Positions 1 through 53,432 of a DNA stretch of 53,432 bases are shown piece after piece. The position numbers and the translations under genes are program-made. Positions within the stretch are counted from its first letter, which is position 1. Every line of letters begins with the position of its first letter. Under the pieces are notes generated by a model. It saw only the letters and a list, made by a program, of their open reading frames with translations. It did not search any database and had not been told where the DNA came from. The stretch is taken from IMG/VR virus record IMGVR_UViG_3300002988_000051, positions 1 to 53,432 of that record; one strand, 5' to 3'. The DNA comes from a virus. Its lineage: Duplodnaviria; Caudoviricetes.

Positions 1-1116
1 TCAACGCGATCTCGATAGGGCATCGGCGGCGCTCCTCAAGTGGTCGGGGGATAGGTGGGAATAGAGCTCGCTCGTCTGGGCGTAAGTGTGGCCGAGCCAT
101 TCGGCGATGCGGAACATGTCGACTCCCGCTTGGGCGAGCCATGATCCGCACGTATGGCGTAGGGTGTGCGGAGTCACGTCGGAAAGACGCGCCCGGCGGC
201 ATGCGTTCGCGAAGCCCTTCTTGATGTCCCCAACCGGGGCCAACCCAGCGGCGCGGATTCTGTTCGCTTGCTCTTCCGTCAACTCGATAACCCACGGCGT
301 TTTTGCCGTCGACTTGGCTGCTTTCATCGCGTCGAGCAACGGATCGGCGATCGGGATCGTCGCCTTTCCCTTCGTCGTTTTCCGTTCTCCAGGCGCTCGT
401 AGGTAGATCAGTTTGCTCGCGAAATCGACCTGAACCCAACGCAGCGACAGAACGGCTTGCTTCCGCGCGCCCGTGTAAAGCGCGACGATCACGAACAGGC
501 GAAGGTAGGGTTCTCGGCACTCCGCGATCAGCGCGTCGGCCTCATCGCGCGTCAACCAGCGTTCACGTTTTGCCGGAGATCCAGGAAGTTTGATCACAGG
601 CGAATGCGTCAGATAGCCGTTCTCGACGCTCCACCTCAATGCGGCGCGCAATGTGGCAAGTTCGAGTCGGATCGTCGTGTCGGTCAGAACAGAATAAACC
701 GCCGGGGCGTCTTTCGTGGCGGGACTGATCGTCCGCGTTCCACGCCCTGTGTCGCGCCGCCATTTCACGTAGGCGTTCAGCGTTTCAGGGGTGATATCGG
801 AAACGAGGCGACTTCCGAAAAAATCCAACAAGAACACGGCGGCTTGGGCCGAACGTCCGCCGCTTTTCAGGTTGGCGGCGTGGTGCTCAAGCCACGTCGC
901 CAAGGCTACCGAGACGGGAAGGGAATCAGGGGATTGGAGGCGTCCGGTTCCATTCTCCTTTTGCCGTTCGCCGAGCCAGCGCGCGAAGAATGCTTCAGCA
1001 TCATCGCGATCTCGCGTGCCCGCGCTAACCCGGCAGTCGCGGCTTCCGTCGTGGTGGACGATGTACCAGACGCCGCCGCGTTGCGAGAGGCGAGGGGGCT
1101 TTCTTGGGCGTGGCAT
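1..1116 (-). CDS. int: Tyrosine recombinase / phage integrase
   Basis: Catalytic motifs YTGARK (R), HTLRH (HxxR), LGH and terminal Y (TSELYSH); N-terminal arm-binding-like segment. Confidence 0.95.
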   Translation of the reverse strand: MPRPRKPPRLSQRGGVWYIVHHDGSRDCRVSAGTRDRDDAEAFFARWLGERQKENGTGRLQSPDSLPVSVALATWLEHHAANLKSGGRSAQAAVFLLDFFGSRLVSDITPETLNAYVKWRRDTGRGTRTISPATKDAPAVYSVLTDTTIRLELATLRAALRWSVENGYLTHSPVIKLPGSPAKRERWLTRDEADALIAECREPYLRLFVIVALYTGARKQAVLSLRWVQVDFASKLIYLRAPGERKTTKGKATIPIADPLLDAMKAAKSTAKTPWVIELTEEQANRIRAAGLAPVGDIKKGFANACRRARLSDVTPHTLRHTCGSWLAQAGVDMFRIAEWLGHTYAQTSELYSHLSPDHLRSAADALSRSR

Positions 1117-1328
1117 CGCTCAACCTTCGACCGTCGGATCCACTCTTCCACGTCCCCAATATCGTAAGCCCACCGGCTCCCTACGCCGCGGTATCCGGCG
1201 AGTAACCCCTTTTCGCGGGCAGTCCTTACGGATCTGGCCGTCACCAGCTTTCCGGTCGGGTCGATCAGCAAAGCGACATCCTCCGCAGTGTAAAGGCGGA
1301 GGCAAACTCCAGCAACCTCTTCGCTCAT
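906..1328 (-). CDS. Excisionase-like HTH protein with C-terminal extension overlapping int
   Basis: ATG at 1328 couples (ATGA) to the upstream stop. LYTAEDVA...SVRTAREKGLLAGYRGVGSRWAYDIGDVEEWI resembles MerR-like/Xis winged HTH; lies directly upstream of int. Confidence 0.7.
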   Translation of the reverse strand: MSEEVAGVCLRLYTAEDVALLIDPTGKLVTARSVRTAREKGLLAGYRGVGSRWAYDIGDVEEWIRRSKVERCHAQESPLASRNAAASGTSSTTTEAATAGLARAREIAMMLKHSSRAGSANGKRRMEPDASNPLIPFPSR

Positions 1329-2095
1329 GCCGCCACCTCCGCGCCCAAGCGGGCGAGAACGTCGACCACGTTGGCGTGTTCGGGCCGGAACGCGATGCGG
1401 ATCACCCACGGGTTATCCTCCCACCGGAAGCCGGGCTTCGGCTTGGTGGAGTCCCAAAGGGTGGCGAAGGCGTCGACCGGATCGGTGAACCACTGATCCG
1501 GCTGTCCGAACCAGTCCGACGAGACGCCTGAGAAATAAAAATTCCCGTCCTCGTTGAAGACCGATAATCCCTCACGGATCGCATCCTCCTCGGTGATATC
1601 TCCCAAGCGCTCGACCGTCACCTCCGTGACGTGCAGGGTGAGGCGGGATGTCCAACGTGGCATGTGGATGCTGGGGCGTAGAACTGGATCATCAGGACCA
1701 TCACCGGAATACCGGTCTGACCATTCCTCCGCGAGATCGTAACTCGGGGCGGGGATCAGAGCCTCGGCCTTGTCCGCGTCATAAATCACCGACACTTTTG
1801 GGATGTCATCAATCGCGTCCGGGTCGTGGTAGTACCCGGGCGCCCACGTCTCGCGGACATAGATCAGGTCGCCGGGAGCGTAGACCAGAAGGTCGCGGTT
1901 GCCGGGCAACTTCAGGAAATCCGCCCCGAATACCGCCAGAGCGTCACGCGCCGCTTGCTTCGTGATCAGCCGCCGCGTGACCGTCTTCCCGGCCCCCGGC
2001 TCGGCGATCTCGCGCAGGGTCGCGCGGACCATTGGCGGGTTAAGCAGCATGGGGTGGACTTTGCCCGTGAAGGGGGTGGGGATGGCGTCAAGCAT
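1325..2095 (-). CDS. ASCH/PUA-like phage protein
   Basis: PMLLNPPMVRA...GAGKTVTRR, PGDLIYVRETW, RPSIHMPRWTSRLTL, ERLGDITEEDAIREG and WEDNPWV match a common prophage ASCH-like family. Confidence 0.75.
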   Translation of the reverse strand: MLDAIPTPFTGKVHPMLLNPPMVRATLREIAEPGAGKTVTRRLITKQAARDALAVFGADFLKLPGNRDLLVYAPGDLIYVRETWAPGYYHDPDAIDDIPKVSVIYDADKAEALIPAPSYDLAEEWSDRYSGDGPDDPVLRPSIHMPRWTSRLTLHVTEVTVERLGDITEEDAIREGLSVFNEDGNFYFSGVSSDWFGQPDQWFTDPVDAFATLWDSTKPKPGFRWEDNPWVIRIAFRPEHANVVDVLARLGAEVAA

Positions 2096-2456
2096 TGGCG
2101 ATCTCCATCAAAACAGCCGCATGACAGGGCTGGTCGAGCGGGCACCAACACGCGAGGTTCTTGCCTCGAAGCTCCGCGCGAACGTCGGCCTCCGTGAACG
2201 GCAACCTCCCGGTCGCAAGCCGTTCCGAAAATCGTTCAACGGCGGTCGCCGCGTCGATGATTCCATCCGTTCGCAAGTCTCGGGTTCCGATCTCGATCGG
2301 GTTCCCAAACCGGCTTCCGCGCCCGACGTAAACGGTGTTCGGCGGCATGCGCCAACCCTTGACACGGCGGCGCTGAACGCGGACGGGGAGAGTGGTTGTC
2401 TTGTGGTCGACGACGATCGGCGTCCAAGCGCCGTAGGCGTTGGGTAGGTCAGACAT
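2088..2456 (-). CDS. DUF4326 domain protein
   Basis: PVRVQRRRVKGWRMPPNTVYVGRGSRFGNP...LRGKNLACWCPLDQPCHA signature; start re-assigned to ATG 2456, which overlaps the upstream stop. Confidence 0.85.
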   Translation of the reverse strand: MSDLPNAYGAWTPIVVDHKTTTLPVRVQRRRVKGWRMPPNTVYVGRGSRFGNPIEIGTRDLRTDGIIDAATAVERFSERLATGRLPFTEADVRAELRGKNLACWCPLDQPCHAAVLMEIANA

Positions 2457-2760
2457 CCGGCACCTCCCGGTGTTGACGCCCGTCGAGCCGATCTCCCGTC
2501 TCCTCCTCTTGACGCTCCCAGAACTGGCAAGCCGCCGCTGTCGGCTTGACGGCGGACGACGGACCGAAATTGTCGTGGTGGGCCATATCGCAGGAAACGC
2601 GGCGCGGCGCTCCGTATGCCGCCATGCGGATGATGATGTTCCGACATGTCCCGCATGTCTCTCCGACGGGGCCGGCTCCGACACGCCCGGCATAGCCCTT
2701 GGCGAGGTCGCGACGACTTTTGACCGTGGCGCCAAAGAGATCACCCATGGTGATTTCCAT
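2449..2760 (-). CDS. Small Cys-rich phage protein
   Basis: GYAGRVGAGPVGETCGTC...C...AACQFWE; GGAG RBS before ATG 2760 (alternative start 2748). Confidence 0.65.
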   Translation of the reverse strand: MEITMGDLFGATVKSRRDLAKGYAGRVGAGPVGETCGTCRNIIIRMAAYGAPRRVSCDMAHHDNFGPSSAVKPTAAACQFWERQEEETGDRLDGRQHREVPDV

Positions 2761-2905
2761 TCCGAAGCTCCAACGCCAACTCTTGCAACGCGATTGCCGC
2801 CGCCATATCAATGATTTTCTCGAATGCGTTGTCCCTTGCTCGCGAAGTCGCGAGCAGCTTATTGGCCGCGCGGATCGCCGCCCGTTCGACGGCGTTGTCA
2901 CTCAT
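2741..2905 (-). CDS. 54-aa hypothetical protein (not in ORF track)
   Basis: Hand translation MSDNAVERAAIRAANKLLATSRARDNAFEKIIDMAAAIALQELALELRNGNHHG; GGAGG RBS; fills the gap with short overlaps at both ends. Confidence 0.6.
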   Translation of the reverse strand: MSDNAVERAAIRAANKLLATSRARDNAFEKIIDMAAAIALQELALELRNGNHHG

Positions 2906-3461
2906 TCCCGCCTCCCTGTTCCGAGAGGGGAAGAATTTGACCAGATCTCCGACGGACCATGAGGAGGAAAGGGAGAACCATCGCCGTCATCCCCATTTTC
3001 CCGACAATCTGCCCGGACATCATGTCTACGGACCCGAATGCCAATAAAAGGAAGACCGCGCTATCAATCACTGATCCGACCAAGTTGGATACCACCACAG
3101 CGGGGATTAGTCGGCGTCGTTGAAGCGGCGTGTAGACCAGAAGGTCGGCCATCTCTCCCAGCAAGAACGCCGCGACCGATGCCCCGACTTGGGACGGCGG
3201 GGAATAGAGACCGGACAGCGCCCCGCCGATCAAGATTGCCGCGACTGTCCATCGCTCGCCCAGTGCGTGCTGGACAAAATCGCGCAAGAGCAAGGCCGAT
3301 CCCACCATTAGGACCCCGGACGGTGCCATAAACCCAAAACCGACCGGGATTAGACACGGACCGTCCGGGACGCAAATGGTCCCTACATTCCCGATCATCC
3401 AATTAGCCGCCGGGATGGTAAGCGCGAAAGCAGTTAGAGCCGCGACTCCGATGGTGTTCAT
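2898..3461 (-). CDS. VUT family (YhhQ-like) queuosine-precursor transporter
   Basis: Multi-pass membrane protein with AANW, G...LLRDFVQ..LG, ASVAAFLLGEMADLLVYTPL, SNLVGSVIDSAVFLLLAFG and GQIVGK motifs. Confidence 0.85.
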   Translation of the reverse strand: MNTIGVAALTAFALTIPAANWMIGNVGTICVPDGPCLIPVGFGFMAPSGVLMVGSALLLRDFVQHALGERWTVAAILIGGALSGLYSPPSQVGASVAAFLLGEMADLLVYTPLQRRRLIPAVVVSNLVGSVIDSAVFLLLAFGSVDMMSGQIVGKMGMTAMVLPFLLMVRRRSGQILPLSEQGGGNE

Positions 3462-4147
3462 GCCGCGTCCTCAAACAAAGGGGCCTGCGTCCCTCGAAGT
3501 TTCCACAAAAGCGGACATTGCACCGCGTCAATAACGCGAGCCATGTATTCGGGGTGGTCGTCGCCGTTCTTGAAGTTTCGCGCGACGTTGACGGAATCAG
3601 CTGAAGCGAAGGGCCACCGCTTCCCAGATAGGGCGAGACCTCGCAGCACGTGAACCCACGGCAATGTCTTGTGGCGCTTGGCGATGGCGTTGAACGCCTC
3701 GTCGGCCCTGCGTTCCCATGATTCACTTCCGACTTGCCAGTAAGTGCCGGAACTGCCGAAGCACACGCGCGGCCATTGGTCGGCGAGGTCAAGCAGATAA
3801 TCCACCGGCAATCCCATGTGCCAGACCGGCGCTCCTAACGCGCGATCGAACGGCCATGCCGCGACAAGAGCGCGCTGTTGCTCCACGTCGCCGTCGATGA
3901 TGTCGGGGATAACCGCCCAATTCGGGTGTCCAAGGCGCGGCTCGATCCAGCGGTAATAGGCAGACCAATTCACCGTTCGCTCCTTTGTGTACGCCGTGAA
4001 TGCACCGGAATCCCACATGACCGACTGCCCGATTCTCAAGCATGTATCGGCATCTCCGGGGTTGGCGAAGGACACACAAAAGCATTTGCCCGCCATGGTC
4101 AGAAGCGCATCGCGCGGAGTCAATGGAGTGCCGTGGTAGTGAATCAT
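3458..4147 (-). CDS. DpdA-like TGT-fold 7-deazaguanine DNA transglycosylase
   Basis: Ordered TGT/DpdA motifs WDSGAFT, VIPDIIDG, APVWH, CFGSSG, WVHVLRG and SADS; ATGA-coupled to the VUT gene; start ATG 4147 (MIHYHGTP). Confidence 0.75.
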   Translation of the reverse strand: MIHYHGTPLTPRDALLTMAGKCFCVSFANPGDADTCLRIGQSVMWDSGAFTAYTKERTVNWSAYYRWIEPRLGHPNWAVIPDIIDGDVEQQRALVAAWPFDRALGAPVWHMGLPVDYLLDLADQWPRVCFGSSGTYWQVGSESWERRADEAFNAIAKRHKTLPWVHVLRGLALSGKRWPFASADSVNVARNFKNGDDHPEYMARVIDAVQCPLLWKLRGTQAPLFEDAA

Positions 4148-4302
4148 TCTCGCCCTCCCCGTTCCGGGAGGGGAAGGGAGCGGATCGCGGCGGCGTAACT
4201 CATGCCACACGTGTTCCCGTGTTCGTGACGCCTGACGAGGCGCCCGGGCAAGATCGTCTCGACGTTCTCCGCGAGATCGAGGAGTTCAGTCTTGTTCATC
4301 AT
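4144..4302 (-). CDS. 52-aa hypothetical protein
   Basis: MMNKTELLDLAENVETIL...; stop overlaps the dpdA-like ATG. Confidence 0.5.
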   Translation of the reverse strand: MMNKTELLDLAENVETILPGRLVRRHEHGNTCGMSYAAAIRSLPLPERGGRE

Positions 4303-4543
4303 CGTAAACCTCGAATTCCTGCGCTTGGAGTCCGACAAGAGCGTCACGAGCGGCATCGTCGAATGAGTCTCCCCATCCTTCAACTTGATCGTCGTCGCTC
4401 GTGACGATCGTCACGCAAAAGTGCGCGCGTGGAGGGGCAAAACCACACGCGTCCTCCTCCGCGCCATTCTCAAGCGACTGGTAGTACTGTAGGTTCCAGC
4501 AGTATCCAGTCGCGATGAGTTCGTTCATGACTTCAGTGTCCAT
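4286..4543 (-). CDS. 85-aa acidic hypothetical protein
   Basis: GGAGG RBS; protein-like composition; part of the coupled operon chain. Confidence 0.6.
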   Translation of the reverse strand: MDTEVMNELIATGYCWNLQYYQSLENGAEEDACGFAPPRAHFCVTIVTSDDDQVEGWGDSFDDAARDALVGLQAQEFEVYDDEQD

Positions 4544-5473
4544 CGCTTACCTCCCCGGCGGGAGGGGGCGGGAGAGGAGCGTTCGGCAAGCGTGTCCAGT
4601 GCGTGTGATATCCGGGCCAGCCGCCGACGTTTCCACGCGCCACAACCCCTGAATGGGTGTGAACCTCAACAACGTGCCCCAGGCATAGAGGCGTGCCCAC
4701 CCACGGGGCTTCCGTGAGGGGAAACGTCCACCACAGCACATTGCCGTCGGCTTCCGTCCACCGCTCAAGCGTGAACATGTCGCCGCTCTTGGCCTCCGGA
4801 GCCGGGACGCCGATCCGCTCGAACCGTCCATCGGCGAACTCGTCCGCTGGGCGCGCCCACAGCGACCCGTCCTCACCGCGGTAAATGACGAGCGTCGCCC
4901 CTCGCGGACAGGTCCGGCGGACGATTGCAACTCGGCCTTGGCGAGCACGGTGTAAGTCGTCCCGCGCTTGACGTGGAGAACGCGGAATGGAAGTTCTTCG
5001 TCTGAAGAGAAGACAACCGGCGTCGGCCAGCCATCCTTGGCCTCCGGGAGCGTGGATCGAACGGCCCCGACCAACACATCTTTCGCGGCCTGGATGTGGT
5101 CCCCGGCCCCCACCGCCATTCCCGGAACGTCACAGTTCGGGTCGGTGTGCCACTTGACGATGTACTGGACGCGAAAGATCGCGTTGTTCAGTTTGCCCAT
5201 CGCCAAATATGCGGCATCTCTCAGCGCCTTGATGCGCCGATTGTGCTCGGCCAAGCTTTCGTTCAAGCCGCCGATTAGGGCATCGCGCCCATTGAGGGAT
5301 TCGACGCACAAATCGCGCTCCGCCTCCAAATCCGCGACGCGGGCGTGAAGGCGCCGGATCACGTTGGCGGCGACCTCCAGATCTCCTCGCCCGACGCAGA
5401 ACTGCGGTCGGCTCGAAACGTCGATCCCCGCGAGCGCGGCGGACACCTCGTCGGGAGTGGGGATGTCATTCAT
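4533..5473 (-). pseudogene. Multi-domain phage protein (coiled coil + DUF1653-like + W-rich domain) broken by a 1-nt frameshift
   Basis: HVKRGTTYTVLAKAELQSSAGPVREG continues as ATLVIYRGEDGSLWARPADEFADGRFE only if one G is added to the G4 run at 4898-4901. That frame then joins ORF 4533..4778. Confidence 0.7.
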
Positions 5474-5649
5474 CGCGCATCCTCTCCGGCGGGAAACCGA
5501 TCGCCGAGCCAAGCGGCGGCGAGTTCGTCGATTAGGTTGAAGTCGTCCTCGACCTCCTCGGTCGAGCGGCGGGTGAGGAGCGAGACGCGCTCCTGTTCCC
5601 GGAAGGCCCGCCGACGGCTGACGGGCTTGGCGTTCGAGCGGTGGGCCAT
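5470..5649 (-). CDS. 59-aa hypothetical protein
   Basis: ATG 5649 directly after the ATPase stop; its stop overlaps the next ATG (ATGA). Confidence 0.55.
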   Translation of the reverse strand: MAHRSNAKPVSRRRAFREQERVSLLTRRSTEEVEDDFNLIDELAAAWLGDRFPAGEDAR

Positions 5650-5650
5650 C

Positions 5651-7384
5651 TCAAGCCGCCTTCGGCGTTTTGAACGCCGCGACGGCATCGACGATCGGAG
5701 ACGTGACGCCCGCCTCGACCCAGTAGACGCGGCCCTTCCCGGCCTTCGCGAGGTCGGGGGGGAGATCGGGAGCCGAGTAGGTCATCGTGACCAGGGCCGC
5801 GATTCCCACGTCATGCAGCATGAGGATCAACCCCGACCGGCCACGCGCGTCCAACACGTCGGCGGCGTCGATGACGACCAGCGGATCACCCTGGAGGCGC
5901 GCGACGGCGACTTGCAGGATCACCCGCGCCTTGAATTGGTCGGACGCGATTTGCGGGCCGTGCCCGGCGAGCGCGGCGTAGGGGCGACCGCCGAAGGTGA
6001 CGGACATGTCCGGCTCGATCCGAACGTGATCCCATTGCGCCGGCGCGCAAAGCTCGGCGAGCGGACCGTCGTTGAAGGCGGTCAACACCTTTTCCAGGCG
6101 CGACTGGCGCAACCCGGTCGGTTCGACGATCGCGCGGACCCGCGCGTTGAGGTCGAGCAGTCGAACGCACTCGTCCGCCTTCGCCTTGGCCTCCACCGCC
6201 TTCAATCGCCTCTCGGCTTCCGCCACGGCGGCGCGCGCGACGTCCACGGCATCGGCGGTTCCGGCGCCGCGATCTTCCCCGATCTCCGCCAGCTTCCGGG
6301 CGGCGGCTTCCGCCTCGGTCAACGCGGCGCGCGCGGTCGACTCTTGAGCGACGAGCGCCGACAACTCACCCTTGGCCTTCGAGAGTTTGCCGTCGGCGGA
6401 GGCGATGTTCATACGGCGCGCACGCAACTCCTCCTCGCCGATCCGATCGGCCTCGACGAGGCGCTTGTCGGAGCCGAGATTGTGAGCGAGGCGGAGCATC
6501 GAGCCGCAGCATGGGCACGTCAGACCGTCGGCCTGTTCGGCGGGCGGCAGCGCCTCGCGCGCCATCTCCGCGGCGTCGTGCGCCGTCTCCGCGTCGGCAC
6601 GCGCCCGGACTAGTTTCTCCAGCGCGTCGCGCCGCAAGTCCATCGCGTCGGCCAAGGCCTTGAGCCGGGTCACTTCGCCCGCATCGGCGCCCTGGACGCG
6701 GAGCGCGTCGTCAAGCGCCCCCCGGGCCGACTTCACCGCCGCCCTCAGAGCTTCGACGGTCGCGGCGGCGAGATTCGGCGTCCAGCCCGCCGGGAGCCAA
6801 TTCGCGGCCTTCTCGGATCCGTAGTTTTTCTCCCCGGTCGCGTCCGCCCATTTGTATTTGAGCGTCCGGCCTTTATCCTCCAGATCTTTCAGCTTGCCGT
6901 CCCACCCCAGCGCCTCGATCCCTTCCCACACCTTGGCCGCGATGTCGTCGGTGATTCCCCCGTCGGCGCAAGCTCCCATGAAGTCGTCGCGCGTCGGCGT
7001 GGTGTGCAGCAGGTCGGCCAGCAGCTTTGACCGCTCCTTCGCGTCCATGTCGATGACGGACTCGATCCCGGCGGCGATCGGGTGGACGGACGGCGCGGCG
7101 CCCTCGGACGCGGCCTTGCAGTCCGGCCACGTCGCGCGGGCGGTCCCGTTGGGAGTGGAGACGACGGCGGTCGCGGTCTTGCGGCCCGAGCGAACGAGAC
7201 GCCCGGCGTCCTTTTTCGCGAGGCGCCCCGGCTGCAAAAGGCCGGTCAAGACGCACGCCGTCACTTTCGCGATCGACGACTTGCCCTGGGCGTTCCGTCC
7301 GGCGATCAGGGTGATTCCCTCGCCCGCCTCGATGTCGGCGACCTCCACCACCTGGAAGTCGCGAATGGCGATCTTCATCGTCAT
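5651..7384 (-). CDS. SMC/Rad50-like ABC ATPase with zinc hook
   Basis: Walker A GRNAQGKS, long Ala-rich coiled coils, central CPCC, C-terminal Walker B/D-loop LVVIDAADVLD. Confidence 0.85.
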   Translation of the reverse strand: MTMKIAIRDFQVVEVADIEAGEGITLIAGRNAQGKSSIAKVTACVLTGLLQPGRLAKKDAGRLVRSGRKTATAVVSTPNGTARATWPDCKAASEGAAPSVHPIAAGIESVIDMDAKERSKLLADLLHTTPTRDDFMGACADGGITDDIAAKVWEGIEALGWDGKLKDLEDKGRTLKYKWADATGEKNYGSEKAANWLPAGWTPNLAAATVEALRAAVKSARGALDDALRVQGADAGEVTRLKALADAMDLRRDALEKLVRARADAETAHDAAEMAREALPPAEQADGLTCPCCGSMLRLAHNLGSDKRLVEADRIGEEELRARRMNIASADGKLSKAKGELSALVAQESTARAALTEAEAAARKLAEIGEDRGAGTADAVDVARAAVAEAERRLKAVEAKAKADECVRLLDLNARVRAIVEPTGLRQSRLEKVLTAFNDGPLAELCAPAQWDHVRIEPDMSVTFGGRPYAALAGHGPQIASDQFKARVILQVAVARLQGDPLVVIDAADVLDARGRSGLILMLHDVGIAALVTMTYSAPDLPPDLAKAGKGRVYWVEAGVTSPIVDAVAAFKTPKAA

Positions 7385-7403
7385 GATGATGTTTCCCTTC
7401 CGA

Positions 7404-8429
7404 TCAGGTGTTGCCGAACAGTTGATCGTCGTCCCCGGCCTGGGGCGCGGGGGCGGGCTTGGTCGCCGCGACCGGCGCGGGCTTGACGCCGTCGTTCTCG
7501 AACACCTCGCCCGTCTCCGGATCGTGATCGAGACGCGCGGCCTCGTTCATGACGGCGTCGGAATCGGCGGGAGTGTCCCCGTCGTCCGTCAAAACCGTGA
7601 AGTCGCCATCAAGCACGGTATCGAGGCCCTGCGGCTTGCCGGATCCCGACCGATCGTCGAGCGCCGCCGCGTTGGCGAGTTCGATGGACATCGGGAGATA
7701 TTTCGTCAGGCGGCGGATGACGGTCTTCTTCGCCATTTCCTCCCAGTGAGTGATCCAGGGGGTGTCTTTCTTGTCGAAGCGAAGAGCGGTTTTGTATCCT
7801 TGAGATTCGTCCCGAACCCGATTTATTTCCGGCGTCGACATGAACTCGAATTGCACGCCGCCGCCGACGAGCTTGGCGACGGCGTAGACGCCGGTCACCG
7901 GTCCTCGATCGCCGTCCAGATACGGCTTGTGCGTGATGGAATCGGTGGTGCCGTAATCGATGTCGAAGTCGTCGCGTTTGTGGACGACGCGGGCCGACAG
8001 GCTGACGATTTGACCGGAACGCCGAGCGAGATCGATCAGGCCCTTGTAGCCGACGACGATCTGAACCTCGGTCGTGCCCTTCCTCTTGTTGCCGAAGGGG
8101 ATGAGGTAGATATGCCCCTGCGGTGTGTTCGGCTCCAGTCCGAGCTGGGCGCACACGACGACGGCGCCGAACAGGCTGTTGAGCGTGCACTCCATCAGTT
8201 TCGGCGTGGTGCGAAGCGCACCGAGCGTGATCTTGAGCATGCGATCCGGCGACATTTTCTCCGGCAAAAGCGCCTTCAACGTCGGTTTGTTCGCCTCGAA
8301 GAAGTCGGCGACGGTCGTTCCGCCGGCCTCCTTGGCGACCAAGTGTCCGGTCTTGCGGATTTCGGCGAGCGAGCGGGCGGCGGCGAGGGGCGGAGGGGTG
8401 GCCCCCTTGGGAGCGGCGGCGGTGGTCAT
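7404..8429 (-). CDS. recT: RecT single-strand annealing recombinase
   Basis: LLPEKMSPDRMLKI, CAQLGLEPN..GHIYLIPF, IVGYKGLIDLARRSG and PWITHWEEMAKKTVIRRL.KYLPMS motifs. Confidence 0.93.
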   Translation of the reverse strand: MTTAAAPKGATPPPLAAARSLAEIRKTGHLVAKEAGGTTVADFFEANKPTLKALLPEKMSPDRMLKITLGALRTTPKLMECTLNSLFGAVVVCAQLGLEPNTPQGHIYLIPFGNKRKGTTEVQIVVGYKGLIDLARRSGQIVSLSARVVHKRDDFDIDYGTTDSITHKPYLDGDRGPVTGVYAVAKLVGGGVQFEFMSTPEINRVRDESQGYKTALRFDKKDTPWITHWEEMAKKTVIRRLTKYLPMSIELANAAALDDRSGSGKPQGLDTVLDGDFTVLTDDGDTPADSDAVMNEAARLDHDPETGEVFENDGVKPAPVAATKPAPAPQAGDDDQLFGNT

Positions 8430-8776
8430 GATGGGCAATCCTCAGAATCGTTGGAAGTCTTGGCGGCGGACGCGCGCGCTTCGCGGAACAGCGTCCGGCA
8501 GATCGCGGCGGTGAGTAATTCGAGCGACGTTGGATGGAACAGACACAGGGGGCGCCGCTTCGGGGTCCGTCCCTGAAGGTGATGCCGAGCCTCTTTCGAG
8601 CGATCACTGCCCTTCCAGAGCACGTTCCGACCGCCTCCTCGCCACGAATGCCGTTCGGAAAGCGACAGGAACTCCGGTACCGCGATCCCGATCCGCCGCA
8701 GTTGTCCGCGCCGAAGGTGGAACCTGACCGTGACGTAACGGGAGAACGGGCTGGATCGTCGGCGGGGCAACATCAC
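8426..8776 (-). CDS. Basic hypothetical protein
   Basis: GTGA/ATGA overlaps with both neighbours; no recognisable motif. Confidence 0.45.
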   Translation of the reverse strand: MMLPRRRSSPFSRYVTVRFHLRRGQLRRIGIAVPEFLSLSERHSWRGGGRNVLWKGSDRSKEARHHLQGRTPKRRPLCLFHPTSLELLTAAICRTLFREARASAAKTSNDSEDCPS

Positions 8777-9666
8777 GCGGCCTCAGCCAAATCGGTGACG
8801 GCATGCTCGCGGCAAAAGCTCGATCCCCAAGCCGGACACCATTTCGCCGAGCAGAGTTTGGAGCCGGGGTTGGCGGGGAAGGCCCACGGGTCGCCCGGCT
8901 GAATGCGGAGCCGGGCGTCGCCCTCGCGAAACGTCCGAATATCGGCCTCGATGTGGGCCAGCACCGCGACGGCGGCGGTTTCGCACGCGGCGAGGTCGTA
9001 GACGACGACCAGGACGTCCGGTTGCGGCTTCTTCACGGCCACGCGCGGGATGTAGTCGATCATCGCCGACTGGACGGTCAGTCCGTGGGACCGCTGCAGG
9101 AGGCTGTACGCGCCGACCTGGGGGCCGTGATAGCCGAGATGCGTGCCGGTTTTGAGGTCGTGAAGCGCGGTCGGGGTGCGGGCGAGGATGTCGCTTTGAC
9201 CGGACACGACGACCGCGGGAGACACCATCGCCTCCAGCCGCTCCTCGATCGTCAAGGGATCGATTCCGGGGGCGATCGAAGAGCGAAAGACGCGGGCCAT
9301 GCGCGCCACCTGGATCTGTCCGTCGTTGAGGTTCGGCGTCACCCGGGCGTCGAACTCCACCCCGGCCTCGGCCTTGTCGAACTCGACGCGCAAGGCCTCG
9401 ACCGCGACCTCCTCGGTGTCGGCGACGGACGGCAAGTCTCCGCCGGTTTTCATCTTGTGGCGGAGCACTTCCGCCGACGCGGCGTGGACGGCGGTTCCGA
9501 CCGTGGCGCCGATGCCGGTACCGAGCGTCCGAATGTCGTAGCCGGCGGCACGGACATCCTCCGCGAAGATGCGGGCGGCGGCGCGGCGCGGGCAATCGGC
9601 GTAGTTCGACAGCGACGAGGCGCGGATGGTGGTGATCGCCGACGCGGGCGTGATCGTGTCCATCAC
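8773..9666 (-). CDS. PD-(D/E)XK (RecB/Cas4-like) exonuclease, probable RecT partner
   Basis: IRASSLSNYADCPR, GQSD, LHDLKTG, QVGAY and three C-terminal Cys (LCSAKWCPAWGSSFC), consistent with an Fe-S staple. Confidence 0.85.
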   Translation of the reverse strand: MMDTITPASAITTIRASSLSNYADCPRRAAARIFAEDVRAAGYDIRTLGTGIGATVGTAVHAASAEVLRHKMKTGGDLPSVADTEEVAVEALRVEFDKAEAGVEFDARVTPNLNDGQIQVARMARVFRSSIAPGIDPLTIEERLEAMVSPAVVVSGQSDILARTPTALHDLKTGTHLGYHGPQVGAYSLLQRSHGLTVQSAMIDYIPRVAVKKPQPDVLVVVYDLAACETAAVAVLAHIEADIRTFREGDARLRIQPGDPWAFPANPGSKLCSAKWCPAWGSSFCREHAVTDLAEAA

Positions 9667-10325
9667 ACGGCCTCCGCCAAGTCGGCGCCCGCGCCGTTCG
9701 CGGGGGCGACCGGGGCGGTATCGCGCGAACGGCGTTTGATCTCCTTATGGATCGCCATGCACGCGATCACGTCGAACATCGCGTTGTGGGCGCCGGTCAT
9801 CTCCCGGCCCAACAAACCGACGTGCGCCTCGGCCAAGTTCGGAGCCTTGAACGACTTACCCCGACCCGCCGCGACCATCTTCTCGGTCGCGGGCAACTTG
9901 AGGAGCGGGGTCGCGAGCCGCATCGTGCATTCCGCCGCGCCCTCCGACCAAATATCCGGGTCGAAGATCCCGGAATACCGGTGGAGAGCGATGCGAATGA
10001 TCCGGGCGTCGAAGTTCTCGTTGTGGGCGACGCGAAGATCGGCGCGGGACCAAAGGGCGATGAACGCCGCCAAGGCCACGCACTCCGGCACCCCGCCGAT
10101 GGTCGCGCGTTCCGGCGTGATGCCGGTCAGGCGCTGAACGTCCTCGGGAATGCTCCACCCGTCCGGGCGGACGATCAGATCGATGGATCCCAACTTCTTG
10201 CCGCCGTCGTCGGCCAGAAACGCCGCGACCTGGGTGAGGTGGGGCTGACAGGGATCCTCGGACGGCTCGCGCCAGAGCGGGAAGCCGGTCGTCTCCGTGT
10301 CGTAGTAGAGGGTGATCGGCATCAT
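9663..10325 (-). CDS. DEDDh (DnaQ-like) 3'-5' exonuclease
   Basis: ExoI YYDTETTG, ExoII AHNENFD, ExoIII AHNAMFD. Confidence 0.9.
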   Translation of the reverse strand: MMPITLYYDTETTGFPLWREPSEDPCQPHLTQVAAFLADDGGKKLGSIDLIVRPDGWSIPEDVQRLTGITPERATIGGVPECVALAAFIALWSRADLRVAHNENFDARIIRIALHRYSGIFDPDIWSEGAAECTMRLATPLLKLPATEKMVAAGRGKSFKAPNLAEAHVGLLGREMTGAHNAMFDVIACMAIHKEIKRRSRDTAPVAPANGAGADLAEAV

Positions 10326-10327
10326 CC

Positions 10328-10816
10328 TCACTCCTTGGGGGAGTCGAGCGCGGCGCCGAGCGCCTTTACCAGTTCGAACGCCTTTTTGCGAACGTTGGGA
10401 TCGGTGATCCGGTAGTAGGCGCGAACCATCTCCAGCGTCTCGCGCTTGGCCATGGGATCCGGCTCGTAGGCGGGCGCGACCCGCTCCGCTTCACCCCCCT
10501 CGTCGTCGTAGACGCGGGCGGTCGCCGCCTCTTCCGGCATGTCATCGAAGAAAAAGGAAACCGGAACGTCGAGGATGGTGGACAGGATCCAGAGCTTCGA
10601 CGCGGAGACGCGATTGGCGCCGCGCTCGTATTTTTGAACTTGCTGGAAGGTCAAGTTGATCGCCTCGCCCAGCTTCTCCTGGCTCATACCCAAAAGCGTG
10701 CGGCGAAGGCGGATCCGAGAACCGACATGCGCGTCGATCGGATTGGGGATGTCGAGCTTCGGACGTCCGACCCGGCGCTCGGGCGAAGTGGTGGCGGAAA
10801 CGCCGATGGCGTTCAT
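10328..10816 (-). CDS. XRE-family regulator resembling alphaproteobacterial PraR/PhrR
   Basis: PNPIDAHVGSRIRLRRTLLGMSQEKLGEAINLTFQQVQKYERGANRVSAS...VPVSFFFD and KRETLEMVRAYYRITDPNVRK; GGAG RBS before ATG 10816. Confidence 0.88.
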   Translation of the reverse strand: MNAIGVSATTSPERRVGRPKLDIPNPIDAHVGSRIRLRRTLLGMSQEKLGEAINLTFQQVQKYERGANRVSASKLWILSTILDVPVSFFFDDMPEEAATARVYDDEGGEAERVAPAYEPDPMAKRETLEMVRAYYRITDPNVRKKAFELVKALGAALDSPKE

Positions 10817-10838
10817 GTCTCGTACTCCATTTTCGCGG

Positions 10839-11352
10839 TGGTGGTTCGGGGTGCCGGGCCTCTCACCCGACTTGGCGTTCTTACGGATCACTGACCGTGC
10901 CTCCAGTGGTTCGCCGATTAGCTCCATGCCGGCTGATCGGGCCGGTGCCACGGCTGGATGCGGGAGGCCCCGCTCCTCTGCTTCGTTGACCCGAAGGCCG
11001 AATGGGCGCCCCGCTCTCACGCGGCGGGGCTTACGCCACCCGTCAACGCCATTTCCCTGCAACGGTGGACGCAAGTTCTCTACCAGTGGCGCTGCGCCGG
11101 ATCTCGGCTACTCGATCACCTCGCCGCGATACAGGGTCTTTCCCTCCCGGTCCGGCCCAACTCTCCGAAAACCGATCAACGGGTGGATCGCCTTGAACTC
11201 ATGCCCTTACGGGCGTGTCGCTTCCGCTGTCGCGTAACCGGTCCGCGGATGACCTGTTCCCGTCGCGACTTGGGCCTTCGGTTGGATCGGCTCCATCCCT
11301 TCGGCGTGCTCCATGCCGTATCCGGCAAGGCCGAATGCACCGAACTCGAAAC
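10839..11352 (-). ncRNA. Candidate large structured RNA in the early-left transcript
   Basis: ~510 nt without a credible ORF in an otherwise tightly coupled operon. Contains GNRA and cUUCGg hairpins, a T-arm-like hairpin, complementary ends and two 11-nt internal repeats. Confidence 0.5.
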
Positions 11353-11505
11353 TCAGTCCTCGCCCTCGTCGTCTTCGAGATCGCTCCGGTCGTCCTCAAC
11401 GACTTGCGAATTACGAGCGCCGCAATCAGGGCACTCGGTGTGCGTCAGGTTGGAGAGGGGGCCTTTCCAGACCACGCCTCCACCGCCGCATCGACCACAG
11501 ATCAA
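11353..11505 (-). CDS. 50-aa zinc-ribbon protein with acidic tail
   Basis: TTG start with GGGAGG RBS overlapping the upstream TGA; CGRC...CPDC. Confidence 0.6.
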   Translation of the reverse strand: MICGRCGGGGVVWKGPLSNLTHTECPDCGARNSQVVEDDRSDLEDDEGED

Positions 11506-11657
11506 TTCGCACCTCCCGCGGCTACGAAGCCGCCGACGACGATCAACGACACTCCGACGACCGCGACCACGAACGGAAACGCGCGGACGAGGGAGCGGGC
11601 GGAGAGGACGAGCGAAAGGAAGTCGGAAAACCGGATCGGTTCGTTGACGGTCCTCAT
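11502..11657 (-). CDS. 51-aa small membrane protein
   Basis: GGGAGG RBS; hydrophobic FPFVVAVVGVSLIVVGGFVAA. Confidence 0.55.
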   Translation of the reverse strand: MRTVNEPIRFSDFLSLVLSARSLVRAFPFVVAVVGVSLIVVGGFVAAGGAN

Positions 11658-11675
11658 GTTCGCCTCCCATGATTT

Positions 11676-11755
11676 GAAAAGTCCCGCCGGAACCGGTGTG
11701 TTTGAACGAACGGAACCGGCGGGAGAGTTGTCCGCCTCCAGGGGAGGGGGCGGAC
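11676..11755 (-). other. C-rich-loop hairpin + AACT linker + terminator-like hairpin (cuckoo/alpha-r14-like module)
   Basis: GTCCGCC-CCCTCCCCTGGA-GGCGGAC (11755-11730), AACT, then TCCCGCCGG...CCGGCGGGA and CTTTT. Confidence 0.5.
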
Positions 11756-11772
11756 GTGGACGGGGTTTGTGA

Positions 11773-12237
11773 TCAAGCCGCGGCCAAACCGCGCCAGTGC
11801 GCGGACACGGCGCGCTCGTAGCTCGGGTTCTCGGCGACGGCCTCACGCCAAATCCTCACCCGCCGAACGGCGTCGGTGTGGTCGCGGCGGGCGCGGCGCA
11901 GTTCACGAAGGCAGTGGGGGATGTCGAAATACGTGGAGCCCCAGCCGTTGTGCAACCAGAGACGGCTTTCGCCCGACGCGCGGATCTCGCGGATCGCGTT
12001 AATTTCCCAACGGGCGTCGGCGAGAGAGGACCGCGCGTCGCGTTCGGCGCGCTCCAGCATCTCCTCGGCGATCTTTCCGGCGTCGGCGGCGGTGATCGGG
12101 TGTTTCTCGCGAGCGATCGTCGCCCGCATACGGCTCGTGTCCGTCTCCCGCATCGCGTCGCGGAAGAGGACGTTCCCGAAGTCGTCGAATTGCGCGGGCG
12201 TGAGAAACTCGGACGGGGGGAAGAGGCACGCGTTCAT
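11773..12237 (-). CDS. 154-aa hypothetical protein
   Basis: GGAGGG RBS; ATGA coupling; helical composition. Confidence 0.65.
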   Translation of the reverse strand: MNACLFPPSEFLTPAQFDDFGNVLFRDAMRETDTSRMRATIAREKHPITAADAGKIAEEMLERAERDARSSLADARWEINAIREIRASGESRLWLHNGWGSTYFDIPHCLRELRRARRDHTDAVRRVRIWREAVAENPSYERAVSAHWRGLAAA

Positions 12238-12614
12238 CGGCTCAAACCCTCCCCGCCGAGGGAAGCCGAGGTCGCCGTCGAGGCGAGAGCGGAGACGAGC
12301 CAGTCATAGTCGTCGGGGATCGCACCCCGCGTCAGGCGACCACCCTCGATCATGTCAGAGAGACCGGCGCGAAGCGCGCGGCAAGCGGTGAGTTCGCCGT
12401 CGCGCGGATCCGCAACCGCCATCCCGTCAAGGGAAAGCGCGAATCTCGCGACGGCAAGCGCATCTCGAACGTGGTCGACGATTTCTCGCGGATCTTCCGA
12501 AAGGGTCTGGGACATCGCCGCCGCCAAGTGGTCGCGTACATCCGAAAGCGCCCGCCACATCGTGGAGACGGAAAGCTGAGCCTTCAGCAGTTCGGTTTCG
12601 TCGATACCCATCAT
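12234..12614 (-). CDS. Hypothetical protein, first gene after PL
   Basis: GGAGGGG RBS; protein-like composition. Confidence 0.65.
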   Translation of the reverse strand: MMGIDETELLKAQLSVSTMWRALSDVRDHLAAAMSQTLSEDPREIVDHVRDALAVARFALSLDGMAVADPRDGELTACRALRAGLSDMIEGGRLTRGAIPDDYDWLVSALASTATSASLGGEGLSR

Positions 12615-12630
12615 CCCCTCCATTCCCCGA

Positions 12631-12674
12631 AAGCCCGGCCCACGTCATTGCGCGGGACCGGGAAGTTCGGGAGG
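12631..12674 (-). terminator. PL leader hairpin (attenuator/terminator-like) preceded by CCTCCCGAACT
   Basis: CCCGGTCCCGCG-CAATGA-CGTGGGCCGGG followed by CTTT. Confidence 0.45.
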
Positions 12675-12709
12675 AAACGCGACACCGGGTGGCGTCGGCC
12701 GATGAGGGG

Positions 12710-12765
12710 ATATTCTCGCTATAACGAGAGTATGTCAATCGGAAAAATCTCGGCATAGCGAGAAT
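12710..12765 (-). promoter_or_regulatory. PL promoter with two repressor operators
   Basis: TTGACA (12738-12733)-N17-GAATAT (12715-12710); operators ATTCTCG-N6-CGAGAGT (12712-12731) and AATCTCG-N6-CGAGAAT (12746-12765). Confidence 0.8.
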
Positions 12766-12839
12766 GCTCGCGGAAGGCGTTCATGGCACCCTACCTGGGT
12801 TGCATCGATCTCGGTGCGTGCTCGGGTATGGAGGGGGTG

Positions 12840-13649
12840 ATGGGCGGTCGACGATGGACTCGCGTTGCCATTGTCGTTTTGGTGTTTGGTGTGACGCCTT
12901 TAAGCGCAACCCGCGCGTTTGAATTCAGGCACGGAGAAAGGATAATATCTATTAGAGACGTGCCTGGGTTTTGTGAAATTTCTGACGCAGATATAAGTAA
13001 AAAACTTAAGCGAAATATTCGTTCTGATGACAAAAATTTCTATTATATTGGTGGGGCATCTGTGTGCAGTGGCGCTGGTTCTGAGAACGGCGATAGGTAT
13101 TTGCTGTTTTTTGAATATAAGAACGGACAACTGGATGACGGCGGGCAATTTGATGTTTCTAGCAAAAATTATCTAGACGCCGTCAATGAAAGTTTCGTAT
13201 CTCCATTTGTCAATGGAGTAAAGTCTAAGAATAAAGGAGCAGATATAAATATTAGTTCGGACATATACAAGACAAAAAATCTCAATATTACGGATTTTTC
13301 TTTTGACTCGACGTCAGTATCTGGAACTGTTTCGACGTTATGCGCATGTCTGTATTCTTACAGCCTTCCGGGCGGCGTTGTTAGTTCGTTTTTATTTGGG
13401 AAATGTGATGGGGTCGATATTGAAAAGCTATCAAGGAGTGTTGTTGGGTCAATCACTCTAGGCAAGATTTCAATTGATAAGGAATACCGGCGACCAACTG
13501 CGATAGAAAATTCCGCTTCCAGCGCAAGACATTCTGTGTATGGAAAGGCGATTATTGGAGGATTTACGGGAGGGTTCTTTATGGTAATTATAATTATATT
13601 ACGCGTCGCAAGAACGATCTATAGAAAATACAAGCGAATTCCGTTCTGA
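12840..13649 (+). CDS. AT-rich exported protein with C-terminal membrane anchor (cargo)
   Basis: Signal-peptide-like N-terminus, several Cys, C-terminal TM followed by a basic tail; strongly AT-rich versus the flanks. Confidence 0.8.
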   Translation: MGGRRWTRVAIVVLVFGVTPLSATRAFEFRHGERIISIRDVPGFCEISDADISKKLKRNIRSDDKNFYYIGGASVCSGAGSENGDRYLLFFEYKNGQLDDGGQFDVSSKNYLDAVNESFVSPFVNGVKSKNKGADINISSDIYKTKNLNITDFSFDSTSVSGTVSTLCACLYSYSLPGGVVSSFLFGKCDGVDIEKLSRSVVGSITLGKISIDKEYRRPTAIENSASSARHSVYGKAIIGGFTGGFFMVIIIILRVARTIYRKYKRIPF

Positions 13650-13823
13650 AAATTGGGGATGCCCTTCTCAAAACCCGCGAAGACGTTGCGGAACTCAAGG
13701 GGCGGATGCCGGGGATTTGAAGGCCAGCTTCGCCAAGTCCCGACCATCTGGACGATCGCGGGCCTGGTTTTCGCGATCTTCGCCGCCGCTTTCGCGCTTC
13801 TGAGGTACGGACTTCCCCACTGA
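13646..13823 (+). pseudogene. 5'-truncated, frameshifted coiled-coil + TM gene remnant
   Basis: LKIGDALLKTREDVAELKGRMPG / FEGQLRQVPTIWTIAGLVFAIFAAAFALLRYGLPH* read in two frames; no start codon; abuts the AT-rich gene. Confidence 0.5.
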
Positions 13824-13827
13824 CCGC

Positions 13828-13885
13828 TCACTCCGCCCCGAGCGCGCGACGCGCGGCGTCCGCCAGAAACGCCGAGCGGTTGGCG
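13828..13885 (-). pseudogene. Possible C-terminal remnant of a HicB/RHH-type antitoxin
   Basis: ANRSAFLADAARRALGAE* resembles the RSAFLA.AAR..L end of HicB RHH domains; the upstream part is unrelated. Confidence 0.35.
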
Positions 13886-14054
13886 GACCCCGGCGTCTTT
13901 CTTCCCACGAGCGCGTCAGAGGGGACCTCGGGGACGAACATCGTCGAGGCGACGTTGAAAACGACTCGGGCCGGGGATACATTACTCGCGAGCGGCGCAA
14001 CGAAGATCGGCGACATGGTTGTCCAGATCGTGGCCGAACGATTGAGAGGGCTTG

Positions 14055-14303
14055 ATGAATAACCCGATCGCCCTTGAGCTTCTGCAAAACGCGGTCAGGA
14101 ACCAGATGGAGATATCGAGAGAGGTCATCGATCTCGTCGGCGCGCTGAACGCCGCCATCGAGCGCGAAAGCGATCCGGCCATCAAGGATCAGCTTACCGA
14201 GATCGCAGAGAAATTCATCGGGGTTGGGAAGAAATCCGTCACGTCGGCGCGGGACACCGGAAGGCTGGCGATTCATCTCGTTCGCGATCGAAACGCGGCA
14301 TAG
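14055..14303 (+). CDS. 82-aa helical protein (cargo)
   Basis: GAGGG RBS; amphipathic helical composition. Confidence 0.7.
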   Translation: MNNPIALELLQNAVRNQMEISREVIDLVGALNAAIERESDPAIKDQLTEIAEKFIGVGKKSVTSARDTGRLAIHLVRDRNAA

Positions 14304-14307
14304 GAAG

Positions 14308-14634
14308 ATGCCGCGCGAAGATTTGAACAACGGGTTGAACGAGCTTCGATCGCTGGCGAATAGCGTCGATTCGGAACTAAAGCCATTCGTGGGAATCGAT
14401 GTCCCGGAAATCACGAAAGCTCACAGGGCGATACGGGAAGACAACACGAGATCACGCATCACGGTAACGATCGTTTTCGCGTTCGTCGCATGCGTCGCGT
14501 CGGTGATCGTCGCCGCTTTGTTTGGAGTATCAACTCCGGAAAATCTATCAGCGGCGTCGTCCATCGTTGAGAAAACGGCCTTGCCGATCGTGACATTGGT
14601 TCTCGGGTACTATTTTGGATCGTCCAGAGGCTGA
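14308..14634 (+). CDS. 108-aa two-TM membrane protein (cargo)
   Basis: ATG 4 nt after the previous stop; two hydrophobic segments ending LVLGYYFGS. Confidence 0.75.
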   Translation: MPREDLNNGLNELRSLANSVDSELKPFVGIDVPEITKAHRAIREDNTRSRITVTIVFAFVACVASVIVAALFGVSTPENLSAASSIVEKTALPIVTLVLGYYFGSSRG

Positions 14635-14673
14635 TCTTCACTCCGGCCAGAACTCCGCATCCATGATCGCCCC

Positions 14674-14928
14674 TCAGATCCCGGCGGCTTTACGCAGCGT
14701 CTCGTCGATCCGGCTTTGCCAGCCGGGGCCGGAGGCCTTGAAATGCTCGACGACATCGCGGCTCAGACGGATGGAAACGGGTATCTTGGTCGGTATCTTT
14801 TGCGGGCCGCGCGTGCGGGGAAACGCCGCCAAAATCGCGGGCGGCAGTTCGCTCGCGGGCTTTGACCGACGAAAGTCATCATCGACCCACTCCGGGTTCT
14901 CCGCGTCGATCTTCGGTTCATCCGACAT
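14674..14928 (-). CDS. brnA: BrnA family antitoxin
   Basis: DAENPEW.DDDF, RGPQKIPTKIPVSIRLSRDVVEHFKASGPGWQSRIDETLR. Confidence 0.92.
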   Translation of the reverse strand: MSDEPKIDAENPEWVDDDFRRSKPASELPPAILAAFPRTRGPQKIPTKIPVSIRLSRDVVEHFKASGPGWQSRIDETLRKAAGI

Positions 14929-15175
14929 GGCGTTCGATCTCCCTTCGATGCGCTCTCCGCAAACTGATGGCTCTGACCCGACCGTCACGATGGGTGAAGG
15001 CCAGACAGTGATGGACGCCGGCGATCACGCCCCACGCCCGGTATCGAGTTTCGCCGTAATCCGTTCGATCGTCCTCGACGAAGGCCAAGATTTCGAGATC
15101 GACGGCCCGCGCCAGGGAAACGCCGTGTTTGGCGATGTTGGCCGCGTCTTTGGCGGGGTCGAATTCGATGTCCAT
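14918..15175 (-). CDS. brnT: BrnT family ribonuclease toxin
   Basis: IEFDPAKDAANIAKHGVSL, DYGETRYRAWG, RAISLRRA..RE; probably leaderless (TTGATC-N17-TATACA just upstream). Confidence 0.92.
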   Translation of the reverse strand: MDIEFDPAKDAANIAKHGVSLARAVDLEILAFVEDDRTDYGETRYRAWGVIAGVHHCLAFTHRDGRVRAISLRRAHRREIERHVG

Positions 15176-15653
15176 GAGAATTGTATATACGATAAAGCCG
15201 GATAGATCAAGCGGGTCGTCCCGGCGTCGCGCGCCGCGCATACCGGATTATGCGCGCCCGCGTTGTGTTACAAAAACGGAATACGCGCCGGTATTGACTC
15301 GATAGCTCAAGAGTCGTAGCGTTTTGGAGCCGCCCCGGAGACGGGCGCGGCGCGCTTGGGATCCTCTGTCCAAAGATTCCCCCAGGCACACAAGACACGC
15401 GAGGAGCCACCTCACGGCCCGATCGGCACGGAGAGGCGAACCCCCGCGATCCTCCGATCCAACGCCCGCCAACCCGCGGGTCAGAAGGAGTATGTGTGCC
15501 GTGGCCTTAAAATTTCATTCCGCTAATAGTTTTCGCGACGAAATTCGAAGCATCGGACGGCATATGCGTAACGCATGATGCCGGCGAGTTTCCATGCGCT
15601 CAACTCGCGCCGACGGTTCGACCGCGCGCGACCCGTTGCCGCAATTCCAACAC

Positions 15654-15700
15654 TTGTGGGACCAGAGTCCCAGGTGTAGGCTTGTGTTCATGAAACGTTC
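15654..15700 (+). promoter_or_regulatory. Sigma70-like promoter with alphaproteobacterial LexA (SOS) box
   Basis: TTGTGG (15654-59)-N17-TAGGCT (15677-82); GTTC-ATGAAAC-GTTC at 15686-15700 over the expected start site. Confidence 0.7.
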
Positions 15701-15715
15701 TCGGCAGAGGCCAGC

Positions 15716-15889
15716 ATGTTAAGCGAGCGCGCGTCACAGGAAATTGACAATCATGACCAAATAGACATCGATCCAGCGCTTCGTTCTTTGTGGGAACGCC
15801 TGACGCCGGCTCGAAAACTTGCGGCGTTGAAAGGCTTTGAGAAGATTGTCAAGTCTGATGGTCAGACAGGCTTTGAACAAGCAGGCTGA
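15716..15889 (+). CDS. 57-aa putative SOS-induced antirepressor (not in ORF track)
   Basis: GAGG RBS; MLSERASQEIDNHDQIDIDPALRSLWERLTPARKLAALKGFEKIVKSDGQTGFEQAG; lies behind the LexA box and resembles the repressor C-terminus. Confidence 0.65.
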   Translation: MLSERASQEIDNHDQIDIDPALRSLWERLTPARKLAALKGFEKIVKSDGQTGFEQAG

Positions 15890-16220
15890 TCGCCTCTCTC
15901 TTTTGTTCTACGGTCATGCGGTTGAATATTTTATCAGCCATCACGTCAAGTTCGGGCGTGGGGGCATCGCGACCAATTATTTCGTCGATCGTTACAGGGC
16001 GACCAAGCAGCCGTGACGCTCCGTCGGCCAGATTTTCGAGGGTTCCAATTTTGATGTTCGGAACCTTCGCCCCAGTCAACGCTTCATTCACGGAATTGTA
16101 GGAAACTCCTGACTCTTTAGTCCACACGTTGGGGTTCTTGAGGCCAAGATCTCGGTTGGCCTCGTAGAAGGCTTTCAGCCCGGCGATACGTCGCGCAAGT
16201 TCCTCAGCTTCCGTGGACAT
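15849..16220 (-). CDS. Prophage repressor (123 aa, XRE-like HTH, no S24 peptidase domain)
   Basis: Divergent from cro across three operators; HTH-like WTKESGVSYNSVNEALTG..PNIKIGTLENLA; GGAG RBS. Confidence 0.78.
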   Translation of the reverse strand: MSTEAEELARRIAGLKAFYEANRDLGLKNPNVWTKESGVSYNSVNEALTGAKVPNIKIGTLENLADGASRLLGRPVTIDEIIGRDAPTPELDVMADKIFNRMTVEQKREAISLLVQSLSDHQT

Positions 16221-16237
16221 GGGGCTATTCTCCCCAT

Positions 16238-16308
16238 TTCTCGCTTCAGCGAAATCTCGGTGTAATGAGATGTTCGCGCTTGACGAATTCTCGTTACAGC
16301 GAGAATAT
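16238..16308 (+). promoter_or_regulatory. OR operators and PR promoter
   Basis: TTCTCG-N6-CGAAAT (16238-55), ATCTCG-N6-TGAGAT (16254-71), perfect ATTCTCG-N6-CGAGAAT (16287-306); TTGACG (16280-85)-N17-GAATAT (16303-08). Confidence 0.82.
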
Positions 16309-16313
16309 GCGGC

Positions 16314-16526
16314 ATGACCATCAGTTCCGAAATCGCTCATCTGCGGGCGCTCCTCAACGCTCGTGGTGTGAAAATCGACCGCATCGCCAAGAAAGCGGGG
16401 CTGTCCTGGTGTGCGGTAAAGGCCGTTGCCGACGGTACCGGCGACCCAAAAGGGTCAACGCTTTGCGCGATCGAAAGCGCAATGGACGCCGACCCTCCCT
16501 CCTCCACCGAGGAGAGGGCGGCATGA
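16314..16526 (+). CDS. Cro-like HTH regulator
   Basis: IDRIAKKAGLSWCAVKAVADGTGDPKGSTLCAIE HTH; first gene after PR, apparently leaderless. Confidence 0.8.
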   Translation: MTISSEIAHLRALLNARGVKIDRIAKKAGLSWCAVKAVADGTGDPKGSTLCAIESAMDADPPSSTEERAA

Positions 16527-16616
16527 AACGCGTCATGATTCACGCCACCCTCGTAATGGGCGGACCGCGAGGCGGAAGCCTCATGGAAGCCGGCGCCTCG
16601 GCGACCGAGCCTCCGA

Positions 16617-16892
16617 TTATTGTGTTCCGCCCGATGGAGGAACCTTCAGAAAGTCGCGAAACGTGGCTCTCTCGGGTGATTCGAGTGGTCGGATCATCCA
16701 TTCGAGCACTCGCGCGGCTTCCGCGCCGTCGTCGTATGTCGCCAGATCGTTGCGCCTCATGCGCAGGATGTTCGCGAGATCGGGGGCTGAAGTGATGCCT
16801 CGCGCGACCAAAACCTCGGCGATGACGTTGAGGGCCGATATCACGCCGATCATGTGCGGCGAGAAATTCAGGTCTGAGTTCAAGTCCGACAT
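16617..16892 (-). CDS. 91-aa antisense cargo gene 1
   Basis: MSDLNSDLNFSPHMIGVISALNVIAEVLVARGI...; AAGGGA RBS; globular-protein-like composition. Confidence 0.65.
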   Translation of the reverse strand: MSDLNSDLNFSPHMIGVISALNVIAEVLVARGITSAPDLANILRMRRNDLATYDDGAEAARVLEWMIRPLESPERATFRDFLKVPPSGGTQ

Positions 16893-17000
16893 TGGAGTTC
16901 CCTTTGGAGAGGTTTGTGTTGGAACTTCCACCCTGAAGGGAGCCGCGGGGGGAGTCCATCTCCCCGCGACAAGCCGCTTCCCCTCCACCGAGGAGGCGGC

Positions 17001-17282
17001 ATGATGCTGGCGGCGATATCCCCGGCGACCGAACGGGCCGAGAGGCTTGTGGAGCAAATCAAGGCGCAAGCCGATCGCGCGCTCGACGAGTTCGGGGCGT
17101 CGCTGTCCGGCTTCGCGATCACGGTTTGGGACGCGCGCGGAGGAGCGCGAACGGCGGTGAACTGCCAAGAGGGGCCGATCGCGTCGGCGCTCATCCCCTC
17201 CTTCGTTCACGACGCGATGAACAGGCACATCAACGTCGTCTTCCTTCAAAACTCCGTGTCGGAGGCGCTGGAAGATGACTAA
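17001..17282 (+). CDS. 93-aa hypothetical protein
   Basis: GAGGAGG RBS; LSGFAITVWD..G motif; ATGA coupling. Confidence 0.7.
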   Translation: MMLAAISPATERAERLVEQIKAQADRALDEFGASLSGFAITVWDARGGARTAVNCQEGPIASALIPSFVHDAMNRHINVVFLQNSVSEALEDD

Positions 17283-17336
17283 GGCCAACTCCCCCCGACA
17301 ACAACAGCGAAAGGCGCCCGAAAGGGCGGATGAAAG

Positions 17337-17510
17337 ATGCTTGATCCCGAAAGCGCGCGCTTTGATTGCCTCCGACTCGCCGTCGATTTGGCGAAGGAGC
17401 GAAGCTCGATTTGCGTCGAAGGCCCGGCCTCGGTCGTCGCATTTGCCGAGGCTTTCGCGGACTTCGTGCTCGGAACGCGCGAAGCCGATGGCGGCGACGC
17501 GCGCCCCTGA
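17337..17510 (+). CDS. 57-aa hypothetical protein (not in ORF track)
   Basis: Hand translation MLDPESARFDCLRLAVDLAKERSSICVEGPASVVAFAEAFADFVLGTREADGGDARP; two-helix pattern typical of small phage proteins. Confidence 0.55.
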   Translation: MLDPESARFDCLRLAVDLAKERSSICVEGPASVVAFAEAFADFVLGTREADGGDARP

Positions 17511-17520
17511 GAAGCCGGAG

Positions 17521-17709
17521 TCACTCAGGCTTGCGGCGGCCTTGGACGGCGAAAAGGCACTCGGCGTAGGTGTCGAGGATGTACTTTCTTTCGGCGTGGT
17601 CCCGCTGTTCGTGCTGGCGGACAAGGGTAAGGGATTTGTCGTCCGCCGCCGCGACGAGGCGAAGAAGCTCAAGAGCGACCGCTTCCGGTGTTTGCGCGGT
17701 ATCAGGCAT
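17521..17709 (-). CDS. 62-aa antisense cargo gene 2
   Basis: GGAG RBS; TPEAVALELLRLVA...RKYILDTYAECLFAVQG. Confidence 0.65.
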   Translation of the reverse strand: MPDTAQTPEAVALELLRLVAAADDKSLTLVRQHEQRDHAERKYILDTYAECLFAVQGRRKPE

Positions 17710-17809
17710 GATCCGTTCTCCATGGTTGGACTTGACACCCCCATGGTAGCGCGCGCGGGAGGCGTCGTCACGGCGTCTCCCGCAACCGATAGGGTGCGCT
17801 GATGCGCAC

Positions 17810-18097
17810 TTATCGCGGGCGAACCACGCGCGGCTCCTCGAATCCGCAGTCTCGGCAAACCCAACGCTGGAGCGTTGTCCCGTCTCCACGCCCGACGACG
17901 CTCTCCATGCGCGCGGCCCTGGCGCCGCAATGCGGACACGCGTCCGCCGGATGCTTTTCCAGCAGTTTCTCCAACTCGGCGACGCGGCGTTCCAGAGCGT
18001 CGAGACGGTCCGGGCATTTCCCGACTTTCAGCCATTTCGGCATCGATCCGAAGAACGCCATCACGTCCTTGAGGAGGCCCGCCAATGGGTAATCCAT
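17810..18097 (-). CDS. Antisense cargo gene 3: coiled coil + zinc ribbon
   Basis: LDALERRVAELEKLL followed by CPHC...CRDC. Confidence 0.7.
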   Translation of the reverse strand: MDYPLAGLLKDVMAFFGSMPKWLKVGKCPDRLDALERRVAELEKLLEKHPADACPHCGARAARMESVVGRGDGTTLQRWVCRDCGFEEPRVVRPR

Positions 18098-18321
18098 TCC
18101 GCAACTCCGATACGCCGTGGAACCGCGACCTGTTCGAGTTCAACCATGGGAAGGCGAGCATGACTCGCTTTCCCCCAAACGTCGAGCGGATCGCGGTTGA
18201 GAGGGGCGCGAGCGGGGTCACCCTCGTCACGAGCCGGAACGACACCGAGCTTCGGTTTCCGCTTTCCCGGAGCGACGCCGCGCACTTGGCGACGCTGCTG
18301 AACGGTGAGGGTGAGGCGTGA
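18085..18321 (+). CDS. Hypothetical protein
   Basis: GAGGAGG RBS before ATG 18085 (alternative start 18160); LRFPLSRSDAAHLATLL. Confidence 0.55.
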   Translation: MGNPFRNSDTPWNRDLFEFNHGKASMTRFPPNVERIAVERGASGVTLVTSRNDTELRFPLSRSDAAHLATLLNGEGEA

Positions 18322-18328
18322 TGCGTCG

Positions 18329-18538
18329 TCACTCGTACACCTCCACCCGTTCGACCTTCCCGCACATGTCGCATTTCACGACGCGCGCCGCGAAGCCTCG
18401 ACGCTTGGCGATCGGGACCATCACGCCGATGCGGCAAGTCGGGCACGGCGCGCAATCCTCGTACCGGGCGCGGATCGTCAGTTCCCAGACCTCGGCGGGA
18501 GCGCGGGCGGCGGTTGAACCCGGCTTCGCCTCAACCAT
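18329..18538 (-). CDS. Antisense cargo gene 4: zinc ribbon
   Basis: CPTC...CDMC in 69 aa. Confidence 0.55.
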   Translation of the reverse strand: MVEAKPGSTAARAPAEVWELTIRARYEDCAPCPTCRIGVMVPIAKRRGFAARVVKCDMCGKVERVEVYE

Positions 18539-18663
18539 GACGCTTTCCCGATCGGAGCTTCGCCGTGCCGCTTCCGCCTTTCGGAATCGTGTTTCTCGGG
18601 ATCGTCGTCTGGACCTTCGGCCCGACCGTCGTCCGGCTGCTGTTCGGCGTGTGAGGTGATCGC

Positions 18664-19131
18664 ATGGCCGGATCTCTCCAGATGTCGCTGATGCCGTCGA
18701 TGCGCGCGCCGGACCGTCGCCCCCGAGAGGAGACGGAGGCGTTGTCGCTCGACCTAGGCGATCCTCCGACCAAACCTTCAGCGGACGAAGGCGCGAAATC
18801 AGACCTCATGTTTCGCGGAGAGCGCGCGGATCGGCGTGAGCGCGCGGATCGTCTGGCGAGGATCCTGCGGATGTTGACGGCGCTCGACGCCGATTGGAGC
18901 CGTCTGAAAAGGCTCTGCCGGATGATCGAAGCCAAGACCGGGCGCGCGCCCGTGGAGCGCACCGTCGACGGGTGGCTGAAGGGCCGCGAGCCGGGGCCGG
19001 ACGGCTGGGAGGATCTCAAACTCGTCTTCGGCGACGGCCTCTGGACCTACGTCTTTTACCCGCGATCCGAACAGGCCGAGCGTTGGTTCGCCGATGTACT
19101 GAAACGCGCCGCCGGGAGGGACCGCCGATGA
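18664..19131 (+). CDS. CII-position HTH-like protein
   Basis: GAGGTG RBS; ERTVDGWLKG.EP...W..L..VFG resembles HTH proteins found after cro in alphaproteobacterial prophages. Confidence 0.55.
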   Translation: MAGSLQMSLMPSMRAPDRRPREETEALSLDLGDPPTKPSADEGAKSDLMFRGERADRRERADRLARILRMLTALDADWSRLKRLCRMIEAKTGRAPVERTVDGWLKGREPGPDGWEDLKLVFGDGLWTYVFYPRSEQAERWFADVLKRAAGRDRR

Positions 19132-19439
19132 ACGCCGGCAATCCCTTCGCTCGCGAAAGCTGGTCGCCTCCGCTGTCGGAGGTCGACCGATCCCCGATCA
19201 TGAGTGACCGCGACCGCGCGAAGGCTCTGGCCGCTCTCGCCGCGCGGGCGATCGAAAACGGCTTTCCGATCCGGCGCATCGGCCTCGCGGAGGCGGTCGA
19301 ATACGACATCGCCGGGAACGGTGTCGACGCCGTGAAGTCCGCCATTCAGAAGGCGCGCGCCTCGCGGCGTGGGACCAAACGCGCCGAGATGGTCGAGAGG
19401 GCCAAGGCGAAGACCGCGAAAAAGAAGGGGGCGGCCTGA
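19128..19439 (+). CDS. 103-aa hypothetical protein with basic tail
   Basis: GGGAGG RBS; ATGA coupling. Confidence 0.6.
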   Translation: MNAGNPFARESWSPPLSEVDRSPIMSDRDRAKALAALAARAIENGFPIRRIGLAEAVEYDIAGNGVDAVKSAIQKARASRRGTKRAEMVERAKAKTAKKKGAA

Positions 19440-19492
19440 TCCGCCGCCCTGATCCCCGTTCCACCGCTCATTCCAGAAAGGAGACCGTCAAC

Positions 19493-20989
19493 ATGGCTCG
19501 AGGAAAATCCGCCGTCAAATCGGTGATCAACATCGGCGATGCCGATCGCGCCGACGCGTTGCGCCGGGCGTCGTCGACGATCATCAAGGCTCAGGCCGAT
19601 ATCGATGAGGCTCGGGCGCCGGTCAAAACCGCGATGGGCGCTGTGAAGGCCGCCGGGATCGACGCCAAGGTCTTCAAGCTGTTCCACGGCATTCGCCATC
19701 TTGAGAGCGACGACCAGAGGGTCAAGGCCCTACGGCAAGTCGACGTCGTCCGCGAAGCTCTCCTTGGCGACGTGGAGACATCGGACCTTTTCAAGAGCGG
19801 GGCCAAGGCCGCGTTGCCGCCGGACACCGCCGCCGCGTTGCGCGACGCCTCCGACCAAATGGCCGATGACGAGCCGCCGTTCGACCTCGGCGACGAGCCG
19901 GCCGAGATCGAGGCGTCCAATGATGAGGGGGGAGACGGTTCCGCCGTCGTCGAACCGCCCGCCGCCGAAGCCGATTTCGAGGGTGCCGCCCGCGACGAGG
20001 GCGAGGTGCCCGAGGACGCGGGTTGGGCGTTCAACACAGGGCGCGTGGCGGGCCGGGCCGGTCAGGACACGAACATCTTCGACCCCGACACTCCCTCCTG
20101 GGAACTTTGGAACAAGGGATACGCCAAAGGCGCGGCGGAGCGCGAGGCGGCGGCGCACCGGTTCTCGATCGAGGAACGCGACGACGGCCTGGACCTGCGC
20201 GACACCACGAGCGGAGACGACGTGTTGACGTTGGGCTTCGGGGCGGGCGACGAGGCCGACGCTCTGGCCGACGCTCTCAACACCGCGAACGCCGCCGTCG
20301 ACATGTCGGACGTCGAGATCGTCGCCGGAATCCGCGACATCATGGTCAACGCCGACGGCGTGTCGTGGGTGTGGTGCACACGCTGGCAGGGGGTGGCCGA
20401 CGGGGGCGATATCCCCACCCAGACCGACGGCGAGGGTTCCACCCTGGACGATGAACGTCGCCTCACCCCGTCCGGCGTCGACGTGACGGACGTCGTCCTC
20501 CCGACTCCGCCGAAGCGCGGCAAGCCGTCCGCGACAACGCTGGCCGAGGCCGAGCGGGTCGGTCGCGAGTATCACGCTCTCGGCGCCGATCGAGACTCCG
20601 ACCAGCCCGAGTTCTTCACACCGCTGATGGTCCAGGCCTATCGCGACGGCTGGGACGAGGCGGAGAAAGCGGCGAAGGCGAACGACGAGAGTGTGGTCGA
20701 CGCCGAGATCGAGGTGATCCCCCGTCTCGTCGTGCGCGACGGCACCCGCGGCCCCGTCGTTTTCGACACCCTGGCGGACCGCCCCCTGATCGACTGCGGT
20801 ACCTCGGCGGCGGGTGAAGCGTGGATCGCCGAGATCACCGAGGAGCGCGGCGAGAGCCTGGACGGCACGCCGTCGGCGGTCCTGCGCGAGGCCCTCGTTG
20901 AGTTGGCCAAGGCCGGATCGCCGCGTCCGCGTTCGATCACCCCGCCTCCGGTCGCGGGTGATGCCGCCGGCCTCGCGGCGGCGGTGTGA
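19493..20989 (+). CDS. GapR-like N-terminal domain fused to a long acidic repeated region
   Basis: AAGGAG RBS; ...IDEARAPVKTAMGAVKAAGIDAKVFKLFHGIR...REALLG fits the GapR/DUF2312 pattern; two Rmf-like G..AG..G...W..GY/W motifs. Confidence 0.6.
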   Translation: MARGKSAVKSVINIGDADRADALRRASSTIIKAQADIDEARAPVKTAMGAVKAAGIDAKVFKLFHGIRHLESDDQRVKALRQVDVVREALLGDVETSDLFKSGAKAALPPDTAAALRDASDQMADDEPPFDLGDEPAEIEASNDEGGDGSAVVEPPAAEADFEGAARDEGEVPEDAGWAFNTGRVAGRAGQDTNIFDPDTPSWELWNKGYAKGAAEREAAAHRFSIEERDDGLDLRDTTSGDDVLTLGFGAGDEADALADALNTANAAVDMSDVEIVAGIRDIMVNADGVSWVWCTRWQGVADGGDIPTQTDGEGSTLDDERRLTPSGVDVTDVVLPTPPKRGKPSATTLAEAERVGREYHALGADRDSDQPEFFTPLMVQAYRDGWDEAEKAAKANDESVVDAEIEVIPRLVVRDGTRGPVVFDTLADRPLIDCGTSAAGEAWIAEITEERGESLDGTPSAVLREALVELAKAGSPRPRSITPPPVAGDAAGLAAAV

Positions 20990-21417
20990 TCATGGGCGGC
21001 GTGAACGAGGAGCATGAGGAGTTCTGGACGCGCGGCGACCTCATCGCCGCGTTCACCATCCCCGGCGAGCCGGCCGCGAAGGGCAACAGCCGCAAGCTGG
21101 CGACCCTTCACGGGCGGCCGGCTCTGATCAAGTCCGACAAGGGGCGGGCGTTCGAGGCGATCGCGGCGACGTTCGTTCCGACGATTGATCCTCCGTTCGG
21201 CGGTGACGTCTGGCTTGAGTGCCGCGTCTTCTACGCCAGCCGCCGCCCGGACCTCGACTCCTCGCTCGTTCGCGACGCGCTGCAGGAACGCGTGCTGGTC
21301 AACGACCGGCAGATTCGCGCCGCTCTCGAATGGGGGTTCGTCGACAAGACCCGCCCCCGCGTCGAGGTCCGGGTGTTCAAGGCCGCGCTCGGCGCGCGGC
21401 GGCGGGAGGCGGCATGA
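20986..21417 (+). CDS. rusA: RusA-like Holliday junction resolvase
   Basis: FTIPGEPAAKGNSR, RRPDLD, DALQ..VLVNDRQI, PRVEVRV. Confidence 0.8.
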   Translation: MIMGGVNEEHEEFWTRGDLIAAFTIPGEPAAKGNSRKLATLHGRPALIKSDKGRAFEAIAATFVPTIDPPFGGDVWLECRVFYASRRPDLDSSLVRDALQERVLVNDRQIRAALEWGFVDKTRPRVEVRVFKAALGARRREAA

Positions 21418-22793
21418 ACGCGCACCGCCCCACGCCCCGCCCCTACCAAGAGCGGAACACCGCCGAGATCCTGGCGTGCCACCAACGCGGGGTGCGCGGC
21501 ACGCTCTACGCGCTGCCGACCGCCGGGGGGAAGACCGTCGTCTCCTCCGGCGTCATTCGCGTGATGACCGAGGTGGCGCAGCGCCGCACGGTGATGCTCG
21601 TCCACCGGCGCGAGTTGCTTCGGCAATCCGTCCGCACGCTGGCATCCGTCGGCGTCGAGGCGGGGATCGTCGACCCGGATCACGACCCCGACCCGGCGCG
21701 CCTCGTCCACGTCGCTTCGATCGACTGCCTGAAGGCCCGCAAGCGCCGCCTCGCCGATTGGCTGGCCGATATCGGCTTCGCGGTGATCGACGAGGCTCAC
21801 CACACCATAGCGCCGGGGTGGGCCGAGTTGCTGACGGAATGGATGCCCCGCGCGCAACGCCTCGGCCTGACCGCCACCCCTTTCCGGGGCGACGGCAAGC
21901 CGTTGGGGTCGATATTCAACGAGGCGGTTCGCGGTCCCCCCGTCAAATCCCTGATCGCCGACGGCTGGCTCTGCCCGCCGGAGGTTTGGGCGCCGTTCGC
22001 GAACCTCGACCTTTCCGGTGTCAAGGTTTCTCGCGGCGATTACGTCCAGGCCGATCTCGGTCGCGTCATGGACGACGACGTCATCACCACCGAGGCGGTC
22101 AGGCAATACGCGCGGCGGATGCCGGGGGAACCGGCCATCGCCTTTTGCGTCTCCGTGGATCACGCCCGCCACGTCGCCGAGGCGTTCTCGCGCGCGGGTT
22201 GGGTGGCGCGGTCGGTCGACGGCGGTATGGACGAGGATGAGCGCGACGCGGCGATCCTGGGTCTGGCCGAGGGCCGGGTCCAGGTGCTGACCAGCTGCGA
22301 GATCGTCAGCGAGGGGACCGACATCCCCGTCGTGTCCGGCGCGCTCCTCCTGCGCCCAACCCAATCAACACAGAAGATGATGCAGCAGGTCGGGCGGGTG
22401 TTGCGGATTTATCCCGGCAAGACCCGCTCGGTGATCATCGACCTCGCCGACAACATCCGGGCCCACGGCATGCCCGAGGCCGACCGCGACTGGACGCTCG
22501 ACGAGGGTCTGTCTCCGATCGTCCCGAGAACCTTCCGCTGCCCCAATTGCACGCGCCGCTTCGAGGCGGCGCCGGTCTGCCCCGAATGCGGGCGGACCTT
22601 CCGCAAGGCTTTCGCCGCCGCCGACGAGAAGCAATTGAGCCTTCTCGCCGACAGCATGATCCGCGTCACCCGCGCCGAGCTGCTGGAACGATTGGCGCGG
22701 AGCCGCGCCGATCTGGAGCGGATCCAACGGGTCAAGGGCTTCAGGCCCGGTTGGGTTCACTACGCGGCCCAACGAACCGGAATCACGAGGTAA
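21414..22793 (+). CDS. SF2 DEAH helicase with C-terminal zinc finger
   Basis: RPYQ, LPTAGGKT, IDEAHH, GLTATP, QQVGRVLR, CPNC/CPEC. Confidence 0.92.
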   Translation: MNAHRPTPRPYQERNTAEILACHQRGVRGTLYALPTAGGKTVVSSGVIRVMTEVAQRRTVMLVHRRELLRQSVRTLASVGVEAGIVDPDHDPDPARLVHVASIDCLKARKRRLADWLADIGFAVIDEAHHTIAPGWAELLTEWMPRAQRLGLTATPFRGDGKPLGSIFNEAVRGPPVKSLIADGWLCPPEVWAPFANLDLSGVKVSRGDYVQADLGRVMDDDVITTEAVRQYARRMPGEPAIAFCVSVDHARHVAEAFSRAGWVARSVDGGMDEDERDAAILGLAEGRVQVLTSCEIVSEGTDIPVVSGALLLRPTQSTQKMMQQVGRVLRIYPGKTRSVIIDLADNIRAHGMPEADRDWTLDEGLSPIVPRTFRCPNCTRRFEAAPVCPECGRTFRKAFAAADEKQLSLLADSMIRVTRAELLERLARSRADLERIQRVKGFRPGWVHYAAQRTGITR

Positions 22794-22797
22794 CGCC

Positions 22798-24060
22798 ATG
22801 GCCCGCATCCGTTCCATTTTTCCCGGCCAATGGACCGACGAGGATTTTGTCGAGTGCTCGGCGACGGCTCGCCTACTCGCGTTGGCTCTCCGAAATGAGT
22901 CCGACGACCAGGGTGTTTTCGAATGGAAGCCGGTCGGACTGAAGATGCGGCTGATGCCCGCCGACGGCGCCGACATCAACGAGTTGCTGGACGAGTTGGT
23001 CGAGCATCGGCAGATCATGCGGTACGAGATTGGAGGGCGCGTCTACGGCGCGATCCGCAATTTCATGGTCTGGCAGCGTCCGAAGAAACCGCGCGCGCTG
23101 CATCCCACCACACCCGAGGTTCTGAACTGGGTCGGAAAAGGCCGACGCTCACCGGACGGCGGTTCGGAACCGGCGGACGATGATCCACCCCGAGGTTCCG
23201 GACCGGTACGGAACGAGAGGGGGAATGAAAGGCTGCCCGTTCCCCACCGGGCCGGAACCGACAACGCTTCATCCGCGACGAATTCGGAACCCGTTCCGAA
23301 CGGGTGTGGAACTCGCGCCGCTTCACCATCGCCAAGTTCCGAACCGGTCCCGAACCAGTTCGGAATTCACTCCGCGGATAGGAGGAGGGAGGAGGTAGGA
23401 GGTAAGAGGGAAGTAAGTTCAAGATCCGGCGCGGCGGCGGCTTTCACGCGCGCTCGCGCGTCCACGCGCGACGGCCCGCCGCCGCCCGAGGATGATCGGG
23501 ATTTGGATTCCGGCGTCCAGGCCGCCGTCTCGACCGTGAAAACGGCGGTTTCCAAGGCGTTCGAGACTTGGTTCGATCTTCCAGATCGCCCGATCTCCCC
23601 CAGCGACGAGGAGCTTTTCGCCGCGTGGATCGCCGAGGGAACGGGTCGCGGAGTGAGCGCGGACGCCGTCGCTCGGGCCGCCGCCGAGGAGGTCGACCGG
23701 CAGTTCCGGCGGATGTCCGAGCGCAAGCCCGACGACCCGCCGCGCCGCCTTTCCGCCGTCCTCGACGAGGACGTGCGCCGGGCCGTCGCTCAAGCCGCCG
23801 CGACGCGATCGGCGAGACCGTCGTCCCCGCCCGTCGTCGTCCCCTCCCCTTGGGCCGAGAGGTTCGACGCGACCACGTACCGGACCTGGATCGCTCCGAT
23901 CGTCGACGAGATCGTGGTCGACGAGGGCAAGGCGGTGATCACCGTGCCAAACATACTTTCCCGAGACTGGATCGGAGGGAGGTTCGAGGCCGACATCCGC
24001 CACTGTCTCGGCGTGAACGAGATCGAGGTCGTCGTCGCGAAAGCCGTGGAGGCCGCGTGA
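22798..24060 (+). CDS. Replication initiator with C-terminal DnaA domain-I-like module
   Basis: MARIRSIFP..WTDEDF...DDQG.F replisome-organiser N-terminus; internal iterons; C-terminal TYRTWIAP...ITVPNILSRDWI..RF like DnaA_N. Confidence 0.8.
   Translation: MARIRSIFPGQWTDEDFVECSATARLLALALRNESDDQGVFEWKPVGLKMRLMPADGADINELLDELVEHRQIMRYEIGGRVYGAIRNFMVWQRPKKPRALHPTTPEVLNWVGKGRRSPDGGSEPADDDPPRGSGPVRNERGNERLPVPHRAGTDNASSATNSEPVPNGCGTRAASPSPSSEPVPNQFGIHSADRRREEVGGKREVSSRSGAAAAFTRARASTRDGPPPPEDDRDLDSGVQAAVSTVKTAVSKAFETWFDLPDRPISPSDEELFAAWIAEGTGRGVSADAVARAAAEEVDRQFRRMSERKPDDPPRRLSAVLDEDVRRAVAQAAATRSARPSSPPVVVPSPWAERFDATTYRTWIAPIVDEIVVDEGKAVITVPNILSRDWIGGRFEADIRHCLGVNEIEVVVAKAVEAA
23162..23368. repeat. 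11-bp iterons (consensus GTTCSGAACCG), probable replication origin
   Basis: Units at 23162, 23195, 23206, 23239, 23250, 23282, 23293, 23304, 23336, 23347 and 23358 inside the initiator gene. Confidence 0.72.
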
Positions 24061-24254
24061 TGACCTCAGACGCCAACGCCGAAATCACCCTCGCCGACAT
24101 CCCCGACGCCGAACGCCAGCCCTGCGAAATCTGGACGCGGGTGATGGGCTACCACCGCCCGGTCTCGGCGTTCAACAGGGGCAAGCGTTCGGAGTATTTC
24201 GAGCGCAAACCGTTCCGCGAGGAGTTGGCGGGACTGGACGACGGGGAGGAATGA
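24060..24254 (+). CDS. 64-aa stand-alone class III ribonucleotide reductase (NrdD) C-terminal glycyl-radical domain
   Basis: ERQPCEIWTRVMGYHRPVSAFNRGKRSEYFERKPF carries the RVxGY glycyl-radical loop; GGAGG RBS; coupled on both sides. Confidence 0.82.
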   Translation: MTSDANAEITLADIPDAERQPCEIWTRVMGYHRPVSAFNRGKRSEYFERKPFREELAGLDDGEE

Positions 24255-25072
24255 CCTTGAACGCCGTCACGTCATCCGGCGCCACGTCGAGCCGTCTCCC
24301 GTCCGCGCCCAAGGTCGCGATCGATCTTGAGGCGCTGGTGACGTGGGCGATCCGCGACCAGCGCGCCCATCGTGACAGCATCGCGCTGCACGAGGTCGAG
24401 GCCGCGTTCGACGACACCCGGTACGAGCCGCGGGGGGCCAGCCGCGACGGTGTGGCGACGATGGTTCGCCGCGGCGACATCGGGTGCGTGATCGACGGCG
24501 GCGGGCCGGCGCGCGGCATAGCCCCCCGCGTCCATCCGGACGCCGAGGCGGTCGCGTCGGCGATCTTACGCGTCGGAGATCGGCGGCGCGTGTCGCTGAT
24601 CCACCAATTCGGCGGGGTCGGCTCGCGCCCGGACTGGCTGCCCTACCGGCAACGCCTTGTCGCGGTCGAGGTGCCGGACAATCGTCCAGGCCGCTTTCGC
24701 CACGCGATCGATGGGGAGTGGGATCCGTATCCGTCCAAATCGGAGGTCGCCGCCGCCATGATGGCGCGGGGTGAGCGCCTTCGTGACGATCAAAGCCGAT
24801 CGCGCATCGAGGCGGACGAGCGGGAGTTCGTGTTCCGACGCACCGAGGACGGCCTCCGCCGGGAAGTCCTGTCGCTGTGGTGTCCGGTCGAGCCGTCGCC
24901 GACGATCGCCGAAATACGCAACGTCAACGAGGTCTGGTGCGAGTGGTGGAACGGCATGGCCAAGCTGCTCGGACTGCTCAACCGGCTGACCCGCTTCGAG
25001 GTGACGGGCTTCGCGGCGCCGGAAACACCGTGGGGCGACGCGAGATGTCGGTCTCGTGAAACAACCTATTGA
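24251..25072 (+). CDS. Probable late-gene regulator (Q-position antiterminator)
   Basis: Last early gene, directly followed by a promoter and a strong terminator; IDLEALVTWA...IDGGG...HPDAEAV pattern. Confidence 0.55.
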   Translation: MTLNAVTSSGATSSRLPSAPKVAIDLEALVTWAIRDQRAHRDSIALHEVEAAFDDTRYEPRGASRDGVATMVRRGDIGCVIDGGGPARGIAPRVHPDAEAVASAILRVGDRRRVSLIHQFGGVGSRPDWLPYRQRLVAVEVPDNRPGRFRHAIDGEWDPYPSKSEVAAAMMARGERLRDDQSRSRIEADEREFVFRRTEDGLRREVLSLWCPVEPSPTIAEIRNVNEVWCEWWNGMAKLLGLLNRLTRFEVTGFAAPETPWGDARCRSRETTY

Positions 25073-25097
25073 CGCGGCCAAAATCTAATGGTAGACA
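25069..25097 (+). promoter_or_regulatory. Late promoter (PR'-like)
   Basis: TTGACG-N17-TAGACA with TG extended -10. Confidence 0.6.
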
Positions 25098-25129
25098 CGA
25101 GACACGAGTTAGATTTGTGAGCAAACCAG

Positions 25130-25161
25130 ACCCGCCCGGAGCGATCCGAGGCGGGTTTTTT
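25130..25161 (+). terminator. Intrinsic terminator (tR'-like)
   Basis: ACCCGCC-CGGA-GCGA-TCCG-A-GGCGGGT followed by TTTTT. Confidence 0.8.
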
Positions 25162-25174
25162 GTTGGGGGCGCGG

Positions 25175-25342
25175 ATGTCGCATCAATATTTCGGTGATGC
25201 CGGCGTATCCGCCGGCGGATTGTCGCTCGCGGCCGTCGCGGCATCCATCTCCGATGTTCTCCAGCTCGTCATCCTGATCCTGACCGTCGTGCTGCTGCTC
25301 TTCCGCATCGGCAACGCGCGGCGCGGCAAGGGCGGTGAGTGA
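25175..25342 (+). CDS. 55-aa holin-like membrane protein
   Basis: Hydrophobic helix VLQLVILILTVVLLLF with basic tail; first late gene. Confidence 0.5.
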   Translation: MSHQYFGDAGVSAGGLSLAAVAASISDVLQLVILILTVVLLLFRIGNARRGKGGE

Positions 25343-25758
25343 TGGTCGCGAAGACGGAAAAGACGATAGAAAAGCAACGAGCGACGTTTCTCGACGCGCT
25401 TTCCCAGTCCGCGAACGTCACGCGATCCGCCAAGCGCGCCGGTATCGCTCGCTGTGTCGCCTATCAGTGGCGGGATGCCGACGAGGAGTTTCGAAAGGCT
25501 TGGGACGCCGCTCTCGACCTCGGGACCGACGCGCTGGAGGACGAGGCCACGCGCCGCGCGGCGGAGGGCGTCGTTAAGCCCGTGTTCTACCAGGGCGTCA
25601 AGTGCGGAAGCGTGCGCGAGTATTCCGATACCCTGATGATGTTCATGCTCAAGGCTCGGCGACCGGATCGCTTCAAGGATCGCGCCGCGACCGAGTTGAC
25701 CGGCGTCGACGGCGGGCCACTGGTCATCGAACGCCGGATCGTGGACGTGAAGCCTTGA
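25339..25758 (+). CDS. terS: Terminase small subunit
   Basis: FLDALSQSANVTRSAKRAGI...YQWR..DEEF, LEDEATRRA.EG, YSDTLMMFMLKARRP. Confidence 0.88.
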   Translation: MMVAKTEKTIEKQRATFLDALSQSANVTRSAKRAGIARCVAYQWRDADEEFRKAWDAALDLGTDALEDEATRRAAEGVVKPVFYQGVKCGSVREYSDTLMMFMLKARRPDRFKDRAATELTGVDGGPLVIERRIVDVKP

Positions 25759-26999
25759 GGCTGGACATTCCCACCCCGCGCGTGTTCGTCCCCCTCCTTG
25801 GGGCGGCGCGATACAAGGGCGCGTGGGGCGGCCGCGGCTCGGGCAAGTCCCACTTCTTTGCGGAGGCGATCGTCGAGCGCGCGTTGATGGCGCCGGGGCT
25901 GCGTGTCGTCGCCGTTCGTGAGAATCAGAACAGCCTGAAGGAATCGGCGAAGCGTCTGATCGAGGACAAGATCTCGGCGCTTGGGGTTGGCGGGCGGTTT
26001 GACATCCAGGTCGATCAGATCAAAACGCCGGGCGGCGGGGTGGCCATCTTCCAAGGCATGCGCGACCACACGGCGGAATCGATCAAATCGCTCGAGGGGT
26101 TCGATATCGCCTGGGTGGAGGAGGCGCAAACCCTCTCGTCACGCTCCCTCGAAATGCTCCGCCCCACGCTCCGCAAGCCGGGGTCGGAGTTGTGGTTCTC
26201 CTGGAACCCGCGCCTCGAAACCGATCCGGTCGATCAACTGTTGCGCGGCGCGGAGCCGCCGCCCGACGCGATCGTGGTCAAGGCCAACTACAACGACAAC
26301 CCTTTTTTCCCGGCGGAACTTGAGGCGGAACGGGCGTTCGACGAGCGGGCAAACCCAACCCGCTACGCCCACATCTGGCTCGGCGCTTACGAACCGGCGG
26401 CGATCGGCGCGATTTGGGATAAGGCCGTCATCAGAGAAAGCCGCGTCGAGGCCGCGCCGACGTTGTCCCGCATCCTGGTCGCGATCGACCCGGCGGTGTC
26501 GTCGACAAAAGGGTCGGACGAGCACGGCATCGTCGCCGCGGGGCTTGGGGTTGACGGGCGCGGATACGTGCTGGCCGACGAGAGCGGGTCGGGAACGCCG
26601 CGCCAATGGGCGCAACGGGCGATCGGGCTTTACGACCGCCTGGGCGCCGACGCGATCGTGATCGAGCGCAACCAGGGCGGCGACATGTGCCGCGAGACGC
26701 TCGCCTCGGTCAGGCCGGGCTTGCGGGTGATCGAGGTGACGGCGACGCGGGGCAAGCATGTGCGGGCCGAGCCGATTTCCGGCCTCTATCACGCCGGGCG
26801 CGTCTCCCACGTCGGCGTGTTTCCCGAGCTTGAGGCGCAGATGTGTCAGATGACCGCCGCCGGATACGAGGGGCCGGGAAGCCCGGACCGCTGTGACGCG
26901 TTGGTGTGGGGACTGACCGACCTTTTCCCGGCGATGGTCCGCAAACGCGCCGTCGCCCCACTCGTCGTTGAACGCTACGATCCCGCGGCGGGGTGGTGA
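25755..26999 (+). CDS. terL: Terminase large subunit (PBSX-like)
   Basis: Walker A GGRGSGKS, Walker B AWVEEAQ, SWNP, nuclease AIDPA...SPDRCDAL; TTG start overlapping the terS stop. Confidence 0.95.
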   Translation: MRLDIPTPRVFVPLLGAARYKGAWGGRGSGKSHFFAEAIVERALMAPGLRVVAVRENQNSLKESAKRLIEDKISALGVGGRFDIQVDQIKTPGGGVAIFQGMRDHTAESIKSLEGFDIAWVEEAQTLSSRSLEMLRPTLRKPGSELWFSWNPRLETDPVDQLLRGAEPPPDAIVVKANYNDNPFFPAELEAERAFDERANPTRYAHIWLGAYEPAAIGAIWDKAVIRESRVEAAPTLSRILVAIDPAVSSTKGSDEHGIVAAGLGVDGRGYVLADESGSGTPRQWAQRAIGLYDRLGADAIVIERNQGGDMCRETLASVRPGLRVIEVTATRGKHVRAEPISGLYHAGRVSHVGVFPELEAQMCQMTAAGYEGPGSPDRCDALVWGLTDLFPAMVRKRAVAPLVVERYDPAAGW

Positions 27000-27359
27000 A
27001 TGACCCCCGCCCTTGTCGGCTTTCACTCCACGAAGCTGTGGTGGGGCCGCTTCCTCGCGCCCGGCTTCGGTCACGTCGCGGTCGCGTTTCCGGAATCCGG
27101 TGTGTGGTTGGGGGTCGAGGGTCTGGCCGATACCCTAGCCGTGCAGGTGCTCGGCGATGAGCCGGACGGCATCGCGGCGGCGTGGGAGGCGGCGGGTTAT
27201 CTCGTCGTCCGCACTCATGTCCGCCCGCGCCGGTTCCGCCAGTTGCTTCCGGAGCCGACGACCTGCGTCACGATCGCCAAGCGCGTCCTCAACATCTCCG
27301 CCCCGTGGATCATCACGCCGCGGCAACTGCACCGCCACATCACGAGGCGAGCCGAATGA
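27000..27359 (+). CDS. 119-aa protein, possibly permuted papain-like fold
   Basis: GFGHVAV...TCVTIAKRVL...ITPRQL (His before Cys). Confidence 0.5.
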   Translation: MTPALVGFHSTKLWWGRFLAPGFGHVAVAFPESGVWLGVEGLADTLAVQVLGDEPDGIAAAWEAAGYLVVRTHVRPRRFRQLLPEPTTCVTIAKRVLNISAPWIITPRQLHRHITRRAE

Positions 27360-27565
27360 CGAACCTGTTCACCGCGCCCAAGAAGGCGACCGTCACCACC
27401 GTCCCGACCGCGCCGGTCGAGGAGACGACGACCATCGACACCACCGACGAGACGCAGCGCCAAAAGGAGGCGAAGCGCACCAACCGCGCCGCGACCATTT
27501 TGACGACGGGCTTGGGTTTGCCCGACGGCGCGGCGACAAGAAAAGCCACGCTGCTCGGCAACTGA
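27356..27565 (+). CDS. Small virion assembly protein upstream of portal
   Basis: P/T-rich, RAATILT...KATLLG ending typical of pre-portal proteins in this podovirus type. Confidence 0.7.
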   Translation: MTNLFTAPKKATVTTVPTAPVEETTTIDTTDETQRQKEAKRTNRAATILTTGLGLPDGAATRKATLLGN

Positions 27566-27576
27566 GGGACCGCTCC

Positions 27577-29271
27577 ATGTCGACCGCCGACATCTCCGCC
27601 ATTTTGCGCCGACACTCCGCCGCGCGCTCCGGGCGCTCGACGTGGGAATCCCACTGGCAGCGCTTGGCCGAGGTGCTGTTGCCGCGCGCGGCGGATTTCA
27701 CGTCCGCGCACGCGCCCGGCGATCGGCGGATGGTGGGGATCTACGACGGCCACCCGATGGCCGTGCGACGCGAGCTTGTCGCCTCGATCGACAGCATGCT
27801 CAAGCCCAAGACGAGCCGCTGGTTCGACATCAAGATCCAGGGATTGGAAGACGACGAGATCGACGACGACGCCAAGCGTTGGCTTGAGGCGGCACGGGAT
27901 TGCCTTTGGACGCACCTATACGCGAGATCGGCCCAATTCATCTCGTCGTCCGGCCAAGTCGACGACGAGCTTATCACCTTCGGGACCGGTTGCCTGTACA
28001 TCGGCGAGCGCGCCGACAAGTCCGGCCTCTCCTTCCGGTCCATCCCGCTCCGTGACGTGGTGATCTTCGAGAACGCCGACGGTGTGGTCGACACGGTGAT
28101 GGTGTCGCTCTCGCTATCGGCCAGACAGGCGGCGCAAAAGTGGGGTGAGGACGCGCTGTCCGGCCCGGTCAAGGATCTGCTCAAGGACAAGCCGGACACG
28201 GCGTCGCAGTATCTCTGGGTCGTCCAGCCGCGCGCGAACGCCGATCCCGATCGCCTCGACGCCAAGGGGATGCCGTTCGCGTCCGTCGTGATCGACATCA
28301 AGGCCGAGCATGTCGTGTCCGAGAGCGGGTACCCGGAGTTCCCGTTCGCCGTCCCGCGATGGGACCGGGCGAGCGGAGAGGTTTACGGGCGTTCTCCGGG
28401 CATGATCGCTCTGCCGGACGCCAACACCTTGCAGTCGATGGGCAAGACCCTGCTCAAAGCCGGGGAGTTGGCGGTTGAGCCGCCGCTCGTCACGCCCGCC
28501 GACGGTATCGTCGGCGGAAAGGTGCGGCTGGTTCCCGGCGGTCTGATTTCCGTCGATTACGCCGCGCTGCGGTCCGCCGGGGTGTCTCAGCCGGTCTACC
28601 CGCTGGCGCTCGGGGCGAACATGCCGCTCGGACGGGAGATGCAGGGGGACGTTCGGCTTCAGGTCGAGCGGGCGTTTTTCCGCAACGTGCTTTCGCTTCC
28701 GGTCGACGGCCCGGCGATGACCGCCACGGAGGTCATCGAGCGCAAGCAATCCTTCATCCGCGAGATGGGCCCGATATTCGGCAAACTGGAGGCCGACTAC
28801 ACGGGCGCGGTCGTCGAACGCGCTTTTGCGATCCTGATGCGCGGCGAGGCGTTCGGGCCGATCGAGATCATCCCGGAGAGCCTTCATGGGCGTGAGATTC
28901 GGTTCGAGTTCAACTCCCCTCTGACCCAAGCCCTGCGCGCGGTCGAAATGGCGTCGTTGCAAACGGCGATCACCGCGATTTCTCCGCTCGCGAGCGTCAA
29001 ACCGGACATGCTCGATCATCTCGACCCGGACGCGATCATGCGGGCGCTGCCGGACGGCTACGGCTTCCCGTCGCGCTTCCTGCGGCGACGCGAGGATGTG
29101 GACGCGGATCGGCAGTCGCGAGCCGCCGCCGCCGCGCGACAACAGCAGGTCGCCGCCGCCGCGCAGATCGCCGACATGGCGGGCGCCGCCGCCCCGGCGG
29201 TCAGGGCCATCGCCCCCGAAGGACTCCTCAATGCCGCGGGTCTGGGCAACGGGCAGTGGGGAGCCGTTTGA
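27577..29271 (+). CDS. Portal / head-tail connector (T7 gp8-like)
   Basis: WESHWQRLAEVLLP, FGTGCLYI, FPFAVPRW...GEVYGRSPG, MTATEVIER; 564 aa. Confidence 0.93.
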   Translation: MSTADISAILRRHSAARSGRSTWESHWQRLAEVLLPRAADFTSAHAPGDRRMVGIYDGHPMAVRRELVASIDSMLKPKTSRWFDIKIQGLEDDEIDDDAKRWLEAARDCLWTHLYARSAQFISSSGQVDDELITFGTGCLYIGERADKSGLSFRSIPLRDVVIFENADGVVDTVMVSLSLSARQAAQKWGEDALSGPVKDLLKDKPDTASQYLWVVQPRANADPDRLDAKGMPFASVVIDIKAEHVVSESGYPEFPFAVPRWDRASGEVYGRSPGMIALPDANTLQSMGKTLLKAGELAVEPPLVTPADGIVGGKVRLVPGGLISVDYAALRSAGVSQPVYPLALGANMPLGREMQGDVRLQVERAFFRNVLSLPVDGPAMTATEVIERKQSFIREMGPIFGKLEADYTGAVVERAFAILMRGEAFGPIEIIPESLHGREIRFEFNSPLTQALRAVEMASLQTAITAISPLASVKPDMLDHLDPDAIMRALPDGYGFPSRFLRRREDVDADRQSRAAAAARQQQVAAAAQIADMAGAAAPAVRAIAPEGLLNAAGLGNGQWGAV

Positions 29272-29600
29272 TGCGCGCGCTGTTCGACCGCCTATTCCGC
29301 CGCGTGGCCCAGCCGCCGCCGTCGTCGGTCATCCCGGAGTTGCTGCCGCCTCCGGCGGGGTGGACGGAGGTTGACCGAGCGCGCGCCTATCGTCGCGTTT
29401 TGCTCGGCTCCCCGGATGGCCACCACGTGCTGTGGGATTTGCTCTCTCGGCTCGGTCTTCAGGGACCGGTCTTCACCGGCGACTTCGACGCGACCCGCGC
29501 CGCCTTCGTGGACGGACGCCGAGACGCCGCCGCGCTGATCCTGCGCGAACTCTTCAAGCCGCTGCCCCCGCCGGGCGGCGGCGATCAATCCGACAACTGA
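29271..29600 (+). CDS. Bbp19-like protein
   Basis: YRRVLLGSPDG..VLWDL...AFVDGRR motif between portal and scaffold. Confidence 0.7.
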   Translation: MRALFDRLFRRVAQPPPSSVIPELLPPPAGWTEVDRARAYRRVLLGSPDGHHVLWDLLSRLGLQGPVFTGDFDATRAAFVDGRRDAAALILRELFKPLPPPGGGDQSDN

Positions 29601-29612
29601 GGCGATGATCAC

Positions 29613-30512
29613 ATGAGCGAATCTCCCGCCGGAATGACGACGACCGAAACCGCCGCCCCGTCCGCCCCCGCCGCGACCACCCAAACCGCGACCACGACCG
29701 GCGCGACCGGAACGACGACGGTCGTCGCCCCGGCCCCGGAAGCCGCGGCGACCGATTGGCGCGCGTCGATCGAGGACGCGAAACTCCGCGATCACGCCGG
29801 GCGTTTCACCTCCGTCGGCGATCTCGCCAAGGCGCATCTCGACCTGCGGCAAAAGCTCTCGACCGCGATCGTCCCGCCGGGCAAGGACGCGACGCCGGAG
29901 GACGTCGCCGCCTATCACAAGGCGCTCGGCGTGCCCGAAAAACCCGACGCCTACAAGCTGCCCGAGGGCATGAGCGACGGCCTGTCCGACACCGGCAAGG
30001 TCGTCGTGACGGGCGTCTTGGCCGAGATGCACAAGGCGGGCGCAACCCAAGCTCAGGTCGACGCGGCCTTGTCCACCTTCCACCGCCTCAACGGCGAGGC
30101 GCTGGCGATCCGGCAAGCGGAGGCCGCGCGCGCGGTCGAGAAGGCCGACGCGTCTCTGCGCCGCGAGTGGGGGTCGGATTTCGACGGCAACGTGCAGGCG
30201 GCGCAGCGCGCGGCCAAGACGTTCGGGGATGCCGACTTCGCCAAGTTCATCGCGGAGGCGACGGTCGGAGGGATCCCGCTCGCCAATCACCCGGCGTTCA
30301 TCAAGGCCTTCGCGACGATCGGTCGGCGGATGAGCGAGGACGGATTCCAAGCGGCGGGGGCGCTCTCCGACAACGCCGCCGCGACGATCGACGAGAAGAT
30401 CACCGCCATGCGGCTTGAACAGGACAAGGCGCTTTCCCGCTCAGACGCCGCCGCCGCGAAGCGGATCGACGGCCAACTCCGGGAACTCTACCGCCAACGC
30501 TACGGCGACTGA
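29613..30512 (+). CDS. Capsid scaffolding protein
   Basis: Low-complexity N-terminus, DWRASI, LGVPEKPDAY, LRREWGSDFD, NHPAFIKAFATIG...ED. Confidence 0.82.
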   Translation: MSESPAGMTTTETAAPSAPAATTQTATTTGATGTTTVVAPAPEAAATDWRASIEDAKLRDHAGRFTSVGDLAKAHLDLRQKLSTAIVPPGKDATPEDVAAYHKALGVPEKPDAYKLPEGMSDGLSDTGKVVVTGVLAEMHKAGATQAQVDAALSTFHRLNGEALAIRQAEAARAVEKADASLRREWGSDFDGNVQAAQRAAKTFGDADFAKFIAEATVGGIPLANHPAFIKAFATIGRRMSEDGFQAAGALSDNAAATIDEKITAMRLEQDKALSRSDAAAAKRIDGQLRELYRQRYGD

Positions 30513-30696
30513 CCACACTTTCGGCCCGCGCGGCTCCCGACGCGAAGCCGCCCCGCGCGCGGTCCCTCCACCAGCACCGACGTTCCCCGACAAACCCAGC
30601 CGGCCCCCTTGAGGCTCCCCGGCCTGGAGCGCGCTCGGCCATCGCGTCACGGGCTGATCTCGGACAATCAACCACCGAAACCCAAGAGGCGACATC

Positions 30697-31557
30697 ATGA
30701 GCAACAGCGTTTCCACGGCCTTCGTTAAGCAGTACGAGGCCGATGTCCACGAGGCGTACCAGCGGCAAGGCTCGTTGTTGCGCAACGCGGTTCGGGGCAA
30801 GTCCGGCGTCGTCGGTTCCACCACCACCTTCCAGAAGGTCGGAAAGGGAACCGCGACGGGCAAGTCCCGGCACGGCGTCGTTCTCCCCATGAACGCCGAT
30901 CATTCGACCGTCGAATGCGCGTTGTCTGACAAGTACGCCGCCGATTACGTCGACAAGCTCGACGAGTTGAAGACCAACATCGACGAACGGCGCGTCGTCT
31001 CCAACGCGGGGGCCTTCGCCCTCGGACGAGAAACCGACGCCCAGATCATCACCGCGTTGAGCGGAGCCTCGGCGTTGTCCGGCGGGTTCGTTCTGACTTC
31101 CGCCGCCACCGTTCGGAACTCCATGCTGGCGATGGTCGAGGGGCTTCTCGCCGCCGACGTTCCGTCCGACGGTCAAATCTACGCCGCGCTGACTCCGCGT
31201 TCGTGGTCGTCGGCGCTGACCGTCAAGGAGTTCTCGGACTCCCAGTACGTCGGTCCGAGCGGTCTGCCGCTTCAAGAGGGGATGCCCGTCGGTCGCTGGA
31301 AGGAGTGGAACGGAGTTTTGTGGACCGTCCACACCGGCGTCACGGGCCGCGGGACGTCGTCGGCCTACAACTACATCTGGCACAGGACGGCGATCGGACA
31401 CGCGGTCGGTCAAGACGTCACCTCCGACATGGCGTGGATCGCCGAACGCGCCGCGTGGTTCATCAACAACATGATGAGCATGGGCGCCGTGCTGATCGAT
31501 TCCGTCGGCGCGCTCAAGGCGGCGGTCGACGACACCGCCGCCATCCCCACCACCTGA
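30697..31557 (+). CDS. Major capsid protein
   Basis: AFVKQYEADVHEAYQRQGSLLR, YAADYVDKLDELK, ALGRETD; position after scaffold. Confidence 0.92.
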   Translation: MSNSVSTAFVKQYEADVHEAYQRQGSLLRNAVRGKSGVVGSTTTFQKVGKGTATGKSRHGVVLPMNADHSTVECALSDKYAADYVDKLDELKTNIDERRVVSNAGAFALGRETDAQIITALSGASALSGGFVLTSAATVRNSMLAMVEGLLAADVPSDGQIYAALTPRSWSSALTVKEFSDSQYVGPSGLPLQEGMPVGRWKEWNGVLWTVHTGVTGRGTSSAYNYIWHRTAIGHAVGQDVTSDMAWIAERAAWFINNMMSMGAVLIDSVGALKAAVDDTAAIPTT

Positions 31558-31611
31558 TATTCCGCAATCGGGCGCCGGGTGAGCGCCCCTCATCTTTGAA
31601 GGAGTCGCTAA

Positions 31612-32031
31612 ATGGCGAACACCTATGGAACGGTGATGACCAAGGTCAACGCCGGGGCCGTGACCGATCCCGGAACGTACAACGGGACTCTTCGCGTCAT
31701 CACGGAGACCGTCGCCTTCACGTCCCAAGCGATCGGCGACACGATCACCGTCGCCAAGTTGCCGAAGGGGGCGACCGTGATTTACGGCGTCTTGACCGCG
31801 ACGGCGACCGCCGGAGCCACCGCCACGCTGGCGATCGGCATCGCGGGGACGACCGGAAAGTATCGAACCGCCGCGACCTTCACGGCGGCCAACACGCCGA
31901 CGCTGTTCGGAAACGCGACGGCGCTCAACGCGGCCTTGACCGCCGAGGAGACGGTCATCATCACCGTCGCCGCCGACGCGCTCCCGGCTTCCGGCGCTCT
32001 CGACGTGACATTCGTTTACGCGACCAACTGA
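31612..32031 (+). CDS. Capsid decoration/cement protein
   Basis: Beta-rich A/T/G protein with GDTI...LPKGA.V directly after the capsid gene; AAGGAG RBS. Confidence 0.7.
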   Translation: MANTYGTVMTKVNAGAVTDPGTYNGTLRVITETVAFTSQAIGDTITVAKLPKGATVIYGVLTATATAGATATLAIGIAGTTGKYRTAATFTAANTPTLFGNATALNAALTAEETVIITVAADALPASGALDVTFVYATN

Positions 32032-32086
32032 GGTCAACCCGGCGGGGCTTCGCGGTCCCGCCGACTTCCCAAGGATTCCCCCCCCC

Positions 32087-32425
32087 ATGCGCTGCCGTCC
32101 CGGCTCCCTGGAAACGCTGGCCGCGTGCGCCGGCTCGTCCCTCTACGGCTACACCACCGACCACCCCGCGTCGGATATCGGCTCCGAAGGCTACTTCACG
32201 CCGGTGTCGGATCGCCTTCGCGCGGGCGACTACATCCGCGTGACGTGCCGTCGACAGGATGGGGAGATCGCCATCGCCGATCTGGTGGTCAAGGCGTCAG
32301 ATCGAACCGCCGTCGTGGTCGCCGCCGTCGGCTCCCTGCCGACGATCGAGGCGGGAGGACTGACCTTCCGAACGACCGCCGCCCAAGCGAAGCCCGCGCC
32401 CGCCATCACGCGCACCAAGGTGTAA
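32087..32425 (+). CDS. Hypothetical virion-associated protein
   Basis: YTTD...I..EGYF..VSDRLRAGDYI motif. Confidence 0.65.
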   Translation: MRCRPGSLETLAACAGSSLYGYTTDHPASDIGSEGYFTPVSDRLRAGDYIRVTCRRQDGEIAIADLVVKASDRTAVVVAAVGSLPTIEAGGLTFRTTAAQAKPAPAITRTKV

Positions 32426-32429
32426 GGCC

Positions 32430-33011
32430 ATGGCCTCCGATGTCGAGATCTGCAACACGGCGCTCGCCAAGATCGGCGAGCGACCGATCGCGTCTCTTCA
32501 GCAGTCAAACTCGGCGGCGGCGACGGCTTGCCTCAACCGCTTCGCGACGGCGAGGGACTTTTTGCTGCGGGCGCACGACTGGAATTTCGCGCTTTCGCGC
32601 GTCGCGCTCGCCAGACTCGGATTATCTCCGGCATTCGGCTGGAGTTACGCCTACCAACTCCCCGCCGACATGATCCGGATCTCGGGCATCTGGGACACCC
32701 CCGACGGGGACGGCGCTTTCGATTACCGGGTCGAGGGCGGCAAGGTCGTGACCGATGCCGAAAACGTCTACCTGCTCTACGTCGCGCGGGTGACGGATCC
32801 CAACCTGATGCCCACCGATTTCCGCGAGGCGCTGGCGATCAAGCTCGCCTCGGAACTGGCGATCATTTTGCCGCAATCCCGCGAGCTATCCGACCAGCTC
32901 GACCAACGGTTTCGGCAAGTCGCTCTTCCGGCGGCCCGCGCCGCCGACGGCGCCGAGAATCCCGCGGAGACGATACCTCTCTCCTCTTGGGTGACGGAGC
33001 GCGACCGATGA
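32430..33011 (+). CDS. Tail tubular protein A / adaptor (T7 gp11-like)
   Basis: SDVEICNTALAKIG, LLRAHDWNFA, YAYQLPAD. Confidence 0.88.
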   Translation: MASDVEICNTALAKIGERPIASLQQSNSAAATACLNRFATARDFLLRAHDWNFALSRVALARLGLSPAFGWSYAYQLPADMIRISGIWDTPDGDGAFDYRVEGGKVVTDAENVYLLYVARVTDPNLMPTDFREALAIKLASELAIILPQSRELSDQLDQRFRQVALPAARAADGAENPAETIPLSSWVTERDR

Positions 33012-35353
33012 AACTCTCGCCCGTCCAGCAGTCCTTCAACGCGGGAGAGTTTTCCCCGCGTCTCATGGCGCGTACGGATTTTCCGAAGTACGGCTTCGCC
33101 GGAGAGGTGGTGGAGAATTTTCTTATGCTTCAGCAAGGAGGCATGATGCGGAGGCCGGGGACGCGGTTTGTCGCCGAGGTCAAATCCGGCGCCTCCGCCG
33201 TCCGCCTGCTTCCCTTCGTCTTCGGCGACGACCAAGCCTACATCATTGAGGCCGGCGACGTCGGGGGAAGCGATGGGGGGTATTTCCGTTTCTACATGAA
33301 CAAGGGGCAAATTCAGAAGGATGCCGCCCCCTACGAGATTCAGACGCCCTACGCGGCGGATGATCTGCGGGGAATCCGTTTCGCCCAGTCCGCCGACGTG
33401 ATGTATCTCGCCCACCCGACGCCGGGACCGCGACAACTTTCCCGGTCTGGACATACGTCGTGGTCGATCGGCAAGCCCGCCTTTACGCACGGCCCATACA
33501 TCGAGAACGCGACGGATACGACGCTGGTCGCATCCGACATCGAGGGGAGCGTGGCGATCACCGCGTCGTCGACGGTGGGGATCAATGACGGGGCCGGATT
33601 CAAATCCACCGACGTGGGAAGAATGATCCGGCTGTACGAGGGGTGGTGCGTGATCACCTCCGTCGTTTCCACCACCAAAGTGACGGCGGACGTAAAAAAG
33701 GTCGACGGCTTCAGCCTGTTGTTGCCGAAGTACACGACAAACACGATCCGCTTCAAGGAAGGCGATCCATCCAACACCGGCGACTTGCACAACGACAGCG
33801 TACTTGACTCCGCGGGAAAGTTCGTCGAGTACAATTTCAAAGTCGACCAGCGTTTCACGGTTTCCGGGTCCGCATCGAACAACGGCGACTTCCGAATCGT
33901 CTATGTCGATTCCGGACAGATGAAACTCGCCATCGCTTTCGACGTGACCGACGAGAGCGCCGGAGCGACCGTAACGCTCAAAGGGAAACCGGAGGCCACC
34001 ACGGATTGGGGGCTTGGCTGCTGGTCGGACAGCACGGGATGGCCCGTCGCCGTCGGCTTCCATGAGGAGCGGCTGTACTGGGCCGGAACATCTTACCAGC
34101 CTCAGACGTTTTGGGGTTCGACGGTCGGTGATTTTCTCGACCACGCGCCCGGATCGAACGACGACAACGCACTCAACTACCAGATCACGTCAGGCGACAT
34201 CAACGTCATCCGCTGGCTGGCGTCATCCGAGATCCTTATGGTCGGCACCGCCGGAGCGGAGTTCAAGGTGACGAGCGACGGACCGGTCTTGACACCCACC
34301 GACGTGCAGGTCCGTCGCGTTTCCACCCACGGCTCAAGCGAGCTTCCCCCGGTTCAGGTCGGAAACGTTGTCCTGTTCGCTCAGCGCAATAATCGAAAAC
34401 TTTGGGAGTTCGCGTATTCGAACGATCAGGGGTCATACGTCTCCCAAGACTTGACCACGCTATCCCAGCACATCACCGGAGGAGGCTTGACGGCGACGGC
34501 GTGGCAGGAGCAGCCGGACAGCTTGTTTTGGGGCGCCAGATCCGACGGTCAAGTCTGCGTCCTCACTTACAAGCGCGACCAGGATGTCGTGGGCTGGTCG
34601 AGGCAAATTCTCGGCGGCGCGTTCGGATCCGGCGCGGCGGTCGTTGAGAGCGTCGCCGTCATCCCCTCATCGACGAGCGATGTCGACGAGGTGTGGATGG
34701 TCGTCAAGCGGACGATCGACGGGGAGACGCGGAGGTACGTGGAGGTTCTGGAGGAGCCGTTCTCCGGCCCTCGCCGCGACGACTTCTCCGGTATCGACGC
34801 GTGGAAGGCGGCGGTGCGCGAGGGTCAGAAGGAGGCGTTTCACGTCGATTCTGGACTGACCTATTCCGGAGATCCGGCGACGGAGATTTCCGGCCTGGAT
34901 CACCTTGAGGGAGAGACGGTCGCGATCCTGGCGGACGGGTGGGTCCACCCGGAACGCGTCGTCTCCGGCGGCAAGATCACACTCGACTCCGCCGCGTCGG
35001 TCGTCACGGTCGGGCTGCCGTACGTCTCCCGGTTCAAGTCGACAAAGCCGGTCATTTCCGGTCCCGACGGGGGGACGTCGATCGGAAAGCCGAAGCGCGT
35101 CTCGTCGGTCGGAGTCTACGCTCTCGACGCGTCGGAATGCCTCATCGGCTTGTCGTGGGACGATATGGCGGCGATCGAATACCGAGAGGTCGAAGACCCG
35201 ATGGACGCGGCGGTTCCGCTGTTTACCGGCGAAGTCACGCAATCCGTCGCCTCGGCTTCCGGTACCGACCCGCGCCTCCACCTCAAGGTCTCGCAGCCTC
35301 TTCCGTTCACGCTCCTCGCGCTCGCGCCGATCGTCACCGTGAGTTCCTTGTGA
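33008..35353 (+). CDS. Tail tubular protein B / nozzle (T7 gp12-like)
   Basis: SFNAGEFSP, GGMMRRPGT, QSADVMYLAH, WP..VGFHEERL, GLDHLEGETV; 781 aa. Confidence 0.9.
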   Translation: MKLSPVQQSFNAGEFSPRLMARTDFPKYGFAGEVVENFLMLQQGGMMRRPGTRFVAEVKSGASAVRLLPFVFGDDQAYIIEAGDVGGSDGGYFRFYMNKGQIQKDAAPYEIQTPYAADDLRGIRFAQSADVMYLAHPTPGPRQLSRSGHTSWSIGKPAFTHGPYIENATDTTLVASDIEGSVAITASSTVGINDGAGFKSTDVGRMIRLYEGWCVITSVVSTTKVTADVKKVDGFSLLLPKYTTNTIRFKEGDPSNTGDLHNDSVLDSAGKFVEYNFKVDQRFTVSGSASNNGDFRIVYVDSGQMKLAIAFDVTDESAGATVTLKGKPEATTDWGLGCWSDSTGWPVAVGFHEERLYWAGTSYQPQTFWGSTVGDFLDHAPGSNDDNALNYQITSGDINVIRWLASSEILMVGTAGAEFKVTSDGPVLTPTDVQVRRVSTHGSSELPPVQVGNVVLFAQRNNRKLWEFAYSNDQGSYVSQDLTTLSQHITGGGLTATAWQEQPDSLFWGARSDGQVCVLTYKRDQDVVGWSRQILGGAFGSGAAVVESVAVIPSSTSDVDEVWMVVKRTIDGETRRYVEVLEEPFSGPRRDDFSGIDAWKAAVREGQKEAFHVDSGLTYSGDPATEISGLDHLEGETVAILADGWVHPERVVSGGKITLDSAASVVTVGLPYVSRFKSTKPVISGPDGGTSIGKPKRVSSVGVYALDASECLIGLSWDDMAAIEYREVEDPMDAAVPLFTGEVTQSVASASGTDPRLHLKVSQPLPFTLLALAPIVTVSSL

Positions 35354-35760
35354 TGCTGGAGATCGTCCCGCTCACGATTGAGAGCGCCCGCGCCGTGTCG
35401 CCGGACGTCGCCGACATCATCGCGGCGCGCGGACCGGGCGGTCCGGCGTGGGCCGCTCTCGTCGACGGCTCTCCGATCGCGATCGGCGGCTTCTCGATCA
35501 TTCATGAGGGGTGCGCCGAGGCGTGGGTCGCGGTCGCACCGGGTTTATCCAACACCGACCGGTTGGCTCTGGCGCTGGCGGTGAAGCGCCGGTTCGCCCG
35601 CGAAAGCGCGGCCTGGAAGCGGGTGCAGGCCAGCACGGTTGTCGGCAACACGAGCGCCGCCCGGTTGACTCGGTGGCTTGGGTTCACCCCCGAGGGATTG
35701 ATGCGGGCGTGGGGCCGTGACGGCTCCGACCACATCCGGTACGCGAGGATCCGCGAATGA
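35353..35760 (+). CDS. GNAT-fold virion assembly protein (T7 gp13-like position)
   Basis: RVQAST...N..AARLTRWLGF.PEG. Confidence 0.7.
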   Translation: MLEIVPLTIESARAVSPDVADIIAARGPGGPAWAALVDGSPIAIGGFSIIHEGCAEAWVAVAPGLSNTDRLALALAVKRRFARESAAWKRVQASTVVGNTSAARLTRWLGFTPEGLMRAWGRDGSDHIRYARIRE

Positions 35761-36326
35761 TGTTCATGAAGCACCCGGCGTCGGCGTCCCGGCGCGATCC
35801 GATGATGGTGTTCGACCCGACGGCCCTCATGGCGATCGGTACCGGCATGTCGGCGATCAGCTCAATCGCCTCGGGTCAAGCCCAGGCCGACGCGGCGTCG
35901 GCGCAAGCTCAGGCCGCCGCCTACAACGCCGCCGTCCAACGCGCCCAGGCCGAACAGGAGCGGATGGCGTCGAACATCGAGGCTCAGGACCGGCGCGACC
36001 AGGGAGAGAAACAACTCGCCACGCTGCGCGCCCGCGTCGGCGGTTCCGGCGTCGACATGACCGGAACGCCCCTCACCGTCGCCGGAGGCGTGGCGAAGGA
36101 GACGGAGACCGGCGCCTCGCGCATCCTCTACGGCGGAAGTCTGCGCGCCCGCGCGCTGGAGAGCGGTGCCAAGCTCAACGACATGGCGATGAACAACTAC
36201 AACGACGCGGCGTCATCGGCCTATTCGAACGCCTTCATCGGCGCGGGAACCTCGCTTCTCGGAGGAATGTCGACGATGGCGAAGGAGGGCGGATGGTCCT
36301 TCAAAAAGACATTCGGGATATCCTGA
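35757..36326 (+). CDS. Internal virion/ejection protein (gp14-like)
   Basis: Ala/Gln-rich helices, GGSGVDMTGTPL. Confidence 0.75.
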   Translation: MMFMKHPASASRRDPMMVFDPTALMAIGTGMSAISSIASGQAQADAASAQAQAAAYNAAVQRAQAEQERMASNIEAQDRRDQGEKQLATLRARVGGSGVDMTGTPLTVAGGVAKETETGASRILYGGSLRARALESGAKLNDMAMNNYNDAASSAYSNAFIGAGTSLLGGMSTMAKEGGWSFKKTFGIS

Positions 36327-36327
36327 C

Positions 36328-38556
36328 ATGGCGATGATCCCCGGTCCCGATCCCTCCCGCCGCGTCGGCATCGCGCGCGATCCCGGTTGGCGCGCGTCCC
36401 CCGACGCTTTCGGCGCGCCCCAGGCGCAGGTCAACGCCCAAGGGACGGCGCAGATGCGTCAAGCCGGGCAGACGGTTTTCGACATCGGATCCCAGATGCG
36501 AGCCGACGCGACCGCCTCCGCGGTCAAGGCGGCTGAGAACGCTGACGACGATTGGCAGAACCAGCTTCGGCAAGACGATAACTCGGTGTGGAAGGCGAAG
36601 GGCGCCCGCGCCGCCGCCGCTCTCCCCGTGTGGCAGCAGCAGTATCGAGATCGCATCAAGACGACCGCCGAATCCATGGGAGGCGGCGAACAGGCGCGGC
36701 TCTACACCGAACGGGCCGACGCGAAGTTCAACCTGATCAATCGCGAGGCGATCACATGGGTGGGCCGGGAAACCGAGCGCGACCAAGATGCGACGGACAT
36801 CGCCCACCAATACAATCAGGCCCAGGCCGGCGCCGCGCGCTACGCCTCCGACCCCGACCTCAACATGTACCATCAGGTCGGATTGAACGATGTGCGCGAC
36901 ATGGCCGCGCGGAAAGGGCATTCGCCGGAAGTGATGGCGGCGGCGGAGTCGAAGTGGTCCGATCAATACTGGACGGGGGTCATTCAGCGGGCGGCGGTCG
37001 AGAACCCGACGCGGGCGAGAGAACTCCTTCAACGCCAGTCCGGGTTTCTGACGCCGGAATCGTTCGGACAGTTGGATAGGCTGACGAAGGAATCGTCGAC
37101 CAACGCGGCGGCTCGCGGGGTGGTCGACGGCCTGATGTCCGCCGCTCCGATCGGAAACGGGTCGCTGGCCGATCGCATCATCGCGGTCGAGAGCGGCGGA
37201 GATCCGACCGCGAAAAACACATCGAGCACCGCGACCGGAGCCGGGCAGTTCATCAACTCGACGTGGCTGGAAACAGTCAAGAAAGCCGCGCCGGATGTGG
37301 CGGCGGGAAAGTCCGACGCCGAGCTGCTGACGCTGCGGTCGGACCCCGCCCTGTCCAAGCGAATGGTTGAGGCTCTGGCGGACGACAACAAGAAAGCCCT
37401 TTCGGCGGCGGGAATCGCGCCGACCGACGGGGCGGTCTACCTCGCCCACGTCTTCGGCGCGAAGGGGGCGATCGATCTCCTCAACGCCGATCAATCCGCT
37501 CCGGTGGCGACGGTCGTCTCGCCGCAAGTCATGGCGGCCAACCCGAACCTCTCGGGGAAAACCGTCGGCGACGTCGCGGCGTGGGCGTCCTCGCGTGTCG
37601 CCGCTCCGTCCGTCGAGGCCGACCTCGCCAAGATCCGGGCGATCGAAAACCCGGATGTGAGGGGGAAGGCGATATCCATTTTCCGCACTGAACTCGCGAT
37701 GAGGGAAACGGCCAGACGCGAACAGGAATATGCTTCGCGGAGCGCCGCGTGGAAAATCGCCGTCGCCCCGGAAACCAAGTCCATCGACCAATTCGACCCC
37801 GAGACGTGGGGAAAACTCTCCGGAGAGACACAGAAAGGGATCTCCGACTACCTGGAAAAGAAGGCGAAAGGAGTCGCTGTGCAGCCGAACGACGAGAACC
37901 AACACGAATATTATCGCTTGATGGGCATCGCCTCCACCGACCCCGATCGGTTCGCCAATATGGATCTCGGCTCGTTCATCCTGAAGCTCCCGCAATCCCA
38001 ATGGCAGGGCCTCGTCGATCGCCAAGCCGCGATCAACAAGAAGGACGCGGCGGAAATGGCCAAGGCGATCGAGGTCAAGAAAACCGTCTCCGAACTGAAG
38101 CAGGACATCGACGCGGCGGGGATCAAGTTGACCGGCAAGAGAAGCCAGACCGAACTTGACCGCGCGGCGGCCTATCACGGCCAACTTGAGGAGGCGCTGA
38201 CCAACTTCCGGGAGACCAACAAGCGGCGCCCGACCCAGGACGAGGCGAACGAAATCGGGCGGAAGCTGCTGGCGTCGGGGTGGATCCCCGGACGAATCTG
38301 GGACTCGCGCGCGCGGCTGTTCGACGCGAACGCCGCGAACAACCAAGACTTCTACGTCAGGGCCGAGGACATCCCGCTCAAACACCGCGAAGAGATGACC
38401 GCGATCCTCACCAAAAGGAACGGAAAGGCGCCGACGGACCAGGAACTCAACACGGCCTACATGGGATGGTTGGTCGGGGAGCGGCGGAAGGCGAAAGCCG
38501 TTTTGAAGGAGCCGGATCCGGTCGTCGCGGACGACAAGCCGGATTACGTCCATTGA
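36328..38556 (+). CDS. Internal virion/ejection protein with lytic transglycosylase domain
   Basis: IIAVESGG...ATGAGQFINSTW...YLAHVFG SLT-like motifs within a helical protein. Confidence 0.85.
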   Translation: MAMIPGPDPSRRVGIARDPGWRASPDAFGAPQAQVNAQGTAQMRQAGQTVFDIGSQMRADATASAVKAAENADDDWQNQLRQDDNSVWKAKGARAAAALPVWQQQYRDRIKTTAESMGGGEQARLYTERADAKFNLINREAITWVGRETERDQDATDIAHQYNQAQAGAARYASDPDLNMYHQVGLNDVRDMAARKGHSPEVMAAAESKWSDQYWTGVIQRAAVENPTRARELLQRQSGFLTPESFGQLDRLTKESSTNAAARGVVDGLMSAAPIGNGSLADRIIAVESGGDPTAKNTSSTATGAGQFINSTWLETVKKAAPDVAAGKSDAELLTLRSDPALSKRMVEALADDNKKALSAAGIAPTDGAVYLAHVFGAKGAIDLLNADQSAPVATVVSPQVMAANPNLSGKTVGDVAAWASSRVAAPSVEADLAKIRAIENPDVRGKAISIFRTELAMRETARREQEYASRSAAWKIAVAPETKSIDQFDPETWGKLSGETQKGISDYLEKKAKGVAVQPNDENQHEYYRLMGIASTDPDRFANMDLGSFILKLPQSQWQGLVDRQAAINKKDAAEMAKAIEVKKTVSELKQDIDAAGIKLTGKRSQTELDRAAAYHGQLEEALTNFRETNKRRPTQDEANEIGRKLLASGWIPGRIWDSRARLFDANAANNQDFYVRAEDIPLKHREEMTAILTKRNGKAPTDQELNTAYMGWLVGERRKAKAVLKEPDPVVADDKPDYVH

Positions 38557-38583
38557 CGATTATTCGTTCTCTTTCCGAGGCGA

Positions 38584-38850
38584 TTACGAAGCATCTTCTT
38601 CGCGATTGTCTTTTATCTTCTTGCGGAGTTCTGAATTTCTCGCATCAAGAGATAGCGTTACGGTATCTGATAACTTTTGAATGAAACCTGACTTTCCCTG
38701 ACTATATAGAGCTGAAATGTTTATGATTGGGATAAGTGTTATTAGGGCGATTCTCCAATATTCATCTTTTGGCAGATGGTCATAATCTATGGCAAGCGCA
38801 ATAAAAACTAGAAAAATCACGTCGGCCAACATGGCGATTATTCTCAGCAT
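38584..38850 (-). CDS. 88-aa AT-rich two-TM protein (moron)
   Basis: GGAGGGG RBS; two hydrophobic segments; AT-rich; antisense to the late operon. Confidence 0.75.
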   Translation of the reverse strand: MLRIIAMLADVIFLVFIALAIDYDHLPKDEYWRIALITLIPIINISALYSQGKSGFIQKLSDTVTLSLDARNSELRKKIKDNREEDAS

Positions 38851-38880
38851 GATCCCCTCCCGAGCAAACGGGAGAGGAGC

Positions 38881-39000
38881 CTACCGCGGATTCTCGGGGA
38901 TGGCGAGAGCGTGGTGAACCGCCGCCGGTTCGGCCTCGCCCTTGGCGATCGCCGCGGCCTCGTTCATCGCCTCGATGAGATCGTCGCCGAACGTGGTCAT
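38881..39000 (-). CDS. 39-aa peptide resembling the N-terminus of HigA2-type antitoxins (not in ORF track)
   Basis: GAGG RBS; MTTFGDDLIEAMNEAAAIAKGEAEPAAVHHALAIPENPR. Confidence 0.5.
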   Translation of the reverse strand: MTTFGDDLIEAMNEAAAIAKGEAEPAAVHHALAIPENPR

Positions 39001-39032
39001 TTTCGCCTCTTCCAGTGGTCTTTTCTTTTGGA

Positions 39033-39323
39033 TCAGAGGTTCGAATGGTCGACACGCAGGGACAAGTTCAGCGCCTTCATCACGCCGAGAATGGTGGAGA
39101 GTTTCGGGTCTCCGTCGGACGAGAGGGATCGATACAGCGCCTCCCGCGTCACCCCGGCGTCGCGGGCGACTTGGGACATGCCGCGCGCCCTGGCGACGAT
39201 GCCGAGAGACGCGGCGATCATGGCCGGATCGCCCCCGGCGAACGCCTCCGCGAGAAGCTCGGATTGAGCCTCCGGAGACTTCAGATAATCAGCCGCGTCG
39301 AAGGGCAGCGTTTCGAGAGCCAT
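39033..39323 (-). CDS. Addiction module antidote (HTH antitoxin)
   Basis: FDAADYL...LGIVARARGMSQVARDAGVTREALYRSLS.DGDP.LST. Confidence 0.92.
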   Translation of the reverse strand: MALETLPFDAADYLKSPEAQSELLAEAFAGGDPAMIAASLGIVARARGMSQVARDAGVTREALYRSLSSDGDPKLSTILGVMKALNLSLRVDHSNL

Positions 39324-39325
39324 CG

Positions 39326-39619
39326 TCAGTCCTCCAGTTGTTCCGCCATCACCTTGGCGGTTTCGATGTCCCGATCCTGGGTCCGCTTATCGCCGCCGCA
39401 CAGCAGGATCACCACCACGTCACCTCGTCGAACGAAGTAGACGCGATACCCCGGACCGTGATCGACCCGCAGTTCGCCGATACCGCCGAAGAACTTGGCG
39501 TCACCGAACAACCCGGCTTGAAGGCGAACGACGCGTTGGGCGATCCGCTCCCGCGCCCGACCATCCCGTAGGCCGTCGAGCCAGTCACGAAACACGGCGG
39601 TTTGGCGAACTTCGAACAT
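39326..39619 (-). CDS. RelE/HigB-like addiction module toxin
   Basis: F.DWLDGLRD...GLFGDAK..GGIGELRVDHGPGYRVYF...LLCGGDK.TQDRDI. Confidence 0.92.
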   Translation of the reverse strand: MFEVRQTAVFRDWLDGLRDGRARERIAQRVVRLQAGLFGDAKFFGGIGELRVDHGPGYRVYFVRRGDVVVILLCGGDKRTQDRDIETAKVMAEQLED

Positions 39620-39626
39620 GGTGTGA

Positions 39627-39655
39627 ATTGTAGGTTACAACCGGCCCGGCGTCAA
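39627..39655 (-). promoter_or_regulatory. TA operon promoter with palindromic operator
   Basis: TTGACG-N17-TACAAT, ATG 7 nt later (leaderless); TTGTA-N3-TACAA palindrome at 39628-39640. Confidence 0.7.
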
Positions 39656-39676
39656 CGACGCGGGGCCTTTTCTTTT
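39643..39676 (+). terminator. Terminator-like hairpin ahead of the giant ejection gene
   Basis: GGCCCGGCGTC-AAC-GACGCGGGGCC-TTTTCTTTT. Confidence 0.6.
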
Positions 39677-39685
39677 GGAGCGAAC

Positions 39686-42600
39686 ATGACCGACTTCGCC
39701 GAATCCTTCTCTCGGTATCTGGACAAGCCCGCGACCGACGAAAAGGGCGCCGGAGACGCCGACGCTCAAGGCGGTTTCGCCGGGTCGTTCCGGGCGTTTC
39801 TCGACGAACGCGACGCCGAGGCGGAATCCGCCGCGAAGGCGAACCTGTATTCCGCGATGGGAACCAACCCGGATCAGGCGGCGAAGGCGGCGACGCTGGG
39901 AAAGCGCTTCGGCCTTTCGACGGACACGGTTCTCGCCGATCTCGGCAACGTCGAGCGGCGCGCGGTGCTGGAGGATCGCGACCGGGTTCTTCAGCGGTCC
40001 CCGACGTTGCGTTCGTGGCTCGCCTCCAACCCCGACGCGGCGAAACTCGTCCACGACGATCTTTCCACGACGGCGGGAGTCGCCGCCGCCGTCGATCGTT
40101 ACAACGAGGCGAACAGTCTTCCCGCGCGCGCCGCTCAGCGCCTCGGGTCGGGTTGGGCGGCGATGCGCGGCGAGCAGGATGTCCGCGGCGCGGTCATGGC
40201 GGGCGACGCGCTGAACGCGTTCGACGCGATCGACAATGGGGAGACGCCGAACGCTCTCCGGTCCCGGCTCTACGGCGAGAACGCCAAACGCCACCAGATG
40301 CTGATCGATGATCTGACCGACCAGTATTTCGGCGAGACGCCGGAAGGCCGCGCGGACATGCGGAAATCCCATCAGGACGTGTTCGACAAGAACCTGGACT
40401 CCGCCGCCGCGCGTGAGGACGAGGTGGAGGCCGCGCCGCGCAATCCCGCCGCGTCCGCCGCGATGGAGAAGGCGGGCAAGGGCGACTTCGGGGACGCGTG
40501 GGGCGCTTTCATGACCGACCCTCTGGGCGTGATCGGGCAGATCGGCATGGAATCGTTGCCGCGCGCGCTGCCCGGAATGGCCGCCGGTGTCGTCGCCGGA
40601 CCGGCGGCGGGAATGGGCGCCGGATCGTTCGTGAGCGAGTACGGCGCCCGCTTTTTGTCGGCGATGAAGGCCGAGGGCCTCGACCTGAAGAAGCCGGAGA
40701 CGCGGGCGCTTCTGCGCGATCCCGAGATCAGGAAGCGGGCGAGCGAGAAGGCCGCGACCGGCGCCGCCGTCGTCGCGGCGTTCGACGCCATGAGCGGCGG
40801 GATGGCGGGGGAGAAACTGCTGTCCGGCGCGCGGGCCGGGGCGTCGGCGGTTCGCGAGATCGCGCGCGAGGGCGCGGAGATCGCGGCGCAGTTCGGGATG
40901 CAAGCCTCTCTCGGCATGGCCGGAGAAGCCGGGGCCGAGACCGCGACCGGCGAGAAACTTCAATGGGGGCAGATCCTCGCGGAGGGCCTTGGCGAAGGCT
41001 TCGGCGCTCCCGGAGAGATGCTGTCCGCCGCCGGGAATCACGCGTTTACCCGCGCCGAACCCGTCGTCCGTCGCGCGGGAGAGGCGGAGCGCGCCAAGGT
41101 CGCGGCGGAACATATGGACGCGGCGGTTGAGGGCGTGGTGTCGTCGAAGTTGATGGAACGATCCCCCGAAGCCGCGGCGAGTCTGTTGCGGTCGCAGACC
41201 GAGGGAACCCAATCGGAGAACGTGTTCATTCCCGCGCGCGAGGCTCAAGCCTATTTCCAATCCGCCGGGGTGACGCCGGACGCGCTCGATACCATGGTTC
41301 CCGGCTTGTCCGGCCAGATCCGCGAGGCCGCGCCGATCGGGGCCGACGTGGTGATCCCGACCGCCGATTACCTGACCAGACTCGCCCCCGAGCACCATCA
41401 AGGGCTGCGCGAGGATATCCGCTCGACGGAGGGCGGAATGACCTTGCGCGAGGCGAATGATTTCGACCCGCGAAAGGCGATCGAGGAAGCCGCGTCGTCG
41501 GCTGAGGCGGATGTCGATTCGGCGTCGGCCCGAGAGACGGCGCGAGCGACGATCGCCGACGACGTGGCGAAGAGGCTCTCCGACGGCGGGTGGGTCGCGC
41601 CCGAGACGGCCAAGACCCAGGCGGAAATCATCGCCTCGTTCTTCACCACGACGGCGGAGCGGGCGGGCGTGGACCCGGAGGAGCTTTACCGGAGCGTCAA
41701 CTTCGACGTGACCCGCTCCATTCCCGACGTTCTCCGCGGAGCGGGCGAGGGTGTGCCTCCGGCGTTGTCGAAGGCGTTGGAGGATCTGCGGCGCGGGACC
41801 GGCCAAAAGTCCGACAAGACGCTGTTCGGACCGTCGCTCCTGCAATTCGTCGCCGATCGGGGTGGCGTGATCGACGAGGGCGGGGATCTTCATTCCCAAG
41901 GCGTCGACCGCTACCACGAGGGAAAGCCGTTTCAGCGGAAGGTGGTGCGGAACGACGACGGCGTTCCCCTCGACGAGATGACGCGCAAGGCGTGGGAGGC
42001 GGGATATTTCCCGGAGAGCGGCGACGAGCGCCCGACGATCAACGACCTGCGCGCGGCGATGATCGACGAGAACAACGGACGCCCGCGTTATGTGACCGAG
42101 TCCGCCGATGTCGACGCGGCGGGGCATCGCGCGGCGGTGGAGGATCTCGCCCGGACGCTCGACGAGATCGGCATAGATCCGGCCAAGCATTCCGACGCGG
42201 AGATCGTCGCGGCGTTGCGCAAGGCGGCGGACGAGGGTTCGACGATCGCGGAACAGGCGCTGGTCTACGATCAGGCCGCGCGTGATCCCATCGCGAAGGT
42301 GCTGACGGGTGATGAGGTCGCTCCCGCCGGCGAGCCGATCGAATCGCTTCGCTCGAAAGCTCGCGCGCTCATGAGGGGTTGGGTGAGTGGCGGGAAGAGC
42401 GCGGAGATCGTCAACGCCGACACCGGCATGAGGATCGGGTTTGACCGGAAGTCATTCGAGAAGGCCCCGGCGAAGATCGGTGAACGACTCCTCCGCGTCA
42501 TCCCGGCCATTCCCGACATGTTGCGCTCCGGGCATCTTTTGTCGACCGAGCCGGGAAACCGCGATGGTGTCGCGAAGCTCCACAAATTCACGTCGGCGGT

Positions 42601-45600
42601 CGACTTGGCCGGGCAACGCGTTGATGTCGTTCTTCACGTTCATGAGAAGAACAACGGGGAACGCTTCTACTCGTTGCATGACGATCGCGGGACGGTGGGT
42701 CGCCTTGGTGCGGTCCCCGGCGTCGCCTCCGGTGGGGAGGCGGTGGACCCCCTTGGAGTGGGTGACCGTCCCGCGTCGGGAATGATACCCGAAACCGAGG
42801 ACGGCGGCAACTCGTTCGACCAAAAGCGCGACACCGACGACACGCCGGAGGATCGCGTCCGATCGGTGTTGGACGCGGCGGCGATGCCCGGAAACGCGTC
42901 GTCGAAGACGGCGATCGGCGTTGTCGGTCCCTGGCTTGTCGATATGGCGCGAGAAAAACTCGGGGTCGACATCACCGGCTACCGGCATGTGATTGACACG
43001 TCGGCGGTGAAGCACATCCGAAACCGGCATGGAGCCGAGGCGGCGGAGCGGGCTCGAGGTCAAATCCCGCTGACCGACGAGGATATCGCTCATATCCCCG
43101 ACCTGCTGTCCTCTCCCGACAAGGTGGTGTTCGGCACGAAGAACCGGCTTGGACACGATCAAATTGCGTTCGTGAAGACGCTGCCGGACGGATCGACGCT
43201 GTATTTGGAGGAGGTCCGCACCGGGCGCCGAGAACTCGCGGCCATGTCGATGCGAAAGTATCCCGCCACGATGAATGTCGAGGCCGTGGCCGCGACCCTC
43301 GATCCCAACGCCCGAGGCGATGGCGAGAATGGGTTGAGTATAATCGACGCGCCGCGCGATCCCAACATGACTTTCAGCCAAATCGGCGGCGGCGACGACC
43401 CGCGCGGGCGCATCACCTTCAAGCCCGGCCCCGACGGGCGGACCGAGAAGGCGATCATCACCCTGTTCTCGAAGGCCGACCTCTCGACCGTGATGCACGA
43501 GGCCGGGCATCTGTTCTTGCAGATCACGGCGGATCTGCACGCGGCGGAGGGTGAGCGTCTACCCGACCAGATGCGCGCCGATTGGGCCGTCACCCTGGAT
43601 TTCCTGGGGGCCAAGCCCGGCGAGAAGCTAACGACCGAACAGCACGAGACGTTCGCCCGCGCGTGGGAGGAGTATCTTCGCGAGGGCAAGGCCCCGTCGA
43701 AGGGTCTGCGCCGGGTGTTCGAACACGCGTGGGCGTGGCTGCGGGCGGTTTACAAGGGGACGCCGGTCGAGGGGATCAGCACGGAGATGCGCGGCGTCTT
43801 CGATCGGATGATCGCGGCGGATGACGAGATCGCGGCGGCGGCGCGGGAAACCGGTCTCGTCGATCACCTCGCGAAATACAAGGGCGTCGCCACCGACGCC
43901 GAGCTTGAGGCGCTGGCCCGCGCCGCCGACGAGGCCCGCATCGAGGCCAAGGCCCGCGTCATGTCGGCGGCGGTGAAGGAGGCGGAACGCGAGAAAGCCG
44001 CGTGGTGGAAGGAGGCGCGCGCGGCGCTGCGGACCGACGTGGCGCTTGAAATCTCGGATCGTCCGGAATACGCCGCGCTCACGGCGATCACCAAGGGAAC
44101 GTACCCCGACGGCTCGCCCTTCCCGGCGCCGATCAAGCTGTCCCGCGCCGCCGCGGCCAAGCGGACGGCGCTGAAGTCCCTGCCGCGCGGCGTGACGGCG
44201 GAGGACGGCGTTCACCCGGACATCGCCGCCGAGATGCTGGGCTTCTCCAGCGGCGACGAGTTGCTTCAAGCCCTGTCCGCGATCAAGGACAAGCCGCTCA
44301 AGGAGGTGGTCGACGCGGAGACCGATCGGCGCATGGCTGAGACTTACGGCGACATGCGGACGGACGGGACACTTCATGCCCGCGCGCTGGAAGCGATGCG
44401 GGACGAGGAAGCCGGGAAGGTTGTTGCGGCGGAACTCCGGATCCTCCGCCGCGCCGAGGGCGAACGTCTGCGGAAGCTGGCCGAGCGCAAGGCGCAAACC
44501 GAAGGTGGCAAGAAGGCGGCGGAGTATCGCGATGGCGTCGATGGAGCCGACGAGCGCGCGGCCATGGGTGAAGACCCGTCCGCGCTCGACGGCGCGACGG
44601 CTCGGGCGGACGCGAAAGCCGGGGCGGATCAGCGTCGGGCGCAGTCGGCGGCGGTGCGGTCGACCCTCGCCGCGTTTGAGGTCGACGCCGACGCGGCCCG
44701 GCAGATCGCGATCCGGTCGCTTTCAACCAAGCCACTCAAGACCGTCTCCCCCGATCGGTACGAGGCTGCGGCGAACCGGGCGTCCGACCGCGCCGCGCTC
44801 GCCGTCGCGAAACGGGATTACGCCGCCGCCGCCCTGGCGAAACGCGATCAGTTGATCAACCACTTCATGGCGATCGAGGCGCGCAAGCTGAAACAGGAGG
44901 CCGAGAAAGTCGATGACTTCGTTCGGACGTTGAGGAAGTCAAACGACAAGTGGGCGAAGACCCACAACATCGACTTCGTGAACGCGGCGCGCGCGTTGGC
45001 CGCGCGGCACGGGTATCACTTTCCTGATGGGCTGAATCTCGAACAATGGGGCGCGTCGCTCCGCGAGTTCTACCCGGACCGGGCCGACGAGATCGCGGAC
45101 CATCTTTCCGCCGCCATAGCCCCGGAACCTCTGCGCCCGTCGGAGATGACCATCGGCGACCTGCGCGCCTTCCACGAGGGAATCATCGGCCTCCTCCATT
45201 ACGGACGGAAAGAGAGGGAGGCGTTTCTGGAGGGGCGCAAAGCCGATTTCGAGGCCAAACGAACCGAACTCGTCACGGCGATCGAGGCGGAGAACGAGGA
45301 GATCAAAACATCGATCAACCCATCGGCGGACGGTCCGGCGGCGAAGGCGATGGACCAATTGTCGAGTTTTCTGGCCTTGAACACGAAGGCGCGCACCTAC
45401 GCCGAACGCATGGGCGGGCGCGGCGGGATCGGCGATCGCCTCCTCACCGAGGCGGTTCGAGACGCGGAGCTGACGCGCGACCGGAGGAAGGCGGTCGAGG
45501 CGGAAATCGCGGCGCGCATCCTGGAGGAGAGTTACGGGGAGGAGGCGCGGAACGGAAACCTCTATTCCCCGAAGTCGCGCGTCAAGATCTCCGGAACGAA

Positions 45601-47365
45601 CGAGTCGTTGACGCTCCAGGAACGCCTCGCGATCGGCCTCAATTGGGGCAACGAGGAGAACCGCGCCGCGCTGCTGAACGACAAGTTCCGCCGCGATAAA
45701 AAGGGGTTCACCCCCGACGCCTATGACGCCGTTCTGGCGACGTTGGAACGACGCGATTGGGAGTTCATCCAGAAGGTATGGGATCACCTTGAAGCCTTCC
45801 GTCCCGAGTTGGCGGCGCTGGAGCGCGAGGACAAGGGCTTCGAGCCGCGCTGGATCGAGCCGGCACCGTTCACCGTCCGTTTCGCGAACGGCGAAACGCT
45901 GGAGATGCGCGGCGGGTATTACCCGCTGAAATACGACCCCGAACTCTCGAGCGATGTGCGCGAGAACACGGCGGAGGAGGAGGCGCGGGCCTTCGCCGCC
46001 GGTCATTGGGGATCGGCGACGACGCGGGCCGGACACGTCAAGGCTCGCGTCGGTTCGAACGGGAAGCCGGTCAAGTGGTCGTTGAATGTTTGGGAACAGC
46101 ATCTCGGGCGCGTCGTGACCGACATCACCATGCGACGCTCCGTTCGCGGGGTGTGGCGGATGCTGAACGACCACAAGGTCAAGGCCGCGATCGAGACTCG
46201 GATGGGAAAGGACGCGTGGCGTCAACTCGACTTGTGGATCAAGGATGTCGCGGTCGCGGAGCAACGGAATTCCGACGCGATGAGTTCCGTTCTGAATCGC
46301 TTTCGTTCCTCCGTCACCGTCGGGGCGATGGCGCTGAAGGCGACCACCGTCATCACCCAAGTCTCCGGCTTCTCCCACACCATGGTGGAACTGGGAAAGG
46401 CCCGGACGTTGCGCGCCGTCGGCGAGTACCTCGCGAATCCGATCGCGGCGGCGCGGTGGGTCCGCGAGGCGTCGCCCTTCATGGCGTCGCGCGCCGGAGG
46501 AGACCTGAACCGCGACATGCGCGACGTGATCGCCCGCGCTCGAGGGCATGGGTGGCGGGCGGACGCCGTGACCGTCATGTTCTACCCGATCGCCAAGGCT
46601 CAGGCGGTGGTCGACATCCCGACGTGGATCGGCGCCTTTCGCAAGGCCGAGGAGGAGGGCAAGGATCGCGCGACGGCGGTTCGTTACGCCGACTCCGCAG
46701 TCGAGGCGGCGCAAGGCGGAAGCCAAGCGTCGATGCTGTCGGCGTTTGAACGCGGAACCATGGGCGAAACGACGCGCCTCAACGACTGGATCAAGGTCTG
46801 GGGAGCGTTCATCTCGTACTTCAACACCAAGTTCAACATCGCGCGGCGAAAGTGGGAGGGGACGGATTTCAGATCGCCCGCCCAAATCGCCTCTCTCGCC
46901 GGTGACTATCTCGCCCTGTTCTGGCTCGATACGCTGATCGCCGACACGCTCAAAAACGCCCCCTCCCTCTTGTTCGGAAATGGCGGCGACGATGACGACG
47001 ACAAAGGCGTCGCGTCGCGGATCGCCAAATCCGGATGGTCCGCCGTTCAAACGGCGATGGGCATGTTGCCGTTCCTGCGCGAGTTGGCGGGTACGATGGA
47101 GGGCTTCGGCGCGGCTCCGGCGGCTTCTCGTGGAATCGCCAATCTGGGGAACGCGCTCGGCGCGGTCGGTCGAACGGCGTCCGACCTCGCGTTCGGCGAG
47201 GACGTGAGATGGATGCGCCTTGTTCGCGCGATCAACCAGGCCATACCACTCGCGATCCCGTGGCCGTCCGGCCAAGTGGATGCGGCTCTCGCGGCCCAGG
47301 AGCGTGCGAACAAGGGCGAAGACGTTCCCTTGGTCGATTACTTGATCAAACCGGCGAAGAAGTGA
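39686..47365 (+). CDS. 2559-aa polyvalent internal virion/ejection protein (gp16 position)
   Basis: GGAG RBS; Gly/Ala membrane-like stretch; two inserted BECR-like modules (~42300-42680 and ~42900-43260); HEAGH motif at 43496-43510. Confidence 0.82.
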   Translation: MTDFAESFSRYLDKPATDEKGAGDADAQGGFAGSFRAFLDERDAEAESAAKANLYSAMGTNPDQAAKAATLGKRFGLSTDTVLADLGNVERRAVLEDRDRVLQRSPTLRSWLASNPDAAKLVHDDLSTTAGVAAAVDRYNEANSLPARAAQRLGSGWAAMRGEQDVRGAVMAGDALNAFDAIDNGETPNALRSRLYGENAKRHQMLIDDLTDQYFGETPEGRADMRKSHQDVFDKNLDSAAAREDEVEAAPRNPAASAAMEKAGKGDFGDAWGAFMTDPLGVIGQIGMESLPRALPGMAAGVVAGPAAGMGAGSFVSEYGARFLSAMKAEGLDLKKPETRALLRDPEIRKRASEKAATGAAVVAAFDAMSGGMAGEKLLSGARAGASAVREIAREGAEIAAQFGMQASLGMAGEAGAETATGEKLQWGQILAEGLGEGFGAPGEMLSAAGNHAFTRAEPVVRRAGEAERAKVAAEHMDAAVEGVVSSKLMERSPEAAASLLRSQTEGTQSENVFIPAREAQAYFQSAGVTPDALDTMVPGLSGQIREAAPIGADVVIPTADYLTRLAPEHHQGLREDIRSTEGGMTLREANDFDPRKAIEEAASSAEADVDSASARETARATIADDVAKRLSDGGWVAPETAKTQAEIIASFFTTTAERAGVDPEELYRSVNFDVTRSIPDVLRGAGEGVPPALSKALEDLRRGTGQKSDKTLFGPSLLQFVADRGGVIDEGGDLHSQGVDRYHEGKPFQRKVVRNDDGVPLDEMTRKAWEAGYFPESGDERPTINDLRAAMIDENNGRPRYVTESADVDAAGHRAAVEDLARTLDEIGIDPAKHSDAEIVAALRKAADEGSTIAEQALVYDQAARDPIAKVLTGDEVAPAGEPIESLRSKARALMRGWVSGGKSAEIVNADTGMRIGFDRKSFEKAPAKIGERLLRVIPAIPDMLRSGHLLSTEPGNRDGVAKLHKFTSAVDLAGQRVDVVLHVHEKNNGERFYSLHDDRGTVGRLGAVPGVASGGEAVDPLGVGDRPASGMIPETEDGGNSFDQKRDTDDTPEDRVRSVLDAAAMPGNASSKTAIGVVGPWLVDMAREKLGVDITGYRHVIDTSAVKHIRNRHGAEAAERARGQIPLTDEDIAHIPDLLSSPDKVVFGTKNRLGHDQIAFVKTLPDGSTLYLEEVRTGRRELAAMSMRKYPATMNVEAVAATLDPNARGDGENGLSIIDAPRDPNMTFSQIGGGDDPRGRITFKPGPDGRTEKAIITLFSKADLSTVMHEAGHLFLQITADLHAAEGERLPDQMRADWAVTLDFLGAKPGEKLTTEQHETFARAWEEYLREGKAPSKGLRRVFEHAWAWLRAVYKGTPVEGISTEMRGVFDRMIAADDEIAAAARETGLVDHLAKYKGVATDAELEALARAADEARIEAKARVMSAAVKEAEREKAAWWKEARAALRTDVALEISDRPEYAALTAITKGTYPDGSPFPAPIKLSRAAAAKRTALKSLPRGVTAEDGVHPDIAAEMLGFSSGDELLQALSAIKDKPLKEVVDAETDRRMAETYGDMRTDGTLHARALEAMRDEEAGKVVAAELRILRRAEGERLRKLAERKAQTEGGKKAAEYRDGVDGADERAAMGEDPSALDGATARADAKAGADQRRAQSAAVRSTLAAFEVDADAARQIAIRSLSTKPLKTVSPDRYEAAANRASDRAALAVAKRDYAAAALAKRDQLINHFMAIEARKLKQEAEKVDDFVRTLRKSNDKWAKTHNIDFVNAARALAARHGYHFPDGLNLEQWGASLREFYPDRADEIADHLSAAIAPEPLRPSEMTIGDLRAFHEGIIGLLHYGRKEREAFLEGRKADFEAKRTELVTAIEAENEEIKTSINPSADGPAAKAMDQLSSFLALNTKARTYAERMGGRGGIGDRLLTEAVRDAELTRDRRKAVEAEIAARILEESYGEEARNGNLYSPKSRVKISGTNESLTLQERLAIGLNWGNEENRAALLNDKFRRDKKGFTPDAYDAVLATLERRDWEFIQKVWDHLEAFRPELAALEREDKGFEPRWIEPAPFTVRFANGETLEMRGGYYPLKYDPELSSDVRENTAEEEARAFAAGHWGSATTRAGHVKARVGSNGKPVKWSLNVWEQHLGRVVTDITMRRSVRGVWRMLNDHKVKAAIETRMGKDAWRQLDLWIKDVAVAEQRNSDAMSSVLNRFRSSVTVGAMALKATTVITQVSGFSHTMVELGKARTLRAVGEYLANPIAAARWVREASPFMASRAGGDLNRDMRDVIARARGHGWRADAVTVMFYPIAKAQAVVDIPTWIGAFRKAEEEGKDRATAVRYADSAVEAAQGGSQASMLSAFERGTMGETTRLNDWIKVWGAFISYFNTKFNIARRKWEGTDFRSPAQIASLAGDYLALFWLDTLIADTLKNAPSLLFGNGGDDDDDKGVASRIAKSGWSAVQTAMGMLPFLRELAGTMEGFGAAPAASRGIANLGNALGAVGRTASDLAFGEDVRWMRLVRAINQAIPLAIPWPSGQVDAALAAQERANKGEDVPLVDYLIKPAKK

Positions 47366-47431
47366 CCGGCACCCAGCCGATCTCGCGCGAACACTAACCC
47401 CTTTCACATCCATTCCGACCGGAGGCGCCCC

Positions 47432-48307
47432 ATGGCGTTGTCGTCCGAAGCCTCGTCCGTCACCTATTCCGTCACGGCGGGTGTCTCCGCGTTCTCCGTC
47501 CCGTTTCGGTTCCTCGCGGAATCGGACCTTGTTGTGACGACGATCTCCGACGAGTCCGAAAGCGCGCTGACGCTCGACTCCGACTACTCCGTTTCCGGGG
47601 CGGGAGAGTCGTCCGGCGGGGAAATCGCCGTGTCCGCCTCGTTGAAGGTCGGATCGTCGATCGTCATTCGACGGGTCGTGCCCCTCACACAGACGCGTGA
47701 GTTCCCTCTTGGGGGGAGATTCCCGTCAGCCGAAGTCGAAGGCGGCTTCGATCACGCGATCATGGCGATGCAGCAAATATTGGCCGAGATCGGGCGCTCG
47801 ATGCGATATCCGAGCGCCGACGGGATAGCCTCGACGACCGACCTTCCGACGCGATCCGCTCGCGCTGATCGCCTGCTGGCGTTTGATTCGTCGGGAAATC
47901 CGATCGCGTCGTCAGTTGGTGTCGCGGCCCTTGAAGCGGTGCTCGCCGCCCACGTGGCGTCCGGCGACGTGCTGGCGCGGTTTGGCCCGGTCATGTCGGA
48001 CGGCACACTGACCCGCGTCGAGACGGGGATCCCTTTGGGATCGCCCACCCGCGTGATGGTCGTCGTCGGGGGAGTCACGCAAGCCTCCGGCGCCTATGGG
48101 GTGGACGGGACGGTCGTGACCCTCTCCGAGCCGGTGCCGGCGGGGGTGGTCGTCCACGGCCTCATCCTCGGCGTCACCGGCTCGACGGTCCATGACGACG
48201 ACTTGCTCCCCGCGTCGGAGGACCGCCTCGGAGGCGTCCTCGAAGGCGGCGGATTCAATGTCGACGATCAAGGCGTCGTCACCGGCATCGATATGGGAGA
48301 CCTTTAA
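47432..48307 (+). CDS. Tail fibre anchor/adaptor protein (T7 gp17 N-terminal-like)
   Basis: FSVPFRFLAESDLVV, DYSVSGAG...GG, I.R..PLTQ, E.GFD...M..QQ. Confidence 0.8.
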   Translation: MALSSEASSVTYSVTAGVSAFSVPFRFLAESDLVVTTISDESESALTLDSDYSVSGAGESSGGEIAVSASLKVGSSIVIRRVVPLTQTREFPLGGRFPSAEVEGGFDHAIMAMQQILAEIGRSMRYPSADGIASTTDLPTRSARADRLLAFDSSGNPIASSVGVAALEAVLAAHVASGDVLARFGPVMSDGTLTRVETGIPLGSPTRVMVVVGGVTQASGAYGVDGTVVTLSEPVPAGVVVHGLILGVTGSTVHDDDLLPASEDRLGGVLEGGGFNVDDQGVVTGIDMGDL

Positions 48308-49098
48308 TGGCGATATCCATTCAATTCCCCCGCGGCGACAAAGCGAAAAACGACGCGCTGACCGCGGCGCTCGCGTCTTTTTCGGTCGACACCGAGAGCA
48401 AAAACGTCCGCGTGCACGACGGCGCGACCGCGGGCGGACTTTTCGTATTGGCCTCCGTCACTTACGTCGACGCCAAGGTCGCGGCGCTGGTGGGCGCCGC
48501 CCCCGGCGCGCTCGATACCCTCGCCGAATTGGCGGCGGCGCTCGGGGCCGACGCGAATTACGCGGCGAGCGTCACGACCGCGCTGGCCGGTAAGGCGCCG
48601 TTGACACACGTCGGAGCCGGCGGTACCGCGCACGCCGCCGCGACGACGAGCGTCGCCGGGTTCATGTCCGCCGCCGCCGTCACGAAGCTCGCCGGCATCG
48701 CCGACGGGGCGAACAACTACGCGCACCCCACCGGTGACGGAAACACGCACGTCCCTGTCACCGGAACCTCCAGCAACACAAAGGTGCTGAAAGCCGGGTC
48801 GACCGCCGGAAGCGTGGCGTGGGGACAAGTTTTGTGGGGCGAACTGGGGAACGTCCCCGCGACCTTCGCGCCCGCGGCCCACAGTCACGGCGTGTCCCCG
48901 CAGATCGCGACCTCCACCGGAAACGGCTCCGCCACGACGGTCACTCTGCCGCTGTCCAATCCCGGCGTTCTCGTTTTCGTCGGGGGTTGTGTTCAGCCCC
49001 CGACCGCCTACGCCGTTTCGGGAACGGTCTTGACCCTGACCGAGGCGCCGGAAGCCGGCGTCTTGGTGCAGGTCCTTTGCATCCCCGCGAGCATTTAA
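48307..49098 (+). CDS. Tail fibre protein with Mtd N-terminal-like domain
   Basis: IQFPRG...FSVDTESKNVRVHDGATAGG resembles the BPP-1 Mtd N-terminus; LVGAAPGALDTLAELAAALG fibre motif. Confidence 0.75.
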   Translation: MAISIQFPRGDKAKNDALTAALASFSVDTESKNVRVHDGATAGGLFVLASVTYVDAKVAALVGAAPGALDTLAELAAALGADANYAASVTTALAGKAPLTHVGAGGTAHAAATTSVAGFMSAAAVTKLAGIADGANNYAHPTGDGNTHVPVTGTSSNTKVLKAGSTAGSVAWGQVLWGELGNVPATFAPAAHSHGVSPQIATSTGNGSATTVTLPLSNPGVLVFVGGCVQPPTAYAVSGTVLTLTEAPEAGVLVQVLCIPASI

Positions 49099-49109
49099 GG
49101 AGGCGCGCA

Positions 49110-50810
49110 ATGGCTTTGACCCGCTCATCGTCGGCGATGGTGTCGCACATCGCGTCGTTCGCCGGCGCCGTCGCGCGTAAGGTGTCGGATCTCCTCTCCG
49201 ACACCCTGTCCGTCCGTGATTTCGGCGCCGCGGTTGATGGTACGACGGACGCGCGCTCCGCGTTTGCCGCCGCCTCCGCCGCCGGTCCGTTTGTCGTCCC
49301 AAAAGGACGCTACAAAATCGCCTCGTCGCTCTCCATCTCGTCGGCGATGACGATGAGGCCCGGATCGGTGCTTGTTATCCCGACCGGCGTTACCGTCACC
49401 CTACCGGGAGAATTTGAGGCCACTATCGGAAAGCACTTTGAGTGCACCGGAACGGGGGCCGTCGCTTTCTCAAAGGGGGTGATCGGATACGCCGAGTGGT
49501 GGGGCGGCGCCCCCGACAACACGTCGGTCGACAATTCAACGGCGATTACGCAAGCCTTCTCGGCGTGTTCCGAGACGGTTCTTTTGGCTGGAACATACTA
49601 TATTTCGTCGACGTTGTCGTTGAATACTCCGACAAGAGTGCTTCGCGGCCAAGGGAAGGCGTCTTCGTATATTTGCATTCAGTCGGGGAGCCTGGACGCC
49701 ATCCAGGTTGGCCCGACGACTCTGCCCGGTTCTATCGGGGGGTACACCGGGCATATGCAGTTCTATGATTTTGCGGTTACCCGCAACCAGACAATCATTG
49801 TGGCCGGATCGTGCGCCGGTATAAAAATGAGGGGGATACTATTCCCTGTATTCATTCGCGTTGACTGCCGAGATCATATGTATGGGATGTACCTGAACGG
49901 GATTGTCCACGGTAAATTCCACGACTGCTATCATTCTAGGTCGACATTGGCCAACGTCACTAGCGGCGACATTTTCTATGGCTGGTTTTTCAACGGCGGG
50001 TCCGGCATCCCGGCGGCGGGCGGTAACGCCTCCGTTTACTTGCGCGACTGCTCCGCAGGGGCGGGGACAATCGGCACCGGCGTCGACAGCATCGGCTTCG
50101 GCTTCGCCGGGGCGGCGGCGGATACGTTTCTGCTCGGCGGTGAAGTCACAACGTGCAAATCGGGGGTCATCATCTCCGGATCGCAAGGGACGGCACAACA
50201 GCTCGCTGGCGACGCCGACATACATATCATCGGTCTGGTCTGCGACGGCATGGTGTCCGGCGGCAACGGGATCCTCATCAACGCGGCGTCGATTTCGTCG
50301 CTCATCCATGTGCAGGACTGCTATTTCGCGCCCGCGGGCGGCGCGACCCACACCGGCATCAACGTCCAAAACTCCAACGGTCTGATCTCGCTCAAGAACA
50401 ACCAAGTCATCGGCTGGCCGGGGACGACGACCGGTCTCGTCATATCCGGATCCTCGGGCGTCGACAGCGACAACCTCTTGTCCGACTGCGCGGTCCCGGT
50501 TCTGGTCACCGCGTCGTCATCGTGTCGCGTGCGGGATCAAATCTGCAACCAGAACATCAGCGTGTCCGGCATCGGCGCCGTGAGGCTGACCACATCGACC
50601 AATAGATGCCTCGTCGCCCCGATGATCACTGGAGGGGCCAATCGCATGAGTTACGGAGTCCAGTGCGACAGCACAGTGACCCTTAACGAGATCAACGCGA
50701 CACTAATCAACCCGTACGTGTGCGCGAACAACAAAATCGTCCATGACGGCGCTGTCACAGTAAGCGGCGTGTTCGGTAGTGGAAACATTCAATCGGGAGT
50801 AGCGGCATGA
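49110..50810 (+). CDS. Tailspike, right-handed beta-helix (pectate-lyase-like)
   Basis: AAGGAGG RBS; GAVARKVSD.L...LSVRDFGAAVDGTTD; G/S/N/I-rich beta-helix pattern. Confidence 0.85.
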   Translation: MALTRSSSAMVSHIASFAGAVARKVSDLLSDTLSVRDFGAAVDGTTDARSAFAAASAAGPFVVPKGRYKIASSLSISSAMTMRPGSVLVIPTGVTVTLPGEFEATIGKHFECTGTGAVAFSKGVIGYAEWWGGAPDNTSVDNSTAITQAFSACSETVLLAGTYYISSTLSLNTPTRVLRGQGKASSYICIQSGSLDAIQVGPTTLPGSIGGYTGHMQFYDFAVTRNQTIIVAGSCAGIKMRGILFPVFIRVDCRDHMYGMYLNGIVHGKFHDCYHSRSTLANVTSGDIFYGWFFNGGSGIPAAGGNASVYLRDCSAGAGTIGTGVDSIGFGFAGAAADTFLLGGEVTTCKSGVIISGSQGTAQQLAGDADIHIIGLVCDGMVSGGNGILINAASISSLIHVQDCYFAPAGGATHTGINVQNSNGLISLKNNQVIGWPGTTTGLVISGSSGVDSDNLLSDCAVPVLVTASSSCRVRDQICNQNISVSGIGAVRLTTSTNRCLVAPMITGGANRMSYGVQCDSTVTLNEINATLINPYVCANNKIVHDGAVTVSGVFGSGNIQSGVAA

Positions 50811-51139
50811 TCGCATATGCGGTAAACGGTGTCGTGGTCGCCGTCACGCTTTCCCAAGCTCCGGCGCCCGCCGACCTGCCGGAGGGCGCGGAGGCGATTC
50901 CGATCGCGGACCTGTCGGCGCTTCCGGCCCCGGGCTGGTCCCACGACGCCGAAACCGGGAAGTTCTCGCCCCCCCTGATAGCGGCGGTCACGGACCCGAC
51001 GGCGACCGCGAAGGCCGAAATCCTGGCTCTGGAAGCGCTCCAAACGCCTCGCCGACTGCGGGAAGCCGCACTCGGCACCGACGGCGGGTGGCTCGCGGAT
51101 CTCGACGCCAAGATCGCGGCGCTCCGCGCGAGCCTGTAA
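50807..51139 (+). CDS. Tail fibre assembly/chaperone-like protein
   Basis: PGWSHD...GKFSPP and AEILALEALQTPRRLREA.L...I..LR. Confidence 0.65.
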   Translation: MIAYAVNGVVVAVTLSQAPAPADLPEGAEAIPIADLSALPAPGWSHDAETGKFSPPLIAAVTDPTATAKAEILALEALQTPRRLREAALGTDGGWLADLDAKIAALRASL

Positions 51140-51163
51140 CAACTCGCGATCGCGCCTCGCTTC

Positions 51164-51186
51164 GCCCGCTTTCGAGCGGGCTTTTT
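51164..51186 (+). terminator. Intrinsic terminator
   Basis: GCCCGCT-TTCG-AGCGGGC-TTTTT. Confidence 0.85.
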
Positions 51187-51206
51187 GTTGCACGAAAGGA
51201 AAGACC

Positions 51207-51656
51207 ATGACGGCAAATCCCCAAACTCCGCGCGGCGTTCGGAACGCCAACCCCGGAAACATCCGAGAGGATCCGAACGACCGCACCAAATGGCTCGGAG
51301 AGAGAGCCGGCGACAACGACCCGGCGTTCGAGGAGTTCGACGATCCGGTTTACGGCCTTCGCGCCTTGATGAAGATCCTGCTGAAATACCGGCGCGATTA
51401 CGGCCTGTCCACGGTGGCCAAGATCATCGATCGGTGGGCGCCTCCGTCCGAGAACGCCACCTCGGAGTACGCCGCGGCCGTCGCGCGGCGATTGGGGGTG
51501 GGGGTCGACACCCCTCTCGCCCTGACGCGGGAGCACCTTATCACCGTGGCGAGGGCTATCGTGATCCATGAGAACGGGCGTCCGCCGGCGGGGTGGCCCG
51601 CCGATTGGTATTCGGACGCGCAGTATGAGAAGGCCGCCGATCTCGCCCTTGGTTGA
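51207..51656 (+). CDS. Probable endolysin (lysozyme-like, 'P5-like' family)
   Basis: RGVRNANPGNIR, F..P.YG.RA, RWAPPSENAT..Y, I..HENG; lies next to the holin. Confidence 0.75.
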   Translation: MTANPQTPRGVRNANPGNIREDPNDRTKWLGERAGDNDPAFEEFDDPVYGLRALMKILLKYRRDYGLSTVAKIIDRWAPPSENATSEYAAAVARRLGVGVDTPLALTREHLITVARAIVIHENGRPPAGWPADWYSDAQYEKAADLALG

Positions 51657-51703
51657 CGATCGTCCGAGCAACCAAACCCGAAAATCAGGCCCGTTTGTCA
51701 ATC

Positions 51704-51734
51704 GCCCGCCCGTCACCCGACGCGGCGGCTTTTT
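51704..51734 (+). terminator. Terminator-like hairpin between lysis genes
   Basis: GC-rich imperfect stem around CGTC-ACCC-GACG followed by TTTTT. Confidence 0.5.
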
Positions 51735-51758
51735 CATGCCCGAAAGGAGGGCGTCATC

Positions 51759-52190
51759 ATGTCTCTTGGAATCGACGACGCGATTACGAGCGTCAGCGGC
51801 TTGTTCTCGAAAATTCTCGACGCCGCGTTTCCCAACCCGGAGGACAAGGCCAAAGCGGAGGCTGTCGCTCTCGTCGCCCAAGCCGACGCCGCCGTGAAGC
51901 GGTTGGAGGCGACTCAGGCCGTCATGAAGGCGGAAGCGCAGTCCGCCGATCCGTGGACCAGCCGGGCGCGGCCCAGCTTCCTTTACGTCGTCTACGTCAT
52001 CATTCTCGCGGCGATTCCAATGGGCATCGTGTCGGCGGTCAATCCGGACGTGGCGGCGCACATCGCGACCGGGTTCAAGGCATGGCTCGCGGCGATCCCA
52101 TCCGACGTGTGGACCCTCTTCGGGGTGGGCTACCTCGGGTATACCGGCTCGAGGACTTTCGAGAAGACCAAAGGCGTCGCGAAGGGTTGA
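51759..52190 (+). CDS. 3-TM holin (GTA-holin type)
   Basis: AAGGAGG RBS; FPNPEDKAKA, AEAQSADPWTSRARP, LGYTGSRTFEKTKG. Confidence 0.85.
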   Translation: MSLGIDDAITSVSGLFSKILDAAFPNPEDKAKAEAVALVAQADAAVKRLEATQAVMKAEAQSADPWTSRARPSFLYVVYVIILAAIPMGIVSAVNPDVAAHIATGFKAWLAAIPSDVWTLFGVGYLGYTGSRTFEKTKGVAKG

Positions 52191-52266
52191 CGCGGCCGCC
52201 TCTTGGAGGCGACACTCATCCCGTGGTCGATAGGGACCGGGCGTCGTCCAATGGCGGCGGGCGAGG

Positions 52267-52300
52267 GGCTTCGGGGCAACCCGGAGCCTTTTCGTTTTTT
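52267..52300 (+). terminator. Late operon terminator
   Basis: GGCTTCGGG-GCAA-CCCGGAGCC-TTTTCGTTTTTT. Confidence 0.8.
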
Positions 52301-52320
52301 GGGCAACGTGGAAGCAACTC

Positions 52321-52866
52321 TTACAAGTTGCGCGCCGCGGCGTCGCGCGCGAGCGACAGTGCGGCCAACACATCCTTCGCGATCCCGACGACGCCCGTGA
52401 AAACGCACCATGCGTCCGGTCGAATGGGATACGGCGGCGCCGCTACCAATTGGACCGGCGGCACCATGTCCGCCAATCGCATCAAACTGACGCGATCGTC
52501 GGTCAGCGCCAATATGGGGACGCCGACCCGCGCGAGAGCCGCCGCCCTTTCCGTTTGCGGGTCGAGCGTCGTTTGCTCCACCCGTCGCGCCCCCGTTTTG
52601 GCATTCGCGACAAGAGCGGCTTGATGCGGAGCGTCGATTCCTCGGTGAATCTTTGACAGCGCTTCAACGGCGCCAGAAAACTCGTCAAAATCGACGCGGG
52701 CGGATTTCAACAGCACGTCGAGACGCGACACCGCTTCGGCCATGAGCGGCACTTCCGGCGGAGCGGTCGCAGACCAATCGACCCCGGAGTCCCATAGATC
52801 GCGAAGCGCCATCAATAGTTCTTGTCGATATTCACCGGCGATTTGCAACGCTTCAGTCTCATTCAT
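52321..52866 (-). CDS. 181-aa hypothetical protein (terminal moron)
   Basis: Protein-like helical ORF from MNETEALQIA; start uncertain. Confidence 0.6.
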   Translation of the reverse strand: MNETEALQIAGEYRQELLMALRDLWDSGVDWSATAPPEVPLMAEAVSRLDVLLKSARVDFDEFSGAVEALSKIHRGIDAPHQAALVANAKTGARRVEQTTLDPQTERAAALARVGVPILALTDDRVSLMRLADMVPPVQLVAAPPYPIRPDAWCVFTGVVGIAKDVLAALSLARDAAARNL

Positions 52867-52943
52867 ATCGCACCGTTGGTTGTGACGTTCGCGAACCATC
52901 AAACGATCCTTGACAGTTTGCGCTTTTTGCAAAGAACGCGTGT

Positions 52944-53384
52944 TCATCCGCACCACGACCCCCGCTTCCCTCCGCCGTAGGGGCGCACCAACTTCTCACG
53001 AATCAAAATCGCGGCGACATCGGACCCGTCCGTCGCTGTGACCTTCGCATCGACGCGTCCGGCGTATTTGTCCTGTCCGATCGCTGTGAGGGTGACGGTC
53101 GTCCCGACTAACTCCTTCAGCCGCGCTTTCGCCGCGAGCGCTCCGGCCTTCTCAGCCGGGCAACGAGCGTGAAGCTCGGGCGCGTCGATCCCGCGAATTC
53201 GGACGCGCGTCCGGGTGTCTTGTCCGATCCACACCTTCACCGACACATCGAGCGTGTCACCGTCGATCACCTTGACGACGGATGCCGCGACGGGGCCGGG
53301 AATCGTCTCCGCACCCATGGCGGGGGAGGAGAAGGCGATGACGGAGGCAAGAAGGAGTTTCCCGCCAGTTTCCCGCCAAATCAT
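52944..53384 (-). CDS. Secreted thermonuclease (SNase-like)
   Basis: VVKVIDGDTL, VRIRGIDAPE, DKYAGR; signal peptide; start re-assigned downstream of the tRNA end. Confidence 0.9.
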   Translation of the reverse strand: MIWRETGGKLLLASVIAFSSPAMGAETIPGPVAASVVKVIDGDTLDVSVKVWIGQDTRTRVRIRGIDAPELHARCPAEKAGALAAKARLKELVGTTVTLTAIGQDKYAGRVDAKVTATDGSDVAAILIREKLVRPYGGGKRGSWCG

Positions 53385-53404
53385 CGTTACGATCTCGAAA
53401 AGAG

Positions 53405-53432
53405 TGGTGCGCCCGACGGGATTCGAACCCAT
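53405..53432 (-). tRNA. 3' end of a tRNA (probably Arg), truncated by the window edge; probable att core
   Basis: ATGGG-TTCGAAT-CCCGT T-arm, CGGGCGC acceptor strand, A-CCA. The anticodon lies outside the window, so identity is inferred from the acceptor stem only. Confidence 0.8.

Follow-up and report, generated by a model that had tools for sequence, protein, structure and literature searches.

The locus described here raises the question of what a DpdA-like gene and a VUT/YhhQ-family gene, coupled in the genome of a temperate phage, may do together. In our opinion, they probably form a two-gene import-and-insert cassette through which phage DNA receives 7-deazaguanine bases. The window, i.e. 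the whole stretch of 53,432 nucleotides that was analysed, is an entire record, a 53-kb provirus of a phage of an alphaproteobacterium; CheckV estimated it as 88% complete, so that up to ~12% of the provirus may be missing. The two genes, their overlaps and their nearest neighbours are as follows:

4144..4383, minus strand: upstream 79-aa ORF, without a family match
4144..4147, minus strand: ATGA shared by the dpdA-like gene (start) and the 79-aa ORF (stop), read from the sequence
3458..4147, minus strand: dpdA-like gene with an ATG start, 229 aa (product P0001)
3458..3461, minus strand: ATGA in which the VUT gene starts and the dpdA-like gene stops, read from the sequence
2898..3461, minus strand: VUT/YhhQ-family gene coding for a 187-aa membrane protein (product P0002)
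2741..2905, minus strand: downstream ORF overlapping the end of the VUT gene, without a family match

An initial annotation had placed a gene for a 229-aa protein, ATGA-coupled to a VUT gene, at these coordinates, and reading of the sequence bore this out. The pair is embedded in a chain of minus-strand (leftward) genes coupled by overlapping codons, within a leftward block that also contains int, xis-like, RecT and exonuclease genes. The phage had been regarded as temperate, in agreement with the integrase, RecT/exonuclease and HTH regulator of the window and with its provirus label. Promoters and terminators predicted in positions 1–15000 did not exceed those of shuffled sequence, and the minus strand near the pair had no predicted promoter, so the placement of the genes in a "PL operon" rests on synteny. 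No tRNA genes were found in the window, which therefore gives no att-site clue, and blastn with the terminase-to-capsid block (25602–31557) revealed no close relative among isolated phages, coverage being at most 10%. The ORFs at 4144–4383 and 2741–2905 were considered as a possible third component and rejected: neither has a family match, and neither occurs in any of the 84 related loci. The 79-aa ORF is thus context lying outside the cassette.

Judging from sequence comparisons, P0001 belongs, as a short divergent enzyme, to the phage DpdA branch of the TGT superfamily. It matched PHROG 887 with an E-value of 7.9e-43, and the profile of its family (A1) was aligned by hhalign with the DpdA of Escherichia phage CAjan over 160 columns (98.3% probability, E 1.2e-14). 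Using tblastn, matches to P0001 were obtained in 105 phage records, among them the proteins of SfI, SEN1, BTP1 and Athena1 (36–40% identity), which are entered as DpdA in Supplementary Data 1 of Hutinet et al. 2019, and the DpdA of Pantoea phage MED16 (35% identity). A total of 3062 homologues were found, and no Pfam domain is present among the 120 of them listed; the assignment thus provides a sound name for numerous proteins now entered in databases as "hypothetical". The PHROG 887 match and the number of homologues, like the Vut_1 match of the partner, greatly exceed what chance would produce. P0001 itself had no Pfam match at E ≤ 1, TGT PF01702 included, and no match in NCBIfam. With PF01702, 0 matches were obtained in the six frames of the window, and 14 out of 14 control genomes were positive. 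Searching the PDB by sequence provided no chain for P0001 (best E 0.64) or for its profile (best E 0.22), both best hits being unrelated proteins. The gene was found at E ≤ 1e-20 in 1 of 401 species genomes from the class of MAG G001, namely in the centre genome alone, and a search of genome contigs with P0001 as a single query yielded 4 loci.

The fold suggested earlier, that of TGT and DpdA, agrees with the AF2 model, a TIM barrel with TGT, DpdA and Cap10 among its top PDB matches. The model (pLDDT 96.4, pTM 0.92) consists of eight beta/alpha units and presents P0001 as a confident TIM barrel, a bare (beta/alpha)8 structure without zinc or C-terminal subdomain. When it was compared with 48,161 chains by VIA-align, ArcTGT 1iq8 and Cap10 9ntn took ranks 1 and 2 (Z 15.0 each, the latter with an rmsd of 3.3 Å over 217 aligned residues), followed by DpdA 7ui4 at rank 4 (Z 13.7) and TGT 3unt at rank 5 (Z 13.3). 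Generic TIM barrels score close to these values (PdxJ Z 13.7, aldolases Z 12.6–13.0), and on the modelled structure alone the TGT-family matches, within 1–2 Z units, are not clear of them. In BFVD, 26 matches were obtained at E ≤ 1e-3, and all the named ones are phage "queuine tRNA-ribosyltransferase". Taken with the PHROG 887 match, the profile alignment with CAjan and the matches to phage DpdAs, this barrel upholds the earlier description of P0001 as a short, divergent DpdA.

The structural comparison also brings in Cap10 of type IV CBASS, which is joint top in VIA-align and the top Foldseek match in the PDB (9ntn, E 8e-4). P0001 might, like Cap10, act on a 7-deazaguanine–protein conjugate, with a protein as the target, and protein deazaguanylation is a known reaction (PMC11996544). 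We consider this extremely improbable for the locus: the window yielded no Cap9/QueC-like gene and no CD-NTase gene, ArcTGT, DpdA and TGT score about as high as Cap10, and the neighbours of the gene in related loci are YhhQ and QueF-Like genes, not CBASS genes.

The motifs of P0001, in order, and its residues corresponding to catalytic and pocket residues of CAjan DpdA are given below. The correspondence was taken from the hhalign alignment, and the roles from PMC7544227:

DSGAF, residues 46–50
PD, residues 81–82
PVWH, residues 107–110
GSSG, residues 131–134
HVLRG, residues 166–170
SADS, residues 182–185
D46, equivalent to CAjan Asp63: predicted general base
D184, equivalent to CAjan Asp206: predicted nucleophile
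S47, equivalent to CAjan Ser64: pocket
F50, equivalent to CAjan Phe67: pocket
H110, equivalent to CAjan His132: pocket
G131, equivalent to CAjan Gly153: pocket

These motifs mark positions conserved across the family, as judged from 54 diverse homologues with identities down to ~30%, and the ordered series DSGAF, PD, PVWH, H.L.G and SADS, recognized in the initial annotation, is indeed present among them. D82, H110, G131 and H166 are invariant in the 54 homologues, and 90% or more of them retain D46, G48, A49, P81, D184 and S185; among the aligned catalytic and pocket residues, this level of conservation is reached by D46, D184, H110 and G131. As aligned, both catalytic aspartates of DpdA are present in P0001 (D46 and D184). 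The base pocket of CAjan DpdA, as given in PMC7544227, includes Ser64, Phe67, Asp105, His132, Gly153/154 and Phe189. Its Asp105 aligns with D85 of P0001, a residue without conservation in the family; the invariant D82 is found three residues before it. Gly154 and Phe189 align with S132 and L168, respectively.

Such conservation bears on the view that the enzyme is vestigial or without catalytic activity here and that the pair has no measurable effect. There are examples of this kind: according to PMC8306585, Mycobacterium phage Orion carries DpdA and has unmodified DNA, and the DNA of Pantoea phage vB_PagS_MED16, where dpdA is the sole pathway gene, contains dADG at ~0.13% of G, which barely affected the restriction enzymes tested. 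For the locus studied, this view is nevertheless highly improbable, as both reading frames are intact, the catalytic and pocket residues are kept in homologues down to ~30% identity, and the pair stays together on many phage backbones.

TGT structures have a zinc-binding subdomain (Cys/His cluster) after the barrel. P0001, with its 229 aa, ends soon after the barrel and is devoid of this subdomain; a search for zinc ligands in its family found no Cys conserved by more than 65%, and the only invariant His are H110 of the pocket and H166. These features have to be weighed against another explanation, in which a TGT-like enzyme and a YhhQ importer would salvage queuosine precursors for tRNA and leave DNA untouched, either to the benefit of the lysogen or with retuned translation during infection. 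In some bacteria, a YhhQ-type importer and TGT reportedly suffice as a minimal set for Q salvage (Yuan et al. 2019, PNAS), and the best structural match of P0001 ties ArcTGT, a tRNA enzyme, with Cap10. This explanation is very unlikely, however: beyond its barrel, P0001 has neither a zinc part nor a C-terminal one for RNA binding, it fails Pfam TGT, and the relatives found for it by sequence are phage DpdAs, some of them tied to modified DNA. Moreover, overlapping codons link dpdA to other genes of the leftward phage block, so that it does not stand apart as a moron would.

The partner, P0002, had been assigned to the VUT/YhhQ family, and the Vut_1 match, the names of its homologues and its homology to a CAjan protein confirm this: on amino acid similarity, it is a membrane protein of this family (COG1738, formerly DUF165). 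The match to Pfam Vut_1 PF02592 reached 45 bits (cut-off 27.2; E 1.9e-11) with residues 89–168 only being aligned, and PHROG 4899 was matched over the whole length of the protein (E 1e-33). P0002 has approximately 5–6 hydrophobic segments, and the names VUT family, YhhQ and queuosine precursor transporter are in use among its homologues. It shows 58% identity to gp26 of Sinorhizobium phage phiLM21 and 40% identity over 96 aa to the putative preQ0 transporter of CAjan. Its scores against TIGR00697 (queuosine precursor transporter; 39.1 bits) and NF008406 (E. coli YhhQ; 21.3 bits) are below the respective cut-offs of 50.95 and 252, and a PDB sequence search gave nothing at E ≤ 1. P0002 is predicted to be an importer of a 7-deazaguanine base.

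The association of the two genes was followed in 84 related loci, which were picked by likeness to P0001 and include near-identical copies, so that the following linkage counts are not those of independent events: a VUT gene is adjacent on the same strand in 77 of the 83 loci with a DpdA-like ORF and missing in the remaining 6, and tblastn alone gives linkage in 74 of 84. In the 77 linked loci, it is located downstream of DpdA in 20 cases and upstream in 57. The 4-nt overlap between dpdA and the VUT gene also occurs in Rhizobium phage RHph_N3_2 and in several of the related loci. Seven window ORFs from both sides of the pair were tested, and none of them recurs in the 84 loci; the pair recurs while the flanking ORFs do not and thus moves as a cassette. 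The same VUT clade is found with P0001-type DpdA and with the non-alignable DpdA of phiLM21. The functional link between the DpdA and VUT genes is real, and in the P0001 clade the enzyme and the YhhQ-type importer are inherited as one cassette.

The absence of folE, queD, queE and queC from the window, noted at the outset, was corroborated by two kinds of searches. A Pfam scan of the 65 window ORFs found no FolE, QueD, QueE or QueC, and six-frame searches of the window with QueC TIGR00364, QueD PF01242, FolE PF01227 and Radical_SAM PF04055 gave 0 matches each. The window, as a record 88% complete, fits group 3 of Hutinet et al. 2019, where DpdA is present and FolE, QueD, QueE, QueC and Gat-QueC are absent. 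For a phage without FolE, QueD, QueE and QueC, the host-made precursor is the sole source other than import. Among related viral records, a short QueC-like ORF was found in 2 out of 46. A small gene with an invariant Cys-Pro-x-Asp stands beside DpdA in 32 of the 84 related loci, and its product folds like the preQ0-binding QueF-Like protein (TMq 0.92, rmsd 1.3 Å to 5jyx); Pfam does not detect this gene, and it was not found in the window. As to bacterial genomes, the pair-bearing MAG G002 has a full-score QueC (208 bits), and its sole VUT gene is the one adjoining DpdA; the gene-bearing MAG G001 has no QueC above the cut-off, and its VUT gene is located elsewhere.

It may also be considered that the precursor used to modify phage DNA, be it preQ0 or ADG (the QueC intermediate), is made by the host. 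The VUT protein would then be an accessory that matters only at a low host precursor pool, or a mover of some other solute. The yhhQ deletion in CAjan keeps modification at the wild-type level (PMC7544227), and SfI, SEN1, BTP1 and MED16 have DpdA without YhhQ. The 6 related loci lacking a VUT gene, the QueC of G002 and the score of P0002 under the TIGR00697 cut-off point in the same direction. In our opinion, this possibility is rather unlikely. VUT adjoins DpdA in most of the related loci, two gene orders occur, and the DpdA partners come from two subfamilies unrelated to each other, which argues for selection on the pair, and CAjan is a poor guide to the window because it encodes the whole preQ0 pathway.

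Returning to the import-and-insert cassette, the following course of events may be proposed. By analogy with TGT and DpdA, D184 of P0001 would attack C1' of a flipped-out deoxyguanosine and release guanine. The 7-deazaguanine base that replaces guanine, preQ0 or something closely derived from it (e.g. ADG or preQ1), would be deprotonated by D46. P0002, a short permease of the VUT/YhhQ type translated from the same mRNA via ATGA coupling, would bring the base in from outside the cell. Both genes are probably expressed after induction, since int, xis-like, RecT and exonuclease genes share the leftward block with them. Progeny DNA would gain a low-to-moderate amount of modified G, blunting restriction. 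In this scheme, we infer DNA as the target, the identity of the base, the direction of transport, the timing and the protective effect. As put forward in the initial annotation, expression may be limited to lytic growth, and the Q-tRNA pool of the host might be drained.

If salvage operates in this way, the pair would be the smallest known kit for putting 7-deazaguanine into DNA and would be handy for testing how a phage DNA mark depends on precursor availability. A broader idea is that the short zinc-free DpdA clade and its own VUT permease constitute a distinct salvage-dependent system, with the DNA mark set by environmental supply; the base may be preQ1, ADG, queuine or another 7-deazapurine, and the QueF-Like proteins of relatives may convert it further on DNA. 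Although unlikely, this would mean that the level and chemistry of modification, and hence escape from restriction, vary with habitat and not with the phage genome.

Comparison with known systems places the locus among those already described. The barrel of P0001 is shared with bacterial DpdA (Salmonella Montevideo, 7UI4; Z 13.7 over 197 residues) and with bacterial and archaeal TGT (Z 13.3–15.0). Dpd-system DpdA and TGT, however, are proteins of 370–580 residues with extra domains, and P0001, with its 229 aa, differs from them in having no conserved zinc ligands, no Pfam TGT match and no DpdB/DpdC partners.

CAjan DpdA is homologous to P0001 at the profile level and has the same catalytic residues, and a short YhhQ homologue is also present in this phage. 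Unlike the window, the CAjan cluster (dpdA, folE, queD, yhhQ, queC, queE) provides its own preQ0 synthesis. CAjan is a virulent phage with a 306-aa DpdA, deletion of which abolishes dPreQ0, and a dispensable YhhQ, as described in PMC7544227, whereas the phage of the window is temperate.

The singleton DpdAs of the enterobacterial phages MED16 (gp38), SfI, SEN1, SW9 and BTP1, assigned to "group 3, DpdA only" by Hutinet et al. 2019 and to cluster DpdA/TGT_1 in PMC8306585, belong to the same subfamily as P0001 (35–40% identity, PHROG 887). Like the window, these phages have no synthesis genes; unlike it, they have no YhhQ gene.

The layout with DpdA and YhhQ only has already been tabulated in Supplementary Data 1 of Hutinet et al. 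2019 for phiLM21, Clostridium phage CDKM15 and halophage eHP-6; the locus adds a member to this group, and the result is ordinary for the window alone. Sinorhizobium phage phiLM21 resembles the window in being a temperate alphaproteobacterial phage, in having DpdA (gp25) followed directly by a short VUT (gp26), and in having no preQ0 synthesis genes listed. Its gp25 (274 aa), however, is not alignable to P0001 (BLASTP E 0.16; hhalign 4.7%) and, by this criterion, is of a different DpdA subfamily, and the phiLM21 pair is directed rightward after cro, whereas that of the window is in a leftward block. The closest copy of the exact layout in an isolated phage is that of Rhizobium phage RHph_N3_2, where EVB98_054 (226 aa, annotated as hypothetical) has 48% identity to P0001 and is followed, with the 4-nt overlap, by the VUT gene EVB98_055 (DUF165), the product of which is 58% identical to P0002.

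The two-gene DpdA-like and VUT module claimed in the initial annotation at 2898..4147 is present there, with both genes on the minus strand, in the leftward block (1-12.6 kb) of the window, an entire IMG/VR provirus record (53,432 bases) rated 88% complete by CheckV. The claimed ATGA coupling was also found, at 3458-3461, where the stop of the gene of P0001, the DpdA-like protein, overlaps the start of the gene of P0002, its VUT/YhhQ-family partner. At 4144-4147, a further ATGA is shared by the stop of a 79-aa ORF upstream and the start of the P0001 gene, and the last bases of the P0002 gene are in turn overlapped by the next ORF, 2741..2905, so the pair forms part of a longer leftward run of coupled genes. 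The start of P0001 is likely the ATG at 4147 rather than the GTG at 4210, because the homologues begin with an identical MIHYHGTP. By synteny, the pair would belong to the early leftward operon; a scan of 1-15000 for promoters and terminators gave nothing above chance.

Features of the window
1-1116, leftward block: tyrosine integrase
906-1409, leftward block: weak excisionase-like ORF
1325-2095, minus: PHROG 874 protein, function unknown
2088-2744, minus: DUF4326 protein, PHROG 464
2898-4147, minus, leftward block: DpdA-VUT pair
2898..3461, minus: P0002, 187 aa, hydrophobic
3458..4147, minus: P0001, 229 aa
5651-7384, leftward block: SbcC-like ATPase
7404-8438, leftward block: RecT
8773-9666, leftward block: PD-(D/E)XK exonuclease
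9663-10331, leftward block: RNase T-like exonuclease
10328-11074, leftward block: HTH_3 regulator
39033-39323, minus: HI1420-type antidote with HTH
39326-39619, minus: Gp49/HigB-like protein
39602-47365, plus: large polyvalent ORF, 2587 aa, with LPD22, LPD3 and a PBECR3 Barnase/EndoU/colicin-like nuclease domain

The integrase and the provirus record bear out the earlier view that the phage is temperate. A rightward block encodes a helicase, replication initiator, terminase, T7-type portal, capsid, holin and the 2587-aa polyvalent protein, probably a multi-domain protein that this podovirus-like phage injects. Directly before the polyvalent protein gene, on the opposite strand, stands the toxin-antitoxin-like pair (39033-39619). 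Between the two blocks, positions 12000-16000 have a GC content of 0.55-0.58 against ~0.65 elsewhere, and ORFs of this stretch, e.g., 12783-13649 (plus), 13695-14414 (minus) and 14615-15205 (plus), had no Pfam or PHROG match; immunity or moron genes may be located here. The DUF4326 and PHROG 874 proteins, whose genes separate the cassette from the xis/int end, are absent from related loci. Named capsid homologues come from Bradyrhizobium, Kiloniellales, Pelagibius and Tagaea, and those of P0001 from Ensifer, Sinorhizobium, Mesorhizobium and Agrobacterium; the host is probably an alphaproteobacterium.

P0001 had no match in Pfam or NCBIfam, the Pfam TGT model found nothing in a six-frame search of the window, and neither the protein nor its profile retrieved any PDB chain by sequence. 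It matches PHROG 887, 'queuine tRNA-ribosyltransferase' (E 7.9e-43), and tblastn gave 105 phage records, including proteins of SfI, SEN1, BTP1 and Athena1 (36-40% identity), which are catalogued as DpdA (Hutinet et al. 2019, Supplementary Data 1). The homologue of Pantoea phage MED16 is 35% identical, and the DNA of MED16, whose sole pathway gene is dpdA, contains dADG at ~0.13% of G (PMC8306585). A profile of 54 P0001 homologues aligned with CAjan DpdA over 160 columns (probability 98.3%, E 1.2e-14); deletion of dpdA in this Escherichia phage abolished all dPreQ0 (PMC7544227). With such DNA-modifying relatives at hand, we regard Q salvage directed at tRNA as a very unlikely task of the pair.

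The ordered TGT-fold motifs noted initially were all recovered in that order and coincide with the conserved columns of the family: all of 54 diverse homologues have D82, H110, G131 and H166, and 90% or more of them have D46, G48, A49, P81, D184 and S185. Residue roles transferred from PMC7544227 through the CAjan alignment predict D46 (CAjan Asp63) as the general base, D184 (Asp206) as the nucleophile, and S47, F50, H110 and G131 (Ser64, Phe67, His132 and Gly153) as pocket residues. The CAjan pocket residue Asp105 aligns to the unconserved D85, three residues after the invariant D82.

Structure prediction against TGT and DpdA, proposed in the initial annotation, gave a confident eight-stranded beta/alpha (TIM) barrel for P0001 (AlphaFold2 on an alignment; pLDDT 96.4, pTM 0.92). 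A comparison with 48,161 solved chains gave ArcTGT (Z 15.0), Cap10 (15.0), DpdA 7UI4 (13.7) and TGT (13.3) as top matches. Generic TIM barrels score nearly as high (PdxJ, Z 13.7; aldolases, 12.6-13.0), so the fold search by itself is not decisive. A Cap10-like role on a protein conjugate, suggested by the rank of Cap10 as top Foldseek match, is extremely improbable, and no Cap9 or CD-NTase gene was found in the window. Viral models gave 26 matches at E <= 1e-3; all those that bear a name are phage DpdAs. P0001 consists of the barrel alone, is ~80-350 residues shorter than CAjan DpdA, bacterial DpdA and TGTs, and is devoid of a zinc site, since there is no conserved Cys/His cluster. Together, PHROG 887, the phage relatives, the CAjan alignment and the fold uphold the idea of a short divergent DpdA, and P0001 is classed here with the phage DpdA family, as a minimal form of it, and not with the canonical TGTs.

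The VUT/YhhQ assignment of P0002 was confirmed by Pfam Vut_1 (45 bits, cut-off 27.2; the alignment covers the C-terminal half alone), by PHROG 4899 over the full length and by phage YhhQ homologues. Its thousands of homologues (170-195 aa) bear the names VUT family, YhhQ or queuosine precursor transporter; it shares 40% identity with the CAjan 'putative preQ0 transporter' across 96 residues, and a hydropathy scan indicated ~5-6 membrane segments. Scores under the NCBIfam equivalog cut-offs place it in the family without assigning a substrate.

Linkage was studied in 84 loci, 80 of them from IMG/VR and 4 from genome contigs, that encode a protein closely related to P0001. A VUT gene adjoins this relative in 74 of the 84 by tblastn with P0002, and in 77 of the 83 with a DpdA-like ORF, always on the same strand, by an HMM built from the tblastn matches, but these counts are not independent events, because many loci are near-duplicates and all were chosen by likeness to P0001. 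VUT lies downstream, as in the window, in 20 loci (~57% identity) and upstream in 57 (30-40%). The HMM found no VUT in the remaining six, one of which has 108 bases upstream of DpdA, too short to show an upstream gene. Seven window ORFs from both sides of the pair occur in none of the 84 loci. Since the pair recurs while these flanking ORFs do not, it moves between phage backbones as a cassette. Among isolated phages, Rhizobium phage RHph_N3_2 has the same layout and 4-nt overlap, RHph_X2_30 carries VUT two genes upstream of its DpdA-like gene, and Pam5, Tbat1_6 and PEAT2 also have the pair. In Sinorhizobium phage phiLM21 (3123-4474 of L088), the VUT protein, gp26, is 58% identical to P0002, whereas neither BLASTP nor hhalign could align the 274-aa DpdA with P0001. 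One permease clade thus serves two DpdA subfamilies that differ widely, which again speaks for a functional link rather than simple inheritance.

[quoted passage not shown] Among the 46 of 80 related viral records of at least 12 kb, a short QueC-like ORF was detected in two and not in 44, and in none of six rated at least 90% complete. The two ORFs (~186 aa; loci L045 and L050, records G425 and G427) match over two segments, at 88-92 and 45-48 bits, both under the family cut-off; L050 has no VUT gene.

RHph_X2_30 and 32 of the 84 loci have a small gene (78-96 aa; e.g., L077:9635-9895, L037:9768-10001 and L028:9461-9748, all plus) next to the DpdA-like gene, which it separates from VUT in most loci. 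The product of the small gene had no Pfam match, has an invariant Cys-Pro-x-Asp and is modelled as a T-fold (pLDDT 95.4), with preQ0-binding archaeosine synthase QueF-Like as the best structural match (5jyx, TMq 0.92, rmsd 1.3 A). This protein may carry out a further conversion of preQ0 once the base is in DNA, and the presence of its gene in relatives is an independent link between this DpdA clade and preQ0 chemistry. The gene is absent from the window, which therefore holds the barest form of the cassette. In Caulobacter phage DMCA (5705-6726 of L086), a 98-aa ORF annotated as '6-carboxytetrahydropterin synthase' abuts a DpdA-like gene whose product is 44% identical to P0001; the small-gene HMM gave no match to this ORF.

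We infer the DNA target, base identity, direction of transport, timing and benefit as follows. After induction, the coupled message would yield the permease P0002, importing a free 7-deazaguanine base, and the enzyme P0001, flipping G out of phage DNA. D184 would displace guanine, the D46-activated 7-deazaguanine base would occupy its place, and the modified DNA would be a worse restriction substrate. YhhQ is dispensable in CAjan, a phage making its own preQ0 (PMC7544227); an enzyme fed with precursor from the host, the permease being an accessory, is rather unlikely here. According to PMC8306585, phage Orion has DpdA and no DNA modification, and dADG of MED16 hardly affects the tested restriction enzymes; that P0001 is likewise a silent enzyme seems highly unlikely, and precursor import followed by DNA modification is preferred.

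The DpdA+YhhQ-only layout is already in print. Hutinet et al. 2019 listed 76 phages with DpdA and without synthesis genes, and their Supplementary Data 1 includes CDKM15, eHP-6 and phiLM21 with DpdA and YhhQ only; YhhQ genes within full phage clusters were described for CAjan (PMC7544227) and EC151. A full-text literature search, with most subscription journals outside its scope, found no publication calling the short DpdA clade obligately VUT-linked. In our opinion, what is added to these known systems is incremental only: a DpdA-VUT linkage that is nearly constant and, in relatives, a third gene, QueF-Like.

Follow-up and report, generated by a model that had tools for sequence, protein, structure and literature searches.

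A self-cleavage domain is missing from many prophage repressors, most of which have no known induction trigger. The phage genome analysed here (the window, the whole stretch of 53,432 nt) raises this question in a compact form: its candidate repressor is short, and the repressor gene is overlapped tail-to-tail by a small ORF (ORF57) that lies behind a LexA-type direct repeat (Table 1). How would such a repressor be removed after DNA damage? A first-pass annotation of the window proposed that the SOS response releases ORF57 as a copy of the repressor's oligomerisation domain, which then poisons repressor multimers. Judging from the sequence and its relatives, we consider it somewhat better than an even bet, with a probability of roughly 0.55, that ORF57 encodes a decoy antirepressor like SinI and AimX, placed under the control of LexA.

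Table 1 Features of the immunity region (positions in the window).
Feature	Position	Strand	Description
Left operator region	12714-12763		Ahead of the leftward early operon; two exact TCTCG-N6-CGAGA sites
Possible -35	15654-15659	+	TTGTGG (weak); 3/6 positions as in TTGACA; read from the sequence
Possible -10	15677-15682	+	TAGGCT (weak); 17 nt past the -35; inferred
GTTC-N7-GTTC direct repeat	15686-15700	+	Exact, GTTCATGAAACGTTC; starts 30 nt before the ORF57 ATG
Shine-Dalgarno-like AGAGG	15706-15710	+	5 nt ahead of the ORF57 ATG; read from the sequence
ORF57, candidate antirepressor	15716-15889	+	57 aa; ORF reading
ORF57/repressor gene overlap	15849-15889		41 nt, tail-to-tail
Repressor	15849-16220	-	123 aa; N-terminal helix, XRE-like HTH core, C-terminal two-helix hairpin (90-101, 104-122)
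Right operator region	16239-16304		Between the repressor and cro-like genes; three TCTCG-N6-CGAGA-type sites
Cro-like gene	16314-16526	+	70 aa; divergent from the repressor

The repressor and its operators

The first-pass description of a repressor of only 123 aa without an S24 autopeptidase is upheld by the length of the ORF, by family searches and by structure prediction. Neither Pfam nor PHROGs returned a family for the protein, and hence no S24 domain, the HTH_3 profile being unmatched at E ≤ 0.1; a PDB profile search with the repressor family gave nothing at E ≤ 1. The AlphaFold2 model is all-helical and XRE-like with a mean pLDDT of 89.4, and an S24 fold could not be accommodated in it. 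Foldseek ranked XRE repressors highest for this model, all of them weak matches (best E 0.036), with SinR (1b0n_A) a similarly weak second (E 0.057, TM 0.43/0.50), and the Atlas neighbours of the protein carry HTH_3/HTH_31. As modelled, the protein is an XRE-type HTH phage repressor, with membership at the level of the fold only.

The surrounding sequence supports the assignment of this protein as the immunity repressor, through candidate operators and through its divergence from a cro-like gene, which has weak PHROG matches to transcriptional repressor families (E 0.014-0.074). The window contains just three exact TCTCG-N6-CGAGA sites (12714, 12748 and 16289), and each of them falls in one of the two divergent early-promoter regions; the other two right operator sites, at 16239 and 16255, carry one mismatch each. 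The divergent repressor/cro-like arrangement is present in all relatives.

Two other candidates were rejected. A longer, 163-aa form of the repressor ORF (15849-16340) was set aside because 13 of 20 aligned family members lack its extension of about 40 aa and because that extension covers the operator region. A 248-aa HTH_3 protein (10328-11074) was considered for the role of a true cleavable repressor, but it lacks S24 and sits inside the leftward early operon.

A convergent small ORF behind a LexA-type box

ORF57, its ribosome-binding site and its overlap on the repressor end read exactly as the first-pass annotation had them, and the perfect GTTC-N7-GTTC match was confirmed. The sigma70-like promoter claimed with them fared less well: both hexamers can be read in the sequence, but they are weak, and a promoter scan reported no plus-strand site before ORF57, this pair included. 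The 474 bp on the 5' side of ORF57 hold no recognised gene according to the ORF list, Pfam and PHROGs.

Taken by itself, the window does not lift ORF57 above chance. Codon-position GC does not separate its frame from its antisense frame, a matter of base composition, and a crude GC3-based caller chose an antisense 48-aa ORF instead. Pfam-A and PHROGs gave no family for ORF57 at E ≤ 0.1, an Atlas search gave nothing usable, and a collection of called proteins yielded no candidate, ORF57 itself included. The GTTC-N7-GTTC repeat occurs six times in the window against 3.0 expected, a count reached by 10 of 100 shuffles, so that chance is not beaten here either. The feature exceeds chance only by comparison with relatives.

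These relatives are rare, with 24 detectable for the repressor among 1.84 billion representative proteins. Six distinct loci with a related repressor were compared (the window, L001, L002, L003, L004 and L006), a sample that is small and not independent, the window and L001 being related. One source genome holds both L002 and L003. Further searches added no locus: the single repressor and a two-sequence alignment found no relatives among viral contigs and genome contigs; alignment A4 found nothing among metagenome contigs and, among viral contigs, only the L001 contig again (L008); the small-ORF alignment A7 found nothing among viral contigs; a tblastn search of phages and plasmids with the repressor was empty, as was a megablast search of phages with 24 kb of the present phage.

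A small ORF converges on the short repressor gene and overlaps its 3' end, by 29-128 nt, at six of the six loci, and purine-rich runs of the GAGG/GGGG type precede the chosen starts in the five loci other than the window. The L001 small ORF is called identically on 15 contigs elsewhere and a near-identical form of the L003 ORF is also called, in each case with the start chosen here. ORF57 and the L001 small ORF are alike as proteins (score 51, against 21.8 ± 4.4 for shuffles, p ≤ 0.0005), and no other frame shows this likeness: the ORF frame scores 48, the other 35 frame pairs at most 25. Across all loci, only 3 of the 15 small-ORF pairs are alike at p < 0.05.

These sequence comparisons mark ORF57 as a genuine small gene belonging to the immunity region of the phage. 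A functionless chance ORF in the 3' flank of the repressor gene would suit the window-alone statistics, none of which is significant, the ambiguous composition and the blank Pfam, PHROGs and Atlas searches; set against an ORF at all six loci, frame-specific similarity and an enriched upstream box (below), it is very improbable.

The box is shared more widely than the ORF sequence. An exact GTTC-N7-GTTC lies within 100 nt upstream of the small ORF, on its coding strand, at four of the six loci where 0.021 would be expected (Poisson P about 8e-9): it is 30-58 nt before the ORF in the window, L001 and L004, and immediately before it in L006. No box was found at L002 or L003, with one mismatch allowed. 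The 7-nt spacers vary from locus to locus. Table 1 of PMC9578287 gives GTTC-N7-GTTC for the SOS box of Caulobacter crescentus, and by its sequence the ORF57 box is a direct repeat as defined for the alphaproteobacterial LexA box. The compared repressors share about 34% identity and their operators differ between loci; a box that stays the same while operators differ points to a common host factor. Three GTTC boxes at 23287-23355 lie inside a replication-initiator gene, appear iteron-like and were rejected as LexA sites.

The host is probably alphaproteobacterial, as judged from plasmid DNA matches and the integrase. Of the plasmid records that match the terminase region at the DNA level, all five (5/5) are alphaproteobacterial, the best integrase match is from Azospirillum, and the window has no CTGT-N8-ACAG box of the E. 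coli type; when phage proteins were searched with terminase and RecT, the hosts were mixed (Synechococcus, Xanthomonas, Bradyrhizobium, Vibrio, Bordetella, Burkholderia) and are not decisive. Rfam and tRNA scans of the window were blank, and PADLOC returned nothing for a low-GC gene.

The lambda CII protein binds direct repeats around a -35, and the GTTC repeat might likewise be bound by a CII-like phage activator, or by a host factor other than LexA, with no SOS wiring at all. A TTGNNN hexamer stands 2-5 nt ahead of the box in L001, L004 and L006, so that the repeat follows it directly, where a class II activator could sit; the host is known by inference only, and two of the six loci have no box. 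Yet the tetranucleotides and their 7-nt spacing are constant across loci whose repressors and operators have diverged, which a conserved host protein would explain better than a phage protein that co-varies, and the motif is a listed Caulobacter SOS box in a phage whose DNA-level relatives are alphaproteobacterial. We regard binding by something other than LexA as quite improbable.

The same layout could also act through transcription. An SOS-controlled antisense promoter might lower repressor levels by collision or RNA pairing, with the peptide dispensable or secondary. Such a role would agree with the convergent overlap at every locus, with the finding of no plus-strand terminator between ORF57 and the repressor gene in a terminator scan, and with the box being the best-conserved feature while most small-ORF pairs have no detectable similarity; it is also the model first proposed for aimX of Bacillus phages (10.1101/2025.11.23.689978). 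For aimX, however, that preprint reports activity in the ORF and not in the antisense RNA. In the present family, the restriction of the window-L001 similarity to the protein frame and the Shine-Dalgarno-like runs before all six starts speak against a role for RNA alone, which would not predict the directional, cognate-preferring likeness to the repressor tail described below. An antisense mechanism of this kind is therefore unlikely.

Likeness of the small ORF to the repressor tail

The proposal that ORF57 mimics the repressor tail had been based on an ungapped alignment of 28 residues. This alignment exists, with five identities (D, R, T, K, A) and a BLOSUM62 score of 17, but it is not significant alone (p 0.13 with the whole repressor as target and 0.057 with its tail alone), and the best local match found by BLASTP between ORF57 and the repressor is a 10-residue stretch of the N-terminal helix rather than the tail (E 0.011). 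The mimicry gains its support at the level of the family. In an hhalign comparison, the profile of five small ORFs aligned to the tail of the profile of 20 repressors with a probability of 64% and E 6.6e-5. When each small ORF was compared with the tail of its own repressor, the z-scores for the six loci were 2.0, 6.0, 2.4, 4.0, 1.9 and 0.8; L001 is strong (z 6.0), the pair in the window is borderline (z 2.0, p 0.04-0.06), and the L006 small ORF is unlike the tail of its own repressor (z 0.8; local alignment p 0.31). Cognate pairs averaged z 2.84, non-cognate pairs 1.30 and pairings with reversed tails -0.62. Of the 720 possible assignments, just 7 reach the cognate total, a soft figure given so small a set of loci, which moreover lack independence.

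At L001, the two coding segments are related by a 23-nt inverted DNA repeat with 74% complementarity. The repressors of L002 and L006 are near-identical over about their first 86 residues, beyond which the tails are unrelated, and the two small ORFs do not resemble each other either, which is cassette-like behaviour. The tail is, however, physically overlapped by the small ORF, so that joint exchange requires no functional link.

Predicted structures are compatible with a shared hairpin. The model of ORF57, built on an alignment of five sequences, is of moderate confidence (mean pLDDT 70.8) and shows a disordered acidic N-terminus followed by helices at 20-28 and 31-50, so that a short helix-turn-long helix is predicted for ORF57 and the repressor tail alike. 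Alignment-based prediction of the repressor-ORF57 complex, in a comparison that had no folded controls, scored 0.28, 0.73 and 0.28 in three runs against a mark of 0.32 and is counted on neither side of the question of binding.

ORF57 could also be a genuine damage-induced protein with a target other than the repressor, such as a host factor or another phage regulator. Gene reality and box conservation hold equally for that reading, no family was matched, and the likeness of ORF57 to the tail of its own repressor is the marginal one noted above. We nevertheless hold such a target to be of low probability, given the strict tail-to-tail position at all six loci, the preference for the cognate tail and the L001 inverted repeat; in addition, the repressor has no S24 domain and a PHROG scan of 40 window ORFs found no classical antirepressor.

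A proposed decoy mechanism and known systems

In the reading that we favour, a decoy antirepressor under LexA control, the following steps would link DNA damage to induction: (i) In the lysogen, LexA bound to GTTC-N7-GTTC at the ORF57 promoter would keep the gene silent. (ii) The repressor, which lacks a self-cleaving domain, would oligomerise by way of its C-terminal hairpin, the part of the tail in oligomerisation being presumed, and in this form occupy the operators at 12.7 kb and 16.2 kb. (iii) DNA damage would lead to cleavage of LexA, and ORF57 would be made. (iv) The ORF57 hairpin, which may have diverged from an inverted copy of the repressor tail and has no DNA-binding domain, would pair with that tail, so that oligomers are broken up or prevented and the operators are freed. 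(v) Transcription from the ORF57 promoter, running antisense through the repressor gene, may add interference. The first-pass proposal of an SOS-released decoy is partly supported: it has the conserved ORF, the box at four of six loci and the tail likeness on its side, and is weakened by the two loci that lack the box and by the marginal likeness within the window's pair.

The decoy design itself is already known. According to a 2025 preprint on Bacillus arbitrium phages (10.1101/2025.11.23.689978), AimX (29-80 aa) is encoded opposite to, and sometimes overlaps, aimC, whose product is a short repressor that lacks an auto-cleavage domain; phages of the phi106 family have a LexA site ahead of aimX; and AimX binds the C-terminal oligomerisation domain of AimC and blocks oligomerisation, which the authors liken to SinI-SinR. 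The AimX-AimC-AimL system, as described there, shares with the present locus a short HTH repressor (80-140 aa) divergent from a cro-like gene, and its small ORFs are likewise highly divergent and track their own repressors. It differs in its Bacillus host, the host here being apparently alphaproteobacterial with a GTTC-N7-GTTC box, and in its AimR/AimP signalling genes, of which none were seen here. The ORF57-type ORFs moreover look like an inverted paralogue of the repressor tail, a relationship that for AimX was not found stated in the accessible text (10.1101/2025.11.23.689978). AimX/AimC and ORF57/repressor are compared here by description and layout, not by sequence. With the same design already shown by experiment for AimX-AimC, the first-pass rating of the module as unseen biology does not stand.

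SinI-SinR of Bacillus subtilis resembles the present pair, as predicted here, in combining an XRE-type repressor that has a C-terminal helical hairpin with a small hairpin-like protein that has no DNA-binding domain. Unlike the present pair, it belongs to the Sin domain family, which in Pfam is matched neither by the repressor nor by the small ORFs (0 families, hence no SinI/Sin domain, for five of them at E ≤ 10). SinI-SinR is a chromosomal biofilm switch, neither phage-borne nor controlled by LexA.

Among phages, the Gifsy antirepressors GfoA and GfhA are small, stand under direct LexA control and inactivate non-cleavable repressors (PMC3121763), and Tum of coliphage 186 is cited in the reference list of PMC9437464. 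These sources, as far as they go, describe what we propose here, a small LexA-controlled antirepressor acting on a non-cleavable repressor; ORF57 differs in overlapping the repressor gene and in having no family-level sequence match in Pfam or PHROGs. GfoA, GfhA and Tum are not known to resemble their own repressors. Linear plasmid-like vibriophages use proteins of about 80 aa (Qtip, small-ORF modules) to inactivate the phage repressor (PMC10432266; 10.1101/2019.12.16.877910). The accessible accounts assign these modules to dedicated transcription factors and describe them as independent of DNA damage, whereas the driver here appears to be LexA.

More tentatively, and short of an even chance, one lineage of alphaproteobacterial temperate phages may build its SOS key from an inverted, DNA-binding-less duplicate of the repressor's oligomerisation hairpin, placed tail-to-tail behind a LexA box, with tail, decoy and promoter forming a cassette that is exchanged apart from the DNA-binding domain and that arose independently of AimX-AimC and SinI-SinR. 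If so, Alphaproteobacteria would have come to the decoy design of Bacillus (SinI-SinR, AimX-AimC) on their own, through an inverted duplication of the repressor tail. What can be carried to other genomes is a search rule: look for a small ORF that runs towards a short repressor gene and covers its 3' end, often downstream of a LexA box of the host. For the present record, the analysis picks out a very small gene overlooked by standard annotation, in a rare family of apparently alphaproteobacterial prophages. Were tail, decoy and promoter to travel as one cassette, each phage would own a private repressor-antirepressor pair, and the swapping of tail and decoy as a unit would bear on whether co-resident prophages respond to separate or shared induction signals. 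Such private pairs would matter in polylysogens, for example in the source genome that carries L002 and L003.

Probable repressor and operators of the immunity region

The window is a complete provirus record (53,432 bp, 64.6% G+C), for which we obtained a layout from rough GC3-based gene calls together with Pfam and PHROG scans. The gene order around ORF57, the 57-aa candidate antirepressor ORF, is BrnT/BrnA (-), a 474-bp gap, ORF57 (+), the 123-aa protein (-) and the cro-like gene (+); gene calls, Pfam and PHROG revealed no recognised gene in the gap.

Positions of features in the window and in two related repressor loci
Feature	Position	Strand or direction	Remarks
Integrase	1-1116	-	left end of window
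Leftward early operon	up to 12623	leftward	RecT-like protein, exonucleases, 248-aa HTH_3 protein
Left operator region	12714-12763		exact TCTCG-N6-CGAGA copies at 12714 and 12748; leftward operon start (12623) on one side, low-GC gene on the other
Low-GC gene, 288-aa ORF	12783-13649	+	inside immunity region
BrnT toxin / BrnA antitoxin pair	14674-15241	-	Pfam E 3e-18 and 2e-20
ORF57 / repressor N-terminal helix resemblance	15806-15835 and 16167-16196		second resemblance, besides tail
Right operator region	16289 (exact copy), plus two one-mismatch copies		between 123-aa protein gene and cro-like gene
Divergent 70-aa cro-like gene	beyond 123-aa protein gene (-)	+	
Helicase, replication initiator, large terminase, structural genes	right of cro-like gene	rightward	
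Repressor loci compared	L002 4614-5550; L006 3043-3622		

The first-pass annotation described the 123-aa protein as a repressor devoid of an S24 autopeptidase, and our searches agree: it has no family match in Pfam or PHROG, and its AlphaFold2 model is confident (mean pLDDT 89.4) and all-helical, with helices at residues 4-21, 30-37, 41-49, 58-72 and 78-82 followed by a hairpin (90-101 and 104-122), the tail. An exhaustive profile search of 1.84 billion representative proteins returned only 24 relatives at E <= 0.001, in whose alignment the N-terminal helix and a helix-turn-helix-like core are conserved and the tail is highly variable. Foldseek gave no match to the model at E <= 0.001; the best-ranked entries are XRE-type regulators, including SinR from the SinR-SinI complex (rank 2) and a Salmonella phage repressor (rank 8), and the neighbours in the Atlas either contain HTH_3/HTH_31 or have RacR-like names. 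The palindrome TCTCG-N6-CGAGA has exactly three copies in the window, and the left and right operators bracket the immunity region containing ORF57. Based on this family, fold, neighbour and operator evidence, the 123-aa protein is best read as an immunity repressor without a self-cleavage domain.

The N-terminal 'extensions' of the long ORFs in the window (16221-16340) and in related repressors P0003, P0004, P0010, P0015, P0022 and P0024 are alike (e.g., SLHRDFAEARN vs SLYRDFAAARN), probably because they are translated conserved operator DNA rather than real protein. The left operator region also faces the low-GC gene, a sharp island of about 34-44% G+C vs 64.6% overall. This gene, whose product has no match in Pfam, PHROG or PADLOC, may be an accessory gene expressed in the lysogen. 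The BrnT/BrnA pair likewise lies within the immunity region, with the left operators on one side and ORF57 on the other.

The convergent small ORF and its upstream box

Several elements proposed for ORF57 can be read directly in the window: the ORF itself (15716-15889), an AGAGG ribosome site five bases 5' of its ATG, an exact GTTC-N7-GTTC box (GTTCATGAAACGTTC, 15686-15700) and a 41-nt stretch shared, tail to tail, with the 123-aa ORF (15849-16220). The sigma70-like promoter fared less well, being weak by eye (TTGTGG, 17 nt, TAGGCT) and absent from the + strand sites of a promoter scan. The reported 28-residue alignment with the repressor tail does contain five identities, but its BLOSUM62 score is only 17 (p 0.13 against the whole repressor, 0.057 against the tail). 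The match favoured by BLASTP is not to the tail but spans 10 residues of the repressor N-terminal helix; ORF57 residues 32-41 (ARKLAALKGF) and repressor residues 9-18 (ARRIAGLKAF) are identical at 6 of 10 positions (pairwise E 0.011). Codon-position G+C does not separate the ORF57 frame from the antisense frame, a crude GC3 gene caller chose an antisense 48-aa ORF instead, and ORF57 has no family match in Pfam or PHROG. The box pattern occurs 6 times in the window vs 3.0 expected, a count inflated by three closely spaced matches (23287-23355, -) inside the replication-initiator gene (22798-24060), which look like origin iterons, not LexA sites. Taken alone, then, the window offers no ORF57 statistic that exceeds chance.

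Repressor alignments led to six distinct loci: the window, four viral loci (L001-L004) and one metagenome locus (L006); L007, identical to L006 over the 1,600 bases compared, was not counted apart. In every locus a small ORF (57-69 aa) runs convergently to the repressor gene and shares 29-128 nt with the 3' end of that gene. Judged by sequence, ORF57 and the L001 small ORF are clearly homologous (local score 51 vs 21.8 +/- 4.4 for shuffles), and the similarity is confined to the ORF frame (48 vs 25 or less for the other 35 frame pairs). Weaker links join L001 to L002 (p 0.005) and L003 to L004 (p 0.026); none of the other 12 pairs (of 15) reaches significance. Among called proteins, a profile search recovered the L001 form unchanged, present on 15 contigs, and an L003 form that is nearly the same. 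Both have the starts chosen here, so gene callers elsewhere accept these small ORFs. L002 and L003 come from a common source genome record. In L003 a 146-aa gene lies upstream on the same strand; between it and the small ORF are a perfect 11-bp-stem hairpin and then a ribosome site.

In the window, L001 and L004 an exact coding-strand box lies 30, 43 and 58 nt 5' of the small-ORF start, respectively, and in L006 it lies just 5' of that start. With the background estimated over 198,706 strand positions, 0.021 such boxes are expected (Poisson P about 8e-9); L002 and L003 have none, even allowing one mismatch. Counting the window, 6/6 loci have the convergent small ORF and 4/6 have the box. The seven-base spacer varies from locus to locus, and so do the operator-like repeats lying between the repressor gene and the cro-like gene. 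Constancy of the box against changing phage-specific operators points to a host protein that is conserved. PMC9578287 (Table 1) gives GTTC-N7-GTTC as the SOS box of Caulobacter crescentus. We infer only indirectly that the host here is an alphaproteobacterium: all five plasmid records whose DNA resembles the terminase region come from alphaproteobacteria (Rhodovastum, Paracoccus, Methylobacterium, Rhodoplanes, Sphingomonas), the integrase matches Azospirillum best, and the window contains no E. coli-type CTGT-N8-ACAG box. ORF57 is probably SOS-wired.

Resemblance between small ORFs and repressor tails

With hhalign, the profile of five small ORFs matched the tail part of a 20-repressor profile in the register first proposed (probability 64%, E 6.6e-5). 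When each small ORF was compared with its own repressor tail (ungapped, 24 residues), z was 2.0 for the window (p 0.041), 6.0 for L001 (p 0.0005), 2.4 for L002 (p 0.0235), 4.0 for L003 (p 0.0005), 1.9 for L004 (p 0.05) and 0.8 for L006 (p 0.23). Across the full 6 x 6 matrix the mean z is 2.84 for cognate pairs, 1.30 for non-cognate pairs and -0.62 for reversed own tails, and only 7 of 720 ORF-to-tail assignments reach the observed total. In L001 an inverted DNA repeat (23 nt, 74% complementary) connects the two coding segments, as an inverted duplication or conversion would leave. The ORF57 model is moderately confident (mean pLDDT 70.8 overall, 89 for residues 21-40) and predicts helices at 20-28 and 31-50, a pair that parallels the hairpin of the repressor.

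Over about their first 86 residues the L002 and L006 repressors hardly differ, but neither their tails nor their convergent small ORFs are related. This suggests that tail, small ORF and promoter are exchanged together as a cassette; given the physical overlap of tail and small ORF, such exchange alone is no proof of a functional link. L006 has the box and L002 lacks it, and the far-side flanking DNA is homologous again.

Proposed switch and its closest known counterpart

ORF57 is a real and conserved small gene that had not been called before in the immunity region, and we put the probability that it is a conserved, functional feature there at about 0.85-0.9. The leading reading, which we slightly favour, is that it works as a LexA-controlled decoy antirepressor. 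In the lysogen, LexA would silence ORF57, and DNA damage would release it; the two-helix peptide would then pair with the C-terminal hairpin of the repressor and block the oligomerisation on which operator binding would depend. Transcription running antisense into the repressor gene may add to this effect; no + strand terminator turned up between ORF57 and that gene.

Among known systems the closest is the AimX-AimC-AimL module, described for Bacillus arbitrium phages in a preprint (bioRxiv 10.1101/2025.11.23.689978). AimC is described there as a short repressor that lacks an auto-cleavage domain and is encoded divergently from a cro-like gene, an arrangement also seen here. AimX is encoded on the opposite strand by an ORF of 29-80 aa, which in some cases overlaps aimC and in the phi106 family has a LexA site just upstream; ORF57 is also small, on the opposite strand, overlapping the repressor gene and preceded by a candidate LexA box. 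The same source gives experimental evidence that AimX blocks AimC oligomerisation, which its authors liken to SinI-SinR. A literature search covering few subscription journals gave no account of a module of this kind from alphaproteobacterial phages, so absence is not proven. The apparent inverted-paralogue origin and cassette behaviour of ORF57 would be the new aspects of this known type of induction switch.

Elsewhere in the provirus, the tail region contains a single 2,587-aa ORF (39602-47365, +), and an early-operon protein (3458-4210, -) matches a PHROG family named queuine tRNA-ribosyltransferase (E 2.5e-43); we presume that it may be a DpdA-like DNA-modification enzyme.
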